NCBI GenBank assembly: GCA_040375675.1
Contig: JBEIRY010000001.1
Coordinates: forward strand, 3,543 to 67,542
Direction of reading: 5' to 3'
DNA length: 64,000 nucleotides
DNA from: Thermoleophilales bacterium
GTDB lineage: Bacteria > Actinomycetota > Thermoleophilia > Solirubrobacterales > 70-9
Under the pieces are notes generated by a model. The model worked only from the letters and a program-made list of their open reading frames with translations, was not told the DNA's origin and ran no database searches. This document shows, one piece after another, positions 1-64,000 of the stretch. Numbering within the stretch: the first letter of the stretch is position 1; each line of letters starts with the position of its first letter. Both the position numbers and the translations under genes were made by a program.

Positions 1-140
1 ACCACCAACACCGCCAGCGCGGTTCGCCTTCTGCGTACTTCTTTGCGGTACATGTTCTGGTTTCTGGTCCTGACCCGATTGTTTGGGGATCTGGCCCGGA
101 GTCCCTCGCCCGAGGCGTAGGCTCAAGGCCCTACAGATGC

Positions 141-722
141 CTAATTCTGCCGGGTGGACCGGAGCAGCTCCGGGGCCAAGCGTGCAAGCAGACCCAGGGG
201 AAGGCCAATCACGTTCGAAAGATCGCCCTCGACCCGCTCGACCAGGCCGGAACCTGAGCCCTGAATTGCATAGCCGCCAGCTCTACCTTTCCACTCGTTG
301 CCCGCAAGACAGGCATCGAGAAGACCGTCTGAGATCTCCTTGAAAAAGACCGCCGTCTCCTCCACCCCCACTCGCGGCTCCTCCTCTCCGGGAAATACGA
401 CACAAAGGCCACCGGCTACCGAGTGCTCGCGGCCCGAGAGGTCACGCAGCATCTGACGAGCCTCGGCAAGGTCTGCCGGCTGACCCAGGGCCTTACCGTC
501 GAGGATCACCTCGGTATCGCCGGCGATGACAGCTGCGCCGGAGAGGTCCGGGCGTGATGCGACCGCGAGCGCCTTCGCAATCGCGTTGTCACGGACGATC
601 TCGAGCGGATCTCCTTCGGTCCGCTCGGAAATCCCAGATTCGATCACATCGACAGCCAGCCCGAGACCGGTCAACAGCGTCAGCCGTTGAGGGGATCGGC
701 TCGCAAGCACGACCCTGGTCAT
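141..722 (-). CDS. maf: Maf-like nucleoside triphosphate pyrophosphatase (septum formation protein Maf family)
   Basis: 193-aa ORF. It has the N-terminal VLASRSPQR motif and a C-terminal AGGYAIQG motif, both typical of the Maf family. Confidence 0.8.
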   Translation of the reverse strand: MTRVVLASRSPQRLTLLTGLGLAVDVIESGISERTEGDPLEIVRDNAIAKALAVASRPDLSGAAVIAGDTEVILDGKALGQPADLAEARQMLRDLSGREHSVAGGLCVVFPGEEEPRVGVEETAVFFKEISDGLLDACLAGNEWKGRAGGYAIQGSGSGLVERVEGDLSNVIGLPLGLLARLAPELLRSTRQN

Positions 723-743
723 TGATTCACCTGAGAGAGGGGC

Positions 744-1148
744 TCAGAGTTCAGGAAACCAGATCGAAATCTCACGCTCGGCCGATTCGGGCGAGTCGGA
801 GCCGTGAACCAGGTTGAAGGTGACTTCGAGACCGAAGTCACCTCTGATCGAACCGGTAGCAGCCTCTACTGGATCGGTCGAGCCGATCAGCTGTCGGGCT
901 GCGGGGATCGCGTTGGGACCTTCGAGGACTGCGGCAACCAGAGGTCCTCCTGTGATGAAAGAGACGAGCTCCCCGAAGAAGGGCTTCTCGGAGTGCTCCG
1001 CGTAGTGGGCGTTGGCGATCTCCTCATCGGCGGTCAGGAGCTTCAGGGCAACGAGAGAGAGACCCTTCGACTCGAACCGAGAGATCACTTCGCCGGTGAG
1101 GCGCCGCTCGAAGGCATCGGGCTTGACCAGAATCAGAGTTCGTTCCAT
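744..1148 (-). CDS. ndk: nucleoside-diphosphate kinase
   Basis: 134-aa ORF. It starts [17 protein letters not shown] and contains the NLVHGSDS active-site His motif. Confidence 0.95.
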
Positions 1149-1171
1149 GACCGAGACGCTACCGATTCAGC

Positions 1172-1921
1172 TCAGTCGCCGGAGCGCCGAGGGGGCTGTC
1201 CGCCCGGGCCCTGTTGTGGGTTGCCACTCTTACCCGCAGGACGTCCTCGGGGCACGCGCCGGGCCTGGCGCTCGGCGGTATCTCCGGTACGCGGCTGGTT
1301 TTGGGTCGAGGACCCGCCCTGCTGTGAGCGAGCTTCGGCTGCACGCGTGCGGCGTTCGCGATCACGCTGGTCGCTGTCGCGCTGATCCTGAGTTCCCTGT
1401 CTTGCCTCTCGCGTCGCCGCTCTGGTCGCCTGCGCACGTGAACGCTGCTGAGATATCTCTTCGCGCCGGCGCGGCACAGCTGTTTCGCAGTATGGGCAGA
1501 CCTTCCAGCGAGGATCCAGCGGCTTGCGGCACTTGCGGCAGGGGGTGCGCAGCTTGCGCTCGCAGTTCGGGCAACTGAGGAAATCCCGGCCGACCGGATA
1601 CTCGCAGTGAGGGCACGAACCCTCGACCAGCTCCCTCAACCTCATCTCGGATGCACGCAGTTCGATCTCGCGTTCCTGACGATCCTCGATGAACTCAGGC
1701 GGGCGCAGGATCGTGTAGACGACCGTTCCGAAGAAGGGGAAGAGCGAAGCGGCCGCCGAGCAGGTGATCAGCACCGGATCCTCGATCCGCCTGCGGGCGT
1801 CGAGATAGGTCCAGTAGATCAGCGCCAGGTAGGTGACTACGAGGAAGAGGACGAAGAAACTGAGGAACAGTCCGATCCCGCCGCCGAAGCCGAATATTCC
1901 AAGGGGTGTAGGCATCTCCAC
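1172..1921 (-). CDS. membrane protein with PLD-nuclease-N-like two-helix N-terminus, double zinc ribbon and Arg/Gln-rich disordered tail
   Basis: 249-aa ORF. Two hydrophobic helices flank YLDARRR, followed by CPHC..CPNC and CRKC..CPYC zinc ribbons. The C-terminus is low complexity. Confidence 0.6.
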   Translation of the reverse strand: MEMPTPLGIFGFGGGIGLFLSFFVLFLVVTYLALIYWTYLDARRRIEDPVLITCSAAASLFPFFGTVVYTILRPPEFIEDRQEREIELRASEMRLRELVEGSCPHCEYPVGRDFLSCPNCERKLRTPCRKCRKPLDPRWKVCPYCETAVPRRREEISQQRSRAQATRAATREARQGTQDQRDSDQRDRERRTRAAEARSQQGGSSTQNQPRTGDTAERQARRVPRGRPAGKSGNPQQGPGGQPPRRSGD

Positions 1922-1971
1922 TTAGTGATTTTGCCGCTCGGAGACCAAAACCCTGCAAGCCGCCGCGCAAC

Positions 1972-2091
1972 TCACAGGTAGGCCAAGCCGAATACGTAGC
2001 CGATTGCGAAGAAAACGATGATCACGATCGCGACGATCGCCGCGACCAGACCCATCATGGTGAGAAGTTCGCCTCTTGCTTCTTTATCCAT
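1972..2091 (-). CDS. 39-aa single-pass membrane peptide (not in ORF track)
   Basis: Hand translation gives MDKEARGELLTMMGLVAAIVAIVIIVFFAIGYVFGLAYL followed by a stop. The ATG lies inside the last codons of folC (ATGGATAA context), which suggests translational coupling. Confidence 0.35.
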   Translation of the reverse strand: MDKEARGELLTMMGLVAAIVAIVIIVFFAIGYVFGLAYL

Positions 2092-3313
2092 AGATTCCTA
2101 GAAGGTAGTGGGAACCGGTGACGACCGCGACACCTTGCTTGCCTTTTGCAAGTTCCCGCGCTCGCGAGATGGCCTGAGATGGCTCGGAAACCGCTTCTGC
2201 GGTGACTCCGAAATCCACACAGAGATCGGCCAGATCAGATGCCGGAACGCACTTTGCCCCGGGACGGCCAGTGCCCTTCATCTGCTCTTCCGCGATTTCC
2301 GTACAGATGAAATCCCCACAGACACCTGCCAGCGCCTCGATCATCCCTGAGGCGTCCTTGTCATCCAGCACCGCGAGGCAGCAAACCACCGGAGCACCAT
2401 CGCAGAGAGCCGGCAGGGCCTCGGCAAGGGCCCTGGCGGCGTCTGGATTATGAGCGGCGTCGAGCACCACCGGCGGATCCCCCTCACGCAACTCCAGCCG
2501 TCCTCGGACGACCATCTCCTTACTTGCCATTTCTCGCACCACCTTGGATACATCTCCAACCAGCGCCTCGGCAGCAGCGACGGCGAGTCCGAGGTTTCGC
2601 CTCTGGAAGGGCGGAAGACTCTCCGGGCCCGCCGGCTCGGCGATGACCCAACGAGCGTGACGGTCGGCAACAAACTTCTCTACCACCGGCTCCACCCAGG
2701 AGGAGGGATCCGGTCCGGTGATCAGGACGCTGTGGTCGCGCAGAACCGCGAGCTTCTCGGCCGCGATCTCGGCAACCGTTTCGCCGAGCCACTCGGTGTG
2801 GTCGAGTCCGACCGAGGTGAGAACCGTCACCTTGGAGGGCAGGACGTTCGTTGCATCGAGCCGCCCACCCAACCCCGCCTCGATCGCCGCCACCTCCACT
2901 CCGGCCTCGGCAAAGGCACAAAAGGCCGCAGCTGTGAGCAACTCGTACTGAGTGACGGGTCCCTCATCCTCCCCGGCCGCTCGGTCCGCCGCAACGGCAG
3001 CTCGCTCGGTCTGCTCGAGAACCGTGAGGAAGAGATCCCCCTCTATCGGCTTCCCGTCGATCTCGATTCGCTCGCGCCAAGAATCAAGATGAGGAGAGAG
3101 GTAGGCACCGGTACTGCGCTCACCCGGCTCTGCAACCAGCCGCGCAATGAAGCGCGTGGTCGAGGATTTGCCGTTGGTGCCGACGATGTGCGCGCTGGCA
3201 AAGCGACGCTGGGGCATCCCCAGCAGCGAACAGAGTCGCTGCATACGCTCGAGACCCAGCTTCCACCCGATCGGCTCTCGCGCAGCGAGGATCCGCTCGG
3301 CGGCAGCGTCCAC
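2084..3313 (-). CDS. folC: bifunctional folylpolyglutamate synthase / dihydrofolate synthase
   Basis: 409-aa ORF. It has the Mur-ligase P-loop HIVGTNGKSST. It sits directly downstream of valS, a common arrangement. Confidence 0.9.
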   Translation of the reverse strand: MDAAAERILAAREPIGWKLGLERMQRLCSLLGMPQRRFASAHIVGTNGKSSTTRFIARLVAEPGERSTGAYLSPHLDSWRERIEIDGKPIEGDLFLTVLEQTERAAVAADRAAGEDEGPVTQYELLTAAAFCAFAEAGVEVAAIEAGLGGRLDATNVLPSKVTVLTSVGLDHTEWLGETVAEIAAEKLAVLRDHSVLITGPDPSSWVEPVVEKFVADRHARWVIAEPAGPESLPPFQRRNLGLAVAAAEALVGDVSKVVREMASKEMVVRGRLELREGDPPVVLDAAHNPDAARALAEALPALCDGAPVVCCLAVLDDKDASGMIEALAGVCGDFICTEIAEEQMKGTGRPGAKCVPASDLADLCVDFGVTAEAVSEPSQAISRARELAKGKQGVAVVTGSHYLLGIYG

Positions 3314-3318
3314 CTTGC

Positions 3319-5871
3319 TCAGGAGAGCTCCTCCAGCTCGCCTTTGTATCGCTCGAGTTTTTCGCGCTCCTCGTCGACGACATCTGCTGGCGCGCTGGAA
3401 ACGAACTTCTCGTTCGCCAACTTGCCCTCGGCACGAGAAACCTCAGAGCGCAGCTTTTCGCGACGCTCCTCGATCCTCGCGGCGACTGCCTCGGCATCCA
3501 CCCCGTCAGCGGCCAGGAGCTCTATGCCGGCCACGGTTGCGATCGCATCCCCTTCGGTCTGTCCGAACTCGACCCTGGTCAACCGACCAACCAGCTCATG
3601 CGGCTGATCACCCGAGCTGCGTCCGTTCAGCGAAGCGCCTGCGGCGACGCCAGCGAGGTCGCGCCAGCGACGCAGCGCTCGGGTCATCTCGATCGCCGCT
3701 CCTATCTCGTCCTCTGCGGCCTGATCGATGAGAGACTCGTCGAATTCGGGGTAGGAGTGAATCATCAACGCCTCGGGCAGATCCTCGCGCTCCGGCATAT
3801 ACGAGTAGATCTCCTCGGTCACGAAGGGGACGAAGGGGTGTGAAAGGGCCAAGGTCTGTTCGAGGATCCAGAGCAGGGTTCGGGAGGCATCCTCGTCCCC
3901 GTCGTAGAGCCTCGGCTTGACGATCTCCAGATACCAGTCGCAGAGCTCTGACCAGAAGAACTCGTAGAGCCCGAGAACCGCGTGGGCAAAATCAAACCTT
4001 CCGACGCACTCAGACACATCCTGGGTAGCCCGCTGGAATCGAGAGATGATCCAGCGATCCTCTACCCGATCACTCCCAGGGCCAGGCACGACTGAGCTGT
4101 CGCAAGAGGTGAGGATCAGCCTGGAGGCGTTCCAGAGCTTGTTGGCGAGATCACGACCCTGTTGAACTCTGGCCTGCGAGAAGCGCACATCCTGGGTCGA
4201 TGACATCGCGAGCAGACCGAACCGCAGCGCGTCAGCGCCGCTCTGATCGATCTCCTCGAGCGGGTCTATGCCGGTGCCGAGGCTCTTCGACATGCGGCGC
4301 CCGTCGGGGGCCTGGATGACCGAATGAACGTAGACATCGGAGAACGGGACCTCGCCGGTGAACTCGAGCGAGCACATGATCATCCGGGCGACCCAGAGGA
4401 AGAGAATCTCCCTCGCGGTAGTCAGGAAGTCGGTCGGGAAGAAGGCCTTGTAGTCAGGGGCGTCGGTGTTCGGCCAGCCCAATGTGGCGAACGGCCAGAG
4501 GGCAGAACTGAACCAGGTGTCGAGGACATCCTCGTCGCGCACCCATCCATCGCCGGTTGGTTCGCTCTCGCCTACGTAGATCTCCTCGCCGCGGTACCAG
4601 ACAGGAAGCCTGTGTCCCCACCAGAGCTGACGTGAGATGCACCAGGGTCGGATCTTGCTCATCCAGTCGAGGTAGACCTCTCGCGACGAATCTGGCGTGA
4701 ACTTGACCTCACCGCGCTCGACCACGTCTATCGCAGGCTGTGCGAGCTGGTCCATGCTGCAGAACCACTGCAAGGAGATGAGCGGCTCGATCCGCTCGCC
4801 GGAGCGGTGAGAGAAAGGAACCGAGTGAACGTACTCCGACTCCGAGCGCAGCGCGCCCTCAGCCCGCAAGGCCTCGACCACCGCGACCTGCGCCTCTGCC
4901 GCCGTGCTCCCGGAGTAAGGCTCGCCCGCCTCGGCAGACATCCGCCCGTCCTCGCCGATCACGCTGATCTCCTCGAGACCGTGCTTTCGGCCGATCTCGA
5001 AGTCGTTCGGGTCGTGTCCAGGAGTGATCTTGAGGGCTCCGGTGCCGAACTCTGGGTCGACGTGTTCGTCGGCGATCACCGGAATGCGGCGACCGACCAG
5101 CGGCAAGATCACCTCTGAACCGACCAGCGCGGAGTAGCGCTCATCGCCCGGAGCAACCGCAACCGCTGTGTCGGCAAGCATCGTTTCGGGCCGGACGGTG
5201 GCGACCACCAGTTCGCCAGATCCATCGGCGAGTGGGTAGGCGATCTCGTAGAGGCTGTCGGTTACCTCGCGGTTTTCCACCTCGAGATCAGAAATGGCCG
5301 AGCGTGAGCCCGGGTCCCAATTGACCATGTAGTTGTCGCGATAGATGTATCCACGCTCGTAGAGCTCACAGAAGACCCGAACCACGGCTTTGGCGTAGTC
5401 GTCGTCGAGAGTGAACCTCTCGCGCTCGTAATCGCACGAGGCGCCGAGCCGCTTGTACTGCTCGACGATGGTCGAGCCGTATTCGGCCTTCCACTCCCAG
5501 ACCCGATCCACAAATGCATCACGCCCCAACTCATGCCTGTCTCCCCCTTGGGAGCGCAACTCCTTCTCGACCACAGCCTGAGTTGCGATGCCAGCGTGGT
5601 CGGTTCCGAGCACCCAGAGCGTGTTGTGTCCCTGCATCCGGCGCATCCGAACCAGCGCGTCTTGGATCGAGCCGTTCAGCGCATGGCCCATGTGCAGCGC
5701 GCCGGTCACATTGGGAGGAGGAATCGCCACCGAGAAGTTCTCGGCCGGAGTGCCGGTGGCCTCGGGATGGAACCAGCCGCCTTCCATCCAGCGTTCGAAC
5801 ACACGGGATTCCACCTCGCCGGGATCCCAACGGGTAGTCGCTTCAAGTTTTGCCTTGCGCTCGTCGCTCAC
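3319..5871 (-). CDS. valS: valine--tRNA ligase
   Basis: 850-aa ORF. It carries the class I HIGH-type motif PPNVTGALHMGHA and the KMSKS motif RRMSKSLGT, plus a C-terminal coiled coil. Confidence 0.95.
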   Translation of the reverse strand: MSDERKAKLEATTRWDPGEVESRVFERWMEGGWFHPEATGTPAENFSVAIPPPNVTGALHMGHALNGSIQDALVRMRRMQGHNTLWVLGTDHAGIATQAVVEKELRSQGGDRHELGRDAFVDRVWEWKAEYGSTIVEQYKRLGASCDYERERFTLDDDYAKAVVRVFCELYERGYIYRDNYMVNWDPGSRSAISDLEVENREVTDSLYEIAYPLADGSGELVVATVRPETMLADTAVAVAPGDERYSALVGSEVILPLVGRRIPVIADEHVDPEFGTGALKITPGHDPNDFEIGRKHGLEEISVIGEDGRMSAEAGEPYSGSTAAEAQVAVVEALRAEGALRSESEYVHSVPFSHRSGERIEPLISLQWFCSMDQLAQPAIDVVERGEVKFTPDSSREVYLDWMSKIRPWCISRQLWWGHRLPVWYRGEEIYVGESEPTGDGWVRDEDVLDTWFSSALWPFATLGWPNTDAPDYKAFFPTDFLTTAREILFLWVARMIMCSLEFTGEVPFSDVYVHSVIQAPDGRRMSKSLGTGIDPLEEIDQSGADALRFGLLAMSSTQDVRFSQARVQQGRDLANKLWNASRLILTSCDSSVVPGPGSDRVEDRWIISRFQRATQDVSECVGRFDFAHAVLGLYEFFWSELCDWYLEIVKPRLYDGDEDASRTLLWILEQTLALSHPFVPFVTEEIYSYMPEREDLPEALMIHSYPEFDESLIDQAAEDEIGAAIEMTRALRRWRDLAGVAAGASLNGRSSGDQPHELVGRLTRVEFGQTEGDAIATVAGIELLAADGVDAEAVAARIEERREKLRSEVSRAEGKLANEKFVSSAPADVVDEEREKLERYKGELEELS

Positions 5872-5930
5872 TGCTCAGGCGATTATCGCCGCAAAGCGGT
5901 CACCGATGCGTCGGTGAGGATGCTGCCGAC

Positions 5931-7256
5931 TCAGGCGGTCCGCTCGCCGAGCGCGCCAGCCGGATCTCCGGAGGAGACATCGACGCCCACCGGAGGAACT
6001 TCGCCGGTGACGATCTCGGGCGGCAGGCCCTTCTCGATGGTCTCCTTGGTGATGATGCAGCGGGTCACATCGGCGCGAGAGGGCAGCTCGAACTGAACAT
6101 CGAGCAAAGTCTCTTCGAGGATCGAGCGCAAGCCCCTGGCGCCAGCGTCGCGTTCGATGGCCCTGTCGGCAATCGCAGCGAGTGAGTCAGGCGCAAATAC
6201 GAGCTCGACATCGTCGTACTTGAAGGAGCTGCGGAACTGATTGATCAGAGCGTTGCGAGGCTCGGTGAGAATCCTGATCAGGTCCTCGCGCTTGAGCTGG
6301 TGGATGGCCGAGACAACGGGGAGCCTTCCGATGAATTCCGGAATCCGGCCGTACTCCATCAGATCCTCGGGAAGCACATGCTCGAACACCTCTCCCAGGT
6401 CCTCGGCGGCCTGTGAAGCAATCTCGGCGCCGAAGCCGATGCCCTTGTTCCCGACCCGTTTCTCGACCACCTGATCCAGCTGGGCAAAAGAACCACCGCA
6501 GATGAAGAGGATGTTCGAAGTGTCGATCGTGAGGAACTCCTGATGAGGATGCTTGCGGCCACCTTGCGGAGGGACCGAAGCGGTAGTTCCTTCGATGATC
6601 TTCAAGAGGGCCTGCTGAACGCCCTCTCCCGATACATCGCGGGTGAGCGAAGGGTTGTCGGCCTTGCGGGCGATCTTGTCGATCTCGTCGAGGTAGATGA
6701 TTCCCCGCTCGGCCTTCTTCACATCGAAGTCCGCGGCCTGAATCAACTTGAGCAGGATGTTCTCGACATCCTCTCCGACATAGCCTGCCTCGGTCAGCGC
6801 GGTCGCGTCGGCGATCGCAAAGGGAACGTTGATGATCCGCGCAAGTGTCTGCGCGAGCAAAGTCTTGCCGCAACCGGTGGGACCGAGCAAGAGGATGTTC
6901 GACTTCTGGAGCTCGACATCGTTCGACTCGGAGCCGGCCATCTGGACCCGCTTGTAGTGGTTGTAGACCGCAACCGATAGCGAACGCTTGGCTGTTTCTT
7001 GGCCGACCACATACTCGTTCAGGGTCTCGAAGATCTCGGTCGGCTTGGGCAGGCTCTCCATCTCGAGGCCGGTCGCAGCTGAGCTACTCGAACCGGAGAC
7101 CTCTTCATCGATGATCTCGTTGCAGAGGTCGATGCACTCATCGCACACGTACACGCCCGGGCCGGCGATCAGCTTCTTGACCTGACGCTGCGACTTTCCG
7201 CAGAAACTGCAAAGCAGCTGCTCATTGGAATCGGTGGGACGTGCCAGCGGACTCAA
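5931..7256 (-). CDS. clpX: ATP-dependent Clp protease ATP-binding subunit ClpX
   Basis: 441-aa ORF. It has the N-terminal zinc finger CSFCGK..CDEC, the Walker A motif GPTGCGKT and the Walker B motif IIYLDEIDK. Confidence 0.95.
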
Positions 7257-7377
7257 CTCCTCGATCGTGATGGTCGGTTTGGAGGGCAGCGGATCTCTGA
7301 TCTGCCCGTGTGCAGGTGGATTACGCCGCTTCAGGCGTGTTTCCTGCCCGAAAGCCAGAATGCGAGAGAGCTTGCGT

Positions 7378-8130
7378 TTAGCTGAAGCGATCCCAGCGGG
7401 CCAGATCCGGCCAGGGGTCTATCTCCCGGCCGCGATCACGGATCTCGAAGTGCAGGTGGCAACCGGTGCCGGTCGCGTTGCCGGTGGTCCCCACACGCCC
7501 GACTGTCTCGCCGGTGATGACGCGCTCTCCCAAGCCCGGGAAGGCCGGCTTCCTCAGATGTGCGTAGAAGTAGGAGCGGCGCTCATGCGCACCGAGTATT
7601 CGCAGGTAATTGCCGTAGAGCACGGGGTCATAACCGCGAGAGATCACCTTGCCAGCCCTCACAGCAGCCAGCGGTGTGCCGCACCTCGTCATCACGTCGT
7701 AGCCTTCGTGGAGGCGATCACCAGATCGGGGAGCCCCGAACAGCCCGAGCCACCCCCTTGCCCAGTGCGGCCCCCTGACCGGAAAGTAATGACCTGCAAA
7801 ACGGAACTCGCCGAGTCTCCGCCTTGGACCACCTGACACAGAAGCAAAGACCGAGTACCGGCCATCAGCGGCTGGTTTGTCAGCGTTGGTCAAACCGTCC
7901 CATTCGAACTCGCTGATCTCGTCTGGAGAAAGCGATTCGATCACGATCCGGCGCACCGACCGACCGCGATTGCCCTTCGGCACGAAGAGGACCTCGACCC
8001 TGGACGGATCGGACACCTTGGCCTCGTCGAGCGAGAACGAAACCCGAACCCCTTCTCCTCCGTAGAACGCTCGCTTCGGCGCCACAGAAGCGCTCGAGAA
8101 CTCCCCGACAGGAACAGCCATTGCGGGCAC
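7378..8130 (-). CDS. M23 family metallopeptidase (5' end uncertain, may extend upstream)
   Basis: 250-aa ORF. It has the HEGYDV and GCHLHFEIR LytM-type metal motifs. Signal-peptide-like coding continues in frame upstream of the GTG at 8130 (see findings). Confidence 0.8.
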
Positions 8131-8180
8131 AGCGAGAGTGCCTGCAAAGAGGCAGATCAGGGCAAGAAGCAGCGCCGCGG

Positions 8181-8765
8181 CTAGCGGTGCTCGATGACGC
8201 GGTCGACCAGGTTGTATTCCTTGGCCTCCTCCGCGGTCATGAAGTAATCGCGCTCGGTGTCCTCTGTGACCTTTTCGAGCGGCTGACCCGTGTGCTTGGC
8301 GATGATCTCGTCCAGACGCTTACGGCTGTCGATGATCTCCTTGGCGTGGATCTCGATATCGGTAGCTTGGCCCTGGAATCCGGCAGAGACCTGATGGATC
8401 AGGATCTTCGAGTTCGGCAGCGACATCCGCTTACCGGCCGCCCCGCCAGCCAACAGCAAGGCACCCATGCTCATCGCAATACCTACGCAGATGGTCTGCA
8501 CGTCAGGCTTGATGAACTGCATCGCGTCGTAAATCGCCAGTCCGGCATAGACCGAGCCGCCGGGCGAGTTGATGTAGAGGCTGATGTCCTTGTCGGGGTC
8601 CTCGGACTCGAGGTGGATCAGCTGAGCGACGATCAGGTTGGCGATGTCCTCCGTGACAGGCGTACCGAGGAAGACGATCCGCTCGTTCAGCAGGCGTGAG
8701 TAGATGTCGAAAGCACGCTCTCCGCGCGAGGTCTGCTCGACAACCATTGGGACCATTGGAGTCAT
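8181..8765 (-). CDS. clpP: ATP-dependent Clp protease proteolytic subunit
   Basis: I place the start at the internal ATG ([26 protein letters not shown]), just after the tig stop. The catalytic Ser context is GIAMSMGA. The longer ORF to 8828 would overlap tig. Confidence 0.9.
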
Positions 8766-8776
8766 CGCAAGCGAGT

Positions 8777-10198
8777 CTAGCGAGCGGTCTGGTCGGGACC
8801 GTCTGCAGGTCCTTCCCCGGGCGTCCACAGGCCGCCCTTTTCCTCGCGCTCCTTCTCGGGGGTCCAGATTGCTTCCTTGGCCTCGGCGGCCTCGGGCGCG
8901 ATCGGCGTGGCCTCAGCAGCAATCATCTCCAGGGCCTTCTTCAAGCGGAGCTCATCTACCAGTTCGTCCTCGCGGCCCGCTTCACGAAGCTGCTTCAGAG
9001 CGTCTTCAGGTTCGGGGTGGCCGTGATCTTCGTGACCGGGCGGGATCGCCAGCGCCTCCAGCATCTCGGCCTCGCCGATCTCGATCTTCTCGGCCTCAGC
9101 GATCGCCTCGAGTACTGCCTCGCGCTTCAGCGCCTGCTCGGCATCGGGACGAATCTCGGCCACCATCGCCTCGGTCGTCTTGCCCTGCATTTCGGCATAG
9201 CGCTCGCCGCTGATCCCCTGCTGGGCAAGAGCGCGCTCCAGCCTCCTCCACATCTCGAGCGCCCTGCCGTCGATAACCGCATCGGGGAGCTCGACCGTGG
9301 ATGTCGCTACCGCGGCGTCCAACGCCGCCGCCCTGAAAGCCTCTTCGGACTGGCCCTCGAGGACCTCCTTCATCTGTGAGGCGATCTCCTCGCGCAGCTC
9401 GGCGAGGGTCTCGAACTCCGATGCCTCGGCGGCGAAGTCATCGTCGAGTTCCGGCAGGACCTTCTCGCGGATCTCCTTCAGCTTGATGGTGAAGGTCGCG
9501 TGCTTGCCCTGGATCTCCTCGGCCGGATAGTCATCGGGAAAATCGACCTCCGCAACTACCTCCTCACCAGGCTCGGCACCGACAAGCGGCTTCTCGAAGT
9601 CAGGCAGGACCTGCCCGCCACCCAATTCGAGCAAGAAGTCGCTTGCTGTACCTCCCTCGAAGACCTCGTCATCGATCTTGCCTTCGTAGTCGAGCAACAC
9701 CGCATCGCCCTGAGCAGCCTTACGGCCCTCGACCGGCTCGAGCTTGGCAAAGGCCTGCCTCAGGCGCTCGAGCTCTCCCTCGACAGCATCGACTGGAACA
9801 TCGGCCTCGGCGCGAGGCGCCTCTACGCCCTTCCACTTGCCGAGCTTTGCGTCGGGGCGGATCGAGACCTCGAAGGCGAATGAGAGAGGCTCCCCCTCCT
9901 CGGGCATCTTCTCCAAGCTGATAGAGGGATCACCGACAGGCTTTACCTTCGAGTCGTCGAGCGCGCTTACGTACCACTCGGCCAGAGAACTCTCGATCGC
10001 CTCGTTCAGCACGGCGTCGCGGCCGAGGCGCTGAAGGACCATCTCCGGGGGCACCTTGCCCTTGCGGAAACCCTCGATCTTCATCTCCTTGCCGAGGCGC
10101 TCGGCCGCTGCGTCGATCCGGTTCTGGATCTCTTCCGCAGGCACTTCTGCCTCGATCTTGCGGCGTGATTCCGGTAGCTCGGTTACGGTCGTCTTCAT
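8777..10198 (-). CDS. tig: trigger factor
   Basis: I place the start at [19 protein letters not shown]. The N-terminal ribosome-binding FRKGKVP motif is present. The tig-clpP order is conserved. Confidence 0.9.
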
Positions 10199-10368
10199 CG
10201 CTGCGATGACCTTAGAGAAACCTGACGGCCGACCCCTTCCTGCCCGGGTGAAATTCGCGTCGCGAATACTCACCGGAGCGCCGGGAAGGGCCTACTCGTT
10301 TGCGATCGACCTCGGCGCGACCTTCTTGGCGCTGGGCGCTTACGGAATCCAGCGCGCTTTCGTGCCGC

Positions 10369-11910
10369 TCAGCGGTCTCCGGAGGCGTAGCCGATGATCG
10401 ATTTGTCGATCAGCCACTCGACCGGTGCTCGGTCGTCGGTATAGACCTCGCCTCCCGGCAGCCTCGGTGTGATTCGCACTGCCTCGATCGCTGCCTGGTT
10501 ACGCAGCTCGTCAGGCAACAGCTCGAGATTTCTCCGCAAGCGCGCCGCAGAAGCGTTGCCGGCGGTGCCCAGAAGCAGCGTGTTCGACTCGGTGACCGGA
10601 TCTCGCAGCACGGTCGGGAAGACCTCGGCCATGGTGCGGCCCACGACCCGCTCCAGCTCGTCGTCGCCGCTCGGGTGCCCGACATTGACGATTACCGAGC
10701 CACCGGGGGCGAGACGACTCCTGACCGTCTCGAAGAACTCTCTGGTGGTCAGGTAGAAGGGAATGTAGGGCTGGCGATACGCATCGACCAGGATCAGATC
10801 GAACCCGCCGTCTGAGGCCCTAAGCCAAGGGCGAGCATCGGCGTGATGGACACGCAGGTTCTGATCGAGTTGGAGGTCGAAGTAGCGCTGGCCCAACTCG
10901 GTCAGCTTCGGATCGAGTTCGACACCGTCTACCTGAATGCCGGGGAAGTAGTGCCCGAACGCCCTTTCGCTGGTACCGGCGGCATTGCCGAGGATCGCGA
11001 CCTTCTCTGGGACCTCGTCGCGGGCCGCGAACGGCAGCGTGATCAGGCCGTCCCAGTAGTTGCCGGTCACGTAAGTCGCCGGGCGCCAGAGCGAATGCTG
11101 GGCGACGCCCTCGTTCAACTCGAGCCGGCGATCGCCATCCGGCTCGGCAACCACCCGGGCGTACTGGAACTCGGTCTCGCCGTCCCACAAGACCCTCTCC
11201 CCTGGACCTTCTGCCTTGACATTGCCTGCCGGGATCAGCGCAAGCAGAGCAATCGCCACGGGGAGCGCAACCAAGCGCCAGCCCAACCCGAAGGCTGCCA
11301 CCAGAGCAAGTAGGGCAGCGAATATCAGGAAGGTGAGCCTCGTTCCGAGGAAGGGGATGGCCACCAATGCCGCGAGCATGGTGCCGATCAGGGATCCGAC
11401 GGTCGAAACGGCGTAGAGCCTCCCCGCCACCGAGCCAGTGTGGTCGACATCGGGGACCGCGAGTCTGACCGCATACGGCGAACAGGCGCCGAGCAAGATG
11501 ACCGGCACCGCGATCAACAGCAAGACCCCGATCAACGATCCGACGAACGCACCTGCTGCGATCTGATCGAGTGCTCCGACCGACACCTCGAACAGAGGCC
11601 GTGCAGCAAACGGAACCACTGCCAGTAGCAGGGCTGCCGCGGCGACTATCCAGCAGAGCCCGCGCAGATGCGGGTGACGGTCGGCGACCTTCCCACCGAA
11701 CCAGTAACCGATCGAAAGAGAGACCAGCACCACAGCGATCGTGTTGGCCCAGATGATCGTCGAGGCACCGAAGAACGGTGCGATCAACCTCGCCGCTGCT
11801 ATCTCGGCGCCGAGGCAACAGAGACCCACCGCGAAGGCGAGCAGGTAGAGGAACCAGATACTTGCTCCTTCTGCCTCGATCTCGGGGCGTCGCGGCCTGG
11901 CAGCGGTCAA
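10369..11910 (-). CDS. fused polytopic membrane / spermidine synthase-like methyltransferase-fold protein
   Basis: 513-aa ORF. The first ~220 aa are a multi-helix hydrophobic domain. The C-terminal SpeE-like domain has VAILGNAAGT and DLILVDAY motifs. The TTG start overlaps the ctaG stop (TTGA). Confidence 0.7.
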   Translation of the reverse strand: MTAARPRRPEIEAEGASIWFLYLLAFAVGLCCLGAEIAAARLIAPFFGASTIIWANTIAVVLVSLSIGYWFGGKVADRHPHLRGLCWIVAAAALLLAVVPFAARPLFEVSVGALDQIAAGAFVGSLIGVLLLIAVPVILLGACSPYAVRLAVPDVDHTGSVAGRLYAVSTVGSLIGTMLAALVAIPFLGTRLTFLIFAALLALVAAFGLGWRLVALPVAIALLALIPAGNVKAEGPGERVLWDGETEFQYARVVAEPDGDRRLELNEGVAQHSLWRPATYVTGNYWDGLITLPFAARDEVPEKVAILGNAAGTSERAFGHYFPGIQVDGVELDPKLTELGQRYFDLQLDQNLRVHHADARPWLRASDGGFDLILVDAYRQPYIPFYLTTREFFETVRSRLAPGGSVIVNVGHPSGDDELERVVGRTMAEVFPTVLRDPVTESNTLLLGTAGNASAARLRRNLELLPDELRNQAAIEAVRITPRLPGGEVYTDDRAPVEWLIDKSIIGYASGDR

Positions 11911-12803
11911 GACGCATCACCGCGAAGACGATCCTCGAGCCGCTTGGAGGTTCCGGCAGCGACCGCGCGCTCGGCCCTCTCGGGGTCGAGTTCGACCCCC
12001 TCGCGGTCGGCCAGGTCCAGCAGGCGCTGGCGCTCGGTGTCTTGTCTCGCCCACTCGAGAAAGAGCCAGGCGAGAACGAACAGTGTGATCAGACCCTGCT
12101 CGGTCAGCATGATCGTGCCGGCGGTCCCCTGGTCTGCCAGAGGATTTATGCCCCAGAACTCCCGGCCGCTTGCGTAGTCGGGATAGAAGTCGGTGTCGGC
12201 CCAGAGGAAGACGTTCCCGAGCACCGTCCCCACCAACCGGACCGCGATTAGGTATCCGATCTTGGCCGGCAGGGTGAACCAGGTCGGCTTCGGAAGGGGG
12301 CCGAACAGCGGCATCCACATCAGCACCCCGAACCCGATGAAGCAGAGGTGCTCGAGAGCGTGAAGAGGGGGACTGGTGAGCGCGCCTTGGTAGAGCACGG
12401 GCAGGTGCCAGACGTAGAGGTTGATCGCCCACAGCGGCAAGGCGACCAGCGGGTGTGCAAGCACCCGCAGGCGCGAGAAGAACTCGATCGAAAGCACCGG
12501 CTGCAAGAGCGGGCCGGTCAACCCCAAAACCAGCAGGAGCGCACCTATGTCGCCGATGATCAGGTGCTGGATCATGTGAGCCAGCAGAAGTTCCTCGCCG
12601 ATATGCGCAACCGGCGCCACATAGGCAGCGACGATCAATACGAGTCCGGCAGCAAAACAGATCAACCGCCAGGTCGGAACCGGGGTGCCGCGAGCCGCCA
12701 GCGTCGCGGCACGACGCAGGTACATGAAGGCCAGCACGACCACACCGGTGACCTGGAGCGGCGCGAGGATCGGTCCGCCTACGTGGGCTAGAGGGAATTC
12801 CAT
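11907..12803 (-). CDS. ctaG: cytochrome c oxidase assembly factor, CtaG (Caa3_CtaG) family membrane protein
   Basis: I place the start at the internal ATG (MEFPLAHVGG). The protein is polytopic, with HMIQHL and LHALEHL motifs as in Bacillus-type CtaG. The longer ORF N-terminus looks non-coding. Confidence 0.65.
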   Translation of the reverse strand: MEFPLAHVGGPILAPLQVTGVVVLAFMYLRRAATLAARGTPVPTWRLICFAAGLVLIVAAYVAPVAHIGEELLLAHMIQHLIIGDIGALLLVLGLTGPLLQPVLSIEFFSRLRVLAHPLVALPLWAINLYVWHLPVLYQGALTSPPLHALEHLCFIGFGVLMWMPLFGPLPKPTWFTLPAKIGYLIAVRLVGTVLGNVFLWADTDFYPDYASGREFWGINPLADQGTAGTIMLTEQGLITLFVLAWLFLEWARQDTERQRLLDLADREGVELDPERAERAVAAGTSKRLEDRLRGDAS

Positions 12804-12922
12804 CGGGTTCGCCCTTGAGCGTAGCGTGAGGCTCGCGCTGGCTACCCGGGAACAACTCTGTAACCAACTCCCTCTCGACTGACCGTAGGATTGTTCGGCG
12901 AAGTGGGAGAGCGAGTGAACAG

Positions 12923-13951
12923 ATGAGAGCGCGGCGAGTCGGGATAAACGGCTTCGGTCGGATCGGGCGGCTCGCCTTGAGGGCTGCATGGGACTGGCCG
13001 CAATTCGAGTTCGTGCATGTGAACGAAGTGGCCGGGACTGTCGAGAGCGCGGCTCACTTGCTCGAATTCGATTCGGTTCACGGCCAGTGGGCTCGCGATA
13101 TCGAGGTCGAAGCAGCCGGATTCGCTGTGGGAGGCGAAAGCATCAGCTTCACGCAGCACGATGAACCCGGACTACCACCGTGGGATGAACTCGGAGTAGA
13201 CCTAGTGATCGAGGCGACCGGGCAATTCAGAACCGAGGAAAGCCTTCAGGCCTACTTCGAAAACGGCGTCGAGAAGGTGGCCGTTGCGGCGCCTATGCGT
13301 GGGGAACGGACTCATTCGATCGACATCGTCGTCGGAGTCAACGACGACGCCTACCAACCTGAATTGCACCGCATAGCGACTGCGGCATCGTGCACGACCA
13401 ACTGTCTTGCGCCGGTCGTCGAGGTACTCAACGCAGGCATCGGCATCGAGCGCGGCTCCATCACCACCTTGCACGACATGACCAACACCCAGGTCCCTGT
13501 GGACCATGCCCACAAGGACCTCCGAAGAGCGAGGGCCGCCGGTGTCTCGCTGATCCCGACCAGCACCGGCTCCGCCACCGCGATAGGAGTGATCTTCCCT
13601 GACCTCGAGGGTAAACTCGACGGGCTCGCGGTCCGGGTGCCGCTGCTGAATGCATCGCTCACAGACTGCGTATTCGAGGTGGGCCGTCCAACGACCGTCG
13701 AAGAGGTGAACCAACTCCTCTGCGATGCAGCCAACGGACGGCTCGAGGGAATCCTCGGCTACGAGGAGCGCCCACTCGTGTCCGTGGATTACCGGACCGA
13801 CCCCCGTTCCGGCGTGGTCGATGCACTCTCGACCAGGGTCACCGACCAGACGCAGGTGAAGGTCCTTGCCTGGTACGACAATGAGTGGGGCTACGCGAAT
13901 CGACTCGTCGAGCTCGTCCGTTCCGTCGCAAGCTCGATCGAAAGTGACTAG
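12923..13951 (+). CDS. gap: type I glyceraldehyde-3-phosphate dehydrogenase (ArsJ-associated)
   Basis: 342-aa ORF. It has the NAD-binding motif [10 protein letters not shown] and the catalytic motif [10 protein letters not shown]. Its stop is 3 nt before arsJ. Confidence 0.9.
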
Positions 13952-13954
13952 AGA

Positions 13955-15211
13955 GTGAAATCCAAGGCCGCCGCGATAGACCTGCGCAACTACGCGTTGG
14001 TCACCGGCGCCTACTGGACCGACACGCTTGCCGACGGCGCGAGTCGGATCCTCGTCCTCTTCTTCTTCTACCAGCTGGGCTACACCCCGTTCGAGCTCGC
14101 GACCGTCTTCGCCTTCTACGAGGTGTTCGGCATCATCACGAACCTCGTTGGAGGGTGGCTCGCGGCGAGATTCGGACTCCGCGCCACCCTCTTCTCGGGT
14201 CTGATGGTCCAGATTCTCGCTCTCGGACTACTCGGTCTGGCACCCGAGGCGTGGCTGGTCGTCCCCTATGTGATGGCAGCGCAGGCTCTCTCGGGCATCG
14301 CAAAGGACCTGACCAAGATGAGCTCGAAGAGCGCGGTCAAGCTCGTGGTGCCGGAAGATCAGGATGGTGCCCTCTACAAGTGGGTCGCGATCCTGACCGG
14401 CTCAAAGAACGCCCTGAAAGGGGTCGGCTTCTTCCTCGGCGGGGTTCTGCTCACGCTGGTCGGCTTCCAGACGGCGATGATCTGCCTGATGGCGATGGTG
14501 GGAGTCGCACTCGTCTCGGTGGCGCTGCTGATGCAAGGTGACCTCGGACGACCCGACGCGAAGGCGAAGTTCAAGCACATGTTCTCCAACGAACGAGCGG
14601 TGAACATGCTGGCCGCGGCCCGGATCTTCCTCTTTGCCTCGCGCGACGTCTGGTTCGTGGTCGGGCTGCCGGTCTTTTTGAGGACGGTTCTCGGCTGGTC
14701 GTTCTGGGAGGTCGGAGGCTTCCTCGCGATATGGGTGATCGGCTACGGGATCGTCCAGGCCTTCGCCCCGAGATTCGTCAAGCGGCGAGCGGATACAGGC
14801 GATTCAGAGCCAGACGGTCGAACCGCCACCTGGCTGGCCTTTCTCCTTGCGGCCTTTCCAGCCGGGATCGCGATCTCCCTCTCGGCAGATTTCGATGAGA
14901 CGCTGACGATCGTGATCGGGCTGTTCGCTTTCGGAATCGTCTTTGCGATGAACTCGGCCGTCCATTCCTACCTGATCCTCGCCTACGCGCACGGGGACAA
15001 GGTCGCGATGAACGTCGGCTTCTATTACATGGCCAACGCTGGAGGCAGGCTGGTCGGGACGATCCTCTCCGGAGCGCTCTACCAGTGGCAGGGACTCACC
15101 GCATGCCTTTGGGCATCGGTCGCGTTCGTCCTGGCAGCGGGGCTGATCTCGCTGCTTCTGCCACGGCATCCGACCGTGGCAGGCAAGCGGCTCTCCGCGA
15201 CACCGGCCTGA
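13955..15211 (+). CDS. arsJ: organoarsenical (1-arseno-3-phosphoglycerate) efflux MFS transporter ArsJ
   Basis: 418-aa, 12-TM MFS protein. The N-terminal block RNYALVTGAYWTDTLADGASRILVLFFFYQLGYTP..FYEVFGIITNLVGGWLAARFGL matches my recollection of ArsJ. The tight pairing with gap is diagnostic. Confidence 0.8.
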   Translation: MKSKAAAIDLRNYALVTGAYWTDTLADGASRILVLFFFYQLGYTPFELATVFAFYEVFGIITNLVGGWLAARFGLRATLFSGLMVQILALGLLGLAPEAWLVVPYVMAAQALSGIAKDLTKMSSKSAVKLVVPEDQDGALYKWVAILTGSKNALKGVGFFLGGVLLTLVGFQTAMICLMAMVGVALVSVALLMQGDLGRPDAKAKFKHMFSNERAVNMLAAARIFLFASRDVWFVVGLPVFLRTVLGWSFWEVGGFLAIWVIGYGIVQAFAPRFVKRRADTGDSEPDGRTATWLAFLLAAFPAGIAISLSADFDETLTIVIGLFAFGIVFAMNSAVHSYLILAYAHGDKVAMNVGFYYMANAGGRLVGTILSGALYQWQGLTACLWASVAFVLAAGLISLLLPRHPTVAGKRLSATPA

Positions 15212-15226
15212 AGCGACGGGCTGAAA

Positions 15227-15300
15227 GGTGGACGACGGGGCTCGAACCCGCGACCTCCCGGACCACAACCGGGGGCTCTACCAACTGAGCTACGTCCACC
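15227..15300 (-). tRNA. tRNA-His (GTG)
   Basis: The reverse complement folds as a cloverleaf: G-1 plus GTGGACG acceptor, GCTC/GAGC D stem, CCCGG/CCGGG anticodon stem with loop TTGTGGT, and a TTCGAGC T loop. No CCA is encoded. Confidence 0.93.
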
Positions 15301-15358
15301 GCGCAGGTGTCAATCTAGCGCGAGAAGGTCCGGCTGCCGCAGGTGCCGGTGTCGCCGA

Positions 15359-16618
15359 TCAGGGCGCGAAGCGACGGAGCGGTGCCCCGGCGCCCTCGGG
15401 GAGCGTCGAGTAGCCGGTGCAGTAAGGATCAGCAGCCACCGATTCGTCCTGCGGGAAGCCGAAGTCGATCGAATATAGGCGCGACCGACCGCTCTGTGTG
15501 GTCAGCGCCTCCTCGATGCCGTCCGGATCGACATAGGCGGAGATCCCGAAGTAGGTCTTGACCAGCACCGTCTCGCCGTCCGGACACGCGTCGGCCGCCA
15601 CCACGCCCCCCACATCCATCTCCCCGAGGAACTCGAGCGTGGTGTCGAATCCGGTCCCGAATACCGGAGCCTGCGCCACATAGACACGTGAGACGGGCTC
15701 GGCCTTGGTGATGACGAAGATGTCACCGTTCGCCGGATCGACGACCAGAGCCTCGGCGTCGCGGGCGCCGTCCGGGTAGACCAGACCGATCGTCTCCGGA
15801 GCAACCGATCCAAGGACGGACCCGGGCGCGACACCGCTCAGGGCTGGCTCGAGAATTCGGCGAACTCTGACCCGGGGCCGAACAGCTGCGTTATCACCGA
15901 TATCCCCCACGTAGAGCGCGTCCGTTGCCGGGTCTTCTGCGGGACCGATCGCGATGTCCTCCCAGTCGGTGTTGCTGACGCCGGCGAGGGGTTGCTGCGC
16001 CAACAGACCTGCGGATTCATCGAGTGCGTAGAGCGTTGCGGCTCCCCCACTGTCGTCGTGAGTCCAGAATGTCCCAGGCGCCTCTCGACTTTCGGCCAGA
16101 CCAGATGCCTCCGTGAGCGGAGCCGGCGCGTATCCGAGTAGCTCGATCCGTGTCGTGACCGCTCGCTGGGGTCGGCCGACGGTGACGAATCTCACCCGCT
16201 TGCGATCATCCCCGGATCCGCTGATCACCAGACCAGACAGACGCGAACCGGAAAGCAGTCGGCAATAAGGCATCGCTGAGGCGGCAGCACCTCCGAGCGA
16301 CAGCCTGAACCGCTTGGTGCGTCCGGTGATCCGGCCGCTGCGCCGCGTCGTCACCACCGATTCATCACCCCTGGTCAAGGTGACACTGATCCTCACCTTC
16401 AGCCTGTGGCCGCTCGAATTACGGAGCTTCAAGACCTGAACCGGAATCCCCTCGACACACTGGATCGACTTGGAGCCGATGGAGACGGCTGTCTGCGGAG
16501 CCCTGCCCGCAAGCGAGGTCGCGGCGAAGCCGATGGCCCCCGCGGTCAGGAGCAGCCCTGCGATGAGCGGCGCTCGCCTCACCGCGCGTCCGAATGCTGT
16601 GTCGCTGTGGATCTCCAT
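15359..16618 (-). CDS. secreted or anchored hypothetical protein, probable beta-propeller-like domain
   Basis: 419-aa ORF with an N-terminal hydrophobic signal/anchor (LIAGLLLTAGAIGFAATSLA). The C-terminal half carries WTHDDSGG, DWEDIAIGP and LYVGDIGDN motifs. I did not recognise the family securely. Confidence 0.6.
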   Translation of the reverse strand: MEIHSDTAFGRAVRRAPLIAGLLLTAGAIGFAATSLAGRAPQTAVSIGSKSIQCVEGIPVQVLKLRNSSGHRLKVRISVTLTRGDESVVTTRRSGRITGRTKRFRLSLGGAAASAMPYCRLLSGSRLSGLVISGSGDDRKRVRFVTVGRPQRAVTTRIELLGYAPAPLTEASGLAESREAPGTFWTHDDSGGAATLYALDESAGLLAQQPLAGVSNTDWEDIAIGPAEDPATDALYVGDIGDNAAVRPRVRVRRILEPALSGVAPGSVLGSVAPETIGLVYPDGARDAEALVVDPANGDIFVITKAEPVSRVYVAQAPVFGTGFDTTLEFLGEMDVGGVVAADACPDGETVLVKTYFGISAYVDPDGIEEALTTQSGRSRLYSIDFGFPQDESVAADPYCTGYSTLPEGAGAPLRRFAP

Positions 16619-16656
16619 CGACTATGGAACAAGGTCGAGCGATGCTAGTCGCGCTA

Positions 16657-16729
16657 CGCCCCCGGCAGGATTCGAACCTGCGACCCACTGCTTAGAAGGC
16701 AGTCGCTCTGTCCACTGAGCTACGGGGGC
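16657..16729 (-). tRNA. tRNA-Arg (TCT)
   Basis: The reverse complement is GCCCCCGTAGCTCAGTGGACAGAGCGACTGCCTTCTAAGCAGTGGGTCGCAGGTTCGAATCCTGCCGGGGGCG. It folds as a canonical cloverleaf with anticodon loop CTTCTAA. No CCA is encoded. Confidence 0.93.
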
Positions 16730-16894
16730 CGGCCGATCCTGCGACCAGCAAGACGAGCCTACATATACGGCACCGACCTATTGGAGAAAACGCACCCCGC
16801 GAAGTTTGGACGGGTGGACAAGCGCCAGACGCGTCGAGACGAATATGCTCACTCCACGCTGAGCAACCAACTCTGAGAGGAAGGCAACCCGAAG

Positions 16895-19042
16895 ATGAGC
16901 AAGACCCGAAGCCAGAACGTCAAGGCAGCCAAGTGGAGCCGCAACGGCGACGACAACGCGCCGACCGACCTGACCAAGGACGACGGCTATCCGTTCGGGC
17001 AGAACGTCTTCAGCGCCACCGAGCAGGCGAAGCGACTCTCCCCCGAGACGATGAAGAAGCTCGAGGCCACTCTGGAGCGCGGTGAAGCGCTGGATACCTC
17101 ACTCGCCGACGAGGTCGCCGATGCAATGAAGGACTGGGCGCTCGAGCGTGGTGCGACCCACTACACCCACGTCTTCCAGCCGCTGACCGGCTTGACCGCC
17201 GAAAAGCATGACTCCTTCTTCTCCCCCGACGGTGAGGGCTCGGCGATCGCCAGGTTCTCGGGATCCGAGCTGATCCAGGGAGAGCCCGACGCATCCTCGT
17301 TCCCGACCGGCGGCATCCGCGCCACCTTCGAGGCTCGTGGCTACACGGCTTGGGATGCATCGAGCCCCGCCTTCATCCTCGAAAACCAGAACGGCGCACT
17401 GCTTTGCATCCCGACCGCGTTCGCTTCGTGGACCGGCGAGGCGCTCGACGCCAAGATCCCGCTGCTGCGCTCGATGGACGTGCTCTCCAACTCGGCGATC
17501 CGAGCCCTCAAGCTCTTGGGCGACGACAAGTCGACCCGGGTCTTCACCACCGTCGGCCCGGAGCAGGAGTACTTCCTGATCGACGAGCAGTACTTCTACG
17601 AGCGCCCCGACCTCGTCACCACCGGACGCACCCTCTTTGGAGCCAAGCCGCCCAAGGGACACGAACTCGACGACCACTACTTCGGCTCGATCCCCGAGCG
17701 CGTGCTCGCCTGCATGCTCGAGACAGAGCTGGAGCTGGCAAAGCTCGGAGTACCCGTGCAGACCCGTCACAACGAGGTAGCTCCGGCCCAGTATGAGATC
17801 GCGCCGCTGTTCGAGAACTCGAACGTCGGCTCGGACCACCAGCAGCTGCTGATGCAGGTGATCCAGAACGTCGCCCGCAAGTACGGGTTGGTCTGCCTGC
17901 TGCATGAAAAGCCGTTCGCCGGTGTGAACGGCTCGGGCAAGCACAACAACTGGTCGATGGGCACCGACACCGGCAACAACCTGCTCGAGCCCGGTGACAC
18001 GCCAGCGGAGAACCTGAGCTTCCTCTTCTTCTGTGCCGCGGTGATCCAGGCTGTCAACAGGCACCAGGGTCTGCTGCGGGCTTCGGTGGCCAACATCGGC
18101 CAGGATCATCGCCTCGGAGCCAACGAGGCTCCTCCTGCGATCATCTCGATGTTCCTCGGAGCCGAGCTCGACAACGTATTCGAGGCGCTCGCCGGTGGCA
18201 AGACCGGCGACGACAAAGCCGGTCAAACACTCGATCTCGGATCGGCCGTGCTGCCTCCGCTTCCGCTCCACGGAGGCGATCGCAACCGGACCTCGCCGTT
18301 TGCCTTCACCGGCAACAAGTTCGAGTTCCGCGCGCTCGGATCGAGCATGTCGCTCGCGTTCCCCAACACGGTGCTGAACACGATCGCCGCCGAGTCGATC
18401 GACGAGCTGTCCGATTCGCTCGAGAAGAAGCTGAAGAGCGGAACCAAACTCGCCGACGCGGTCGGCGAAGTCGTTGCCGAGACCTACAAGGCCAACAAGG
18501 CCGTCTGCTTCAGCGGCGACAACTACTCCGACGAGTGGCACAAGGAGGCCAAGAAGCGCGGCCTGAAGAACCTCCGCACCACTCCCGACGCGCTACCGGA
18601 GGTGACCGCCAAGAGCACCGTCGAGGCGTTCGAGAAGTACGGAGTGCTCTCCGAGCGCGAACTCGAGTCGCGCTACGAGGTCTGGGTCGAGCAGTACGCG
18701 ATCCGGGCGAACATCGAGGCAGAGACCGCCGAGTCGATCGCGCGCACGATGATCCTGCCGGCAGCGCTGAAGCAGCTGGCCCTAGGTGCCGCTGCCAAGG
18801 ATTTGACGGTCGGCAAGCAGGTCAAGCCGCTCGTGACCAAGCTGAACACGGCGCTCGGCAAACTCGCCAAGGCAAACGCATACCCCGACTCGCTCGAAGG
18901 CCTCAAGCTCGCCGTACACGCCCGCGACAAGCAGCTAGCCGCGATGGCCGAGGTACGCGACGCAGCAGACGCCTTGGAGAAGGTCGTAGCCGACGAGTAC
19001 TGGCCGCTGCCGAAGTACTCGGAGATGCTCTTCATCAAGTAG
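16895..19042 (+). CDS. glnN: type III glutamine synthetase
   Basis: 715-aa ORF. The size and the N-terminal block ([34 protein letters not shown]) are characteristic of GSIII rather than the ~450-aa GSI. Confidence 0.85.
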
Positions 19043-19078
19043 TCAGCCAAACCTGACGAGTCGACGAGTCGAAAAACA

Positions 19079-19152
19079 TCGGGGCGGCTGGATTCGAACC
19101 AGCGACCTCGGCCACCCAAAGGCCGCGCGCTACCAGGCTGCGCCACGCCCCG
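19079..19152 (-). tRNA. tRNA-Pro (TGG)
   Basis: The reverse complement is CGGGGCGTGGCGCAGCCTGGTAGCGCGCGGCCTTTGGGTGGCCGAGGTCGCTGGTTCGAATCCAGCCGCCCCGA. It folds as a cloverleaf with anticodon loop TTTGGGT. No CCA is encoded. Confidence 0.93.
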
Positions 19153-19204
19153 ATGCGGCGAGTCTAGTGGCGGGCGCTGCCGCAGCGGGCTCTAGGGTTG
19201 GGTA

Positions 19205-20491
19205 ATGGCTGAAATCACCCCGATCAATTCGATCCACTACGACCTCGAGCGGGTCGGTCCCTTCGCCGATCTCGCCGCTCCGCCCTACGACGTGATCGAT
19301 TCGGCAGGGCGATCCGAGTTGCTCGTCCGCTCTCCCAAGAACATCGTCGAAGTCGACCTGCCGGAGCCGCCAGCCGACGATCCCGACGGGGACCGATACG
19401 CAAACGCCGCAGCGATCCTCTCCGGATGGCTCGACGACGGAACCATGGCGCGGGATGACGCCCCGTCGATCTGGGCGATGACCCAGGAATACGACGGTCC
19501 GGGTGGAACCAGGATGACCCGTCACGGATTCCTCTGCCGGGTGCGGCTAGCCGAATACGGTTCAGGCATACGCGCCCACGAGCGCACCCAGCCCGGACCC
19601 AAAGAGGATCGTCTTCGGCTGACTCGATCGACTCGCTGCAACCTCTCGCCTGTCTTCTCGCTCTACGAAGGAGACGCTTGGCCGACTCTCGCGCCCGCAA
19701 TCGACGGGCAACAGGTGTGGGCCCAGGTAACCGATTCCGATGACACCGAACACCGGATCTGGCAGATCACCGACCCGGAGGTGATCGCATCTGTCGCTTC
19801 GGCCGTAGCCGACGCCGAGATGCTGATAGCCGATGGGCATCACCGCTACGAAACCGCCTTGACTTACCGCAACGAGAGAATCGAAGCCGACGGCGAGGCC
19901 GGCGATGCCGACTTCGTGATGATGGCGCTCGTCGGCCTGGACGACCCTGGACTTACCGTTTTCCCTACCCATCGCCTGCTGACCGAGATCGCAGCTGATG
20001 AGCAGAAGCGGACCACGCTCGGCGAAGGAATGCGCGAGCTTTTCGATATCGCTCAGGTCGACCACTCAGACCTCGACCCGGGCGGCGCAGAAGGCATTGG
20101 CGTGTTCGGCTACCTCGACTCTCATCACCGTCAGCCGATGCGTCTGACCCTGAACGACGCCGGGCGCAAGGTCGTGGACTCCGAGTTGGCTGGTGCCTCC
20201 GATGCCTATCGCGAACTCGACGCCGCGATCCTCGAAGCGGTGGTGTTCAAGCACCTGCTCGGGATGACCGAGGACGACATCGCAGCAAAACGGGGTCTTG
20301 CCTACACCCCGCACAACGAAAGAGCACTCCAGATGCTCGACGCAGGTGATGCCGATGCCGCTCTGCTGCTTAGGCCAACACCGGTAGAAGCTGTCAAGGC
20401 AGTCGCCGATGCCAGCGAGACGATGCCCCCCAAGTCCACCTACTTCTTCCCCAAGCTGCTAACCGGCATCGCATTGAACCCCCTCGGTTAG
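19205..20491 (+). CDS. DUF1015 domain-containing protein
   Basis: 428-aa ORF. It has the N-terminal APPYDVI motif and the central ADGHHRYETAL motif typical of DUF1015. Confidence 0.75.
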   Translation: MAEITPINSIHYDLERVGPFADLAAPPYDVIDSAGRSELLVRSPKNIVEVDLPEPPADDPDGDRYANAAAILSGWLDDGTMARDDAPSIWAMTQEYDGPGGTRMTRHGFLCRVRLAEYGSGIRAHERTQPGPKEDRLRLTRSTRCNLSPVFSLYEGDAWPTLAPAIDGQQVWAQVTDSDDTEHRIWQITDPEVIASVASAVADAEMLIADGHHRYETALTYRNERIEADGEAGDADFVMMALVGLDDPGLTVFPTHRLLTEIAADEQKRTTLGEGMRELFDIAQVDHSDLDPGGAEGIGVFGYLDSHHRQPMRLTLNDAGRKVVDSELAGASDAYRELDAAILEAVVFKHLLGMTEDDIAAKRGLAYTPHNERALQMLDAGDADAALLLRPTPVEAVKAVADASETMPPKSTYFFPKLLTGIALNPLG

Positions 20492-20524
20492 CGCCGGTGG
20501 GCCAGTGACCATAGGATTACCCGG

Positions 20525-21094
20525 ATGAAGATCTACACCCGAAAAGGCGACGACGGATCCACCTCGCTCTGGTACGGCGGGAGGGTGGTCAAACACGACC
20601 CGCGCACCGAGGCTTACGGATCAGTAGACGAGGCGAACTCCGCCCTCGGAGTGGCTCGAGCCCTCTGTGGCAAAGCCGATGCCGAGGTGGCAGAGGATCT
20701 GCTCGCGCTGCAGAACGGACTCTTCGTGGTCGGAGCGGAGCTCGCAACGGCGCCAGAGGCCTCTGACCGGCTCGAGGACGGGATCAGCCGCGTGACCGAG
20801 CCGATGGTCGCCGAGCTGGAGGAGGCGATAGACCGCTACATGGCTCGAGTCGACCTGCCGCCGAAGTTCGTGATCCCGGGCGGCACACACCTGTCGGCGG
20901 CACTCGATGTGGCACGGGCCTCTACCCGTAGGGCCGAGCGGAGAGTCGTCGAGTTGAAAGAGGCCGGAGGCCTAGCCTCCGAGAGCGTCCTGCACTACAT
21001 CAACCGAGCTTCTGACCTGATCTGGGCGATGGCTCGGTTCACGGACGTAGATGACCCCGAGCTTTTCGAAGGTCGCGGCGAAAGCGGAGAGTAG
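20525..21094 (+). CDS. PduO-type ATP:cob(I)alamin adenosyltransferase
   Basis: 189-aa ORF starting MKIYTRKGDDGSTSL, with the later motif YGSVDEANSALG. Confidence 0.85.
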   Translation: MKIYTRKGDDGSTSLWYGGRVVKHDPRTEAYGSVDEANSALGVARALCGKADAEVAEDLLALQNGLFVVGAELATAPEASDRLEDGISRVTEPMVAELEEAIDRYMARVDLPPKFVIPGGTHLSAALDVARASTRRAERRVVELKEAGGLASESVLHYINRASDLIWAMARFTDVDDPELFEGRGESGE

Positions 21095-21702
21095 TGATGA
21101 GCGGCAGTGACCCGCTCTCCTCGCTTCGCGCTTCGCTTCTTCATCCCGACGAGGCAATCGGTATGGAGGTCAAGGGCGGCAAGAAGGAGGCCGCGGTTCT
21201 CGTTCCCGTTTACGGATGGCCAGACTCACCCGGTCTGGTCATGACCGAGCGCCGAGCCGACCTGCGCCGTCACGCCGGTGAGATCTCGTTTCCTGGCGGA
21301 AGGCGCGACTCGGGTGAACATCTGATCGAAACTGCTCTGCGAGAGGCCGAAGAGGAGATAGGACTCGAGGTCGACGAGGTCGAGATCCTCGGCGCGCTGC
21401 CACCGGTGGGGACCTTCGTCACCGGATACAAGATCAACCCGTTCGTCGGTTCGATCAATGCGCCCGAGTCGCTTGGACTCTCTCCCAACCCCGACGAGGT
21501 GGAGGCGATCCTCGAAGCGGAACTGACCGCACTGCTCGACACGCGCACCCACAAGCGTGTGCCCCAAAGTCGGATTCCGCTGAAGACCGACACCTTCGAG
21601 GCCGAGGGCAGGTTGATCTGGGGAGCTACGGCGCGGATCCTCTCCCACTTTTTCGAACTGATCGAAGACCCGCGCCGCGCTACCGGAACATCTGGGAGCT
21701 GA
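21094..21702 (+). CDS. NUDIX hydrolase, CoA pyrophosphatase-like
   Basis: 202-aa ORF with the Nudix box FPGGRRDSGEHLIETALREAEEEIGL. Its start overlaps the upstream stop. Confidence 0.7.
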   Translation: MMSGSDPLSSLRASLLHPDEAIGMEVKGGKKEAAVLVPVYGWPDSPGLVMTERRADLRRHAGEISFPGGRRDSGEHLIETALREAEEEIGLEVDEVEILGALPPVGTFVTGYKINPFVGSINAPESLGLSPNPDEVEAILEAELTALLDTRTHKRVPQSRIPLKTDTFEAEGRLIWGATARILSHFFELIEDPRRATGTSGS

Positions 21703-21726
21703 GCTTCCTCCCGAAAAGAAGTCGAA

Positions 21727-22218
21727 TCAGCTGACTTCGCGAAGCTTGCCGGTCTCGACCTCGTAGACGAAGCCCCGAACCGCGTCGGTCTTGGGGATGA
21801 AGGGGCTCGACTGAATCCGGCTCACCGACTCGCGGACGCTCTCCTCGAGATCAGGGAACGCCTCGCTGGCCCAAGCCGGCTCCTCACCGACGTCCTCTTT
21901 GATCTGGGCCTTGAAGTCCTCGTCGGTGAAGGTCAGCATGCCGCAGTCGGTGTGATGGATGAGGATGATCTCCTCGGTTCCGAGCAACCGTTGGGAGATC
22001 GCAAGCGACCTGATCTCGTCGTCGGTCACTACACCGCCGGCGTTGCGGATGACATGGGCATCGCCCTCCTCCAGCCCGAGCAGGCCCTGGGGATTGAGCC
22101 TCGCATCCATGCAGGCGAGGATGGCGACCTTCTTGCCCGGAGGCATTGGCAGGTCGCCCTTGTCGAAACCTTCTGCGTAGGCCTCTGAGTTCTTGAGAAA
22201 TTCGTCGGTAACGCTCAT
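21727..22218 (-). CDS. beta-class carbonic anhydrase
   Basis: 163-aa ORF. The zinc ligands are in CMDARL and HHTDCGM, resembling the small actinobacterial beta-CA type. Confidence 0.85.
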   Translation of the reverse strand: MSVTDEFLKNSEAYAEGFDKGDLPMPPGKKVAILACMDARLNPQGLLGLEEGDAHVIRNAGGVVTDDEIRSLAISQRLLGTEEIILIHHTDCGMLTFTDEDFKAQIKEDVGEEPAWASEAFPDLEESVRESVSRIQSSPFIPKTDAVRGFVYEVETGKLREVS

Positions 22219-22249
22219 CGGATTCCTTTCTTGATTGCTGTGCCGAATT

Positions 22250-22282
22250 AAATACCTTATACCTGATCGGTATTAGGTATTT
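22250..22282. promoter_or_regulatory. AT-rich nested inverted repeat (candidate operator) upstream of the carbonic anhydrase gene
   Basis: The sequence is AAATACCTTATACC-TGATC-GGTATTAGGTATTT. The arms match at 13 of 14 positions, and ATACC occurs twice per arm. It is the most AT-rich patch in this stretch, 32-64 nt upstream of the start codon, and overlaps a TATAAA element on the minus strand. Confidence 0.4.
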
Positions 22283-22298
22283 ATAGCATGGCCGCTGC

Positions 22299-22790
22299 TC
22301 ATCGCGGATCGAACAAGGACTCGAGAGCGTCAGATGTATCCGCAGCCCACGCCTCGGCATCGCGTGGGCTTTCGAGAAACACAATCGGAATCCGCCAGGT
22401 GTCCCCAGCCCGCTGCACGATCTCGCGCCCCTGCTCGAGTCTGGCCGACTGAACGCTTCCAACGGCCTCGTAGGCAAAGCCGCGCACTGGCGTGTCCACC
22501 AGCTTCTCCATCAGGCTCTCCAGCCTCGGTCCGTGGATGGCGGCGATCACCTCGGGTTCGGCCTCGGCGACGCCAAGCAGCCAGACGACGACCGCAACGT
22601 CACCGACCAGATCGAGAATCGTTCCCGGCCTGTCGGGGTCGGCAAGAGCAGGCTCTATCCCTGCCTTCTCGATCGCCTCGAGGCCAGACTCCTCCCGACT
22701 GGTCCCGCGAACCTGCCAGCCTCGTCGGAGCAGCTCCGAGCCGACCTCGCGGCCTCGACATCCGCAGCCGACTATCAGTGCTCTTGCCAT
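22299..22790 (-). CDS. small NAD(P)-binding Rossmann-fold protein
   Basis: 163-aa ORF with an N-terminal ALIVGCGCRGREVG dinucleotide-binding-like motif. Specific function unknown. Confidence 0.45.
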   Translation of the reverse strand: MARALIVGCGCRGREVGSELLRRGWQVRGTSREESGLEAIEKAGIEPALADPDRPGTILDLVGDVAVVVWLLGVAEAEPEVIAAIHGPRLESLMEKLVDTPVRGFAYEAVGSVQSARLEQGREIVQRAGDTWRIPIVFLESPRDAEAWAADTSDALESLFDPR

Positions 22791-22848
22791 TGGGCGAGGT
22801 TAGACCCGCTGCTGCATCTGCGACCAGTCGCTCCGTTAGCCTCGCATC

Positions 22849-23643
22849 ATGTCCGGCACCCCTGAGATTGCAAGCGTCGACGGAAGAGTAGGCCCGACCA
22901 GCGAGGCGCTCATCCCGGCGCACGACGACGGGCTGCTTCGCGGCGACGGGGTGTTCGAAGTGATCAAGGTCTACGGCGGCTCGACCCATGCCCTCGGCGA
23001 CCACCTCGACCGAATGGAGCGCTCGGCTTCGGCGATCAGCCTTGACCTGCCACGCAAGGCAATCGAGGCCGAAGCGAAGTCATTGCTCGAGCAGGCCGGA
23101 GAGGTCGACGCCCAACTGAGACTGGTCGTCACCCGTGGCGGCCGCAGACTCGCCTTCATAGAACCGCTGGTCGACTGGCCCGAAACGGCAGAGCTGGCAA
23201 CGGTGACTTACGCCCCTAGCGTGATCCTGACCGGCGTGAAGTCTCTCTCCTACGGGGCCAACATGCACTCGACCCGAATAGCCAAAGAACGAGGCGGCAA
23301 CGAATCCCTCCTGGTGACCCCCGACGGAACGGTCCTCGAGGGACCGACCTGCTCGATCTTCTGGGTAGACCGAGATGGCGTGTTGAAGACACCCTCACTC
23401 GAATCAGGCATCCTCGACTCGATCGTGCGTGACCGGGTGCTCGCGGAGATGGAGGTCGAAGAGGGGATCTATCCGTTGGATGAGTTGCTCTCCTGCACTG
23501 AGGCATTCCTTGCCTCGACCACACGCGAAATCCAGCCGGTCTCGCGTATCGACGAGACTGAGCTGCCGCAGGCTCCGGGCCCCAGGACGCTAGAAGCTCA
23601 AGCCGCCTTCAAATCGGTCGTAGAGCGCGAGCTCGGTACCTGA
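22849..23643 (+). CDS. class IV aminotransferase (branched-chain aminotransferase / aminodeoxychorismate lyase family)
   Basis: 264-aa ORF. It shows fold-type IV patterns: RGDGVFEVIKV, the ILTGVKS context, GILDSIVR and EAFLASTTREIQPV. Confidence 0.7.
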   Translation: MSGTPEIASVDGRVGPTSEALIPAHDDGLLRGDGVFEVIKVYGGSTHALGDHLDRMERSASAISLDLPRKAIEAEAKSLLEQAGEVDAQLRLVVTRGGRRLAFIEPLVDWPETAELATVTYAPSVILTGVKSLSYGANMHSTRIAKERGGNESLLVTPDGTVLEGPTCSIFWVDRDGVLKTPSLESGILDSIVRDRVLAEMEVEEGIYPLDELLSCTEAFLASTTREIQPVSRIDETELPQAPGPRTLEAQAAFKSVVERELGT

Positions 23644-23645
23644 TC

Positions 23646-24596
23646 TCAGACGCTCGGCGGCGTATCGCGCAGGTACCACTCGGCATCGAGTGCGCCCTTG
23701 CAGCCTGAGCCAGAAGCAGTGATCGCCTGTCGATAGGTGTGGTCGACCAAATCACCTACGGCGAATACCCCCGCCAGTTTGGTGCGAGTTGAAGGCTCCT
23801 CGGTCACTACATAGCCCTCGTCGTTCAGATCTACCTGGCCATCGACCAGACTCGAAAGCGGTGTATGGCCGATCGCAACGAAGGCTCCACCGACCTCGAG
23901 CTCCTTCTTCTCGCCGGTTTCGGTGTTCTCCATCGCCACCTTGGCGATCTTTCCATCCTCTCCTGCGATGAACTCGGTCGGGGCATAAGGAGTGAGGAAC
24001 TCGATGTTGTCCTGGTCGCGCGCACGGTCCTGCATGATCTTCGAGGCGCGGAACTCATCGCGCCGGTGGACGATGGTCAGCTTGCTGGCGAATTTCGAGA
24101 CGAAGATCGAGTCCTCCATCGCCGAATCGCCGCCTCCTATCACCACGACCTCCTGATCTTTGAAAAAGGCTCCATCGCAGACGCCACAGGTAGACACACC
24201 CATCCCCTGAAGCTCCTGCTCTCCGGGGATGCCAAGCCTCTTCGGCTCCGCGCCCATTCCGAGAATCACCGACTTGGCCTGATGTTCCTCTCCTCCGACC
24301 ACGACCGTCTGCACTCCGCCGTCTGACAGGCGAAGTTCGGTTGCGTCGTCGGTGATGAATCTGGTACCGAAGCGCTCGGCTTGTGCGCGGAACTCTCCCA
24401 TCATCTCGGGGCCCATGATCCCCGTGGGGTAGCCCGGGTAGTTCTCTACATCGGTCGTGTTCTGCAGCTGACCGCCCCAGGCAAAGCCCTCGACGACCAG
24501 CGGCTCCAACTCGGCGCGCGCGGCATAGAGCGCAGCCGTGTAGCCAGCGGGGCCGCCGCCGACGACGATCATGTTTTCGATTCGATCAGCACTCAT
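23646..24596 (-). CDS. trxB: thioredoxin-disulfide reductase
   Basis: 316-aa ORF. It has the FAD motif VVGGGPAGYTAA, the redox motif CGVCDG and the NADPH motif GGGDSAMED. Confidence 0.9.
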   Translation of the reverse strand: MSADRIENMIVVGGGPAGYTAALYAARAELEPLVVEGFAWGGQLQNTTDVENYPGYPTGIMGPEMMGEFRAQAERFGTRFITDDATELRLSDGGVQTVVVGGEEHQAKSVILGMGAEPKRLGIPGEQELQGMGVSTCGVCDGAFFKDQEVVVIGGGDSAMEDSIFVSKFASKLTIVHRRDEFRASKIMQDRARDQDNIEFLTPYAPTEFIAGEDGKIAKVAMENTETGEKKELEVGGAFVAIGHTPLSSLVDGQVDLNDEGYVVTEEPSTRTKLAGVFAVGDLVDHTYRQAITASGSGCKGALDAEWYLRDTPPSV

Positions 24597-24657
24597 CGAA
24601 AACTCATCCTAACGAGGGAGGCAGTCCTCCCACTTCCGCACCGCTTCGGTGAGCTCG

Positions 24658-25842
24658 TCAGCCGTCGCCGGATGCTCCGGAACCCTTGACCGGAGCGGGC
24701 AAAGGCACGCTACGTCCCTCAGCCTCCCAGCGCGCAACCGTGTGTCGCAGTTGGAAGAAGGCGATGATCCCCGGCGGTATCGGCAGCCAGAAGGCGATTA
24801 CGCGATAGGTCAACACGGCGGCGAATACCTCAGCGGCCGGGATACCGAAGAGAACGAAGGCTCCGATCATCCCGGCATCGACTGCACCCACTCCGCCGGG
24901 TGCGAGCGGAAAGAGGTTCGCAACCATCCCGAGAAAGAACCCTTGGACGATCACCCCGAAAGGAACCTCGACATGGAATGCCTGAAAGCTGGCCCAGAGG
25001 ATCCCTATGTTCGCTGCCCAGAACCCGATCGCGCCGCTGAAGGCGAGGATGCCGCTCTTCGGGTCTTCGGCAAAGGCGAGTGCATCGCGCGTTCCTTGTG
25101 CGAAGGTCGCAGGAGCAGAGGCAGCCTTCTTGGCGAACTTGGCAAATCGTCCCGATAGTGCCCCCTCGATCCGCCCCTCGATATCTCCCGGAAGCAGTGC
25201 CAGCAACGCGACGATCAAGATTGCGGCTCCCGCAAGCGCGGCGGGAATGATCGTCGTTGACACCTTCCCACCCCCGGGCAGCACACCGGTGCGCAACAAA
25301 ACCCCGAACACGATCAAGGCGAACATGTAAACCGAGTAGAGGATCACCAAGAAAGCAACCATCCTGCCGGCAGCCAGCCTGCGCTCCATGCCCGCCTTCC
25401 TAAGCGCCCAGTAGGTAAGGAATATGCCGCCCGCGCCACCAGCAGAGAAGATCCGGGTAGCCGCGAGGCCGGCCATCGTGATCTGGTAGGACTCTGCCCA
25501 GCGCAGGTGGATGATCTTCTCGGCGACGACTCCGCGAAACAGCGCAACGTATGCGGCAAAGGCCAGGATGTTGAACAGCAACGCCACCACGACCCAGTCG
25601 AGGTCTCCCTTCTCGATCGTGCCGAACGCGTCCTCGAGACCGACGAGTCTCGGGAACAGCACGTAGATGGCTACGGTCAAAGCCACGACCGCCAACAGGG
25701 TCTGGATGATGCGCTTGGGGGCTGCGAAGAACTTGGGTTCGGCCTCGGCGAGAACCTGCTCCGGCGACTCCGCGGTCATCTCCTCGGCAAGTTCTTCCTT
25801 CTCTGACTTGGCCTTTTGGGGTTCGTCAGGCACCAGAGTCAC
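24658..25842 (-). CDS. lysylphosphatidylglycerol-synthase-type transmembrane (UPF0104, flippase-like) protein
   Basis: 394-aa polytopic membrane ORF. The pattern, including a PGGVG-type motif (APGGVGAVDAG), is typical of UPF0104. Confidence 0.6.
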   Translation of the reverse strand: MTLVPDEPQKAKSEKEELAEEMTAESPEQVLAEAEPKFFAAPKRIIQTLLAVVALTVAIYVLFPRLVGLEDAFGTIEKGDLDWVVVALLFNILAFAAYVALFRGVVAEKIIHLRWAESYQITMAGLAATRIFSAGGAGGIFLTYWALRKAGMERRLAAGRMVAFLVILYSVYMFALIVFGVLLRTGVLPGGGKVSTTIIPAALAGAAILIVALLALLPGDIEGRIEGALSGRFAKFAKKAASAPATFAQGTRDALAFAEDPKSGILAFSGAIGFWAANIGILWASFQAFHVEVPFGVIVQGFFLGMVANLFPLAPGGVGAVDAGMIGAFVLFGIPAAEVFAAVLTYRVIAFWLPIPPGIIAFFQLRHTVARWEAEGRSVPLPAPVKGSGASGDG

Positions 25843-26796
25843 CTACGCGTTGGCGATGTCCTCCAGGGTTCGGAGCCGATCGCTGACCATCTCCGCCACC
25901 GGCTCAAATCGAGGATCGAGGAACCGCACAGCGGCAACCAGCGCAGCGCCTGCGGCCAGATCAGTTACGTAGTGCTCGCCGAGGTAGACGAGAGCAAAGC
26001 CGAGAGTCAGGGCGTAGGCCCATCCAATCGCGCCATCGATCTTTCCTGTCTCGGAGAGAAGAATCGCTGCCATCAGCGCGCTGGCAAAGTGGAGCGACGG
26101 CATCGCCGCCCACGGATTGCCGTCGAAGGTTCCGTACAAGCGCTCCCATGCAGGACCCCATGTGTCCTCCCCTACTTCGGTCATGATCCGCCGGACGCGG
26201 TCGGGGGTGTACCCCTCCTGAGAGGCCCACCACGGAGGAGCGGTGGGGACCACGGCATAGCCAACGCAACCGATGTCGTAGACCGCTGCGGTCTGACGAG
26301 CGGCCCTGGCGAAGGTTTCTGGCTTGCGGGCCATGATCCAGATCAACGCACCATGCGGCCAGAAGAACCAGAGCCAATGGGCCCAGGAGAGCGACTTGTC
26401 CAGAGCGTTGCCGCGTCCAAGCCCCGAGAGTGCCTCCTGAAGTCTGGTATTCGGAAGCTTGCCACGGCCGATGGCAGTGTCGATCCGAATCGGATACTTG
26501 ATCTTGACCCGCCGCCGAAGCGCCTCCGGGTCGTCGTATGGAAGCTCATGGGAGACGATGAACGCCCAGCCCTGAAGGAAGTAGAGAGCAAGGTCACGGG
26601 CCGGGGTGCGCCTAGAGAGAACCGCAAGCGCAGGGGGACCAGAGGCAACAGCAGCGGCTGTCGCAGCCGGGGGAATCTTCAGCTGCTTGCGGACCAAAGG
26701 CACTACGGCTGCAGCACCGAGCGCCGCAAATGCGGCTCCCCGCACCAGTGGACGCAATCTGGTGCGCTGCGGTGGTTGGCGGTCCGCTCTATACAC
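25843..26796 (-). CDS. PAP2-superfamily (PAP2_3 / inositolphosphotransferase-like) membrane protein, start uncertain
   Basis: The C-terminal motifs PSLHFASAL and GEHYVTD are PAP2-type. There is no in-frame ATG near the expected N-terminus, so I propose the GTG at 26796. The longer ORF to 27210 would overlap the divergent epimerase gene. Confidence 0.6.
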   Translation of the reverse strand: MYRADRQPPQRTRLRPLVRGAAFAALGAAAVVPLVRKQLKIPPAATAAAVASGPPALAVLSRRTPARDLALYFLQGWAFIVSHELPYDDPEALRRRVKIKYPIRIDTAIGRGKLPNTRLQEALSGLGRGNALDKSLSWAHWLWFFWPHGALIWIMARKPETFARAARQTAAVYDIGCVGYAVVPTAPPWWASQEGYTPDRVRRIMTEVGEDTWGPAWERLYGTFDGNPWAAMPSLHFASALMAAILLSETGKIDGAIGWAYALTLGFALVYLGEHYVTDLAAGAALVAAVRFLDPRFEPVAEMVSDRLRTLEDIANA

Positions 26797-26853
26797 AGGC
26801 GTGGCGAGTATAAGTCGGTAAGAGGAATCCCCGCGCAACCGAACGGCCGCCAA

Positions 26854-27828
26854 ATGACCGAGACAGACAATTCGAACCTCGAGGGAAAGACTCTGGCCGT
26901 CACCGGCGCAGGGGGATTCATTGGGTCCGCCGTCTGCCAGCGGGCAAGCCAAGAGGGAGCGAAGGTGATCGGCCTCGACAGGGACCGCGAGGCGATCGAG
27001 AGGGCCCGCACAGCAGGAGCAACCGAGGTAATAGAAGGCGACGTGGTCGACCGCAATGCGGTGGCCCGCGCGATCTCCGGAGCCGACCTGGTGGTTCATA
27101 CGGCAGCCAACGTGAGGGAATGGGGTTCGATGGAGGACTTCATCGAAGTCAACGTGGCCGGTACGGCAAACGTGCTCGACTCGGCACCGGAAGGCGCGCG
27201 GATCGTTCACCTCAGTTCCGTAGTCGTCTACGGCTACGACGACCCAAGCACCCAGGACGAGTCGGCTTCACTCAGATCTGTGGGGATCCCGTATGTAGAC
27301 ACCAAGGCGGCATCGGATCGTCTCGCCAGAGAGCGACGAGCGGTCGTCATCAGGCCGGGAGATGTCTACGGGCCAGGCTCGGTTCCCTGGGTGGTCCGGC
27401 CGCTTCAGCTGATGAAAAAGCGAATCCTCGCGGTTCCCAAGGAGTCCTGGATGCTTCCAGTCTTCGTCGATGATCTAGTCGACGCGATCATGCTCGGACT
27501 CGAATCCGGCAAGCCGGGAGAGGCCTACACCGCCTGGAGCGGCGAACAGGTCACCTTCGCCGAGTACTTCGATCGGCTCGCCTTGGCCGCCGGACTACGT
27601 CCCCCTCTGAGGCTTCCCACCCCGGCCCTCTGGTTGGTGGGCGCTCTCGCCGAGGGGAGCGCACGCCTTACCCGACGGCCCCCTGCAATCGGCAGGTTCG
27701 GAGCAACCTTCATCTCCCGCTCGGGTGATGTGTCGAACGAGAAGCTCAGAGAGGGCCTCGGTTGGGTTCCCAAGGTGACGATCGACGAAGGAATCGCCCG
27801 CAGCGTGGCTGGTCGAGAGCACGAGTAA
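26854..27828 (+). CDS. NAD-dependent epimerase/dehydratase family protein
   Basis: I place the start at MTETDNSNLEGKTLAVTGAGGFIGSAV (GxxGxxG motif). The YVDTK catalytic Tyr-x3-Lys is present. The upstream part of the 670-aa ORF is antisense to the PAP2 gene. Confidence 0.8.
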   Translation: MTETDNSNLEGKTLAVTGAGGFIGSAVCQRASQEGAKVIGLDRDREAIERARTAGATEVIEGDVVDRNAVARAISGADLVVHTAANVREWGSMEDFIEVNVAGTANVLDSAPEGARIVHLSSVVVYGYDDPSTQDESASLRSVGIPYVDTKAASDRLARERRAVVIRPGDVYGPGSVPWVVRPLQLMKKRILAVPKESWMLPVFVDDLVDAIMLGLESGKPGEAYTAWSGEQVTFAEYFDRLALAAGLRPPLRLPTPALWLVGALAEGSARLTRRPPAIGRFGATFISRSGDVSNEKLREGLGWVPKVTIDEGIARSVAGREHE

Positions 27829-27935
27829 CTCCACGCCTGATGCGATTAACCCGCCGCGACTGCGGTTACCTTCATCGGGTCGATCGGTAGTCGATCGATG
27901 TCGGCGCGCCCCCGCGCCCGACCTAAGACAAGGAG

Positions 27936-28355
27936 ATGAAATTGGCAGCAGCCAAGAAGAAGGCATCGAACATGGGTCCCTCCGGCTGGGCAGCATTTGC
28001 CGGCGTAATCCTGTTCGTGGTCGGCGTGTTCAACGTCCTGTACGGACTGGCAGCACTGCTCAATGACAGCCAGGTGCTGGTCACGAACGGCCACGACGGA
28101 GTGCTGATCTGGAACCTGACCACCTGGGGCTGGATACACCTGGTGATCGGAGCAGTCATGGTCGCCGTCAGCATCGGGCTGTTCGCAGTCAAGGAGTGGG
28201 CGCGCGTAATCGCAGTCATCTTCTGCGTACTGAGCGCAATCGCCCATATCGGTCTGATCACCGCGTTCCCGCTGTGGTCGATCCTGATCATCGTCCTCGA
28301 CGTGCTGGTGATTTACAACCTCACGGTCAAGGGCGGGGAGATGAAGACCGCTTAG
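27936..28355 (+). CDS. small 4-TM membrane protein (DUF7144-like)
   Basis: 139-aa ORF with an AAGGAG Shine-Dalgarno upstream. The GWAAFAGVILFVVGVFNVLYGLAAL pattern recalls an actinobacterial conserved membrane family. Confidence 0.6.
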   Translation: MKLAAAKKKASNMGPSGWAAFAGVILFVVGVFNVLYGLAALLNDSQVLVTNGHDGVLIWNLTTWGWIHLVIGAVMVAVSIGLFAVKEWARVIAVIFCVLSAIAHIGLITAFPLWSILIIVLDVLVIYNLTVKGGEMKTA

Positions 28356-28387
28356 CACCGCAGATAAGCAAGAGAAACGACGCAGGT

Positions 28388-28443
28388 CTCGACCCGCGTC
28401 GGTGGACCCTTATCGGGCTCGCCGGCGCGGGTCGAGTTTGTTC
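28388..28443 (+). terminator. possible hairpin terminator after the DUF7144-like gene
   Basis: An 11-bp perfect inverted repeat, CTCGACCCGCG ... CGCGGGTCGAG, is followed by TTTGTT. The loop is long (27 nt), so confidence is modest. Confidence 0.35.
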
Positions 28444-28518
28444 GTATCGCACTAATCGAAGCTGAGATGGCCGCTCGGGAAGCCTCACCGACCGCGGGCT
28501 GAATAGAATGGGCGCGTC

Positions 28519-29298
28519 TTGCTCGCACCAGATCCCGCCAGCTCAAGCACCGGTTCCGAGATCAACACCCTGTACTGGATCGCGCTTGCGATCGCGGCAG
28601 TGTTGGTCCTGCTGATCAATGCCGGTTTGATCGTGATGTTCCTGCGCGGTCGCGCTTCGAGGGGCGACCAGCCCAAGCCTGCAAGATCCAAACGCGGTTC
28701 GACCTTGGTGATTGGTGCTGTGCTCGCAGCACTCGCGGCCGCGATCTTCGTGGTCGGGATCATCTACACGGAGGGAGCGGGGGTCGAGACCACCGCCGCA
28801 TCAGCCGCAGACAGCGAAAGCCAGATGACAGGCGACGACACCGAAGCCAAGGCCGCTCGTGGAGAACAAACGCTCGAAGTCCTTGCATCAGGTCAACAGT
28901 GGATCTGGCGATACCAGTACCCGGATGGCACCTTCTCGTATTACGAACTCGTTCTGCCGGTCGGGCAACCGGTCAGGATCGACCTCGAATCAACCGATGT
29001 ACTCCATCGCTGGTGGATTCCCGGGTTGACCCAGAAGGCCGATGCCGTGCCGGGCAAAACCCATGTCCTGAGCTTCACCCCCGACAAGGAGGGGACATTC
29101 AAGGGAGCCTCTTACGCATTCTCCGGGTCCAACTACGCCACGATGAGGACAGTGGTCAGGGTCGTCTCGCAAGATGAGTTCAACCGCTGGCTCGATGACC
29201 AGGGTGCCGAAATCGCCTCGGCTCAGAAGTGGGTGCAGGACGAGATCGCCAAGAACGGTCCTTACGGCGCAATCGAGAAGGCAGGGGCCGAAAAGTGA
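28519..29298 (+). CDS. heme-copper oxidase subunit II-like protein lacking the CuA centre
   Basis: 259-aa ORF with a TTG start. It has two N-terminal TM helices and a cupredoxin domain (QQWIWRYQY, DVLHRWWIPGL). The CuA motif CxExCGxxHxxM is replaced by SYAFSGSNYATM. Confidence 0.85.
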   Translation: MLAPDPASSSTGSEINTLYWIALAIAAVLVLLINAGLIVMFLRGRASRGDQPKPARSKRGSTLVIGAVLAALAAAIFVVGIIYTEGAGVETTAASAADSESQMTGDDTEAKAARGEQTLEVLASGQQWIWRYQYPDGTFSYYELVLPVGQPVRIDLESTDVLHRWWIPGLTQKADAVPGKTHVLSFTPDKEGTFKGASYAFSGSNYATMRTVVRVVSQDEFNRWLDDQGAEIASAQKWVQDEIAKNGPYGAIEKAGAEK

Positions 29299-30983
29299 GA
29301 GATCCGATCAATACCCATCCCGAAGTCGCGGTTCAGGGGGTCAGCTCCAAGCGTCCAGGGTGGATGAGCTTTGCGACCAGTTCCGACCACAAGGATGTCG
29401 GAAGGATCTATATCGGCGCCGCGCTTGGCTTCCTCGCGCTGGCAGCAGTCGAGTTCTTCCTGATGCGTCTGCAGTTGATGGTCCCTGACAACACACTGAT
29501 AGCTCCGGTCACCTTCAACCGCCTGCTTTCCGTCTTCGGAGTGACCCTGACCTCCCTGTTCGTACTGCCCCTCGCAATGGGTCTGATCACCTACCTCCTG
29601 CCCCTGCAGATCGGTGCGCGCTCGCTCGCGTTCCCCCGTCTGGCGACCGTTGCTCTCTGGCTCTTCTTGACCGGAGGGGCCTTGACCTACATCTCCTTCT
29701 TCTACACGCCCCCCGAAGCAGGCCCGCTCGGCCTCCCTCCGCTCTCTGGCGACCTGGCCTTCATCGACAACAACGGAACCGATGTCTGGATTGCCACCGT
29801 CGGGCTCTCCACACTCGGTCTCGTGCTGCAGGCGATCAACATCGTCGTCACCGCCTCGCGCGAGCGCGCGCCGGGTATGGCCTGGAGGCGATTCCCGACC
29901 TTCGCGTTCTCTGGCGTGGTCAGCTCCTGGCTGCTGCTCGTAGTAGGACCGGCGATGATCGCGGGCTTGACCATGCTGATGATCGACCGCCACTACGGCG
30001 GAGTCTTCTTCAATTCCGGAGAAAGCGGCTCCCCCACCTACTTCGAACACCTCAGCTCGATCTTCACGACCGGCGTCTATCTGATCACTCTGATCACCGC
30101 GATCGGCGCGATCTCGGAAATCCTGCAGACCTTCGCCGGAAGAGCTCTCCCACACAGGCGCGCGGTCTCACGTTCGCTCGTCGCCATAGCGGTTCTCGGG
30201 TCTCTGGCCTGGATGCAGAACATGATGTCGGCCGAGATCCGCATCGGCTTCCTCTACGCCGCGATGGCCTTTGCCCTGGCGCTCATCGTGCCCATAGGCA
30301 TCGTCTTCTGGAACTGGTTCGGAGTACTTGCTTCAGGCTCGATCAAGCTGCGCGCGCCGGTCGTCTTTGCGGTCGGCGCGATCTCCCTGCTCAGCCTCGG
30401 ACTCGCCGGCGAGATGATGCAGAGCCTGATCCCGGTCAACTGGCTGCTGGCCGGCACTACCGACTCGACAGCAGAGACGGGCCTGGTGCTGATCGGCGGA
30501 TCGGTCATGGCCGGATTTGCAGCGCTGCACTACTGGATACCGAAGATGACCGGTCGTGAGGTCGGTGAGGGAACTGGCAAGGTCTCTGCGGTCGTGATCT
30601 ACCTGAGTGCCCTCGTCATCTGCGCCTGCCTGTTCCTCGCCGGACTCAACGGACAGCCGGCCGATACCTACAGGTTCTATGCAGGAGAAGGTCTCGATAC
30701 CTACAACCTGATCGCATCGATCGCGGCGATCGTGCTGATGCTCGGGATCTTGACCGAGCTGACGAACATCACGCTGAGCGTCCACCACGGCCGGCGCGTT
30801 GGCCACGATCCATGGGGCGGCTCGACACTCGAATGGTTCGCCCTCTCGCCTCCGCCCGCTCACAACTTCGACCTGGTACCTGATGTCCGCTCGAGCGAGC
30901 CGATGTCCGACATCAGGCGCGGAATAGAACGTGATTCGGCTGAAGCCGCCGAGACGGCCAAGGTCGCTGAGCCGGTAGCCTAG
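29295..30983 (+). CDS. heme-copper oxidase subunit I-like 12-TM protein lacking all heme and CuB histidine ligands
   Basis: The GTG start overlaps the subunit II-like stop (GTGA). It aligns almost without gaps to the canonical CtaD in this window and keeps the DHK, AFPRL, RAPGM, GGSV, HYWIPK and STLEW motifs. All six ligand His residues are substituted (see findings). Confidence 0.85.
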   Translation: MRDPINTHPEVAVQGVSSKRPGWMSFATSSDHKDVGRIYIGAALGFLALAAVEFFLMRLQLMVPDNTLIAPVTFNRLLSVFGVTLTSLFVLPLAMGLITYLLPLQIGARSLAFPRLATVALWLFLTGGALTYISFFYTPPEAGPLGLPPLSGDLAFIDNNGTDVWIATVGLSTLGLVLQAINIVVTASRERAPGMAWRRFPTFAFSGVVSSWLLLVVGPAMIAGLTMLMIDRHYGGVFFNSGESGSPTYFEHLSSIFTTGVYLITLITAIGAISEILQTFAGRALPHRRAVSRSLVAIAVLGSLAWMQNMMSAEIRIGFLYAAMAFALALIVPIGIVFWNWFGVLASGSIKLRAPVVFAVGAISLLSLGLAGEMMQSLIPVNWLLAGTTDSTAETGLVLIGGSVMAGFAALHYWIPKMTGREVGEGTGKVSAVVIYLSALVICACLFLAGLNGQPADTYRFYAGEGLDTYNLIASIAAIVLMLGILTELTNITLSVHHGRRVGHDPWGGSTLEWFALSPPPAHNFDLVPDVRSSEPMSDIRRGIERDSAEAAETAKVAEPVA

Positions 30984-30987
30984 GGTC

Positions 30988-32007
30988 ATGCAGAACCCTC
31001 GCGCAGGCGAGGCCCTGCGCCGGTTTAGGCGCCTCGCCCTGGTAACAGCAGTTGTGACTTTCCTCCTCGTCGTAGTCGGCGGGATAGTCCGTGTCAGCGA
31101 GTCCGGTCTGGGCTGCGGCCCTTCCGGCAGCGGACTGCACGGATGGCCGCTTTGCGGAGGACAGGTGCTGCCGGTCGTTGGCGACGAGGCGCTTTTCGTC
31201 GAGTTTTCACACCGCTTCCTCGCAGGGGTTGTCGTGCTGCTGATCGCAGTGATGATCTGGCTTGCCTTCCGCGATCTGCGTGAGCTGCGCTGGCCGGTGC
31301 GCGGATCTATTGCGGTTGGTGTCTTGGTGCTCTGCCAAGCGGCCCTGGGCGGCCTGACGGTCGAATACAACCTCTACGAGGCCCTGGTGGCCGCACACCT
31401 CTGTCTGGCGATGATCTGTTTCGGTTTGCTGATCTGGCTCACCGTCGCCGCTGGCGACTCTGAACGCGTCGACGCAGGCGAAAAGCCAAGGGCGCCGATC
31501 TCGAAACTGAAGCCGTTCGTCTTTACCGCTGCCGGCTTCCTGCTTGCCTCGATGGTTGCCGGCTCATACATGGCCGGAACCGAAAAGCTCGGCTCCGATG
31601 GAGCGGCGGCCGAGGGGGCACACATGGCCTGCGGTAACCAGTTCCCCGGCTGCCTCAACAAAGGCGTGCTGCCATTTGGCACCAACGAACTGATCGACAT
31701 CCACCTGACCCACCGCGTGCTCGTCTACTGCGCTGCGCTGGCGATCATCGTGCTCTTGATTGCTGCGTGGAGGCTGGGTTCGCGCAGCAAGCTGCTGCTG
31801 CTGGCAGGTGGGCTGCTGACCCTGCAGATCGCACTTGGCGGGATGAATGTATGGCTCGGCGAGCATGCCGTGCTCGTAGTTGCACACCTTGCTACCGCTG
31901 TTGCCCTCTGGACCTCGATCCTGCTGATCGGCTACACGCAGGCGCTCTCGCCTGCAGCCGCTCCCAAGACAAAGAGGAGCCGGAATACAAAAGCAGTGGC
32001 TGCCTAG
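30988..32007 (+). CDS. ctaA: heme A synthase (COX15/CtaA family)
   Basis: 339-aa, 8-TM ORF. Cys pairs occur in GLGCGPSG..WPLCGG, and His motifs in FSHRFLAG and HLTHRVLVY. Confidence 0.85.
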   Translation: MQNPRAGEALRRFRRLALVTAVVTFLLVVVGGIVRVSESGLGCGPSGSGLHGWPLCGGQVLPVVGDEALFVEFSHRFLAGVVVLLIAVMIWLAFRDLRELRWPVRGSIAVGVLVLCQAALGGLTVEYNLYEALVAAHLCLAMICFGLLIWLTVAAGDSERVDAGEKPRAPISKLKPFVFTAAGFLLASMVAGSYMAGTEKLGSDGAAAEGAHMACGNQFPGCLNKGVLPFGTNELIDIHLTHRVLVYCAALAIIVLLIAAWRLGSRSKLLLLAGGLLTLQIALGGMNVWLGEHAVLVVAHLATAVALWTSILLIGYTQALSPAAAPKTKRSRNTKAVAA

Positions 32008-32008
32008 G

Positions 32009-33016
32009 ATGCGTACCGAAACGACAACTCCTTCGAGCCCCACCTCCAGATCCGCCAGCGGGGAACCCGCCACGACCAACGGCAACGGGGTGCCGGCCAA
32101 GAGCAGCCTCAACGCAACGACCACCAGTAGTTCGCAAGATGGCGTAATGCGCAGGGCGATCAGCACGGCAAACGACTACGTGACCCTGACCAAGCCGAGG
32201 ATCATCTCGCTGCTGCTGCTCACCACGGTCGCAACCATGTTCGTTGCAGATCCCTCCGGCCCCGGCATCGGGACCATCCTCTGGACGATGCTCGGTGGAT
32301 ACCTCGCTGCAGGAGGCGCCGGGGCAATCAACCACTACCTCGAGCGCGACACCGACTCGCGAATGGAGCGCACCCGAGGCAGGCCGCTGGCATCAGGGCG
32401 GATCAGCCCGCTCAAGGGGCTGGCTTTCGGAATCGCCCTGGGCACCCTGGCAACGGTTCAGCTGGCCATCACGGTCAACCCGCTTGCGGCAGCGCTGTCG
32501 CTGGCCGGACTGCTTGGCTACGTGTTCGTATACACGCTCTGGCTCAAGCCGCGGACACCGGAAAACATCGTTCTCGGAGGAGCTGCCGGAGCCATACCCC
32601 CATTGGTCGGCTGGGCTGCGGCCACCGGTGGCCTGACCCTGGATGCCTTCTGGCCATTTGCGGTTGTCTTCTTCTGGACTCCACCCCACTTCTGGGCGCT
32701 CTCGCTGCTGATATCCGACGACTACGCCAAGACCGGCACGCCAATGCTCCCGAACGTCCGAGGCGAAGCAACTACCAGGCAGCGGATCCTCCTCTACACG
32801 CTGGTGCTGACCGCAGTCAGCCTGGCGCCGTTCTTCACTGGGCTGTTTGGATCGCTCTATCTGATCTCGGCATCTGTACTCGGAGGAGTGTTCATCGCCG
32901 GAAGCATCGCCCTGATAAGGCGTCCCTCGCGCGAATCGGCACGGAATCTCTACCTCTGGTCGCTTGCTTACCTGGCACTGCTCTTCTGCACTATGGCCCT
33001 CGACCGCGTCCTATAA
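32009..33016 (+). CDS. ctaB: protoheme IX farnesyltransferase (heme O synthase)
   Basis: UbiA-family protein with YVTLTKPRIISLLLLTT and a NHYLERDTD-type Asp-rich motif. The ATG is 1 nt after the ctaA stop. An alternative internal start at 32147 (MRRAIST) would remove a low-complexity leader. Confidence 0.88.
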   Translation: MRTETTTPSSPTSRSASGEPATTNGNGVPAKSSLNATTTSSSQDGVMRRAISTANDYVTLTKPRIISLLLLTTVATMFVADPSGPGIGTILWTMLGGYLAAGGAGAINHYLERDTDSRMERTRGRPLASGRISPLKGLAFGIALGTLATVQLAITVNPLAAALSLAGLLGYVFVYTLWLKPRTPENIVLGGAAGAIPPLVGWAAATGGLTLDAFWPFAVVFFWTPPHFWALSLLISDDYAKTGTPMLPNVRGEATTRQRILLYTLVLTAVSLAPFFTGLFGSLYLISASVLGGVFIAGSIALIRRPSRESARNLYLWSLAYLALLFCTMALDRVL

Positions 33017-33029
33017 GGTTCCTCTCGTA

Positions 33030-33140
33030 ATGGATCGCAATCGAGCACGCTCAAACATCAAGTCCGGCCTGTGGGCTGGGGCCCTTGCCCTGTTCGTTTT
33101 TGCCGCCGCCTTCTACATCGCAGTCCTCTACCTCGCATGA
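33030..33140 (+). CDS. 36-aa single-pass membrane peptide (not in ORF track)
   Basis: Hand translation gives MDRNRARSNIKSGLWAGALALFVFAAAFYIAVLYLA followed by a stop. It lies 13 nt after ctaB, and its stop overlaps the next ATG (ATGA). Confidence 0.4.
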   Translation: MDRNRARSNIKSGLWAGALALFVFAAAFYIAVLYLA

Positions 33141-33379
33141 GTCAACCCGAGAAGCCGTCAGAGCTGATCTACCTGCCCGCTCCCACCGCGCTACCGGTGA
33201 TCCTGGCGATCGGAATCGCATTGATCGTGTTCGGAACATTTGCCTGGTGGCCCTACGCGGCTCTAGGCGGCATCCTGGCCATAGGAGCCTTCATCGCCTG
33301 GATGCGGAAGAACCGCACGGATATTGCCCGTATGCCGCGCGAGCAGGAGGAAACTCCGGCTCGCATACCTCTTCGCTGA
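33137..33379 (+). CDS. 80-aa two-helix membrane protein
   Basis: I place the start at the ATG giving MSQPEKPSELIYLPAPTALPVILAIGIALIVFGTFAWWPYAALGGILAIGAFIAWMRK. It is translationally coupled to the preceding micro-ORF. Confidence 0.5.
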   Translation: MSQPEKPSELIYLPAPTALPVILAIGIALIVFGTFAWWPYAALGGILAIGAFIAWMRKNRTDIARMPREQEETPARIPLR

Positions 33380-33485
33380 GCGCTCCTTACCCGCTGATCA
33401 TCGCTCGTGCGATTAGTCGCAAGCGCGGCCGAAAACAGGGCAGGCTGACGGAGCGTGGTCAGGCTCTCCCGATAGGATTAGGGCA

Positions 33486-34163
33486 ATGAATCGTCCCAAG
33501 TCCTTCGGAGCATTTCTGCGCATTGGTATCGGGCTCGTCGCCACAGCTTCCCTCGTGGCCCTCTCTGGCTGCGACCTCCAAGAAGACGCAGACACCGCCC
33601 GTGGTGAACAACTCTTCGTCCAGAAGTGCGGCAGCTGCCACGCCCTGACCGCGGCCGGCACGCAGGCAAACGTCGGACCAAACCTCGACTACGCCTTCAA
33701 AGCCTCCAGGGCGATCGGTGCGGACCAGGACACGATCGAGGGCATCGTCACTCACCAGATCGAGTACCCGCGCCCCGCCGACCCGAAAGACACCCACCTC
33801 TACATGCCGGCGAATCTGGTCGAAGGCAATGACCTGAAAGACGTTGCCGCATACGTAGCGAGCGTGGCAGGCGTACCGGGAATCAAGCCCCCGCAGTTCG
33901 TGCCTGAGGAGTTCTTCGTATCCAACTGCGGCGGCTGCCACATACTCTCGGCTGCAGGCACGCAGGGCGTAACCGGACCGAATCTCGACAACAGCCTTTC
34001 CGGGCAAACTCCGGATTGGATCCAGAATGCGATCGTCAACCCCAACAGCGAGATCGCTGCCGGCTATCAGGCCGGGGTGATGCCACAGAACTTCGGTCAG
34101 GTAATGACGCCTGACCAGCTGAAGAAGCTAGTCGACTACCTCGAGAAGTCAGTCAACGGCTGA
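33486..34163 (+). CDS. diheme c-type cytochrome lipoprotein
   Basis: 225-aa ORF with a lipobox signal (VALSGC). It has two CxxCH motifs (CGSCH, CGGCH), each followed by a distal MP Met (LYMPANL, GVMPQNF). Confidence 0.85.
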   Translation: MNRPKSFGAFLRIGIGLVATASLVALSGCDLQEDADTARGEQLFVQKCGSCHALTAAGTQANVGPNLDYAFKASRAIGADQDTIEGIVTHQIEYPRPADPKDTHLYMPANLVEGNDLKDVAAYVASVAGVPGIKPPQFVPEEFFVSNCGGCHILSAAGTQGVTGPNLDNSLSGQTPDWIQNAIVNPNSEIAAGYQAGVMPQNFGQVMTPDQLKKLVDYLEKSVNG

Positions 34164-34168
34164 CCTCT

Positions 34169-34351
34169 TCACCGGCGAGGGGTTTTCGCGCCCTCGTCTG
34201 TCTCATCCGGAGACGCAACCCACCTGCGTAGCCAGATCACGACCCTGATCAGGGCGACAGCGATCAGCAGGCCAGCCAGGATTGCGGCAGCAAGGCCAGA
34301 GACGAGAACCGCCAGCGCTACGACTACTGCCCCCGAGACGAGAACCATCAC
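34169..34351 (-). CDS. 60-aa two-helix membrane protein downstream of ctaE
   Basis: The ORF is almost entirely hydrophobic (VSGAVVVALAVLVSGLAAAILAGLLIAVALIRVVIWL). It is on the same strand as the cta operon, 97 nt downstream. It could be a small oxidase subunit, but this is unproven. Confidence 0.4.
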   Translation of the reverse strand: MMVLVSGAVVVALAVLVSGLAAAILAGLLIAVALIRVVIWLRRWVASPDETDEGAKTPRR

Positions 34352-34448
34352 GAGCAGCCTGAAGGCGTCTCCCTCGTTCTGAAAGGGGTTGCGCAGGTCT
34401 TTGCGCCCGGAGCGGGGATCGGAGGCTTCTGGGGCTACGAGAACGCCT

Positions 34449-35078
34449 CTAGAGGACGTAGACGGTGACGAAGACGATCACCCACATCACGTCGACGAAG
34501 TGCCAATAGATACTCGGCAGTTCGAGTCCGCGGTGATCTTCAGCCTTCGGCCCGAAGTGGCCGCGCCACAACCGCACGTTGACGATGGTGAGGAGGATGA
34601 GACCGACGATCACGTGGGCGCCGTGGAGGCCGGTCAGACCGTAGAAGATCGAACCGAAGGCACCGTCACGGGCGCTGAATCCTACGTGGATGTACTCGTT
34701 GAGCTGAATGAAAAGGAAGGTGGCACCCAACAGCCAGGTAACCGCCATCGCAGCCGTCGCGGCCCTGCGATTGCCTCGACGAATACCTTCAAGCGCCCAG
34801 TGAATCGTGAAGCTCGATGAGACCAGGATCGCCGTATTGACCCCCGCCACGACAACCGGTAGCTCATACGGGGACGGCGGCCACGGGCCGTCGTTGACCA
34901 CCACCCGCAGGAAGAAGTAGGAGGCAAAGAACGCGCCGAAGAGCATCGCCTCGGTGACGAGGAAGATCAGCAATCCGAGCGTGGTCTGGTCGACCTTCGA
35001 GCTCTTGTTGGCCTCGGGTGGCCCGTGATGGTGATGGTCGTCTGTTGCGTGACCCAAGCTCACGGATGCGCTCTCCAT
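34449..35078 (-). CDS. ctaE: cytochrome c oxidase subunit III
   Basis: 209-aa ORF with the FYGLTGLHGAHVIVGL motif and the terminal HFVDVMWV motif. Confidence 0.88.
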   Translation of the reverse strand: MESASVSLGHATDDHHHHGPPEANKSSKVDQTTLGLLIFLVTEAMLFGAFFASYFFLRVVVNDGPWPPSPYELPVVVAGVNTAILVSSSFTIHWALEGIRRGNRRAATAAMAVTWLLGATFLFIQLNEYIHVGFSARDGAFGSIFYGLTGLHGAHVIVGLILLTIVNVRLWRGHFGPKAEDHRGLELPSIYWHFVDVMWVIVFVTVYVL

Positions 35079-36025
35079 CAGGCCTCCTCGTCCTCTGTGT
35101 CGCTTTCTGACCCTACTGCTGCCAGGGCCGCGGACCTTGCAGCTGAAACCCTCGCACGGCGGCCGGAGGACTCGATGTGCTCTACCGGTTTACCGGTCGC
35201 CTTCTCGGCCTCCTGTACCAGCCCCTGCTCGATCCATTCGGACTTTTCGCCCTTCAGCGTCGAGATCAGGATGTCGTCGAGGCGGTAGTGCTCGTTTGCG
35301 TTACGAATCGCAGTGAGGGGGTCTGGACTCATCGGCTGACCAGTTGCATCGATCTCCTTGTCGTACATGGCGCTCAAGGTCCGCGCCAGGTTCTCGCAGA
35401 TCTCCTCGCGACTTACCTCGCCTGAGCGCGGTGCGATGAAGGTGTATCGGTGGGGGCTCTTCTCTGCCCGCTCGATCAGCCTGCTGACGAGCTCCTGACT
35501 GTTGATCGTCTTGGTCGCGACGACGAGGGTGTGGGTGATGTCCCAGTTAACGCCGTCCTCGTCCACGCGAACCGGAATGTGTTCGATCGGAACCTCGTAG
35601 CGAGAGCGTGCCCAGTCCACGAAATCACGGCGAAGAGGGCCGAAACGGGTCTCGTAGAGACACGAGAGGAGCACCCGGTCGGGATTGGTCGCCCGAATTG
35701 CATCATCGAGGGCCAGAGGCGGATCGGGGTCCATGACTCCACCAACAGAGGGGATTCCGAACTCGCCGAGGACCTGCGAGGTGACATCCACCCTGCTCTG
35801 GGCGGAGTCCCTTGCCTGATCGGGATCGACGATCTGACCTACGTCAGGCTCGTTCTGCGGCGCTATGACGCCAAAGTAGTCAGCACCTGCATCGGTCATC
35901 TCACGACAGGCGTTGAGAAGCTTTCGCCCACCAGCCACCTCGTTGAGGAATACGAGAACACGCTTCTCCTCACCGCTGCGCGGCGGATTGTCAGGCTGCG
36001 GATAGTTGGTATCCGAGTCGCTCAC
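35078..36025 (-). CDS. tandem USP-like (adenine-nucleotide-alpha-hydrolase-like fold) cytoplasmic protein embedded in the cta operon
   Basis: 315-aa soluble ORF made of two internally repeated halves. Examples of the repeat are VLVFLNE.. / TLVVATKT.. and MDPDPPLALDDAIRATNPDRVLLSCL / MSPDPLTAIRNANEHYRLDDILISTL. It overlaps the ctaD stop (ATGA) and the ctaE start (TGATG). Confidence 0.6.
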   Translation of the reverse strand: MSDSDTNYPQPDNPPRSGEEKRVLVFLNEVAGGRKLLNACREMTDAGADYFGVIAPQNEPDVGQIVDPDQARDSAQSRVDVTSQVLGEFGIPSVGGVMDPDPPLALDDAIRATNPDRVLLSCLYETRFGPLRRDFVDWARSRYEVPIEHIPVRVDEDGVNWDITHTLVVATKTINSQELVSRLIERAEKSPHRYTFIAPRSGEVSREEICENLARTLSAMYDKEIDATGQPMSPDPLTAIRNANEHYRLDDILISTLKGEKSEWIEQGLVQEAEKATGKPVEHIESSGRRARVSAARSAALAAVGSESDTEDEEA

Positions 36026-37941
36026 GGACCGGATCCCACAGAGCCGACAGTTGCCGGTTTGGGCTGCTCGACAGTTGCCTGGTCTTCGCCGGCGAGGATC
36101 GCGTGACGCGCGCCAGGTACACCGAACTCATACGGGCCGCCAACCACGCGGGGGATCTCGTCGAAGTTGAACACCGGTGGGGGCGAAGAGACCAGCCACT
36201 CGATCGTGTTCGCGCGCCACGGGTTGGCACTTGCCTTCGGGCCGTACTTCCAGCTGACGGCCATGTTGTAGACGAAGACAATCTGGGCGAGGCCGAGTAT
36301 TGCCGACGCGATCGAGATCTCCAAGTTCCATGCAGCGAACTCGGATGAGTAGTCAGCCACTCGACGGGGCATACCCTCGAGGCCGATCCAGTGCATCGGG
36401 ATGAAGGTTCCGAACATGCCCACGAGCGTCAACCAGAAGTGGATGCGGCCGAGACGCTCGTCGTACATCCGGCCGGTGATCTTGGGGAACCAGTGGTAGA
36501 GGCCAGCGAAGATCGTGAATACCGACCCACCGAAGAGTACGAAGTGGATATGAGCAACCACGAAGTAGGTGTCGGAGATGTGGATATCGAGCGGAACCAT
36601 TCCGAGCATCACGCCGGAAATTCCACCAATCACGAAAGTGAAGATGAACCCCAGAGAAAACAGCATCGCCGTTGATTGCAGGTGGATCTTTCCCTTGAAC
36701 AGGGTTCCGAGCCAGGAGAAGATCTTGATTCCCGTCGGCACCGCGATCAACATCGTCGTGATCATCATCGGAACGCGCAGCCAACTGGACATACCCGAGA
36801 CGAACATGTGGTGAGCCCAGACCGAGTAACTCAGAACGACGATCCCGATGAGTGCCAAGGCCATCAGTCGGTAACCGAAGACCGGTTTACGCGCGTGGGT
36901 GGAGATGACCTCTGAAATGATCCCGAAGCCCGGCAACATCATGATGTAGACGGCCGGGTGCGAGTAGAACCAGAAGATGTGCTGATAGCTGATCACGTCT
37001 CCTCCCATCGCAGCCTGGAAGAAGTTGGTGTTGAGCACGCGGTCGAAGAGGACCATGAACTGCACGCCGGCAATGAACGGGGTTGCAGCGACTACCAGCA
37101 GCGAGGTCGAGAGGTTTGCCCAGACGAGCAGCGGCATACGCCAGAAGTTCATGCCAGGCGCCCGCATCGTCACGATCGTGACCAGGAAGTTGATTGCGGT
37201 GGCGATGGATGAGGCCCCCGCGAACTGAACCGCGAGGTTGAAGAAGCTCTGTCCGACGGGCGCGCCGGTAGAGAGCGGCGCGTAGCCGGTCCAACCGGCG
37301 TCGAAAGTGCCGCCCGGAGCAAAGTAGCTGGCAATGAGCAATGCCCCGGCACATGGCAGCAGCCAGAAGCTGAGCGCATTGAGTCGCGGGAACGCCATAT
37401 CCGGCGCACCGATCATCAGCGGCAGGACATAGTTAGCAATGCCGGCGAACATCGGTATGACGAAGACGAAAATCATGAACGCGGCATGGGTGGAAAAGAG
37501 TCCGTTGTAGGTGTTGGGATCGACCAGCTGGGTGCCTGGCTGGGCGAGCTCGGCGCGGACTCCCATTGCGGCCAATCCACCTACGAGGAAGAAGAAGAAG
37601 GTCAGGACCATGTACTGGATCCCGATCACCTTGTGGTCGGTGTTTACCTTGAAGTAGTCCTTCCAACTGGAGGCGCCATGATCGGCGTGGTCATCAGGCA
37701 CGGTAGGCGCACCAGCAACCCAGCGCAGCCAGTAGTCGAAGCATCCGATCCCCCAGAGGAAGCCGAGCGGGCCGGTGATCAGTGCAACCACCAGCTGGGG
37801 GTAGCCGGTTTGCTCGGTCTGAATCAGCGGCAGGCCCGACGCCGCGCGCAGGGCCACCACGAGTCCGTACCCGAAGGCTGCGCCGATTACTAGTCCGTAG
37901 AGGGCGCGCCACCAACCTGCTTGTCTAAGTGCTACCGGCAT
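36022..37941 (-). CDS. ctaD: cytochrome c oxidase subunit I, A2-type, with N-terminal two-helix extension
   Basis: 639-aa ORF. All ligand motifs are present: STHAAF, YSHPAVY, WAHHMF and AHIHF. The YSHPAV motif replaces GHPEV, which marks it as A2-type. DHK appears only at about residue 102. Confidence 0.95.
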   Translation of the reverse strand: MPVALRQAGWWRALYGLVIGAAFGYGLVVALRAASGLPLIQTEQTGYPQLVVALITGPLGFLWGIGCFDYWLRWVAGAPTVPDDHADHGASSWKDYFKVNTDHKVIGIQYMVLTFFFFLVGGLAAMGVRAELAQPGTQLVDPNTYNGLFSTHAAFMIFVFVIPMFAGIANYVLPLMIGAPDMAFPRLNALSFWLLPCAGALLIASYFAPGGTFDAGWTGYAPLSTGAPVGQSFFNLAVQFAGASSIATAINFLVTIVTMRAPGMNFWRMPLLVWANLSTSLLVVAATPFIAGVQFMVLFDRVLNTNFFQAAMGGDVISYQHIFWFYSHPAVYIMMLPGFGIISEVISTHARKPVFGYRLMALALIGIVVLSYSVWAHHMFVSGMSSWLRVPMMITTMLIAVPTGIKIFSWLGTLFKGKIHLQSTAMLFSLGFIFTFVIGGISGVMLGMVPLDIHISDTYFVVAHIHFVLFGGSVFTIFAGLYHWFPKITGRMYDERLGRIHFWLTLVGMFGTFIPMHWIGLEGMPRRVADYSSEFAAWNLEISIASAILGLAQIVFVYNMAVSWKYGPKASANPWRANTIEWLVSSPPPVFNFDEIPRVVGGPYEFGVPGARHAILAGEDQATVEQPKPATVGSVGSGP

Positions 37942-37971
37942 TGGTTCCTCTCTTTGCTCATCTTAGTTTTC

Positions 37972-38709
37972 TCAGACATCGTTGCCATCCTCGGGTCGGT
38001 CAGGGACCTGATCCTGCTGGCTGACCCACTTCTCGAAGGCTGATTGCGACTCGACGACTACCGGCGCGCGCATCACGCCGTGACCCGCTCCGCAGAGTTC
38101 GGTGCAGACGAGCTGGAAATCGCCTTGCTTGTTGGGAGTGACGAAGAGATGAGTGGTGACGCCGGGGACGTTGTCCTTCTTGACTCTCCACTCCGGCACC
38201 CAGAAGGAGTGGATCACATCGAGGGCGTGCATACGAAACTCCACCTGGCGACCGACGGGTACATGGAGTTCATAGGCGCTTGCATTCTGCTGTCGGTAAT
38301 CGAAGGACCACTCGAACTGCTGCGAGTAGACATCGACCACCAGCCGGTTGGGCTCTTTGCCCTCGATCTCGTCGAGAACGACCCACGAGTAGCCGCCGAG
38401 GAAGAGGACGATGATCGTCGGGATCAGCGTCCAGACGATCTCCAACTTGGTGTTGCCGTGGATCGGCTCGCCGTCCGAGAGGTCGCCCGGCTTGGCACGC
38501 CAACGCCAGACGAAGTAGATCAACGCAACCATCACGAGAGAGAAGACGAAGCAGGAGATGACGATCGTGACCGTCAGGAGATTGTCGATCGGCCCCGCCG
38601 CGGTGGAGGCAGCCGGACCGTTCCAGTCCGGAATCAGCATCAGGTACGTGCTGATCACCGTCAGGACGATCGTGGCGCAAAAGAGCTTGAGAACTGTCAG
38701 TCGGCTCAT
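37972..38709 (-). CDS. ctaC: cytochrome c oxidase subunit II (CuA-containing, no fused cytochrome c)
   Basis: 245-aa ORF with two TM helices and a cupredoxin domain. The CuA ligand set is complete: DVIHSFWVP ... CTELCGAGHGVM. Confidence 0.93.
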   Translation of the reverse strand: MSRLTVLKLFCATIVLTVISTYLMLIPDWNGPAASTAAGPIDNLLTVTIVISCFVFSLVMVALIYFVWRWRAKPGDLSDGEPIHGNTKLEIVWTLIPTIIVLFLGGYSWVVLDEIEGKEPNRLVVDVYSQQFEWSFDYRQQNASAYELHVPVGRQVEFRMHALDVIHSFWVPEWRVKKDNVPGVTTHLFVTPNKQGDFQLVCTELCGAGHGVMRAPVVVESQSAFEKWVSQQDQVPDRPEDGNDV

Positions 38710-38747
38710 GCCCGAATCATTCTATTGACCGAGAGGACTAGAACCCT

Positions 38748-40307
38748 TCACGGGTGGGGAAGCTTGTCTAGATCGCCACTAGCGGCAGCCACGAGAGAAC
38801 TTGCCATGGTGCGCCAGGAGTAGGCAGCTGACGCCGCTTTGGCCAATATCTGCCCCACTTCGGCCCTCGTGGCGGAATCCAGTTGGAACCAATGGAGAAG
38901 ACTCGTGGCCAACTCTTGGACCGAGTCCGACCCCACCTCGAACGAGAGAAACTTGGCATCCGCGGGATCGAGCGCCTCGCCCAGCCTGTCAGAGACCTCG
39001 AGCATGCCGGAGTGAGCTGCAGATACGAACGGAACCCCGCACGCCGCAGCTTCTGCGGCGACCATGCCAAAGGCCTCGGGAAAGGTGCTCGGCATGACCA
39101 GGGCATCGGTCGCTGGCAGGACATCAGCCACCTCACCGTGATCGAGCCGCCCTGTCCAGAAAACGGACCCGGCGGCAGCTTTGCCCATCTCGAGGTAGCT
39201 CGTGGGAGGGTCATCGAGGAATGCGGAGAGAATTCTCAGCTCGCCGGTCCCCCCCTCCCCCTCCAGTTCTCGCCCCCGTCGCGCGATCTCCAGCGCCGAG
39301 TCGAGATCGCCGGATGAGATCGCTGACCAGAGGTGCTTCAGACCATCCTCGAAGGAGCCGAACCCGACGATCAACAAACCCGGAGTCGGTTTGCTCTCGG
39401 CAACCAGCCCTGCAACGACGAGTGGCCAGGCGGCAAGCAGCAGGTCGACACCTTTGTTGACCAAGAGCTTGCCGACATAGATAGCCCTCGAGCCTTCGAT
39501 GTCGACGAAGCTGCGAAGTGCGGCAGTCGCAGCGGCGCTGTCCCTTCCGAAGTCGTCATCGCTCTCATCCGGTGAGCCGAGGTGACTCAGCAGCCGCTCG
39601 ACCTCGACCGTCGGGTCGAGCTCCTCAGGGGACGGACGAAAACGATCCACATCGACTCCGGGGGGACCAAGTCGCGTCTTTGCGGGCAGATCGGGGATGC
39701 CCATCACATCCCAGAGCGCCCTGGCGGTGAAGCCGGAGCCGACCACAACCGCATTGGCTGCCTCCACCCCCTCTCGGGCGAAGGGGACGAACCGATCCGG
39801 ATGGGGAATCACGGCATACGAGAGGTCGCTGCCATGGACCTTGATCGCAAACTCGAGGCCCGCTCTTGCGCAGATGACAGGCCCCGAAATGAGGTGGTTG
39901 GCAAGAGCGGCGTCGATCTCGCCAGATGACTCGATCACGTCCTGAATTGCCTCGACGTTGGCGTCTATGTACGAGTTGATCTCCTCGTCGCTCAGATCCG
40001 GATACGCACGGGCGGTGAATCCTTCGTAATCGTCTACCACGAAAACCGGGAGTATCTCGCCGATCCGAGGCAGATAGACGGTGATGTGCCCGGTTCCGGG
40101 GGAAGAGCCGGCAGTCTCGCGAACTTCCAGACCTTCATCTCCCCAGATACCGACCGCATCCACCCATGGCAGCGAGTCTGCCTCTCGATCCTGTGAAAGG
40201 AGATGGACCTCGTGCCCGAGAGACGAGAGCGCCTGGGCGAGCTCGGCGTTGTAGACGTTGCTTCCGGTGCCCCTGAGCAGATAGCCGTGGAAGATGAGAA
40301 TCCTCAC
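38748..40307 (-). CDS. glycosyltransferase family 4 (GT-B) protein
   Basis: 519-aa ORF starting MRILIFHGYLLRGTGSNVY, with a C-terminal EAFGMVAAEAAACG motif of the E-x7-E type. Confidence 0.7.
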   Translation of the reverse strand: MRILIFHGYLLRGTGSNVYNAELAQALSSLGHEVHLLSQDREADSLPWVDAVGIWGDEGLEVRETAGSSPGTGHITVYLPRIGEILPVFVVDDYEGFTARAYPDLSDEEINSYIDANVEAIQDVIESSGEIDAALANHLISGPVICARAGLEFAIKVHGSDLSYAVIPHPDRFVPFAREGVEAANAVVVGSGFTARALWDVMGIPDLPAKTRLGPPGVDVDRFRPSPEELDPTVEVERLLSHLGSPDESDDDFGRDSAAATAALRSFVDIEGSRAIYVGKLLVNKGVDLLLAAWPLVVAGLVAESKPTPGLLIVGFGSFEDGLKHLWSAISSGDLDSALEIARRGRELEGEGGTGELRILSAFLDDPPTSYLEMGKAAAGSVFWTGRLDHGEVADVLPATDALVMPSTFPEAFGMVAAEAAACGVPFVSAAHSGMLEVSDRLGEALDPADAKFLSFEVGSDSVQELATSLLHWFQLDSATRAEVGQILAKAASAAYSWRTMASSLVAAASGDLDKLPHP

Positions 40308-40382
40308 GCACGGGTTGTAGACCCGCGGGCGGTCGAGGTGCTGCCCACCCCGCCCCCGGGTTGGATATCGTCCACGAAAGCG

Positions 40383-40658
40383 ATGCAGAACCCAAAGCAG
40401 AAATACAGACTCCGGGCGCCAGGCTCAGGCCGCGAAGCGATCGCCGAAGCCTCGGCTCAAGGCGTCTACGTGGACCGCGAAAGCGGTGAAGAGATGACGG
40501 CCATCTCGGCCATTCTGCCGCTGGCGCCATCTGAATCCGCACTTATCCGCACCCCTGAGAACCTCAGGGCCTGCGGCCGGTGTGATCAGTTGATCGGCCT
40601 CGACGTGAGCGACTGCCCCTACTGCGGTCTGCGTCAAGAGCCGGCAACCGCAAAGTGA
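40383..40658 (+). CDS. small zinc-ribbon protein (hypothetical)
   Basis: I place the start at the internal ATG (MQNPKQKY), outside the GT4 gene. The C-terminus carries CGRC-x13-CPYC. The stop overlaps the next GTG start. Confidence 0.35.
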   Translation: MQNPKQKYRLRAPGSGREAIAEASAQGVYVDRESGEEMTAISAILPLAPSESALIRTPENLRACGRCDQLIGLDVSDCPYCGLRQEPATAK

Positions 40659-40933
40659 ACCTGCGTCGGCCCATCGCCGGCGCGCTCCTGATCTTCTGTA
40701 TAGGGGCAGGCTCTATCGGCTGTGGTTCTGGTGGCTCCGAAACTTCGACCAGTGAGTTCCAGATCGACGTGCCTGGAGTGAGCACTACGACCATTGGAGC
40801 GGAACCGGGTAGTGGCACCGGTGTGAACCCCGGCCTACCGGATACGAAAGAAAACGACCTCCCGCCCCAGCCAGGATCACCTCAGGATGCCTTCGAGAAG
40901 TTCTGCAACGAGCACCCCGACGCCTGCGGCTGA
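40655..40933 (+). CDS. small lipoprotein (hypothetical)
   Basis: 92-aa ORF with a signal peptide and lipobox (LLIFCIGAGSIGCGSG). It ends in a Cys (DACG). Confidence 0.45.
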   Translation: MNLRRPIAGALLIFCIGAGSIGCGSGGSETSTSEFQIDVPGVSTTTIGAEPGSGTGVNPGLPDTKENDLPPQPGSPQDAFEKFCNEHPDACG

Positions 40934-40955
40934 GGTACTGGCGTGAACCGAACGC

Positions 40956-41771
40956 CTAGAAGCCGCCGGGAGCCTTGACGATCGAGGCTGAGTAGAGCAG
41001 GCGGTTCGTCTTGTAGGAGCAGGTGAAGCGACGCTGCTGCCCCAACTTCTGGACCGGACTTCCTGCCTTGACGTTCGCGCTTGCACTCGAGCCAGAGCCC
41101 ACCGTGCAGCCACCCTTGCTCTTGGAGGGATTGCGGCTGGCTCGCCAGGAGTTTCCGTTCGAAAGTGCTCCAACGAATACCGGAGCCCAAGTCGGGATGG
41201 TCAGTGCTGCGACATAGCCCTTGTTGATCAGAAGCGGCTGATGCAAGGTGAATGTGGTGGTTGAACCGAAGAAGGGCTTCAGCTCCTCGACCGGGGTTTG
41301 CTTGACGAGGACGTAATCCTGGTTTCCCTTCTGGATGTTCTTGTTGATCGGCTTCAGAATCGAAAGACGTGCCTTCGCCGGACCCCCGAAACCCTCGAAG
41401 CGGCTGTCGGAACCGATGTCACACCCTTCGCTCAAACACCTCTCGGCCTTGGCGCTCGGCTTACCCAGCTTGATCGACCAGGCAACGACCTTGCCCTTCC
41501 ATGGGGCAACGAACGGAGACTTCTTGCCATCTATCGCCAGCTGAAATCCGGTCACTTTGGCTTCGACGAAGCACTGGCTGCTGCCCTTACTGAGCGGGCA
41601 CGATGGAGTCGCGGGAGCGGCCGCACCCAGCACCTTGAGGGTCACGCCAAAGGCAGGCAGTGCGGCAAAAGCGACGACGGCGAGTACACCAGCGGTTGCC
41701 AGCACACCCAATCCGGCCTTGCCCTTGCGGGTTTTGGGGAATCTCTTCATCTGCATGCCTACATTGAACAC
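40956..41771 (-). CDS. secreted Cys-containing, Lys-rich hypothetical protein
   Basis: 271-aa ORF with a signal peptide (KAGLGVLATAGVLAVVAFAALPAFG) and 8 Cys. I did not recognise a family. The start may be at MQMKRF. Confidence 0.55.
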   Translation of the reverse strand: MFNVGMQMKRFPKTRKGKAGLGVLATAGVLAVVAFAALPAFGVTLKVLGAAAPATPSCPLSKGSSQCFVEAKVTGFQLAIDGKKSPFVAPWKGKVVAWSIKLGKPSAKAERCLSEGCDIGSDSRFEGFGGPAKARLSILKPINKNIQKGNQDYVLVKQTPVEELKPFFGSTTTFTLHQPLLINKGYVAALTIPTWAPVFVGALSNGNSWRASRNPSKSKGGCTVGSGSSASANVKAGSPVQKLGQQRRFTCSYKTNRLLYSASIVKAPGGF

Positions 41772-41847
41772 AGTCGAGGCCTTCGGGTTGCGATCTTCCT
41801 GCCAACACGAAGCGCGGCTCAGGCGTGCTCACGCGTAAGATGAACCA

Positions 41848-42810
41848 ATGCTCGCAATCGAAACCCACGGTCTGGAGCGGGAATTCCAAGGCTCCGTCAA
41901 GGCTGTGGACGGTGTCGACCTCTCGGTTCGCACAGGAGAGATCTACGGCTTCCTCGGGCCGAACGGAGCCGGCAAGACCACGACCGTCCGCATCCTCACC
42001 ACCCTCCTCCAACTTACGGGTGGCACCGCGATCGTCGCCGGTCACGACGTCATGGAGGACCCGAGCTCGGTGCGCAGGTCGATAGGGGTTGCTCTTCAGG
42101 AGGCAGCGCTCGATCCGCTGATGACCGGTCGCGAACTGCTCGATCTGCAGGCGACCCTCCATGGCATTCCGAGCTCGAAACGCACCGCGCTTTCGATCGA
42201 CCTGCTCGAGCGCGTCGGACTGACCGATGCGGCCGACCGCCAGGTGGGCACCTACTCGGGAGGGATGCGCAGGAGAATCGATCTCGCCTCGGCGCTGGTG
42301 CACGCGCCGGAGGTCCTCTTCCTCGACGAGCCGACCACCGGCCTCGACCCGGTAAGCCGTCAGGCGATCTGGAACGAAGTCGAACGCCTGAACGACGAGG
42401 GGACAACAGTCTTCTTGACCACTCAGTATCTGGAGGAGGCCGACCAGCTAGCCGACCGCGTCGGGATCATCTCCAGCGGAAAGATCGTCGCGGAGGGAAC
42501 ACCAACGGAACTCAAGGCTCAGGTCGGCAGCCCTCACTTGGAGATCGCAGTCGAGGGAGGCGAAGAGGCCGACGTCGCGGCAGAGATGGCGCTTGCAGGT
42601 TTTGGAAAGATCCTTCCGCCGAAGGACGGCAAGCTTCAGCTGGAGATAGCCGGCGGGGCAGGAGACATTTCGCCGGTAGTCAGGGCGCTGGACGAGCAGG
42701 GGATAGCAGTTGCCTCGCTGGAGCTGGTCAGACCAACGCTCGACGACGTATTCGTGGAAAAGACCGGAGAGCATCTGGAAGGCTCGGCTGCGGACTCCGG
42801 GTCCGAATGA
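41848..42810 (+). CDS. ABC transporter ATP-binding protein (DrrA/ABC-2 type)
   Basis: It has the Walker A motif GPNGAGKTT, the signature motif YSGGMRRR and the Walker B motif LFLDEPTTGLD. Confidence 0.9.
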   Translation: MLAIETHGLEREFQGSVKAVDGVDLSVRTGEIYGFLGPNGAGKTTTVRILTTLLQLTGGTAIVAGHDVMEDPSSVRRSIGVALQEAALDPLMTGRELLDLQATLHGIPSSKRTALSIDLLERVGLTDAADRQVGTYSGGMRRRIDLASALVHAPEVLFLDEPTTGLDPVSRQAIWNEVERLNDEGTTVFLTTQYLEEADQLADRVGIISSGKIVAEGTPTELKAQVGSPHLEIAVEGGEEADVAAEMALAGFGKILPPKDGKLQLEIAGGAGDISPVVRALDEQGIAVASLELVRPTLDDVFVEKTGEHLEGSAADSGSE

Positions 42811-43595
42811 GCCAGCTTGGATCGAATCTGCGTGTAGTCGGACAGCTCGGTCGACGCTCTATTCGCCAGACCTTCAGGCGCCCCCAGCTGGCCGCGCCGC
42901 TGGTCGTCTTCCCCACCATCCTCCTGGCAATCCAGACTGCGGGGGCGGGGCGGGCGGTAGACCTCCCCCAGTTCCCTGCCGTCAACGGCTTCCTGGACTT
43001 CATGCTTGCCGGGGCGATGGTTCAGGCCTGCATGCTCGCCGGAAATACCGGCGCGATCGCACTCGCTCTGGATATCGAGATGGGTTTCGATGACCGCCTG
43101 CTGGCAGCGCCGGTATCTAGATACTCGCTGCTTTTGGGGAGGCTGATGGGCACCGCGGTCATGGGTCTTCTGATCGCCACCTGGTTCATCGTGATCGGGC
43201 TGATCTTCGGGGCGCAGATTCAGGCAGGCGTTCTCGGGGTGGCATGGATCCTCGGCTGCGTAGCTGCAACGGCGGTGGCTTTTGGCGCAATCGCGGCCTC
43301 GATCGCGCTTCGAAGTGGCAAGGCGAGCGTTGTCCAGGGACTTTTCCCGCTCATCTTCGTGGTTCTCTTTCTCTCGACCGCCTTCTTCCCCGACAACCTG
43401 ATGCTGCAGCCTGCTGCATCGGTCGCCAAGTACAACCCCTTGAGCTTCGTGGTCGACGGAATGAGGGAACCGATCATCTCCGGATTTTCCGGCCCACACA
43501 CATTGAGGGCGTTGGCCTCGATTGCGGGTCTGCTGCTGATCGGCTTCACCCTTAGCGCGCTGGCACTGAAGTCGCGATTGAAGAGGGGCGGATGA
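42807..43595 (+). CDS. ABC-2 type transporter permease
   Basis: 262-aa, 6-TM ORF whose start overlaps the ATPase stop. Confidence 0.8.
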   Translation: MSQLGSNLRVVGQLGRRSIRQTFRRPQLAAPLVVFPTILLAIQTAGAGRAVDLPQFPAVNGFLDFMLAGAMVQACMLAGNTGAIALALDIEMGFDDRLLAAPVSRYSLLLGRLMGTAVMGLLIATWFIVIGLIFGAQIQAGVLGVAWILGCVAATAVAFGAIAASIALRSGKASVVQGLFPLIFVVLFLSTAFFPDNLMLQPAASVAKYNPLSFVVDGMREPIISGFSGPHTLRALASIAGLLLIGFTLSALALKSRLKRGG

Positions 43596-44371
43596 GCAGC
43601 CAGGCCATAAGTACGAGCTTGCCGGTAGTCCGGTCGCTGATAGGCCGCTCGATGAACGAGCTCTTTCGCGTGCCCGGCGCTGCGATACCCGGTGTGCTGG
43701 CTCCCACGATCTTCTTTCTCGGGCTCACCGCGGTATTCGGCAACCTCGCTCTGTTGCCGGGGTTCGAAGCCGACCGCTATCAGAGCTTCATCATCCCGGT
43801 CAGCATGATGCAGGGAGCGGCCTTCACCGGCGCGGCCACCGGAGTGAACCTGGCCCGGGATATCGAACAGGGGTGGTTCGATCGGTTGCTCGCATCGCCG
43901 GCTCCCCGCCCGGTTCTACTGGCAGGACTCGTCTACTCGGCGAGCCTCCGCGCACTCATCCCCGGCACCGTGGTCGTCTGCGTAGGGCTTGCCATCGGCG
44001 TGCACTGGCCAGGGATCATCGGAGTGCTGATCGCCGCAGTGATGATCATGGGACTGGCCGCGACGGCCGCGACCTGGGGGGCGACGCTGGCTTTCAAGTT
44101 CAAAACCCAGTCAGCGGCGCCGCTGATGCAGGCCGGAACCCTGCTCGCCGTGCTCACCACGACCGCTTACGCACCGCTGCCGTTGCTAACTGGCTGGCTC
44201 AAGGTCGTTGCTACCTACAACCCCTTGACCCAGGTGCTCGAGGCAGTCAGACAGGGGTTCGTTGGCGATGTGACCTGGGCCAACACCTGGCCGGGGCTGG
44301 TGGCGCTGATCGGTCTCTGGATCTTCTTCACATTCCTCGCTCTGCGCGGAATGCGAAAGATGACCGCCTGA
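43592..44371 (+). CDS. ABC-2 type transporter permease (second subunit)
   Basis: 259-aa, 6-TM ORF, paralogous to the preceding permease. Its start overlaps the preceding stop. Confidence 0.8.
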   Translation: MSSQAISTSLPVVRSLIGRSMNELFRVPGAAIPGVLAPTIFFLGLTAVFGNLALLPGFEADRYQSFIIPVSMMQGAAFTGAATGVNLARDIEQGWFDRLLASPAPRPVLLAGLVYSASLRALIPGTVVVCVGLAIGVHWPGIIGVLIAAVMIMGLAATAATWGATLAFKFKTQSAAPLMQAGTLLAVLTTTAYAPLPLLTGWLKVVATYNPLTQVLEAVRQGFVGDVTWANTWPGLVALIGLWIFFTFLALRGMRKMTA

Positions 44372-44386
44372 GGAGGGCTTGCCCGC

Positions 44387-44605
44387 CTACTTGTAGCGGT
44401 AAGTGATGCGTCCCCGGTCGAGGTCATACGGAGAGAGCTCGATCTTGACCTTGTCCCCGGGGAGGATGCGAATGTAGTGGCGCCGCATCTTTCCCGAGAT
44501 ATGACCAAGCACCTCGTGCCCGTTGTCGAGCTTGACCCGGAACATGGTGTTGGGGAGAGATTCGGTGATCTCCCCTTCCATCTCGATCTTTTCTTCTTTA
44601 CCCAC
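44387..44605 (-). CDS. infA: translation initiation factor IF-1
   Basis: 72-aa ORF that closely matches the IF-1 pattern ([33 protein letters not shown]). Confidence 0.97.
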
Positions 44606-44633
44606 GATCAGCAGCCTAGCGACTGAGCACGCG

Positions 44634-46085
44634 TCACCGGCCCTGCGTGGCCATCCCCTTGATCATCTCCCGCGCCTCGTCTGGCCCGGAGAGCTCCCCC
44701 GCGTACGTTGCCGCGCGAAGCTCCTCGATGATCCTGCCTACCTCGGGACCGGGAGAAATGTTCAGTTCTTCGACTATCTCGTCGCCGTTCAGGGGAGGAC
44801 TTGGTGGTCCGTCACGATGCCAGTCGAGGGCCGGGGTGAACATCTCCTTTGCAAGATCGAGATGCGCGGCAACCATCTCCTCGCTGGCGATCGGGCCTGA
44901 GCCCCTGGCCGAGAGACGGTCGGCGACGCTGAGCAGCGTGACATCGGCTGCCACGGGGTCGCAAGCGCTCAGGTAGTCGTAGACCCGGCGCCTGGCCAGC
45001 GGACGCTCGTGAATCAGGAACCCGAGCCGCAGATGATTCCGAACCAGCGAGGTGAGATAGGCAGAGAGCTTTCTGCCAACTCTGAAGCGGTCGCAGATCT
45101 CGAGCGTAATCTCCGCACCGGCCTCATCGTGGCCCATGAAGGTGACCATGTCCCCCTCCTCCAAACGAGTAGCCGGCTTGCCTATGTCGTGGAAGAGTGC
45201 TCCGATCCTGAGAGCCACGCGCCGGGTGACATCTTCAGCCACGACCTCGTCGAGAAACTCATCCAGCCGCGTAGCCTCTGCCCCGGCGTATTCAGAGAGC
45301 CTCGACTCCGCCTCCAGAAGCTGCTCGAGAACCGCGAGCGTATGTCCATGTACATCGAGGTGATGATTTCGGTTCTGCCCTACGCCTCGAAGAGTCGCCA
45401 GTTCCGGCAGGAAGTGCTCGGTGACCTGCAGTTCGTCGAGGAGCTCTAATGAGCGCATCGGATCGCGCCCCGAAAGCATCAGGCTGAACTCGGCGAACTG
45501 CCTCTCTCCCGCGGGCTCTCCTGCCCGCGCAGATTCGATGCGGGCCAGCTCGATCGTCCCTGGCTCGACGACCAACTCGCAAGCGGTCGCGATTCTCGCT
45601 GCGCGAAGCAGGCGCAAAGGGTCGTCTGAAAAGCTCTGATTCGAAGCGGCGCGAAGTACCCGCTTCTCGACATCAGCCTCTCCACCGGTTGGATCGATCA
45701 GAATCTCAGCACTCTCGGTCAGGTGAATGGCCATAGCGTTGATGGTGAAGTCGCGTAAACGAAGGTCCCCCTCGATGTCTTCGGCCCGAAGGCCCGCAAC
45801 GTCGAGATGCCAGCTCCTGTCGGCCGATACGACGCGCCAAGTTCCATGTTCGGCGGACAGTTCAAATGCAAATCCCCTTCCCCCCGCCGCGACCTCGCGT
45901 GCGATTCGCTGCTCGTCTCCAGAGGAAACCACGAGATCTACATCCACCACATCGGATCCGAAGAGGGCGTCTCGTACAGCGCCACCGACTATCCAGACCT
46001 GATCTTCTTCGGCAAGGGTGTCGATGGCTACTTTTGCGGCCTCGGCAGACCTGACCCGACCGACGATCTCGGAATGAGCACTCAC
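44634..46085 (-). CDS. cca: CCA tRNA nucleotidyltransferase (HD-domain class II nucleotidyltransferase)
   Basis: 483-aa ORF. It has GGAVRD..DVD nucleotidyltransferase motifs and an HD motif (LFHDIGKP). Confidence 0.75.
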
Positions 46086-47221
46086 TGGATGACCTCGCGA
46101 GGGACTCGCTGGCCTATTCCGACCGTAACCTCGTAGTTGATCGTTCCGAGATGATCTGCGAGCTCCTGAGCGGTGATCTCGTCATCCCCTTGCTTGCCGA
46201 GCAGAACCACCTCATCTCCAACTTCCACTTTGGAATCCGGACCCAGATCGATCGCGATGTTGTCCATCGACACGGCACCGATCACAGGCGCCCGACTACC
46301 ACCAACCAGAACATCGGCAAGACCGCCGAATGCACGGCGGTAACCGTCTCCGTAGCCCACTGGACAGATAGCCACCTTGGTAGGGGAATCTGCGGTCCAC
46401 TTCCTTCCATACCCGACCGAGTCGCCAGCCTGAAGCTCTTTGATCGCACCGATGCGTGAGACGAGGCTCAAAGCAGGCTCGAGCCCGAGGGCCCTCGGGT
46501 CATCTCCATATGGAGAGAGACCGTAGATGGCAATTCCGCAACGGACGAAATCAAAGTGAGAGCCAGACTCGGATAGGGTCGCGCCACTGTTTGCAGCGTG
46601 AACCAGACACCCCGGCTGCAAGCTGCGCGCAATCGCGACGCTGTCAGAGAATCTCTCCATCTGCTCTTCGAGATACGGATCCCCGATCTCGTCGGCAGTT
46701 GCGAAATGAGTCCAGAGTCCAGCCAGCTCGAGGTCTTCATCTCGAGCCGCCGAGCTGAGTAGCTCGGACACCATCGCCTGATCGGTTTCGCCGAGTCGCC
46801 CCATGCCGGTGTCGTGCTTGACATGGACCCTCAGGGGCTTGCCCCGCTCGGCCCCGATCGCCTTACAGGCGTCGAGAAAGCCCTTCGTCCACACTCCTAC
46901 CTCGGCATCGATCGCAGCCGCTCTGGCGAGCTCATCGGGGCTCATTGCACCGAGGACTATCAGCGGGACATCTCCAGCCTCAGGTACCGCAGCAAGGATC
47001 TCCTCTGCCTCACCTGCAGTTGCAACAGCGAGTCTGGCGGCCCCACCCCGAAGCGCAGCTCTCGCCACCTCGGCGGCACCGTGTCCGTAGGCGTCGGCCT
47101 TGACCACTGCGCACAGCTCTGACCCACCAGCGAGCTGATCGATGATCGCGCGACAGTTTCCTTCGATCGCAACAGTGGAGATGCGGGCAAGAATTCTCTG
47201 CCCAGATGCAGCCTCGCTCAT
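46082..47221 (-). CDS. alr: alanine racemase
   Basis: 379-aa ORF with the PLP-Lys motif AVVKADAYGHGA. Confidence 0.92.
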   Translation of the reverse strand: MSEAASGQRILARISTVAIEGNCRAIIDQLAGGSELCAVVKADAYGHGAAEVARAALRGGAARLAVATAGEAEEILAAVPEAGDVPLIVLGAMSPDELARAAAIDAEVGVWTKGFLDACKAIGAERGKPLRVHVKHDTGMGRLGETDQAMVSELLSSAARDEDLELAGLWTHFATADEIGDPYLEEQMERFSDSVAIARSLQPGCLVHAANSGATLSESGSHFDFVRCGIAIYGLSPYGDDPRALGLEPALSLVSRIGAIKELQAGDSVGYGRKWTADSPTKVAICPVGYGDGYRRAFGGLADVLVGGSRAPVIGAVSMDNIAIDLGPDSKVEVGDEVVLLGKQGDDEITAQELADHLGTINYEVTVGIGQRVPREVIQ

Positions 47222-48732
47222 CTGCTCAGACCTCCTGGTATCTCCTCCAGTACATCACTGGCGATTACGGAATCGACTCCAATGCGTTTGGCAGCGGCGA
47301 TTCCGGCTCGAGCATGGGCTTTGACCGCTACGCAGGCAGATTCGAAAGGATCGAGTCCTCGGGCGAGCATCGCGCCGATCATGCCCGATAGAACATCACC
47401 GGTGCCAGCGGTGGCAAGTGCGGGGGTCGAGTACGGATTTATCGCGACCTTCTCGCCATCGGTAACGATCGTGTCGTCGCCTTTGAAGACGACTACCGAG
47501 CCGGAAAGCCTCGCCGCCTCCATGGCGCTCTCCAGTCGATGCTCGGATACCTGTGCTGAATCAGCCTCGAGGAGACGAGCCAACTCGCCAGCGTGAGGGG
47601 TAAGAACCGTCGCCTGTCTCCTGTCAGAAAGCAGTCCGAGCTTGCCGGAAAGTGCCTGGAATGCATCGGCATCGACCACCAGGGGTGCGGAAAAACGTGG
47701 CAGGAGATTCCTCGCCAGGCGCTCGAGCGACGGCTCGCGACCGAGCCCGGGCCCGAAGACGATGGCGTCTGCCCCTTCGCAAGCGGCAATCATCTGTTCC
47801 TCAGCCGCGCCTCTGAAGAACCCTTCCCGGGAGGGACAGCCAACCGACATCACCTCGGTCAGCTTGATCTCGAATATCTGTGCGAGCTCTGCGGGCACAA
47901 CAACCGTGGCGTAGCCGGCGCCGCTTCTTACTGCAGCCGTTGCGGACATGCAGACCGCTCCAGTGAGACCGCGGGACCCACCGCAGATGACCACCCGTCC
48001 AGAAGTGAACTTGTTCGATTCAGAGCCGCGAGCAGGAGGGGCGGCGAGTACACGGTCCGAGATCAGACCAGCGTAAGGATCTGCGGGCGCATCGTCCGGT
48101 ATGCCGATGGGGGCGACCACGAGATCTCCACAGACCCACTTTCCGGGAGCGATCCAGTGGCCGAGCTTCGAGAGGTGGAAGGTCACCGTGGCATCCGCTT
48201 TGACCGCCTCTCCCACTATCTCCCCAGTGCTTGCGTTGACACCGGATGCGATGTCAGCGGAGACGACCGAGGCGTTCGAATCGTTGAGCGACGAGATCGC
48301 AGCGGCAGCGGCATCTCGCGGTTCGCCGGCAAAGCCCGTTCCGAAGATCGCATCGACTGCAACCTCAGCGTCTGAAAGCAGCGCTCCGATCCTTCCGTCG
48401 GCGACCTCTACGACAGGGCCGAGGCGGTCCAGATTGACCTGGGAGTCAGGGGTGATTCCCTCAGTACCACCGACCAAGACCGTCTCGACCTGATGGCCTC
48501 TCTCACGCAACACGCGCGCAGCAACCAAGCCGTCGCCCCCGTTGTTTCCCTTGCCGCAGACCACGAGGATTCTCTTCTCCGAACCGGCGAGACTCGCCGC
48601 CCTCTCGGCCAAAGCCATGCCTGCGGTCTCCATCAACTCGAGTGAGGAGATACCCCTGTCCTCGATCGCCCAGCGGTCGTCCTCGCGCATTTGCGCGGCA
48701 TCGAGGCAGGGATCGAGCCATTCAGCGGTCAC
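47218..48732 (-). CDS. nnr: bifunctional NAD(P)H-hydrate epimerase / ADP-dependent dehydratase
   Basis: 504-aa ORF. It has the YjeF_N motif GKGNNGGDG and the C-terminal carbohydrate-kinase motif GTGDVLSG. Confidence 0.85.
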   Translation of the reverse strand: MTAEWLDPCLDAAQMREDDRWAIEDRGISSLELMETAGMALAERAASLAGSEKRILVVCGKGNNGGDGLVAARVLRERGHQVETVLVGGTEGITPDSQVNLDRLGPVVEVADGRIGALLSDAEVAVDAIFGTGFAGEPRDAAAAAISSLNDSNASVVSADIASGVNASTGEIVGEAVKADATVTFHLSKLGHWIAPGKWVCGDLVVAPIGIPDDAPADPYAGLISDRVLAAPPARGSESNKFTSGRVVICGGSRGLTGAVCMSATAAVRSGAGYATVVVPAELAQIFEIKLTEVMSVGCPSREGFFRGAAEEQMIAACEGADAIVFGPGLGREPSLERLARNLLPRFSAPLVVDADAFQALSGKLGLLSDRRQATVLTPHAGELARLLEADSAQVSEHRLESAMEAARLSGSVVVFKGDDTIVTDGEKVAINPYSTPALATAGTGDVLSGMIGAMLARGLDPFESACVAVKAHARAGIAAAKRIGVDSVIASDVLEEIPGGLSR

Positions 48733-48759
48733 CTGAGACCAGCCTAGGACGAAAGTGCC

Positions 48760-49149
48760 TCAGTGCGTGGTAGACGAAGCCCGAACCAAGGCGACTGCGC
48801 CGGCCATATCCCTGGAATGGGTTAGTGAGACCGATACGTCGAGCCCCCTGGCGAGCGCTATCTCCGAGGCCCGGCCGCTCAATTCGACGCGGGGAGCGCC
48901 CGAACCATCGATCCGGATCTCTACCTGGGAAACCGGCACACCACGCTCGCCGATCGCCTTCACTACCGCTTCTTTGGCGGCAAACCGCGCTGCCAGATGC
49001 CTTCCGGGCCTGACACGCTCATTCGAGTAGGCAAGCTCTCCAGAGCTGAAAAGGCGCTCAGCCAGAGCCGGGCGGCGATCGAGAGCGGCCTCGACCCGAT
49101 CGATCTCGATCAGGTCGATACCTATCCCCTCTCCAGAAACAGGATCCAT
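48760..49149 (-). CDS. acpS: holo-[acyl-carrier-protein] synthase
   Basis: I place the start at the internal ATG (MDPVSGEGIGIDLIEIDR), immediately after the glmS stop. The FAAKEAVVKA motif is present. Confidence 0.85.
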   Translation of the reverse strand: MDPVSGEGIGIDLIEIDRVEAALDRRPALAERLFSSGELAYSNERVRPGRHLAARFAAKEAVVKAIGERGVPVSQVEIRIDGSGAPRVELSGRASEIALARGLDVSVSLTHSRDMAGAVALVRASSTTH

Positions 49150-49151
49150 AT

Positions 49152-51029
49152 CTATTCGACGGTCACTGTCTTGGCGAGATTGCGTGGCTGATCGACATTC
49201 ATCCCGTTGAGGCGAGCCACGTGGTAAGCGAGCAACTGGAGGGGAATTATCGCGAGGATGGGCTGAAGGATCCAATCGGTCTCGGGGACGAAGACCGTCT
49301 CGTCTGCGACATCGGAAACCTCGTCGAAGCCGCGTGTCGCAACCGCAACCACATCGGCGCCTCGAGCCCTGACCTCCTCGACATTGGAGAGGATCTTCCC
49401 CAGGACCGGGCTTTCGGTGGCGACGCAGATAACCGGTGTCGACTCATCGAGCAAAGCGATCGGCCCGTGTTTCATCTCGCCAGCCGCGTAGGCATCGGCC
49501 GGGATGTAGGAGATCTCCTTCAGCTTCAGGGCTCCCTCGAGGCAGATGGGCAGGCCGATATGACGCCCCAGGTAGAGGAAGAAGCGTCGGTGTCGCTCGC
49601 GCTCGGCTATCGAGAGAACCTTGTCGTTGGTCTCACGGATCGTCTCGTCGATCAACGATGGCAGGCGCTTCAGCCCTGCGACCAACTCATTGTTTCGCTC
49701 CTCGCTCAGAGTGCCGCGAATCTCGGCAAGCCAGAGTCCGAGCAGGTACATGCAAGCGACCTGGCTGACGAAGGTCTTGGTTGCAGCGACCCCTACCTCG
49801 AGTCCGGCCCTGGTGAACAGGACGGCGTCTGCGTCTCGAGTCGCCTGACTTCCCATGATGTTGGTAACTGCCAGGACCTTTGCTCCGCGCTCACGCGCGA
49901 GCCTCATTGCCGCAAGCGTGTCGGCGGTCTCTCCCGACTGGGTGATCCCGATAACGAGATCGTCGTCGTTTACGACCGGATCGCGATATCGGTACTCGGA
50001 GGCGATGTCCATCTCTACCGGCACGCGCGCCCAGGATTCGATTGCGTAGCGCCCCACCAAACCGGCGTGGTAACTGGTCCCGCAGGCCACGATCACGATC
50101 CGTTTGATCGACTTGACGAAATCTTCCTCAAAACCGAGTTCCGAGAGATCTACAGCGTCGGCCTCGTGCAGGCGGTCGGCGATCGTTTCGGCAACGGCGT
50201 CGGGCTGCTCGTGAATCTCCTTCAGCATGAAAGTCTCGAAGCCCTCCTTCTCCGCTGCGGCCGCATCCCAGGTCACCTCATCGGTCTCGCGAGCGACCTC
50301 GTTACCGTCACCATCGAAGATCCTCGCTGTGCCTGGACCCAGCGTCACCACCTCGCCGTCTTCGATGCTCAGCGCGTTTCTCGTCTCGGCAAGGAAGGCC
50401 GGAATAGCCGAGGCAACGAAGGTTTCCCCTTCACCAAGCCCCACGATGAGCGGACACTCCTTGCGGGCAGCGACTAACTCGTCAGGGTTAGCCGAAGACA
50501 TCGCCACGAAAGCGTAATGACCCCTGAGATCGCCAAAGGCGGCCCGCACTGCAGCAGTCAGATCGCCGTCGTAGTGACGTTCGATCAAGTGAGCGACTAT
50601 CTCGGCATCAGTCTCTGAGCTGAACGAGTGCCCCTGTTCAGCCAGTTCGCGGCGCAACTGCGCATGGTTTTCGACGATGCCGTTGAGCACGATCTGTATC
50701 TCCCCGCGGCAGTCGGAGTGCGGATGAGTGTTCTCCTCTGTGACGCGCCCGTGGGTTGCCCATCGGGTATGGGCGATACCTGTGCCGGCATCCGCCAGAG
50801 CCGTAGTGGTTGCTACCGCGCCTCCATCGGCTTTTGCCGACATCTCGCTGTCCACGGCGGCGCGAAGGTTGGCGAGATTGCCGACTGCACGGACACTTTC
50901 GATCACGCCATCGGAGCCAAGCAGGGAGAGACCTGCGGAGTCGTAACCGCGATATTCAAGGCTCTCGAGACCGGCAAGGAGCAGATCCCTACAGGGGCGT
51001 GGCCCCACATATCCGACTATTCCGCACAT
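49152..51029 (-). CDS. glmS: glutamine--fructose-6-phosphate aminotransferase (isomerizing)
   Basis: 625-aa ORF with N-terminal MCGIVGYVG, two SIS domains and a C-terminal LAKTVTVE. Confidence 0.97.
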   Translation of the reverse strand: MCGIVGYVGPRPCRDLLLAGLESLEYRGYDSAGLSLLGSDGVIESVRAVGNLANLRAAVDSEMSAKADGGAVATTTALADAGTGIAHTRWATHGRVTEENTHPHSDCRGEIQIVLNGIVENHAQLRRELAEQGHSFSSETDAEIVAHLIERHYDGDLTAAVRAAFGDLRGHYAFVAMSSANPDELVAARKECPLIVGLGEGETFVASAIPAFLAETRNALSIEDGEVVTLGPGTARIFDGDGNEVARETDEVTWDAAAAEKEGFETFMLKEIHEQPDAVAETIADRLHEADAVDLSELGFEEDFVKSIKRIVIVACGTSYHAGLVGRYAIESWARVPVEMDIASEYRYRDPVVNDDDLVIGITQSGETADTLAAMRLARERGAKVLAVTNIMGSQATRDADAVLFTRAGLEVGVAATKTFVSQVACMYLLGLWLAEIRGTLSEERNNELVAGLKRLPSLIDETIRETNDKVLSIAERERHRRFFLYLGRHIGLPICLEGALKLKEISYIPADAYAAGEMKHGPIALLDESTPVICVATESPVLGKILSNVEEVRARGADVVAVATRGFDEVSDVADETVFVPETDWILQPILAIIPLQLLAYHVARLNGMNVDQPRNLAKTVTVE

Positions 51030-51089
51030 CGCTTGGAAGACAGGGTAATAGCCACCCCTGCCACCAGCGGCAGGCGGGGTTCACCGTGC

Positions 51090-52400
51090 CTAGGAAAGCT
51101 CCGATTCGGCGACTGCCACCAGGCGATCGAGTAGTTCCTCGCAACGATCTTCACTCGGCGCCTCGACCATGATCCGCACCAGAGGCTCGGTTCCTGACTT
51201 CCGCACGAGCACACGGCCCTCGCCCGCGAGCTCGGACTCGACCGCCGCTACCTCTGCCCAGAGCAACTTCGCGTCGTCGACTGCGCCGGGATCGGAAACC
51301 CTGACGTTGCGCAGGCCCTGCGGCAGCCGCCCGAATGACTCGGCAGCCGCCAGCGGCTCGCCGTCGAGCGCGCTCAGCAGCAACAGGGCCGCAGCGATGC
51401 CGTCTCCGGTAGGCGAAAAGCGACGCCAGATGATGTGCCCTGACTGCTCTCCGCCGAGTTGCCAGTCGCGCTCATTGAGCGCTGCGGCAACATGCCTGTC
51501 GCCAACCGACGTCTCGGTGATCTCTATTCCGGCCTCGTCCATCGCCTGGCGAAACCCGAAATTGGTCATCACGGTCACCGCTATTCCTCCTCCGAGCTCA
51601 CCTGAATCGGCGAGAGAGGTGCCGACTATCGCGAGGATTTCGTCACCGTCGTAAACCCGCCCCGAACCATCCACCGCAACTACCCGGTCTCCATCGCCAT
51701 CGAAGGCGAAACCGATAGCGGCAGCGCTTTCGACCACGGCAGCCGACAGTGCCTCGGCATGCTGCGAGCCGCACTCTGAGTTGATGTTCCTGCCATCCGG
51801 TTCAGCGAAGATCTCCACTACCTCTGCCCCGAGCTGGCGAAAGGCCTCGGGTCCGGCGTGGAAGGTGGCACCGTTCGCACAGTCGAGCACCACCTTGAGG
51901 CCAGTGAGATCCAGAGGAAAAGCAATACCCAGCTCGCGCAGATAGTCGCCCAGACCTCCCTCCAGCTCGATCACCCGACCGATCGCATCCGTCTCGGTTG
52001 GGTTCGATCCGCTTACCAAAGCCTCCATCCTTGCCTCGGCATCATCGGGGAGCTTCCCTCCGTCGGGGCCGAAAAACTTGATCCCGTTGTCTTCGTACGG
52101 ATTGTGCGACGCCGAGACGACTGCACCGAGATCGAGTCCCAGCTTTCGGACGAGTACCGAAGCAGCTGGTGTGGGGAGCACGTCGGCGAGTATCGCGTCT
52201 CCCCCTCCCTCGCAGATTCCAGCGGCAAGCGCCGAAGCGAGCATCGGCCCGGACTCACGCGTGTCGCGCACGATGAGTACACGTGGGCGATCGGAGTCGG
52301 ACCCGAGTGCAGCAGCGCGGCCGAGTGAAGTTGCGAGTTCGGCGGTGAGAAACTCCCCGGCCTTCCCCCGGACACCGTCGGTGCCGAAGAGACCCGGCAC
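51090..52400 (-). CDS. glmM: phosphoglucosamine mutase
   Basis: 436-aa ORF with FGTDGVRG and the phosphoserine motif SASHNPYEDNGIKFF. Confidence 0.95.
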   Translation of the reverse strand: MPGLFGTDGVRGKAGEFLTAELATSLGRAAALGSDSDRPRVLIVRDTRESGPMLASALAAGICEGGGDAILADVLPTPAASVLVRKLGLDLGAVVSASHNPYEDNGIKFFGPDGGKLPDDAEARMEALVSGSNPTETDAIGRVIELEGGLGDYLRELGIAFPLDLTGLKVVLDCANGATFHAGPEAFRQLGAEVVEIFAEPDGRNINSECGSQHAEALSAAVVESAAAIGFAFDGDGDRVVAVDGSGRVYDGDEILAIVGTSLADSGELGGGIAVTVMTNFGFRQAMDEAGIEITETSVGDRHVAAALNERDWQLGGEQSGHIIWRRFSPTGDGIAAALLLLSALDGEPLAAAESFGRLPQGLRNVRVSDPGAVDDAKLLWAEVAAVESELAGEGRVLVRKSGTEPLVRIMVEAPSEDRCEELLDRLVAVAESELS

Positions 52401-52402
52401 GA

Positions 52403-53122
52403 TCAGCGCTTGGAAAACTGCGGGCGCTTACGCGCCTTCTTCAGACCGGCCTTGCGACGCTCCTTGACGCGAGCATCCCGGGTGAGCATTCCGCGCCGCT
52501 TCAGCTCCTGACGAAGCTCGGGGTCGATCTCGCAGAGGGCTCGAGCGATTCCATGGCGCACCGCAGATGCCTGTCCCGAGATGCCGCCGCCGTGAACACG
52601 AACCCGCACATCGACATTGCCGTCGTATCCGGTCTGGGTAAGTGCCTGCATCGCAACCGTACGAAGATAGGGACGGGGGAAGTACTCCTCGAGCGGGCGC
52701 TCATTCACCTTCACATCTCCTCCGCCCTGGCTGAGGATCACGCGAGCAACCGAGGACTTGCGCTTACCGGTGGCCATGAATCGAGCATCAGCTGAAATCG
52801 TGGCTGGCTTGACCTCTATCGGCTTGTTACGAGCTTCGAGCTGAGCCTCGCGTTCAGCCTGCTCCTCGGCCTCTGCCTCGGCACGGGCACGCTCTTCAGC
52901 ATCCATCTCTGCCTCAGGCTCTTCGATCGCGATCGGGTCGAGCTCGGCCCCGGGGACGGTCTCCTTCTTCTCTTCCTTTGAAGACCCCTTCTTGCCGGCG
53001 TCCTTCTTCGGTTCAGGCGTCGGCGTATCGCTGCCGCCGGACTTCTCTGCGGACTCCGGCTGCTGGGCTTCGTTTGACTCGGGAGCCTCTTCGTTGCCGG
53101 GCTTCTGTGGTTCGTCGCTCAC
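52403..53122 (-). CDS. rpsI: 30S ribosomal protein S9 with ~112-aa acidic/Lys-rich N-terminal extension
   Basis: The C-terminal 125 aa form a complete S9 core ([10 protein letters not shown] ... [12 protein letters not shown]). The GTG start overlaps the rplM stop (GTGA). An internal ATG at 52777 is an alternative start. Confidence 0.9.
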
Positions 53123-53553
53123 GCTTCGATCTCCATCTCGGTGGGGGATTGTGCCTGATGTGGATGCTCTGGACCCGCATACACCTTCAGCTTGGTCAAC
53201 TGCTGTCGAGAAAGCCTGTTACGGGGCATCATTCCCTTGACCGCCTTGCGGATTACCTCCTCCGGCTGACGGTCGAGCATCTCCGAGAGGGTCCGGGAAC
53301 GGATTCCACCCGGATAGCCGGAATGTCGCCAGTAGCGCTTGTCACTCAACTTCTTGCCGGTTACGCGGATCTTCTCCGCGTTCACGACGACGACGAAATC
53401 GCCTACGTCTACATGCGGTGTGTAAGTGGGCTTGCGCTTTCCGCGCAGCAGATCCGCGATCTGGGTCGCAAGACGCCCTAGGGTCTTGCCCTCGGCATCG
53501 ACCACAACCCAAGTGCGGTCACGATCAGTATTTGTCGCCTGATAGGTCTTCAT
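53119..53553 (-). CDS. rplM: 50S ribosomal protein L13
   Basis: 144-aa ORF that matches the L13 pattern ([25 protein letters not shown]). Confidence 0.96.
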
Positions 53554-53740
53554 CTAAAAGAGGCCACTCCAGACCGGCTCTTGGGCCGGACAGGCGCGGC
53601 TGCGCGATGATAGCCGCCTCAGCCGTATGCCGCAGGCGTGGAGGTCACAGACCGCAAGCCTTGGCCCACACTGACAGCTCGACAGAAATGGAAAGATGGC
53701 GCCGGAGCACTCCTGTAGCCTCTCGATTGCAAGGCTCAAT

Positions 53741-53905
53741 CACTTGGAATCGAGTTTCAGGTGAGCGGGGGAACCACTCAGGTACCGAGGCCTTAGGAAG
53801 TCTTATAGAGGTCTCGAAGGTACCCGGGGCGAATCGCATGGATAGACAGATGCGTAGCGCCAACTTTTCGGCGCGAGCCCGACAGCTAACCCCGTCGGTC
53901 ACAGA
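53741..53905 (+). promoter_or_regulatory. ydaO/yuaA-type cyclic-di-AMP riboswitch in the 5' leader of the M23 peptidase gene
   Basis: Three conserved blocks appear in the correct order: AATCG..GAGCGGGGGAACCA, then GGGGCGAATC, then GAGCCCGACAGCTAACCCCGTCGG. They correspond to the B. subtilis ydaO blocks GAGCGGGGGACCCA, GGGGUGAAUC and ACCCGUCAGCUAACCUCGU. The element ends 3 nt before the GTG start. Boundaries are approximate. Confidence 0.75.
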
Positions 53906-53908
53906 AAA

Positions 53909-54766
53909 GTGGATTCGATCAAAAGAAAAACCGAGATTTCGAGAAAACTCCGTGCAGGAACAGCCGGCGTAATTGCCCTGCTCTGCCTCGCAGCGGGATC
54001 GGCGAGTGCTTCTGCTGCTGGCGTGATCACGCCAGGGGAACCCAGCATCAGCGACGCAACCTGTCTGAGCAAGTGCATCAAGACGCGGATCGGCGTAGTC
54101 GGCTCGACCGTGAAGATCACCGGAGACGACCTCGGTCAGGTCGAGACAGTTTCCTTCTCGACAAAGAACGGGGAGCGGATCACGGATAAATCACCGACTG
54201 TCCGTCAAGACGGAGTAGTGCTCTCAAAGGTGCCCGAGGGCGCTGCCAGCGGCACCATAAGGGTGATCGATTCATATGACCAGAAGGCCGACTCCACGGT
54301 CGTATTCAAGATCGGGACCAAGAAGGATCTGGCTGACGCGCAATCGGGCTGGATCTTCCCCGTGCGCGGCCCCCATACCTACGGCGACGGAATCGGCGCA
54401 GACCGCGGCGACCACAGCCATCAGGGACAGGATGTCCTTGCAGACTGCGGGACCAGACTGGTTGCCGCAAGGGGCGGGAAGGTCGAATACAACGCCTACC
54501 AAGCCTCCGGCGCCGGCTACTACCTCGTCATCGACGGAGCCGAAACCCCTTACGACTTCGTTTACATGCACCTCGCCAAGCGGTCCCCAGTCAAGGAGGG
54601 TTCGACCGTCACCACTGGACAGAAACTCGGTGTGGTTGGAACCACCGGATCCTCATCGGCCTGCCATCTCCACTTCGAGGTCTGGACAGCTCCTGGTTGG
54701 TACAACGGCGGCACCTTCAGCAAATCGGTAACCAAGATGCTCAAGGAATGGGACAGCTTCTCCTGA
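53909..54766 (+). CDS. secreted M23 family metallopeptidase
   Basis: 285-aa ORF with a signal peptide (AGVIALLCLAAGSASASA). It has the HQGQDV and ACHLHFEVW LytM-type motifs. Confidence 0.85.
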   Translation: MDSIKRKTEISRKLRAGTAGVIALLCLAAGSASASAAGVITPGEPSISDATCLSKCIKTRIGVVGSTVKITGDDLGQVETVSFSTKNGERITDKSPTVRQDGVVLSKVPEGAASGTIRVIDSYDQKADSTVVFKIGTKKDLADAQSGWIFPVRGPHTYGDGIGADRGDHSHQGQDVLADCGTRLVAARGGKVEYNAYQASGAGYYLVIDGAETPYDFVYMHLAKRSPVKEGSTVTTGQKLGVVGTTGSSSACHLHFEVWTAPGWYNGGTFSKSVTKMLKEWDSFS

Positions 54767-54793
54767 TTCCGGATTGCCTGCTGGGAGTTGCAG

Positions 54794-56401
54794 TCACTCC
54801 CACTCGATAGTTGCCGGCGGCTTCGATGAGACATCTAGGGCTACGCGGTTGACTCCGGGTACCTCGTTGATGATCCGGCTGGAAACCTTCTCGAGCAGGT
54901 CGTAAGGCAAGCGAGCCCAGTCGGCGGTCATCGCATCGTCTGAGGTGACAGCCCGGATCACGATCGGGTAGGCATAGGAGCGCTCGTCCCCCTGCACTCC
55001 GACCGACCTGACTGCCGGCAGTACACAGAAAGACTGCCAGAGAGTTCGGTAGAGATCGGCAGAGCGAACCTCCTCTTGGAGAATTGCGTCGGCCTCTCGC
55101 AAGATGTCGAGACGCTCTCGGGTTACCTCTCCTCCCACGATCCGAATGCCAAGACCTGGGCCTGGGAACGGCTGGCGCCAAACGAAACGCTCGGGCAGGC
55201 CCATCTCGGCTGCGACTGCTCTGACCTCATCCTTGAACAGGGTCCTCAGCGGTTCGACCAGATCGAATTCGAGATCCTCGGGCAGGCCACCGACGTTGTG
55301 ATGCGACTTGATCGTGGACGCCGCATGGCCGTCACCGCCTGATTCGATCACATCCGAGTAGAGAGTCCCCTGAACGAGATAGTCGGCGTCGGCGATCTTC
55401 GCGGCCTCTTCCTCGAAGACTCGGATGAACTCTTCGCCGATGATCTTGCGCTTGCGCTCAGGCTCAGTCTCGCCCTCGAGCTTCTCGAGAAAGCGCTCCG
55501 AGGCATCGACGTGGATCAGTGGAACCTGGAGCTGGTCACGGAAAGCGGTGACGACCTGCTCGGCCTCATCCTTGCGCATCATCCCGTGGTCGACGAACAC
55601 GCAGGTCAACTGTTCTCCTATCGCCTTGTGGACCAGTAGTGCCGCAGTTGCCGAATCAACACCTCCGGAGAGTCCGCAGATCGCATGACCATTTCCCACT
55701 TGAGCGGCAATAGCCTCGACCTGCTCGGAAATCACCGACGCCGGCGACCACTCTTCTGTGCACCCGGCAATATCTCGAAGGAATCTGGTCAGGATCTCGG
55801 TGCCGTAGGGGGTGTGCACCACCTCCGGGTGGAACTGGATTCCGTAGAGACCTCGCGCGGGGTCTTCACACGCGGCAACCGGGGATTCAGGACTAGAAGC
55901 CAGGGCGGTAAAACCCGGGGGCGGCTCGAAAACAGTGTCCCGGTGGCTCATCCAGCACTGCTGCTCTGTCGGTGTACCGGCCATCAACCTGCCTGGATCG
56001 AGCAACTCCAGCGCGGTTCGTCCGAACTCACCTGATTCGGCCTGCTCCACCCGTCCACCGAGCTCATGGACCATCAGCTGCATCCCGTAACAGATGCCGA
56101 GCACCGGAATTCCGAGCTCGAGCAGCTCTGGGCGCAGAGCGGGGGCGCCGTCTGCATATACCGAGGCTGGCCCGCCCGAGAGAACGAGCGCCTTTGGCTT
56201 ACGGGACTCGATTCGTTCGACCGGTACATCGTGCGGCAGCAGTTCACTGAAGACACCACACTCGCGAATGCGGCGCGCGATCAACTGGGAGTACTGACCC
56301 CCGAAATCAAGAACGAGAACTTCCTCGTGCGAGGAGGAACCGGCGAGGCCCGGGTCCGCATCCGCGCCAGCCGTGGCGGCGGGAGCGGAGCCCTCAGTCA
56401 T
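54794..56401 (-). CDS. guaA: glutamine-hydrolyzing GMP synthase
   Basis: I place the start at the internal ATG (MTEGSAP..), which overlaps the guaB3 stop by 8 nt. It has the GATase Cys context ICYGMQL, the ATP-PPase motif SGGVDS and the C-terminal ATIEWE. Confidence 0.93.
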
Positions 56402-57599
56402 CGTCGGCGGCCACCCCTGCTGCGACTGCAGCGCGGCCGTTCGAGCCCATCCCGACTGACTGCTGGCGCTGTAGCGCCTTGCCCTCGGACTGCAGGGCGG
56501 GCGCAACCATCACCTCGGCCCGATGGAACGCAGGGATGTCCTCGTAGCCGCAGGTGGCCATAGAAGTACGGAGCGCACCCATCAAATTGAAAGTTCCATC
56601 ATTTTCCCTGGCCGGTCCGAGCAGAATCTCCTCGAGCGTGCCGTCCTGATGAGTGGCGACCCTGGTTCCTCTCGGAAGCGAGGGATGGAAGGTCGCCATT
56701 CCCCAATGGAAACCGCGGCCGGGAGCTTCTTTGCCACGGGCCAACGGCGAGCCGATCATTACTGCGTCAGCTCCGCAGGCGATCGCCTTGGAGATGTCAC
56801 CGCCGTTGCGCATTCCGCCGTCGGCGATCACATTGCAGTACTGGCCTGTCTCCATCATGTGCTGGCTTCTGGCCGCCGCTACATCGGCGATCGCGGTTGC
56901 CTGAGGGACACCGATACCGAGTACTCCTCGGGTCGTGCATGCCGCGCCGGGGCCGACCCCGACCAGCACACCCACCGCGCCGGTTCGCATCAGGTGGAGG
57001 CCCGTGTTGTACGAAGCGCAGCCGCCCACGACGCACGGAATCGGGAGATTCCCGATGAACTCCTTCAGGTTGAGCGGCTCAGAGGTATTGGAGACATGCT
57101 CTGCGGAGATAACGGTTCCCTGGATAACGAGGATGTCTAGACCCGCATCGAGTGCCTCCTGGTGCCATGAGGTCACTTTCTGCGGAGTCAGCGACCCGCA
57201 CGCAACAGCTCCCATCGCCTTGATCTCTTCGACCCGTTTCCCGATCAGCTCTGGCTTGACAGGCTCGGCGTAGATCTCCTGCATCATCCGGGTCGCCTTC
57301 TCTACCGGCGCCTCGGAAATCTCCTGCAGTCGCTCATCGGCGTCCTCGTAACGGCACCAGATTCCCTCGAGATTGAGCACCGCCAATCCGCCGAGGTTTC
57401 CGATTACGCCCGCAGTCTCTGGGCTGACGACACCGTCCATCGCCGAGGCGAGAAGAGGTAGTTCGAAGCGATAAGGACCAAGAGTCCAGGTGATGTCGAC
57501 CTCATCGGGGTCTCGTGTCCGGCGAGAGGGAACGATCGCGATGTCGTCGAATCCGTAGGCCCGGCGGGCCTTCTTTCCTCTTCCGATTTCTACTTCCAC
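56394..57599 (-). CDS. guaB3: GuaB3-family IMP dehydrogenase-related protein (no CBS domains)
   Basis: 401-aa ORF with the N-terminal block [26 protein letters not shown] typical of GuaB3. It is a TIM barrel without a CBS insertion. Confidence 0.85.
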
Positions 57600-57627
57600 G
57601 CCGCCACCCTATGAAGGTTCGCGGACG

Positions 57628-57649
57628 AAAAAACCCCGGCAGGCCGGGG
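57628..57649 (-). terminator. rho-independent terminator after the pfkB-family gene
   Basis: The minus strand reads CCCCGG-CCTG-CCGGGG followed by TTTTTT. It lies about 100 nt after the pfkB stop and 28 nt before the guaB3 start. Confidence 0.7.
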
Positions 57650-57750
57650 CACGACGAAATCGGACTTGGTTGTTCCGGGTGAGTGTCGCGGCGACTTGCT
57701 CAATCTGTTTCGATCATAACAACCGCGACCTGCCGCTCCGAAGGGCCAGA

Positions 57751-58707
57751 TCAGCCCACTGGAGCGACGGCGATGCTCTCTATCGAGACCGACGGGACCA
57801 GCCTCTCGACCTCGGTCGCGTCTACCGTGCCAGCGCCAAAGTGCTGAGTTGACTCGGCGCCGCAGGCAACGGCATAAGCCAGACACTCCTCGGCGTTCGA
57901 GCCGTCATAACGACGCGCAACGAACCCGGCCAAGAGTGCATCGCCGGAGCCAACGGTGGAAACCGGGTCGAGCTCCGGTGCCGACACCTCCCACACCTCG
58001 CGCCGGCCACCAACTCCAAGAGATGCAACGCAGCCGCGCTCGGTCGTGATTACCGCCTCTTTGGCACCGAGCGAGATCAGCTCATCCAGTCCTCCGACCA
58101 ACTCGCTGCGGTCGGCGAACTCGTGTCCTACTACCTCTTCGGCTTCGAGCTGATTCGGAGTCACCGCTTGTGGTCCCGCTCGCAGTCCGACGCTGAGTGG
58201 CTCTCCCTCGGCATCCAGGATCGTCTCGACCCCGATGGCGTTCAGTTCCGTGACCAGCTCTCCACAGAACCGTGGAGGCACCGAAGGCGGGAGGCTGCCT
58301 GCGATCACGCAGATCCTGGCCCCACGTGCGAGGTATAGAAGTTTTTCGCGAAAGCGCTCCAGCTCCTCAGAGGTGACCTCCGGACCGCGCTCGTTGATCT
58401 CGGTCTGCTCACCGGTCGTCGGATCGACAACCGCAAGGTTCGTCCGAGAATCACCGTTGATCCAGGTGAAGTCAGTCAAGATCGACTCCTCCGCCAACCG
58501 CTCCATCAACCTGGCGCCGGTAGGTCCACCTGCCAGGCCGGTGGCGATCACGGGGCGACCCAGGAGCATCAAGGACCGGGCGATGTTCACGCCCTTTCCC
58601 CCAGCAAAGGTGCTCGCTTCTACCGCACGATGTCTACGGCCCTGCCGAAAACTCGGCACGGCCACGGTTCGGTCAATGGCGGCGTTGAGAGTGACTGTGA
58701 GGATCAT
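57751..58707 (-). CDS. 1-phosphofructokinase-family hexose/hexose-phosphate kinase (PfkB family)
   Basis: 318-aa ORF with the TLNAAIDRT N-terminus and the GSGDALLAG motif. Confidence 0.85.
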   Translation of the reverse strand: MILTVTLNAAIDRTVAVPSFRQGRRHRAVEASTFAGGKGVNIARSLMLLGRPVIATGLAGGPTGARLMERLAEESILTDFTWINGDSRTNLAVVDPTTGEQTEINERGPEVTSEELERFREKLLYLARGARICVIAGSLPPSVPPRFCGELVTELNAIGVETILDAEGEPLSVGLRAGPQAVTPNQLEAEEVVGHEFADRSELVGGLDELISLGAKEAVITTERGCVASLGVGGRREVWEVSAPELDPVSTVGSGDALLAGFVARRYDGSNAEECLAYAVACGAESTQHFGAGTVDATEVERLVPSVSIESIAVAPVG

Positions 58708-60080
58708 GCTCGCTGAGTGGCATTATCGCCCTTTTCAGCTCGGCTACGGAAAATGAGCACGAATCCGACTAGCAAAAGCACCAAGCCGATGGGGATCAAG
58801 ATCAGTGGCGAGAGCACGAGCGCCTTTGCCTTCTCCCCGAGCGTTGCAGCAGGAGCAGCAGCACCTGTAACGAGAGGAGCGGATACTGCCGGCTCACCGC
58901 CGACCAGCACCGTCACTCGTCCGACCCTCTCGCCGTCGGCGACCGGTCCGACCAGCTCGTCGGGGGCATCGGTATCCACCCTTACCTCCTGCCCGTCGCG
59001 GACGAGAACGGGCAGGGTCTCGGCCGACAGCAGGGGTACGCGGGTGTCTCGATAGTCGAGGCCGCTCGAGACGATCTGCTCGCCCTCCGTGACGGGTACG
59101 GACTTCTGGTACCGGGAAAAGCCCCAGCCGAGTAGATCGAGACTCGCCTGATCTCTCACCGCCTCGCTCGGTGAGCCGAGTACGACCGAGATCAAAGTGG
59201 TGTTGTCGCGGGTTCCGGCGCCGACCAGGTTGTAGCCGGCGCTGCTCGTATAGCCGGTCTTCACCCCACTTACCCAGGGCTTGGTGAGCACCAGGTTGTT
59301 GTGATTGACCAGCGGGATCTTGCGCCCGCCCGCCTTGATCGTTCGCTCTTCGGTATCGACTATCCGCGAAAGCAAAGGGTCGGCCAACAGAACCCTCGCG
59401 AGCTCCGCCAGATCACGAGCACTCGAATAGTTGCCTCGCTCATCGAGGCCAACCGGAGTGGAGTAGTGCGTGTGAGCAAGACCGAGTCTGCGCGCGGCGG
59501 CGTTCATCTCGGCGACGAAGCGCTTCTCGTTCGACTCAGCGACCTTCGAAAGCGCCTCGGCCGCATCGTTCCCACTTGGAAGCAGCAACGCGTAGAGCAG
59601 GTCTCTGATCGAAATCCTGTCTCCGCCCTCCAGCCCGGCCAACGACTCTCCAGGGGATGCTCGGTACCTCGGTGCCCTGACCACCTTGCCGGGATCGAGC
59701 AGCTGGTGGGCCACATAGGCCGTCATCATCTTGGTCGTACTCGCGATCATCCGCTCGGAGTCGGCAGCCTTGGCAGCGAGCACCTCTCCGTCGCGCGCAT
59801 CGATCAGCACCCAAGCCTTTGCATCCAGGCGAGGGGGCGTTGCACCGTAACGCGGGGGGGCAGGCTTCCCGTCTTTCTCCTTGCCCTTGCTGCCACCTGT
59901 GTTCTCTTTTCCCTTATCGCCGGACTTCTTGGCCGCAACCGCTCGAGCTGGCGGATTGGAGGCGAAGAATGCTCCGGAAAGAGCAAGGCAACAAACGAAG
60001 ACGCCCGCGATCAACCAACGGATACGCCGTCTGCCGTCTTTACCGTCAGAGCGGTTACGACTTGCGAGGCTGAAATTCAT
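58704..60080 (-). CDS. D-alanyl-D-alanine carboxypeptidase (S11 family, C-terminal membrane anchor)
   Basis: I place the start at MNFSLASRN. It has SxxK (ASTTK), SGN (LPSGNDAA) and KTG (VKTGYT) motifs, plus a terminal TM helix. Confidence 0.88.
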   Translation of the reverse strand: MNFSLASRNRSDGKDGRRRIRWLIAGVFVCCLALSGAFFASNPPARAVAAKKSGDKGKENTGGSKGKEKDGKPAPPRYGATPPRLDAKAWVLIDARDGEVLAAKAADSERMIASTTKMMTAYVAHQLLDPGKVVRAPRYRASPGESLAGLEGGDRISIRDLLYALLLPSGNDAAEALSKVAESNEKRFVAEMNAAARRLGLAHTHYSTPVGLDERGNYSSARDLAELARVLLADPLLSRIVDTEERTIKAGGRKIPLVNHNNLVLTKPWVSGVKTGYTSSAGYNLVGAGTRDNTTLISVVLGSPSEAVRDQASLDLLGWGFSRYQKSVPVTEGEQIVSSGLDYRDTRVPLLSAETLPVLVRDGQEVRVDTDAPDELVGPVADGERVGRVTVLVGGEPAVSAPLVTGAAAPAATLGEKAKALVLSPLILIPIGLVLLLVGFVLIFRSRAEKGDNATQRA

Positions 60081-60090
60081 CTGCTCGCCC

Positions 60091-60429
60091 TCAGCGCAGC
60101 CTGATCTTCTCGCCAATGACCAGGGCCTGCGGGTCCAGCTGGGGGTTCAGTTCCTGAATCGTGTCTTGGGGTACCCCGGTTGCGGCGGAAATCAGGATCA
60201 AGGTGTCCCCCTCCTTGACTATGTAGAACCCTTTGGCAACCGCCTTTTCGCCCGCCGGTGTAGTGGGCTCGGTGCTGGTCTGTGGGATCGGGGTGGCGGT
60301 GCTGTCTGAGCCCGAAGAGCTGGAGCTTCCGCCGCCTGAAGCGACGATCGCGATCGCGATCACGAACACTACGAGCAGCGTGAGGATGGCGACGACCCTT
60401 GCGACCTGACTGTTAGAGCGGCGCTCCAT
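60091..60429 (-). CDS. LysM domain membrane-anchored protein
   Basis: 112-aa ORF with an N-terminal TM helix, a Ser/Thr linker and a C-terminal LysM domain (YIVKEGDTLILISAATGV..LNPQL). Confidence 0.8.
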   Translation of the reverse strand: MERRSNSQVARVVAILTLLVVFVIAIAIVASGGGSSSSSGSDSTATPIPQTSTEPTTPAGEKAVAKGFYIVKEGDTLILISAATGVPQDTIQELNPQLDPQALVIGEKIRLR

Positions 60430-60472
60430 GGCAACCGATGGTAGCCCCGCTGGGAGGCGTCAATTACTGCCC

Positions 60473-61363
60473 TCAGGCAGTCAGGCTCCAGAGCGATTCC
60501 CTCAGCTCCTCTGCCGCAGCGGCAGGGTCCGGTGCACCGGCGATCGACCGAGACGAGGGAACGAGGATCGAAGCCGGCTTGCCTGAGGCAAGCGCCGAAG
60601 TCAGGTCTTCCGGCTTTCCGCCCTGAGCGCCGACGCCTGGCAGGAGGAAGATCGACGCGGGCATCAATTCCCTCAAGCGGGCCATGTGCTCAGGTGCGGT
60701 GGCCCCTATCACCGCACCCATTCCGCTCAAACCCGAATCGCTTCCCATCAAAGCCTCAGCACGGTCATCGACCAGGCTCGCGAGTAATTCGTGCAGTGGC
60801 GGACTGCCGTCATCGGAATCCTGAATGCCGGCTGCGCCGGGGTTGGAGGTTCGAACCAAGGCAAATATCCCCGCACCGGCAGGGGCGGCGGACTCGATGA
60901 AGACGTCGAGTTCGTCTCCGCCGAGCATCGGGTTGACGGTGAAGGAGTCAGCAGCCAGTCCCTCCACATCACCCCATGGCGTCGGCGTGGTTCCGACCAT
61001 CGCCTGACCGTAGGCTGCGGCGGATACCGGCACATCCCCGCGCTTTCCATCGACGACCACCAGCAAACCGGCCTGCTTGGCGCCAGTGATTACCTCCGCC
61101 AGGGCTGCCCAACCGGGGGCTCCGAGTCGCTCGAAGCAAGCGACTTGGGGCTTGACCGCGACGCAGGAACCACCCGCCATCTCGATCAGCTCGAGGCAGT
61201 GTCGGGCCACCGCGTTGGCGGCCTGTTCGGCCGGATCACTGCCAGAAGGCTCCGGCCCATCCCTCAGTGCAGCCGGATCTGGATCCAATCCAAGGCAGAC
61301 CTGACTGCGGCGCTCCGCTACGAGCGCCGCAAGCCGGTCGGAAAAGGGCCCGATCGCGGGCAG
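60473..61363 (-). CDS. pyrF: orotidine-5'-phosphate decarboxylase, type 2 (proposed CTG start)
   Basis: The body matches type-2 PyrF (VAVKPQVACFE, DGKRGD). The conserved FxxRL...VCLGLDP N-terminus is in frame upstream of the first TTG at 61288. A CTG at 61363 has an AAGGGGGG Shine-Dalgarno 8 nt upstream. Confidence 0.75.
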   Translation of the reverse strand: MPAIGPFSDRLAALVAERRSQVCLGLDPDPAALRDGPEPSGSDPAEQAANAVARHCLELIEMAGGSCVAVKPQVACFERLGAPGWAALAEVITGAKQAGLLVVVDGKRGDVPVSAAAYGQAMVGTTPTPWGDVEGLAADSFTVNPMLGGDELDVFIESAAPAGAGIFALVRTSNPGAAGIQDSDDGSPPLHELLASLVDDRAEALMGSDSGLSGMGAVIGATAPEHMARLRELMPASIFLLPGVGAQGGKPEDLTSALASGKPASILVPSSRSIAGAPDPAAAAEELRESLWSLTA

Positions 61364-61367
61364 GGAA

Positions 61368-61649
61368 CTAGCCCCCCTTGACGATCTGCTTCAGCTTGGA
61401 ACCAGCGGAAAACCGCGGAACCTTGCCACCCTGAATCATGATTCGCTCACCGGTACGAGGGTTGACACCCTGTCGGGACTTCCGCTCAGCGACGCTGAAC
61501 TTCCCGAAACCGGTAAATGTCACCGACCCGCCGGCACGGAGTACATCCGTGACCGTGTCGAGAACCGCGTGGAGCGCTTCATCTGCTTCCTTCTTGCTCC
61601 CCATGCGGGAATCGCGGGACAACTGCTCTATGAATTCGGCTTTCGTCAT
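61368..61649 (-). CDS. hup: HU family DNA-binding protein
   Basis: I place the start at MTKAEFIEQL, preceded by AAGGAGG. It has the GFGKFSV and RNPRTGE-like (VNPRTGE) arm motifs. Confidence 0.93.
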   Translation of the reverse strand: MTKAEFIEQLSRDSRMGSKKEADEALHAVLDTVTDVLRAGGSVTFTGFGKFSVAERKSRQGVNPRTGERIMIQGGKVPRFSAGSKLKQIVKGG

Positions 61650-61740
61650 TACTTCCTCCTTCAGTTTGGAGTCGCGCAACCGTAACAACGACCCCGGCGG
61701 CGAAAAACCGCATGAGATGGAGGCTGCGGGAATCTACCCC

Positions 61741-61962
61741 TCAGGGACGACTGCGTGGAGCGACCTTGATCAGCTCCTCTGCGGCAGCAAAAAGGGCCTG
61801 TCCGTGCTCGTTCTCGCGGGGATAGCCCTCGGCGCGACCGCCGGGTCCGCTGACGCGTGCAAACGGGCGGCGACGCTGACGGCGCCGGCGCAGGTAGGCG
61901 GCGGCATCATCTGCGTAACCCGAAACACGGTCCAGCAAGAGACGGTGTGGCTTAGGCGGCAA
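61741..61962 (-). CDS. Arg-rich 73-aa hypothetical protein
   Basis: ORF with a TTG start 3 nt after the upstream stop. No family recognised, and it could be non-coding. Confidence 0.25.
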   Translation of the reverse strand: MPPKPHRLLLDRVSGYADDAAAYLRRRRQRRRPFARVSGPGGRAEGYPRENEHGQALFAAAEELIKVAPRSRP

Positions 61963-61965
61963 CTG

Positions 61966-62445
61966 TCAACCCTCCCCTTCGGTCTGGTTGGAAGACCGCA
62001 AACCCTGCTCGCCGCGGACGTCCCTGATTGCCGCCCTCAGGTCGAAGAAGACGAGAGACGAAAGGCAGAACCGATCGAAAACCGCAACAGCGTGGTAGTC
62101 GCCCTCTCGGACCAGAAAGGCCTCGCCATTTTCGGTCGCTACATGCGCATGGGTAGCGGCGCCGCCCGCCACAGGGGCCGCATCGACCGCCGCGATCAAC
62201 TGACCGGCGGGGACGCGCCAAGACGATGCATCGCCGGTGGCGGCCACCACCTCGCCGGAGGCGTCGAGGATCGCGCATCCGCGCATCAGCGGTGAGATCT
62301 CCATCAGATAAGAGACTGACCGCTCCGCGGCGACTGGACTTGGGTCCGGCATTAGGAGCAAAATAGCGGTCGTGACCCTTGCCAAAGCATCCTGGATCGT
62401 TGTAGTCGCTCTTTGCGCGGTAGGAGTCGTGCTGCTCGCGCTCAC
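61966..62445 (-). CDS. Roadblock/LC7-like domain protein (hypothetical)
   Basis: The pattern GCAILDASGEVVAATGD ... VATENGEAFLVREGDYHAVAVFDR..LSSLVFFDLR resembles the MglB/Roadblock fold. The real start may be the internal MEISPL. Confidence 0.45.
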   Translation of the reverse strand: MSASSTTPTAQRATTTIQDALARVTTAILLLMPDPSPVAAERSVSYLMEISPLMRGCAILDASGEVVAATGDASSWRVPAGQLIAAVDAAPVAGGAATHAHVATENGEAFLVREGDYHAVAVFDRFCLSSLVFFDLRAAIRDVRGEQGLRSSNQTEGEG

Positions 62446-62498
62446 GGGCTACAGCGGCTACAGCGTTGTTGCCGGGGCGGTAGGTATCTCCGCTGCGA

Positions 62499-63413
62499 TC
62501 AACCTGACCTGAACGGTCCTGCGGCGGACTCCGCTTGGCGATCCTTGACCGAGGATTCCGGTTCGACGTGGATCAGGACTTCGGACTTGTCTATCTCTCC
62601 CTCGATCGCATCGCGAAGGTCGTGAGCCATCTCGTGTGCACTCTCGAGTGTGGTCCCCCTACGGAACTGGACGTGCATCTCGATATAGCGCCGTGACCCC
62701 GCCTTGCGGGCTCGAAGCTTGTGGTAGCCGACCATCTCCGGAGGTCGATTGGAAGCGATCATCTTCTCGATTGCATCCATCTCCTCAGGCGGCGGCGCCG
62801 AATCCATCAGGTCCATGACTGAGCGCCAGGTGATCCGTCCGCCGGTGTATGCGATCCAGACCGCGATCAAGATGGCGACGATCGAGTCGAAGGCCGAGTT
62901 GCCGGTGAGCTTGACCAGGATCAAGCCGACCAGCACCGCCACAGAGGAAAGTGAATCCGCCTGAAGATGAGTCGCATCGCCTTGGAGAGCTGGCGAATCA
63001 TGTTTGCGGGCCTGTCGGAAGAGGAATGAGGCTACGAGAGCACTGCCGGCTATAGAGAAGACGATCACCCCGATGCCCAAGCCGATCGACTGTACCTCGG
63101 CCCCGGACTCGAGGCGCCTGATCGCCTCGACCACGATCACTACCGAGGCAACGATCAAGAGAAAGCCCTCGAAGGCTGCGGCAAGGTGCTCGAGCTTGGC
63201 GTGGCCGTAGGGGTGCTCTGCATCAGCCGGCTCGTCTGCCTTGCGAACCGAGACGAAGGCGACGACCGCCGCAACCAGATCCATCATCGAATGCACCGCC
63301 TCGCTGATGATCGCGACCGAGCCGGTGATCACGCCGACCACGACCTTCAACGCGATCAGAATGAGGTTGTAGACAATCGAAACTGCCGCAGCCGACGACT
63401 TGGAGAAACTCAC
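62499..63413 (-). CDS. cation diffusion facilitator family transporter
   Basis: 304-aa, 6-TM ORF with a C-terminal cytoplasmic domain. The metal-site motifs HSMMDL and the HLQADSLSS context are present. Confidence 0.85.
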   Translation of the reverse strand: MSFSKSSAAAVSIVYNLILIALKVVVGVITGSVAIISEAVHSMMDLVAAVVAFVSVRKADEPADAEHPYGHAKLEHLAAAFEGFLLIVASVVIVVEAIRRLESGAEVQSIGLGIGVIVFSIAGSALVASFLFRQARKHDSPALQGDATHLQADSLSSVAVLVGLILVKLTGNSAFDSIVAILIAVWIAYTGGRITWRSVMDLMDSAPPPEEMDAIEKMIASNRPPEMVGYHKLRARKAGSRRYIEMHVQFRRGTTLESAHEMAHDLRDAIEGEIDKSEVLIHVEPESSVKDRQAESAAGPFRSG

Positions 63414-64000
63414 GATGCCCTGCCTCTGAGGGAGTCGCGCAACGCGGCGATAGCTGCGCCACGGTGGCTGATCGAGTGTTTTTCGTCTGGGGAAAGCTCA
63501 GCCATCGTCCGCTTGCCGTTGCCTGCGTGCGGAACGAAGGCCGGGTCGTAACCGAAGCCCCCTGAGCCGCGCGGGGTGTCGATCAACTCTCCTTCGCAGC
63601 GTCCCTCGACGACCCACTCGGAGCCGTCAGCGCCAACCAATGCGAGAGCGCACACGTAAGCAACGCGCCGATCCTCTTCGCCGCTGAGAGAGTCGATCAA
63701 CTTCTCGAGGTTTTCTTCGTCCGTTGCCTGCTCGCCGGCATATCTGGCCGACCTCACTCCGGGCACTCCGCCCAGAGCGGCGGCCTCGATGCCGGAATCA
63801 TCGGCAAGCGATGAGCGACCAGTGGCAGCGAAAGCGGCCCGAGCTTTGCCGAGAGCGTTCTCGGCGAAGGTCTCTCCGGTCTCCGGCGGAAGCTCGACCT
63901 CCTCCGGCAGCGGGTCCAGGGCAACTCCCTGCATGGCCTCGCCGAACTCCCTCAACTTGTGATCGTTGCGTGTTGCCAGAACGAGCGAATCGAACGGGGC
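63410..64000 (-). CDS. rdgB: RdgB/HAM1 family non-canonical purine NTP pyrophosphatase (5' end at or beyond window edge)
   Basis: The reading frame stays open to position 64000 (..LVLATRNDHKLREF). The FGYDPAF and SHRG motifs are present. Confidence 0.85.
   Translation of the reverse strand, partial: APFDSLVLATRNDHKLREFGEAMQGVALDPLPEEVELPPETGETFAENALGKARAAFAATGRSSLADDSGIEAAALGGVPGVRSARYAGEQATDEENLEKLIDSLSGEEDRRVAYVCALALVGADGSEWVVEGRCEGELIDTPRGSGGFGYDPAFVPHAGNGKRTMAELSPDEKHSISHRGAAIAALRDSLRGRAS

Follow-up and report, generated by a model that had tools for sequence, protein, structure and literature searches.

The window analysed here, a stretch of 64,000 nucleotides, carries on its forward strand four closely spaced genes that place two oxidase-like subunits beside the enzymes of haem O and haem A synthesis. 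The first gene (28519..29298) encodes a subunit II-like protein of 259 aa, which by Pfam and motif alignment has two transmembrane (TM) helices and a cupredoxin domain that has lost CuA. The second (29295..30983) encodes a cofactor-free subunit I paralog of 562 aa and 12 TM helices, referred to below as dead COX1, which has the full-length COX1 fold and none of the six ligand His residues. It is followed after 4 nt by the gene for the haem A synthase CtaA (30988..32007; Pfam COX15-CtaA, E 1.2e-35) and, 1 nt past the ctaA stop, by that for the haem O synthase CtaB (32009..33016; Pfam UbiA; 363.8 bits with the NCBIfam haem o synthase model, cut-off 246). With stop and start codons that overlap or lie 1–4 nt apart, the genes for the I-like and II-like proteins are predicted to be co-transcribed and translationally coupled with ctaA and ctaB in one tight operon. 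A terminator-like hairpin with a T-run, identified only by a consensus scan, lies 60 nt past ctaB (33077..33102, forward strand) and might mark the operon's end. A promoter scan gave no sites, no regulatory element was found upstream of the operon, and Rfam returned no match in or near it.

Farther along the same strand is a gene for a dihaem c-type cytochrome (33486..34163; Pfam Cytochrom_C in two stretches), which is found downstream in 72 of 80 loci. A canonical A2-type oxidase operon (34449..38709) lies on the reverse strand, 3 kb away. Its reverse-strand genes are ctaC (37972-38709), with an intact CuA motif; ctaD (36022-37941), in which the six His, the Tyr, Lys and Asp, and the Arg pair are all present; a 315-aa gene of unknown function (35078-36025); and cox3 (34449-35078; Pfam COX3). 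The canonical CtaD scores 671.3 bits against the CtaD/CoxA equivalog model TIGR02891 (cut-off 670.75), and this oxidase presumably receives the haem A that the dead COX1 operon produces. ctaB is grouped with the dead paralog, while the catalytic ctaD sits on the other strand. No qcr genes were found within the window.

The gene order COX2-like, COX1-like, (ctaA), ctaB recurs in all 80 loci as far as each contig reaches, and also in relatives at 43% and 38% identity. Linkage to ctaB is invariant: the gene lies 3ʹ of dead COX1 in 79/80 loci, plus L081 and L083, and the exception, L068, ends before ctaB would be reached. ctaA is immediately 3ʹ of dead COX1 in loci L001-L032, L073, L077, L078 and L083, and is non-adjacent in about half of the loci. 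Canonical ctaD genes also often adjoin ctaB.

An intact subunit I fold without cofactor ligands

The dead COX1 gene begins at a GTG codon (29295) that overlaps the stop of the upstream gene (GTGA) and ends with the stop codon at 30981-30983; this start is supported by an N-terminus that can be aligned from residue 7–8 onward in all orthologs. The product belongs to the subunit I fold, matching Pfam PF00115 (COX1) over its full length (240.1 bits, cut-off 34.8; E 5.6e-71; profile positions 2-436 of 436) with a 12-TM core. Its AlphaFold2 model (pLDDT 78, pTM 0.83) contains 12 TM helices and superimposes in Foldseek on solved oxidase subunit I structures with TM-scores of 0.82-0.87; the nearest are CtaD of the Mycobacterium and Corynebacterium bcc-aa3 supercomplexes (7rh5, 6adq and 7q21) and R. 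sphaeroides 2gsm. BLASTP against the canonical CtaD of the window gives 31% identity, with gaps making up 5% of the 518 columns. The preliminary description, which had reported an intact 12-helix reading frame aligning almost without gaps to CtaD, was thus accurate on both points. Likeness to A-family subunit I (CtaD/CoxA) extends to approximately 27-31% identity, 58 scaffold positions common to dead COX1 and canonical enzymes, and the loop motifs DHK, AFPR, RAPGM, DR..FF, YW.PK.TG, TLEW and PPP.HNF. Curated models register this resemblance below their cut-offs: dead COX1 scores 346.6 bits against TIGR02891 (cut-off 670.75) and 290.8 bits against NF050116, the actinobacterial aa3 subunit I model (cut-off 880), and no curated family model reached its cut-off for the dead COX1 family or for other degenerate COX1-like lineages.

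A-family subunit I has six His ligands, the Tyr cross-link, D- and K-channel residues, a Mg site and an Arg pair; dead COX1 has none of these. Across the six ligand columns, the residues are F, T, Q, N, E and G, an assignment on which three independent alignments agree (BLASTP; MAFFT, run with either 120 homologs or 53 canonical sequences; and phmmer, compared with M. tuberculosis CtaD 7rh5). All three also reproduce the substitutions first listed for this protein, namely STHAAF to SVFGVT at the haem a ligand, YSHPAVY to FTTGVYL and WAHHMF to WMQNMM around CuB, AHIHF to AETGL at the haem a3 and haem a ligands, APDMAFPR to ARSLAFPR in the D-channel and VPTGIK to VPIGIV in the K-channel. A His in any ligand column would have spoken against the original reading, and none appears in the profile or multiple alignments. 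The loss of ligands is not a matter of chance, since the six His are invariant in 53/53 canonical representatives and occur at none of these positions in 121 family members. At the position of the cross-linked Tyr, dead COX1 has Leu; the D-channel Asp is Ser, the K-channel Lys is replaced in the family by hydrophobic Val, Leu or Ile, and Cys or Val stands where the channel Glu (in A2 enzymes, the YS motif) would be. Two further losses were absent from the earlier list: the haem-propionate Arg pair (RR) has become A/V-D, and the His and Asp of the Mg site have become Leu and Gly. Altogether, dead COX1 departs from the canonical enzymes at 22 positions where these show at least 90% conservation, and 22/22 are cofactor or channel residues.

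Judged by these columns, dead COX1 keeps nothing that could ligate haem a, haem a3, CuB or Mg, and both proton channels are disrupted. The six His ligands served as the acceptance criterion for haem-copper oxidase (HCO) sequences in Sousa et al. 2011 (PMC3084760). By residue content, dead COX1 falls outside the catalytic haem-copper oxygen and NO reductases, having neither the six His nor the Tyr with the proton-channel set.

The subunit II-like partner, which the preliminary description had mentioned in passing, is real and has likewise lost its metal. It matches Pfam COX2 (PF00116, E 1.4e-17) and scores 145.3 bits against NCBIfam CoxB, slightly below the cut-off of 147.7, compared with 57-58 bits against the CyoA or QoxA models, and is thus nearer in sequence to CoxB. 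Relative to the window's CtaC, the CuA site has exchanged Cys for Ser twice and the second His for Tyr, with the first His and the Met retained; the motif reads H...S.A.S...Y..M in place of the canonical H-(34 residues)-C-x-E-x-C-(3 residues)-H-(2 residues)-M. CuA Cys residues are lost in 80/80 loci: the first is Ser in 70/80 and Ala in 10/80, and the second is Ser in 80/80, as is the second His replaced by Tyr in 80/80. By its motif, then, the protein has the cupredoxin domain and would lack the CuA site of a true subunit II. A cupredoxin subunit without CuA is also found in the CyoA/QoxA quinol oxidases and in gNOR, CuA having been lost in gNOR and bo3 (PMC11214002). However, in quinol oxidases and gNOR, subunit I is fully catalytic, whereas both members of the present pair are metal-free. 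The new NOR families of Murali et al. 2024 all have active sites.

What has replaced the ligands differs between the haem and copper sites. At the haem axial positions, the dead family has variable or small residues (G/M/F/S/W/D at one, A/E/V/C/T/G at another and Gly in 97% at a third), and nearby glycines of TM9 have become Leu and Glu. These changes suggest that the haem pockets have collapsed and that no haem site is retained. A surviving redox function, with haem or metal held by unconventional ligands, is extremely unlikely. The membrane core does contain conserved Met, Tyr, Gln, Asn and Glu residues, and in the partner one His and the Met remain from the CuA site, alongside an invariant Tyr; yet the axial positions are variable or Gly/Ala, both partner Cys are gone, and the three His invariant in the dead family (H32, H252 and H523, of which only H32 and H252 are conserved in canonical enzymes too) are in loop motifs.

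At the former CuB and propionate positions, strongly conserved polar residues are found instead: Thr/Ser, Gln (96%), Asn (98%), Glu373 (98%), Asn382, Gln454 and Asp457. This cluster (Thr259, Gln308, Asn309, Glu373, Asn382, Gln454 and Asp457) could in principle serve to bind or translocate an ion, a polar head group or a proton, making the protein a neofunctionalised membrane transporter or channel; transfer of haem O or haem A from one membrane leaflet to the other would be an example. Conservation is 86-99% for the residues now found at the CuB, Arg-pair and TM9 positions, in contrast to the variable haem axial positions, and 146 conserved positions are specific to the family, both of which would fit such a role. 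The reading is nonetheless an unlikely one. With the D-channel Asp changed to Ser, the Glu position to Cys/Val and the K-channel Lys to a hydrophobic residue, there is no evident continuous route leading in from the cytoplasmic side; Pfam and NCBIfam profile searches matched no transporter family; and the polar cluster could be structural, such as a buried hydrogen-bond network that fills the metal site.

Conservation, selection and degenerate relatives

Dead COX1 is conserved across an order and is under purifying selection. All 120 of the 120 closest homolog clusters (58-99% identity) are intact and without any ligand, and relatives are encoded in at least 135 species genomes, mostly of Solirubrobacterales. 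Against orthologs that are 86-88% identical, dN/dS is 0.086-0.099, which lies in the range of ctaA (0.12-0.15) and ctaB (0.06-0.11); the partner gives 0.11-0.125 and canonical ctaD 0.026-0.035. Frameshifted or missing orthologs and a neutral dN/dS had been named as what would mark a recent pseudogene, and the intact frame, the dN/dS values and the wide retention rule that reading out. The view of the protein as a maintained, redox-dead structural HCO, and not a decaying pseudogene, is accordingly upheld by the ligand columns, the orthologs and the selection estimates.

A related proposal is that the gene is a functionless relic of an ancestral oxidase operon, kept through polarity or translational coupling upstream of the essential ctaA and ctaB. 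Amino-acid substitution is approximately 3.5 times that of canonical ctaD (dN 0.087 versus 0.025), and the Acetobacter ctaD was reportedly regarded as non-functional through accumulated mutations (Matsutani 2014, as cited in PMC10715153). However, a dN/dS of approximately 0.09 indicates constraint on the amino-acid sequence beyond an open frame, whereas constraint from coupling alone would permit truncation and amino-acid drift. Mean column identity is 73% across 64 dead COX1 sequences, the family-specific positions extend to the extreme C-terminus, and the gene is intact in 80/80 loci and in lineages down to 38% identity. The relic proposal is largely refuted by dN/dS and is very unlikely.

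Other ligand-degenerate COX1-like lineages exist, and no descriptions of them were found. In all seven ligand-degenerate COX1-like lineages with readable context (7/7), which show two architectures, the gene abuts a UbiA/ctaB gene, an arrangement that is frequent for canonical ctaD as well; across the two types (P0135, P0170 and P0238; P0150 and P0151), ctaB is the only neighbour in common. The former type has the order ctaB, COX1-like, COX3-like and is without a subunit II paralog; within it, P0135 and P0170 retain the two low-spin haem His, and P0238 has 0/6. The window's 315-aa reading frame showed no homology to a 330-aa unknown reading frame beside P0135. In a rough neighbour-joining tree of 118 representatives, the window's dead COX1 family is no recent duplicate of the window's A2 CtaD, and the other degenerate lineages occupy branches separate from it; the degenerate lineages group on long branches, probably through long-branch attraction. 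One apparent COX1-like/CtaA fusion (P0012, 839 aa) was rejected as an assembly or frameshift artefact, its tail being an Arg-rich out-of-frame read-through with CtaA fragments.

It had also been supposed that no function was described for such a protein. This stands for Actinomycetota, for which no account of a ligand-less subunit I turned up in full-text literature searches, and does not stand for bacteria at large. In Acetobacter and other acetic acid bacteria, a ligand-less ctaD lies next to ctaB (Matsutani et al. 2014, BBA 1837:1810, as discussed by Degli Esposti et al. 2023, PMC10715153), and the same text, citing Matsutani 2014, gives a suggested structural role in stabilising CtaB. The two cases share a subunit I homolog that is devoid of metal-binding residues and clustered with ctaB. 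The window gene, which belongs to Actinomycetota (Solirubrobacterales) and not to Alphaproteobacteria, is almost certainly an analogue of independent origin, a judgement drawn from the difference in phylum. Unlike in Acetobacter, the order is COX2-like, COX1-like, ctaA, ctaB with a metal-free subunit II paralog also kept, and purifying selection has been quantified. In addition, Acetobacter has lost cytochrome c oxidase and uses a ubiquinol oxidase, whereas a functional cytochrome c oxidase is encoded 3 kb away in the window; given the complete ctaC-ctaD-cox3 operon, this Acetobacter-type host feature does not apply. A ligand-less ctaD beside ctaB is thus already known, though little studied; the actinobacterial version with a metal-free subunit II is new.

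A candidate scaffold for haem O and haem A supply

Because the dead I-like and II-like genes are co-transcribed with the genes for the haem O and haem A enzymes, their products most likely act as a non-catalytic scaffold for cofactor supply. From these sequence data, we infer, with a probability of roughly 0.45, that dead COX1 is a pseudo-oxidase subunit I that scaffolds haem O/A synthesis or hand-over. The I-like/II-like pair would form an empty oxidase core in the membrane, mimicking apo-subunit I, onto which CtaB, and CtaA where it is adjacent, would dock. Docking would stabilise the synthases or organise the hand-over from haem O to haem A, and the haem A would be destined for the genuine A2-type oxidase encoded nearby. 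In yeast, Cox1 assembly intermediates are found in association with the haem O and haem A synthases, which makes an apo-Cox1 mimic plausible as a docking platform. A fold kept while its chemistry was lost, selection, linkage to ctaB, recurrence in other lineages, the apparent collapse of the haem pockets and the Acetobacter precedent together make this the most likely reading.

Some observations pull the other way. The dead gene may simply have kept its place beside ctaB since an ancestral ctaC-ctaD-ctaA-ctaB oxidase operon, with no present partnership behind it. In mirror-tree comparisons of dead COX1 with the COX2-like protein, ctaB and the cytochrome c across 71 loci, all correlations were high (r 0.85-0.95), and partial correlations singled out no link to ctaB, which left the comparison uninformative. 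The conserved polar residues at the CuB and propionate positions are not obviously needed by a scaffold and could form a new binding or transport site. The separation of ctaA from dead COX1 in about half of the loci also sits on this side.

The same neighbourhood bears on a structural role in active respiratory machinery, in which the dead core would pair with the A2 oxidase or a cytochrome bc-type complex, in the manner of oxidase dimers or III2-IV2 supercomplexes, and be kept for stability. Its nearest solved relatives are indeed supercomplex CtaD proteins of actinobacteria, the canonical oxidase operon and the dihaem cytochrome c are conserved neighbours, and a like argument is made for a ligand-less bc1 complex kept in Acetobacteraceae (PMC10715153). 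Such pairing is improbable, however, as the operon is shared with ctaA and ctaB while the oxidase structural genes are on the opposite strand, the window is without qcr genes, and ctaB alone is the common neighbour in the other degenerate lineages.

Decoy roles are common among pseudoenzymes. Dead COX1 might accordingly be a regulatory one, an apo-subunit I mimic that competes with nascent CtaD for assembly factors or haem synthases and so throttles haem A delivery or oxidase assembly. The linkage and fold evidence is the same as for the scaffold, but constitutive translational coupling with ctaA and ctaB would be odd for an inhibitor of their product flow, and an upstream regulatory element is missing from the scan results, which makes a decoy quite improbable.

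The scaffold reading may also be extended beyond this family. Degeneration of this kind seems to have happened in several lineages, each time next to ctaB, and cofactor-free cores (I-like with or without II-like or III-like proteins) might be widespread, repeatedly arisen partners of haem O synthase, acting as permanent apo-Cox1 mimics for CtaB/CtaA assembly and haem hand-over; as a general rule, this is doubtful.

These proteins also affect how respiration is annotated. Public records name dead COX1 proteins "cytochrome c oxidase subunit I", "cbb3-type cytochrome c oxidase subunit I" or "cytochrome ubiquinol oxidase subunit I", so inventories of terminal oxidases based on metagenome-assembled genomes (MAGs) are inflated in Solirubrobacterales. 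Curated HCO classifiers, in turn, silently discard ligand-less sequences (PMC3084760), and this probably explains why the class has attracted so little notice.

Dead COX1 is a clear respiratory pseudoenzyme that strong purifying selection has preserved throughout an order of Actinomycetota abundant in soil and freshwater. Being conserved, metal-free and co-translated with the two haem synthases, the I/II pair suggests itself as a stable docking platform, and such a pair could open the hand-over from synthase to subunit I to pull-down and cryo-EM. If cofactor-free cores are indeed partners of haem O synthase, they would offer a model, stabilised by nature, of the complex in which the synthase hands over to subunit I, and would represent a new type of oxidase-biogenesis factor.

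Fold and ligand loss

Dead COX1, a ligand-less paralog of oxidase subunit I, is encoded on the plus strand (29295-30983), with its stop at 30983 in the ORF list of the window. The start codon is most likely GTG 29295, since it overlaps the upstream stop (GTGA) and is followed by E10 and W23, conserved in all orthologs. The 562-aa product matches the Pfam COX1 profile over its whole length (240 bits) and is 31% identical, with 5% gaps (BLASTP), to the canonical CtaD of the window (36022-37941, minus strand). At the six ligand columns it carries F, T, Q, N, E and G, with no His; these columns were placed concordantly by BLASTP, by two MAFFT alignments (one with 120 homologs, the other with 53 canonical sequences) and by phmmer with M. 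tuberculosis CtaD (7rh5) as target. Additionally, the cross-linked Tyr is replaced by Leu, the D-channel Asp by Ser, the K-channel Lys by Val, the haem-propionate Arg pair by Ala-Asp, and the Mg-site His and Asp by Leu and Gly. Every motif change named in the preliminary description was recovered. The AlphaFold2 model (pLDDT 78, pTM 0.83; input alignment of 64 sequences) has 12 TM helices, and its TM-score against solved subunit I structures is 0.82-0.87.

When 121 dead COX1 family members were compared with 53 canonical A-family sequences, 58 positions, comprising loop and helix-packing motifs, were conserved in both. A further 22 positions, all cofactor or channel residues, reach at least 90% conservation among canonical enzymes and differ in the dead COX1 family, and 146 are conserved in this family only, including an N-terminal segment and the extreme C-terminus (…EPVA). 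Residues at the former haem axial positions vary or are small (G/M/F/S/W/D; A/E/V/C/T/G; Gly in 97%), Leu and Glu replace the haem a3-flanking TM9 glycines of canonical enzymes, and polar side chains are conserved at the former CuB and propionate positions (Thr/Ser, Gln, Asn, Glu373, Asn382, Gln454 and Asp457). This pattern suggests collapsed haem pockets and a buried polar cluster. A transporter neofunctionalised around that cluster is an unlikely reading of dead COX1, and unconventional redox chemistry, in a protein that keeps none of the six His, is the most improbable of those considered. The C-terminal tail of the family (residues 530-562, PDVRSxEPMRDIR … EPVA), absent from canonical enzymes, is conserved through its last residue, contains a predicted helix (536-554) and could be a docking element.

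Maintenance under purifying selection

The best 120 database clusters, nearly all from MAGs of Solirubrobacterales or other Actinomycetota, are full-length, 58-99% identical to dead COX1, intact in frame, and without His at any ligand column (0/120). Scanning GTDB at one genome per species yielded at least 135 relatives. Nei-Gojobori comparison of window genes with four orthologs 86-88% identical gave dN/dS of 0.086-0.099 for dead COX1, 0.11-0.125 for its COX2-like partner, 0.12-0.146 for ctaA, 0.06-0.105 for ctaB, and 0.026-0.035 for canonical ctaD. Dead COX1 thus evolves at roughly 3.5-fold the rate of its canonical counterpart CtaD, under constraint equal to that of the haem synthases. Its GC3 (0.79) is usual for window genes. 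The earlier view of a maintained gene rather than a decaying pseudogene is borne out by purifying, not neutral, dN/dS in a family that is full-length and ligand-less; that dead COX1 is a functionless relic is very improbable.

One database protein, P0012 (839 aa, ENA), resembled a dead COX1/CtaA fusion and was rejected: its Arg-rich tail with CtaA fragments is out-of-frame read-through, and the entry is an assembly or frameshift artefact in the protein collection.

A metal-free partner and conserved linkage to haem synthases

The COX2-like partner (28519-29298, plus strand) combines two TM helices with a COX2 cupredoxin domain, in which the CuA motif reads H…S.A.S…Y..M. Across the best 80 of the at least 135 relatives, the first CuA Cys is Ser (70/80) or Ala (10/80), and the second Cys and second His are Ser and Tyr throughout (80/80). 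With these residues lost, the entire dead I/II core is predicted to be metal-free. Downstream, ctaA (30988-32007) begins 4 nt after the dead COX1 stop and ctaB (32009-33016) 1 nt after that of ctaA, followed by a predicted terminator-like hairpin. Directly 5ʹ of the operon lie a DUF7144 small four-helix membrane protein gene (27936-28355, plus strand; E 4e-34) and a terminator-like hairpin (28416-28433).

All 80 loci show COX2-like, COX1-like, then ctaA-ctaB or ctaB at once; ctaB was found in 79, and the remaining locus stops short of its position. Where ctaB follows directly, a divergent ctaA lies beyond a cytochrome c gene. The adjacent kind of ctaA is 47-78% identical to the window CtaA, and the divergent kind about 29% (L033-L072; e.g., L035 10482-11408). 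The gene layout of the window recurs around P0123 (43% identity) and around P0127 (38%), the most distant relative of the family. At the P0127 locus (L083; partner 3378-4298, COX1-like 4303-6027), the subunit II-like partner has a complete CuA motif (GACAEICGANHSEM) and the COX1-like protein retains two of six His; this pair, from a single contig, may represent a step on the way to full degeneration.

Divergently transcribed neighbours of the operon (window 23646-27210, minus strand; L081 1-2198; L083 1084-3242) are conserved even among relatives with 38-43% identity. An LPG_synthase_TM gene is common to L081 and L083; L081 additionally has a PAP2_3 lipid phosphatase and L083 a thioredoxin-reductase-like flavoprotein, and all three occur in the window. 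These neighbours hint at a possible connection with membrane lipids.

A complete A2-type oxidase operon (ctaC, ctaD, a 315-aa gene, cox3) lies 3 kb off on the opposite strand. Its CtaD reads YSHPAVY in place of GHPEVY, is extended at its N-terminus by some 95 residues that include two hydrophobic stretches, and scores barely above the TIGR02891 cut-off (671.3 vs 670.75). The 315-aa ORF (35078-36025, minus strand), without a Pfam or NCBIfam match, recurs in L002-L004 (90% identity, dN/dS 0.04-0.06) and in many other related loci (51-69%), and is probably an unrecognised A2-type oxidase subunit or assembly factor. A Caa3_CtaG copper-insertion factor (11907-12989, minus strand; E 5e-51), 16 kb from the oxidase cluster, neighbours a 513-aa ORF (10369-11910) without a Pfam match. 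A c-di-AMP riboswitch (ydaO/yuaA type; 53723-53916, plus strand, 69 bits) lies directly 5ʹ of ORF 53909-54766; the remainder of the window is ordinary chromosome. That dead COX1 serves as a structural subunit of the oxidase or a supercomplex is as doubtful as the transporter reading, and a role as regulatory decoy somewhat more so.

Degenerate lineages and a proposed role in haem A delivery

An exhaustive search of 50%-identity representatives returned many further COX1-like lineages that have lost some or all of the ligands. UbiA/ctaB adjoins the COX1-like gene in all seven that were looked up and had usable context, a count made on degenerate lineages, and ctaB is transcribed with the degenerate subunit I wherever degenerate and catalytic copies are both visible. 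One layout is COX2-like, COX1-like, ctaB (P0150, P0151 and the window clade); the other is ctaB, COX1-like, COX3-like, then a canonical ctaCDEF operon (P0135, P0238, and P0170 on a short contig). Of the six His, P0135 and P0170 retain just the low-spin haem pair and P0238 none. In L085 and L088, one uncharacterised gene separates COX3-like from ctaC-ctaD-ctaE-ctaF. Degenerate genes beside UbiA/ctaB lie at L084 1001-2659, L085 7001-8677, L088 6001-7629, L089 1729-3366 and L090 6001-7641; for these five lineages, we found neither a curated family model nor a literature description.

Sequences without the six His are discarded by HCO classifiers (PMC3084760), and dead COX1 homologs carry working-oxidase names in public records. 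The preliminary description knew of no function for such a protein. No curated family covers dead COX1 proteins, but something similar has been described: in Acetobacter, according to Degli Esposti et al. (PMC10715153, citing Matsutani 2014), a ligand-less COX1-like gene is kept beside ctaB, with a suggested structural, CtaB-stabilising role. In A. pasteurianus, ctaB adjoins ctaD (PMC5158111). The window differs in phylum, in also keeping a metal-free subunit II paralog, in having a functional oxidase nearby, and in the purifying selection demonstrated for its gene.

The original observation and its main interpretation, an intact, maintained, redox-dead paralog, hold: fold, loss of ligands, selection and linkage are all demonstrated. 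Our leading reading, at somewhat under even odds (roughly 45%), is that the dead I/II pair would form a non-catalytic, empty oxidase core serving haem O and haem A synthase as a scaffold in the membrane or as a mimic of apo-Cox1; both the complex and this role are inferred. The dead COX1 case is robust, widespread and mis-annotated, and it provides a testable entry point to haem A delivery (PMC9145763).

Follow-up and report, generated by a model that had tools for sequence, protein, structure and literature searches.

What keeps an oxidase subunit pair that has lost its redox ligands at the head of an operon for heme A synthesis? The question is raised by a locus in a 64,000-nucleotide stretch of DNA (the window) from a Thermoleophilales bacterium (GenBank assembly GCA_040375675.1, contig JBEIRY010000001.1). 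The host of the operon is a soil actinobacterium. A sequence-only reading had described a redox-dead Cox1/Cox2 pair and, from its coupling to the heme O and heme A synthases, had suggested a role in heme a hand-off, in assembly scaffolding, or as a regulatory or decoy module for the real oxidase nearby.

Layout of the locus

Six plus-strand genes occupy positions 28519-33379: cox2-like (259 aa; 28519..29298), cox1-like (562 aa; 29295..30983), ctaA for heme A synthase (30988..32007), ctaB for heme O synthase (32009..33016), a 36-aa single-TM ORF (33030..33140), and an 80-aa two-TM ORF (33137..33379). The cox2-like and cox1-like genes overlap by 4 nt (GTGA), ctaA starts 4 nt past the end of the latter, and ctaB starts 1 nt past ctaA. 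The 36-aa ORF begins 13 nt past ctaB and is overlapped by the 80-aa ORF by 4 nt (ATGA). A diheme cytochrome c gene (33486..34163, plus strand) lies 106 nt further on. This order and the six gaps (-4, 4, 1, 13, -4, and 106 nt) match those reported earlier exactly. Upstream of the operon, a 163-nt intergenic region (28356..28518, plus strand) is presumed to hold the promoter. We found no sigma-70 consensus there, an absence that says little for a 62% GC actinobacterium; a terminator-like hairpin in the same region was assigned to the upstream DUF7144 gene.

The operon converges, as the sequence-only reading had it, on a functional oxidase operon on the minus strand (ctaE-X-ctaD-ctaC; 34449..38709), recognized by its ligands and family matches. 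It comprises ctaC (37972-38709), ctaD (36022-37941) with six His, the YS motif, and D- and K-channel residues, X (35078-36025), which fits no known family, and ctaE (34449-35078). This second oxidase is convergent in 46 of the 56 dead-lineage loci with enough flank; in three lineages with a live first oxidase (L088, L089, and L090), the two operons share a strand, the second following downstream of the first. The second oxidase was already present beside the first before the cofactors were lost.

Loss of redox ligands and retention of the fold

The Cox1-like protein matches Pfam COX1 (PF00115) at 5e-71 over model positions 2-436 of 436 and scores 347 bits against the CtaD model TIGR02891, for which the cutoff is 671. 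Subunit I has six invariant histidines (two for the low-spin heme, one for the high-spin heme, and three for CuB). Read residue by residue, these positions hold F, T, Q, N, E, and G, with no His left. The cross-link Tyr has become Leu, the D-channel motif GAxD reads GARS, the K-channel motif GIK reads GIV, and the Arg pair is lost (GMPRR to GQPAD), as are the Mg ligands and the D-channel Asp/Asn. The Cox2-like protein consists of two N-terminal TM helices and a cupredoxin domain (PF00116, 1.4e-17); its 145.3 bits against CoxB (TIGR02866) fall narrowly below the cutoff of 147.7. In an alignment to live CtaC, the CuA ligands H, C, (E), C, H, M read H, S, A, S, Y, M. Thus, Cys, Cys, and His are replaced by Ser, Ser, and Tyr and the Mg-site Glu by Ala, with the first His, the Met, and a QQWxW motif retained.

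With these ligand and channel residues replaced, the pair would be incapable of electron transfer or O2 reduction as known. The ligand loss described earlier is confirmed: all six His are missing from one protein and both CuA Cys and one His from the other. The 12-TM subunit I fold is retained in the predicted structure (AF2 pTM 0.78), which Foldseek aligned to A-type subunit I at TM scores of 0.80-0.84 (2gsm, 1ar1, and 7q21). The pair thus has the fold and the two-subunit gene pair with its 4-nt overlap in common with the A-type heme-copper oxidase (HCO) core (CtaC/CtaD, aa3-type), whereas the six His, cross-link Tyr, Arg pair, Mg site, D/K-channel residues, and CuA Cys/His of that core are all replaced.

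Extent and conservation of the family

A search seeded with the pair itself recovered it in about 400 species-level Solirubrobacterales genomes, and the family (Cox1L and Cox2L) is restricted to this order. In all 120 closest clusters, none of the six ligand positions of Cox1L is His; a sister sub-clade of the dead family retains the TM10 His as its only ligand His. The CuA-site substitutions are common to 79-80 of 81 Cox2L relatives, and His, Tyr, and Met at the old CuA site are conserved in about 75-80 of the 81. Neither a His nor another obvious axial ligand was left conserved family-wide in the pair, so that true heme a hand-off is chemically unsupported.

The dN/dS ratios were 0.09-0.18 for cox1L and 0.12-0.22 for cox2L, compared to 0.03-0.08 for live ctaD. 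Purifying selection on the pair is thus two to three times weaker than on live ctaD and close to that on ctaA, ctaB, and the cytochrome c gene. Among 240 sequences with identities down to 40%, more than 130 Cox1L positions are at least 93% conserved. In a comparison with live orthologs, 103 conserved positions were common to both groups, 101 live-invariant positions were relaxed or replaced, and 37 were conserved in the dead family only, roughly half of the last being fixed replacements of live-conserved residues. About 20 positions of the former cofactor pockets are fixed to new residues (e.g., His to Gln, Gly to Glu, and Arg to Asp), which points to a remodelled, stabilised apo-state and not to drift. 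The cytoplasmic C-terminal tail of Cox1L is conserved as well. Given its presence in about 400 genomes, the dN/dS of 0.09-0.22, and the retained 12-helix fold, the pair is a conserved family rather than a product of decay.

Heme synthases, small membrane proteins, and cytochrome c

We looked in related genomes for the linkage on which the sequence-only reading depended and found it present: all 80 of 80 loci have cox2L next to cox1L, and in 72 of 73 cox1L is followed, directly or behind ctaA, by ctaB. In 31 of the 73 loci, ctaA is the gene between cox1L and ctaB; elsewhere, a ctaA of 29% identity comes after the cytochrome c gene. Throughout the dead lineage, cox2L, cox1L, and ctaA/ctaB are joined by overlaps or gaps of 4-5 nt. 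The CtaA of the window matches PF02628 (COX15-CtaA; 1.2e-35, 123.6 bits, cutoff 29.9) and carries, as read from the translation only, His in four helices (EFSHRF, AAHLCL, LTHRVL, and VAHLAT) and two extracytoplasmic Cys pairs. CtaB matches NF003349 (7e-109, 363.8 bits, cutoff 246) and TIGR01473 (325 bits, cutoff 210.3). Its N terminus is extended by about 46 aa of low complexity, and an internal start at Met47 may be an alternative, making the ctaA-ctaB gap about 140 nt; a start of this type was chosen by one gene caller in one relative. The long form is supported by 20 of 28 relatives, whose ctaA and ctaB overlap by ATGA and whose N-terminal peptide is conserved.

The 36-aa and 80-aa ORFs were called independently on the contigs of relatives, and both evolve under purifying selection (dN/dS 0.08-0.25). 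The 36-aa protein (single TM, MDRxxAR... motif, dN/dS 0.085) is conserved in 52 loci. It matched no known family, yielding sub-threshold matches only (e.g., Coa3_cc in 2 of 10 members, E=0.058). The ORF also follows ctaB in live-oxidase operons (L086, L088, and L090); by its position, the protein is an ancestral member of the oxidase operon. For the 80-aa family profile, the best PDB match was the CtaF chain 9wcx_m (E=0.13), and the family matched by most members was PF12270, Cyt_c_ox_IV (5 of 10, best E=0.0038, below threshold). Homologs occur in live operons L086, L087, and L090. The protein aligns to the two C-terminal helices of CtaF and likewise resides in an oxidase operon; in contrast to the 139-aa CtaF chain, it has 80 aa and two TM helices, and every match is under the family thresholds. 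It is probably a half-size, CtaF-like version of the actinobacterial oxidase subunit IV.

The cytochrome c has two CxxCH motifs (CGSCH and CGGCH), two cytochrome c domains (PF00034 and PF13442, each in two stretches), and a lipoprotein-type signal (..LSGC). Its match to the QcrC family NF050122 is weak and near full length (1.3e-9). In most relatives, the cytochrome c gene is set apart from the 80-aa ORF by a minus-strand CBS gene, so that it is probably a neighbor and not an operon member. Of the seven-gene operon proposed earlier, the first six genes have gaps that fit coupling, and the seventh is a conserved neighbor that probably has its own transcription unit.

Origin of the operon

In other Thermoleophilia, the same syntenic slot holds a live operon, COX2 (CuA)-COX1 (six His)-(CtaA)-CtaB-36 aa-~80 aa. 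These live orthologs sit behind the same Pyr_redox/LPG-synthase genes, and behind PAP2 as well except in L087 and L089. Their 563-578-aa CtaDs are the nearest live relatives of Cox1L (425-435 bits); for comparison, the bit scores of Cox1L were 210 against the ctaD of the window itself and 235 against mycobacterial CtaD. CuA is intact in all three live Cox2 proteins checked (QCAELCG..H..M). Downstream, these short-CtaD operons have ctaA/ctaB, the 36-aa ORF, and the CtaF-like ORF in common with the dead operon; one or both of the 36-aa and ~80-aa ORFs follow CtaB in L086, L088, L089, and L090 and are not found after it in L085.

A live operon of the same layout in the same slot makes the dead pair a positional ortholog of a working oxidase. 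The term paralog, used earlier, is apt only with respect to the neighboring second oxidase. A partly degenerate intermediate in the same slot retains two of the six His together with a Cox2 with intact CuA, and the versions form a graded series from live to 2/6, 1/6, and 0/6 His. A neighbor-joining tree gave 100/100 bootstraps to the dead clade, to its grouping with the intermediate, and to their union with the live orthologs, by a method in which long-branch attraction easily draws the dead clade and the intermediate together. Very probably, then, the operon at 28519-33379 descends, in place, from a Thermoleophilia oxidase operon (ctaC-ctaD-(ctaA)-ctaB-36aa-CtaF-like) and encodes a pair that would be non-catalytic. 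The dead pair inherited its linkage to ctaA/ctaB and the two small proteins, and this linkage is by itself no evidence for a new heme a hand-off. Inferring a role from the coupling to the heme O and heme A synthases, as had been done, fails because the live orthologs already carry the same operon.

Discussion

The explanation that we judge best as a whole, and somewhat favor, is an inherited operon with a non-redox pair that acts as a structural or assembly platform. Within Solirubrobacterales, the catalytic subunits of one large lineage lost both hemes, CuA, CuB, and the Mg site, along with both proton channels; their fold and 4-nt translational coupling were retained, and they stayed under purifying selection. 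Cox2L and Cox1L would be produced and would pair in the membrane as a non-redox heterodimer, probably joined by the 36-aa and CtaF-like proteins. The pair may persist because its co-translated partners (CtaB/CtaA and the small subunits) still need a structural or assembly platform, and through those partners it could contribute to heme a supply for the neighboring live oxidase. Taken by itself, the platform role for ancestral partners is doubtful; counted against it were the position of ctaA outside the operon in about half of the dead lineage and selection weaker than on live ctaD. The assembly scaffold suggested earlier is possible in view of retention under purifying selection and gains no support from gene order. 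The decoy or regulatory idea found no support, and nothing suggests a regulatory domain.

Actinobacterial complexes III and IV are mutually dependent, forming an obligate III2IV2 supercomplex. The cofactor-less CtaC/CtaD/CtaF-like module may have been kept as a docking or stabilising partner of a bcc-type complex III or of the live oxidase, which we consider rather unlikely; in that case, the lipid-anchored diheme cytochrome c would now carry electrons past the module. This fits the closest solved structures (CtaDs of actinobacterial III2IV2 supercomplexes), the resemblance of the 80-aa protein to the CtaF of such a supercomplex, the weak, near-full-length alignment of the cytochrome c to the QcrC family, and the still conserved 103 structural positions and cytoplasmic C-terminal tail. 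However, qcr/ACIII genes are absent from the 64-kb window and from the relatives' loci examined. Still less probable is that the ORFs have no function of their own and are kept intact and harmlessly foldable for the sake of the coupled essential ctaA/ctaB. The 4-5-nt overlaps or gaps from cox2L to ctaA/ctaB across the lineage, the 101 relaxed live-invariant positions, and a dN/dS two to three times that of live ctaD are in line with such a passenger, and surviving His differ among sub-lineages, resembling unordered decay after inactivation. Yet ctaA, ctaB, and the cytochrome c gene have similar dN/dS, and more than 130 positions are highly conserved, 37 of them specific to the dead family, with many fixed replacements of live-invariant residues. 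A deletion fusing the promoter to ctaB would end the burden, yet the pair is present in each recovered locus (in a search that was seeded with it).

That a look-alike was recruited beside the heme O and heme A synthases to receive, store, or hand off heme a, or to serve as decoy or regulator, we regard as improbable. The coupling to ctaB in 72 of 73 loci, often including ctaA, and the near-constant presence of a live, heme A-requiring oxidase next door are what this version would predict. However, the coupling is older than the cofactor loss, which makes gene order uninformative on a new role, and the window's clade lacks axial His pairs, the propionate-binding Arg pair, and Mg-site residues. 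We give little credence to new chemistry or transport, in which the old binuclear site and the His, Tyr, and Met of Cox2L would bind a cation, Cu(I), or a small polar ligand. Consistent with it is a conserved polar cluster made up of a TM6 Thr, a Gln-Asn in TM7, and, in part of the family, an Asp/Glu in TM10. TM7 also carries a Met-x-x-Met motif and TM9 a new, buried Glu, and His/Tyr/Met are conserved at the old CuA site; fixed family-wide are Q308, M307/M310, E373, and D457, as well as Thr/Ser where the CuB His had been. The same pattern would arise if polar residues merely replaced metal-ligand bonds between helices, and we found no homology to a transporter or metal-binding site.

The inherited, non-redox platform has partial parallels in non-catalytic paralogs that serve as scaffolds or structural subunits, NifEN versus NifDK and the bc1 core proteins versus MPP, where selection maintains a duplicated or replaced catalytic module beside cofactor-biosynthesis genes. 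NifEN retains cluster ligands and demonstrably carries a cofactor precursor; the dead pair, in contrast, is without any ligand. Within the HCO superfamily, the quinol oxidase subunit II (CyoA/QoxA), a cupredoxin without CuA, is a precedent for the loss of redox ligands, and gNOR has one active-site His replaced (Murali et al., preprint 10.1101/2021.10.15.464467). Quinol oxidases and gNOR are catalytic, retaining both hemes and an active-site metal, whereas the dead pair retains none of these. Outside gNOR, the active-site histidines are "completely conserved" according to a recent survey. We found no description of such a cofactor-less HCO family in the literature. HCO classifications drop sequences without the six histidines (Sousa et al. 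2011, PMC3084760), a filter that explains why the whole family went unrecorded.

If our reading is true, Cox1L would be the first pseudoenzyme in the HCO superfamily, with a visible evolutionary series from live to 0/6 His. Hitherto unrecorded, the family goes under the label "cytochrome c oxidase subunit I" in the annotation of hundreds of soil MAGs, which inflates inferred aerobic capacity. The linkage to heme A genes, being ancestral, should not be taken as a sign of new function. Live, half-dead, and fully dead versions in the same operon amount to a natural experiment on what an oxidase core does apart from catalysis. Tentatively, a cofactor-free HCO core may have turned into a non-redox membrane machine, either as an obligatory platform for CtaB/CtaA and the small subunits in making heme a and delivering it to another oxidase or as the structural keystone of a respiratory supercomplex.

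Operon layout

The plus-strand run of seven ORFs opens with cox2L (28519-29298) and cox1L (29295-30983), a COX2-like and a COX1-like gene that overlap at a GTGA and encode proteins without metal or heme ligands (here, the dead pair). They are followed by ctaA (30988-32007), ctaB (32009-33016), ORFs for a 36-aa protein with one transmembrane (TM) helix (33030-33140) and an 80-aa protein with two (33137-33379; ATGA overlap with the 36-aa ORF), and, after 106 nt, a diheme cytochrome c gene whose product has a lipoprotein-type signal (33486-34163). Pfam and NCBIfam agreed with the gene assignments, and the order and every gap were exactly as the sequence-only reading had placed them. That reading also described a functional ctaC-ctaD-X-ctaE operon converging on this run, and we found it on the minus strand (38709-34449) with a complete ctaD. 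The 639-aa product of this second oxidase has the six His residues, the YS motif, and all D- and K-channel residues and, judged by these, is a complete enzyme. Neither consensus scans for promoters and terminators nor a predicted fold of the 106-nt gap yielded a usable signal.

Directly upstream of the operon lies a DUF7144 gene (27936-28355, plus strand; 4.1e-34), present at the same place in the relatives' loci L001 and L081 to L083 and missing from the other loci inspected. Before it, a 670-aa mechanical ORF (25816-27828, plus strand) matches an NAD-dependent epimerase at residues 358 to 571 alone; in this region relatives have a called 334-aa epimerase gene, with PAP2 encoded on the minus strand beneath the N-terminal half. 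The 670-aa ORF is probably not a single gene.

Loss of cofactor ligands

When Cox1L was aligned with the live CtaD of the window, the six His positions held F, T, Q, N, E, and G, and the position of the cross-link Tyr held Leu. GMPRR is replaced by GQPAD, the D-channel GAxD by GARS, and the K-channel Lys by Val, and the Mg ligands are gone. In Cox2L, the residues H, C, E, C, H, and M of CuA enzymes read H, S, A, S, Y, and M. The pair had been described as cofactor-less, and these alignments bear this out. An AlphaFold model of Cox1L (pLDDT of 73; pTM of 0.78) matched A-type subunit I structures with TM scores of 0.80 to 0.84; the fold is therefore kept in the predicted model. The dead family thus resembles HCO subunits I and II in sequence and fold but differs from them in every cofactor comparison, and for the latter reason we classify it as a noncatalytic variant of the A-type core rather than as an oxidase.

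In the HCO classifier of Sousa et al., sequences without the six His are dropped (PMC3084760). According to Murali et al., gNOR was the first family found to replace even one active-site His (10.1101/2021.10.15.464467); gNOR has one such His replaced, whereas the clade of the window has lost all six. Literature searches turned up neither a ligand-less HCO nor any work on oxidases of Solirubrobacterales or Thermoleophilia; a Ferrigenium preprint had no bearing on the question.

Roughly half of the dead loci (L031 to L080) form a sub-clade with the pattern Y-T/S-Q-N-A-H, in which Tyr occupies the TM2 heme a position and the TM10 His is kept. In principle, this Tyr/His pair could still bind a heme. 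The clade of the window has neither residue, and no His of the six is left. Many other COX1-family representatives (proteins P0222, P0225, P0250, P0264, P0241, P0154, P0184, and others) appear to have lost the CuB and high-spin ligands and to retain just the low-spin heme His pair, with patterns such as HRVGNH and HRAGQH as read from one large MAFFT alignment. Further lineages may therefore also have degenerate Cox1 proteins.

Conservation of the dead family

In a protein search, over 120 clusters matched at 57 to 99% identity, all without the six His; those with an organism name were all labelled Solirubrobacterales or Actinomycetota MAGs. Starting again from a divergent member, we could extend the family down to roughly 40% identity without leaving Solirubrobacterales, and at least 419 stretches (one genome per species) encode a relative. 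Of 1.84 billion representatives, the live Cox1 closest to the family scored 428 bits, less than the outliers of the dead family itself (458 to 685 bits).

Compared with its closest relative, the window has a dN/dS of 0.09 for cox1L and 0.12 for cox2L (medians of 0.18 and 0.22 in 12 other pairs); values were 0.03 to 0.08 for live ctaD and 0.08 to 0.25 for the 36- and 80-aa micro-ORFs. These ratios, the intact ORFs in 80/80 loci, and family-specific invariant residues led us to reject the idea that the dead pair are decaying pseudogenes. Comparing 240 dead members with 115 live orthologs, we counted 103 positions conserved in both sets and 101 live-invariant positions relaxed or replaced in the dead set, all cofactor and channel residues among them. 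Another 37 positions are conserved in the dead family only. About 20 of these are fixed replacements of live-invariant residues, including His308Gln, Ala307Met, Pro260Gly, Gly370Leu, Gly373Glu, Met454Gln, Arg457Asp, Met105Gln, and Gly198Arg, a pattern that points to a remodelled, selected apo-protein rather than drift.

Linkage within the dead lineage

We counted gene linkage in the best 80 of the at least 419 dead-lineage stretches. cox2L and cox1L are adjacent in all 80, with a spacing of -4 in 57 and -1 in 12. Where enough flank was available, ctaB follows cox1L directly or via ctaA in 72 of 73 loci; ctaA lies between the two in 31 of the 73, and elsewhere a 29%-identical ctaA is found beyond the cytochrome c gene. 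In 33/44 loci, the last 4 nt of the 36-aa ORF are shared with the 80-aa ORF, and the live operon is convergent in 46/56. A 43%-identical subfamily has the identical layout. The sequence-only reading had made its proposal depend on this linkage recurring in relatives, and it withstands the comparison, since the pair and ctaB stay together in all but one of these 73 loci and in the divergent subfamily.

Most relatives have an opposite-strand gene for a 133-aa CBS-pair protein that separates the 80-aa ORF from the cytochrome c gene; compared with L002 to L080 and L084, it is missing from the window (33380-33485) and from L001. The cytochrome c gene is therefore a conserved neighbour that in general probably forms a separate transcription unit. 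Of the proposed seven-gene operon, the architecture is real and conserved, but in most relatives the cytochrome c gene falls outside it.

Origin from a live operon

Dead Cox1 scored 425 to 435 bits against short six-His CtaDs (563 to 578 aa) of other Thermoleophilia, several of which come from MAGs named as Solirubrobacteraceae or Thermoleophilaceae. Scores were 235 bits against mycobacterial CtaD and 210 bits against the window's own ctaD, and given this last value against that of the syntenic live orthologs, we rejected the dead pair as a duplicate of the neighbouring live ctaCD. Five loci with the live gene were examined (L085, L086, L088, L089, and L090). Minus-strand Pyr_redox and LPG-synthase genes lie upstream of the live operons as in the window, except in L090, which lacks the block; L085, L086, and L088 also have the PAP2 gene upstream. 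All five contain a COX2-COX1-(CtaA)-CtaB operon, and the CuA motif QCAELCG..H..M is intact in 3/3 live COX2 sequences aligned. The small ORFs vary: L090 has 36- and 81-aa ORFs overlapping by 4 nt, L086 a 36-aa MDRxxAR homolog (by tblastn) and a 75-aa ORF, L088 a 36-aa ORF and no ORF of about 80 aa, L089 an 83-aa ORF known by length alone, and L085 neither. A second oxidase follows a few kilobases downstream in L088, L089, and L090 (COX1 of about 635 to 648 aa followed by X and then, in L089 and L090, by COX3). Its presence beside a live first operon means that two live oxidases coexisted before the first died.

In the same syntenic slot, L087 (P0127/P0388; 3378-6027) represents a rare lineage known from two clusters, both Logan assemblies. 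Its Cox1 keeps 2/6 His, those of TM2 and TM6 (pattern HHLRYG), and the CuA site of its partner Cox2 is complete; by these residues, it is an intermediate state between live and dead oxidase. L087 and L090 carry the CBS-pair gene behind the first operon as well, and in L088 it lies further downstream. Neighbour-joining recovered the dead clade in 100/100 bootstraps, the dead clade with the intermediate in 100/100 (a grouping open to long-branch attraction), and dead, intermediate, and live orthologs together, with the second oxidase outside, in 100/100.

On the strength of these sequence comparisons, we conclude that the dead pair degenerated in place as the positional ortholog of a working oxidase and that it inherited its coupling to ctaA/ctaB and both micro-proteins. 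The architecture that had prompted ideas of a special function is real and conserved, but descent from a live operon explains it. The live ortholog clade mixes HPEVY and YSHP motifs and so favours neither an A1 nor an A2 origin of the pair. We also considered whether loss of the first oxidase was tied to the unfused CtaC and separate diheme cytochrome c of the second and rejected this because live lineages show these features as well: the second CtaC is unfused in L090, and the cytochrome c is separate in L089.

Small proteins and protein X

The best PDB match of the 80-aa family profile was CtaF, subunit IV of an actinobacterial oxidase (9wcx_m; E = 0.13, below threshold), and the Pfam family matched by the largest number of members was PF12270 (5/10; best E = 0.0038, below threshold). 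The two results agree with each other, and the protein is probably a half-size CtaF-like subunit. For the 36-aa protein there was no usable family match; Coa3_cc appeared in 2/10 members (E = 0.058), too weak a match for us to adopt that identity. Both small proteins are ancestral members of the oxidase operon, not additions tied to the dead state.

Protein X (315 aa; 35078-36025, minus strand) is encoded between live ctaD and ctaE with overlaps of 4 and 1 nt and has no relative in Pfam, NCBIfam, or PDB. A gene of 276 to 298 aa without a Pfam match holds the X position after the second-oxidase COX1 in L084, L088, L089, and L090, and tblastn found X homologs of 51 to 89% identity in dead-lineage loci (dN/dS of 0.06 to 0.12). 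Protein X looks like two repeated alpha/beta halves, is probably cytoplasmic, and may be an unrecognised oxidase-associated factor. Directly downstream of ctaE, a 60-aa hydrophobic ORF (34169-34351, minus strand) is weakly conserved in sequence and position in about 10 loci, and relatives L081 and L090 have called genes of 58 to 69 aa there. It may encode a further small oxidase subunit.

Possible roles of the dead complex

We tentatively suggest that the dead complex could share a structural or assembly platform with CtaB/CtaA and the small subunits, with which it has long been partnered, and that this would help to supply the live oxidase with heme a. That it is the structural fossil of a supercomplex seems unlikely; a search of the 64-kb window for qcr, ACIII, Surf1, and CtaG genes, which would support a supercomplex or assembly role, returned only housekeeping genes. 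That the pair is a passenger, kept intact because it is translationally coupled to ctaA/ctaB and because toxic misfolding is selected against, we regard as distinctly unlikely.

The dedicated heme a hand-off or decoy of the sequence-only reading appears improbable to us, and the lack of any axial ligand kept family-wide speaks against stable heme binding. It is very improbable that the polar Thr/Gln/Asn/Asp-Glu cluster now binds a new ligand. The object of interest is the retained oxidase core without cofactors, together with its live-to-dead series within one syntenic slot.
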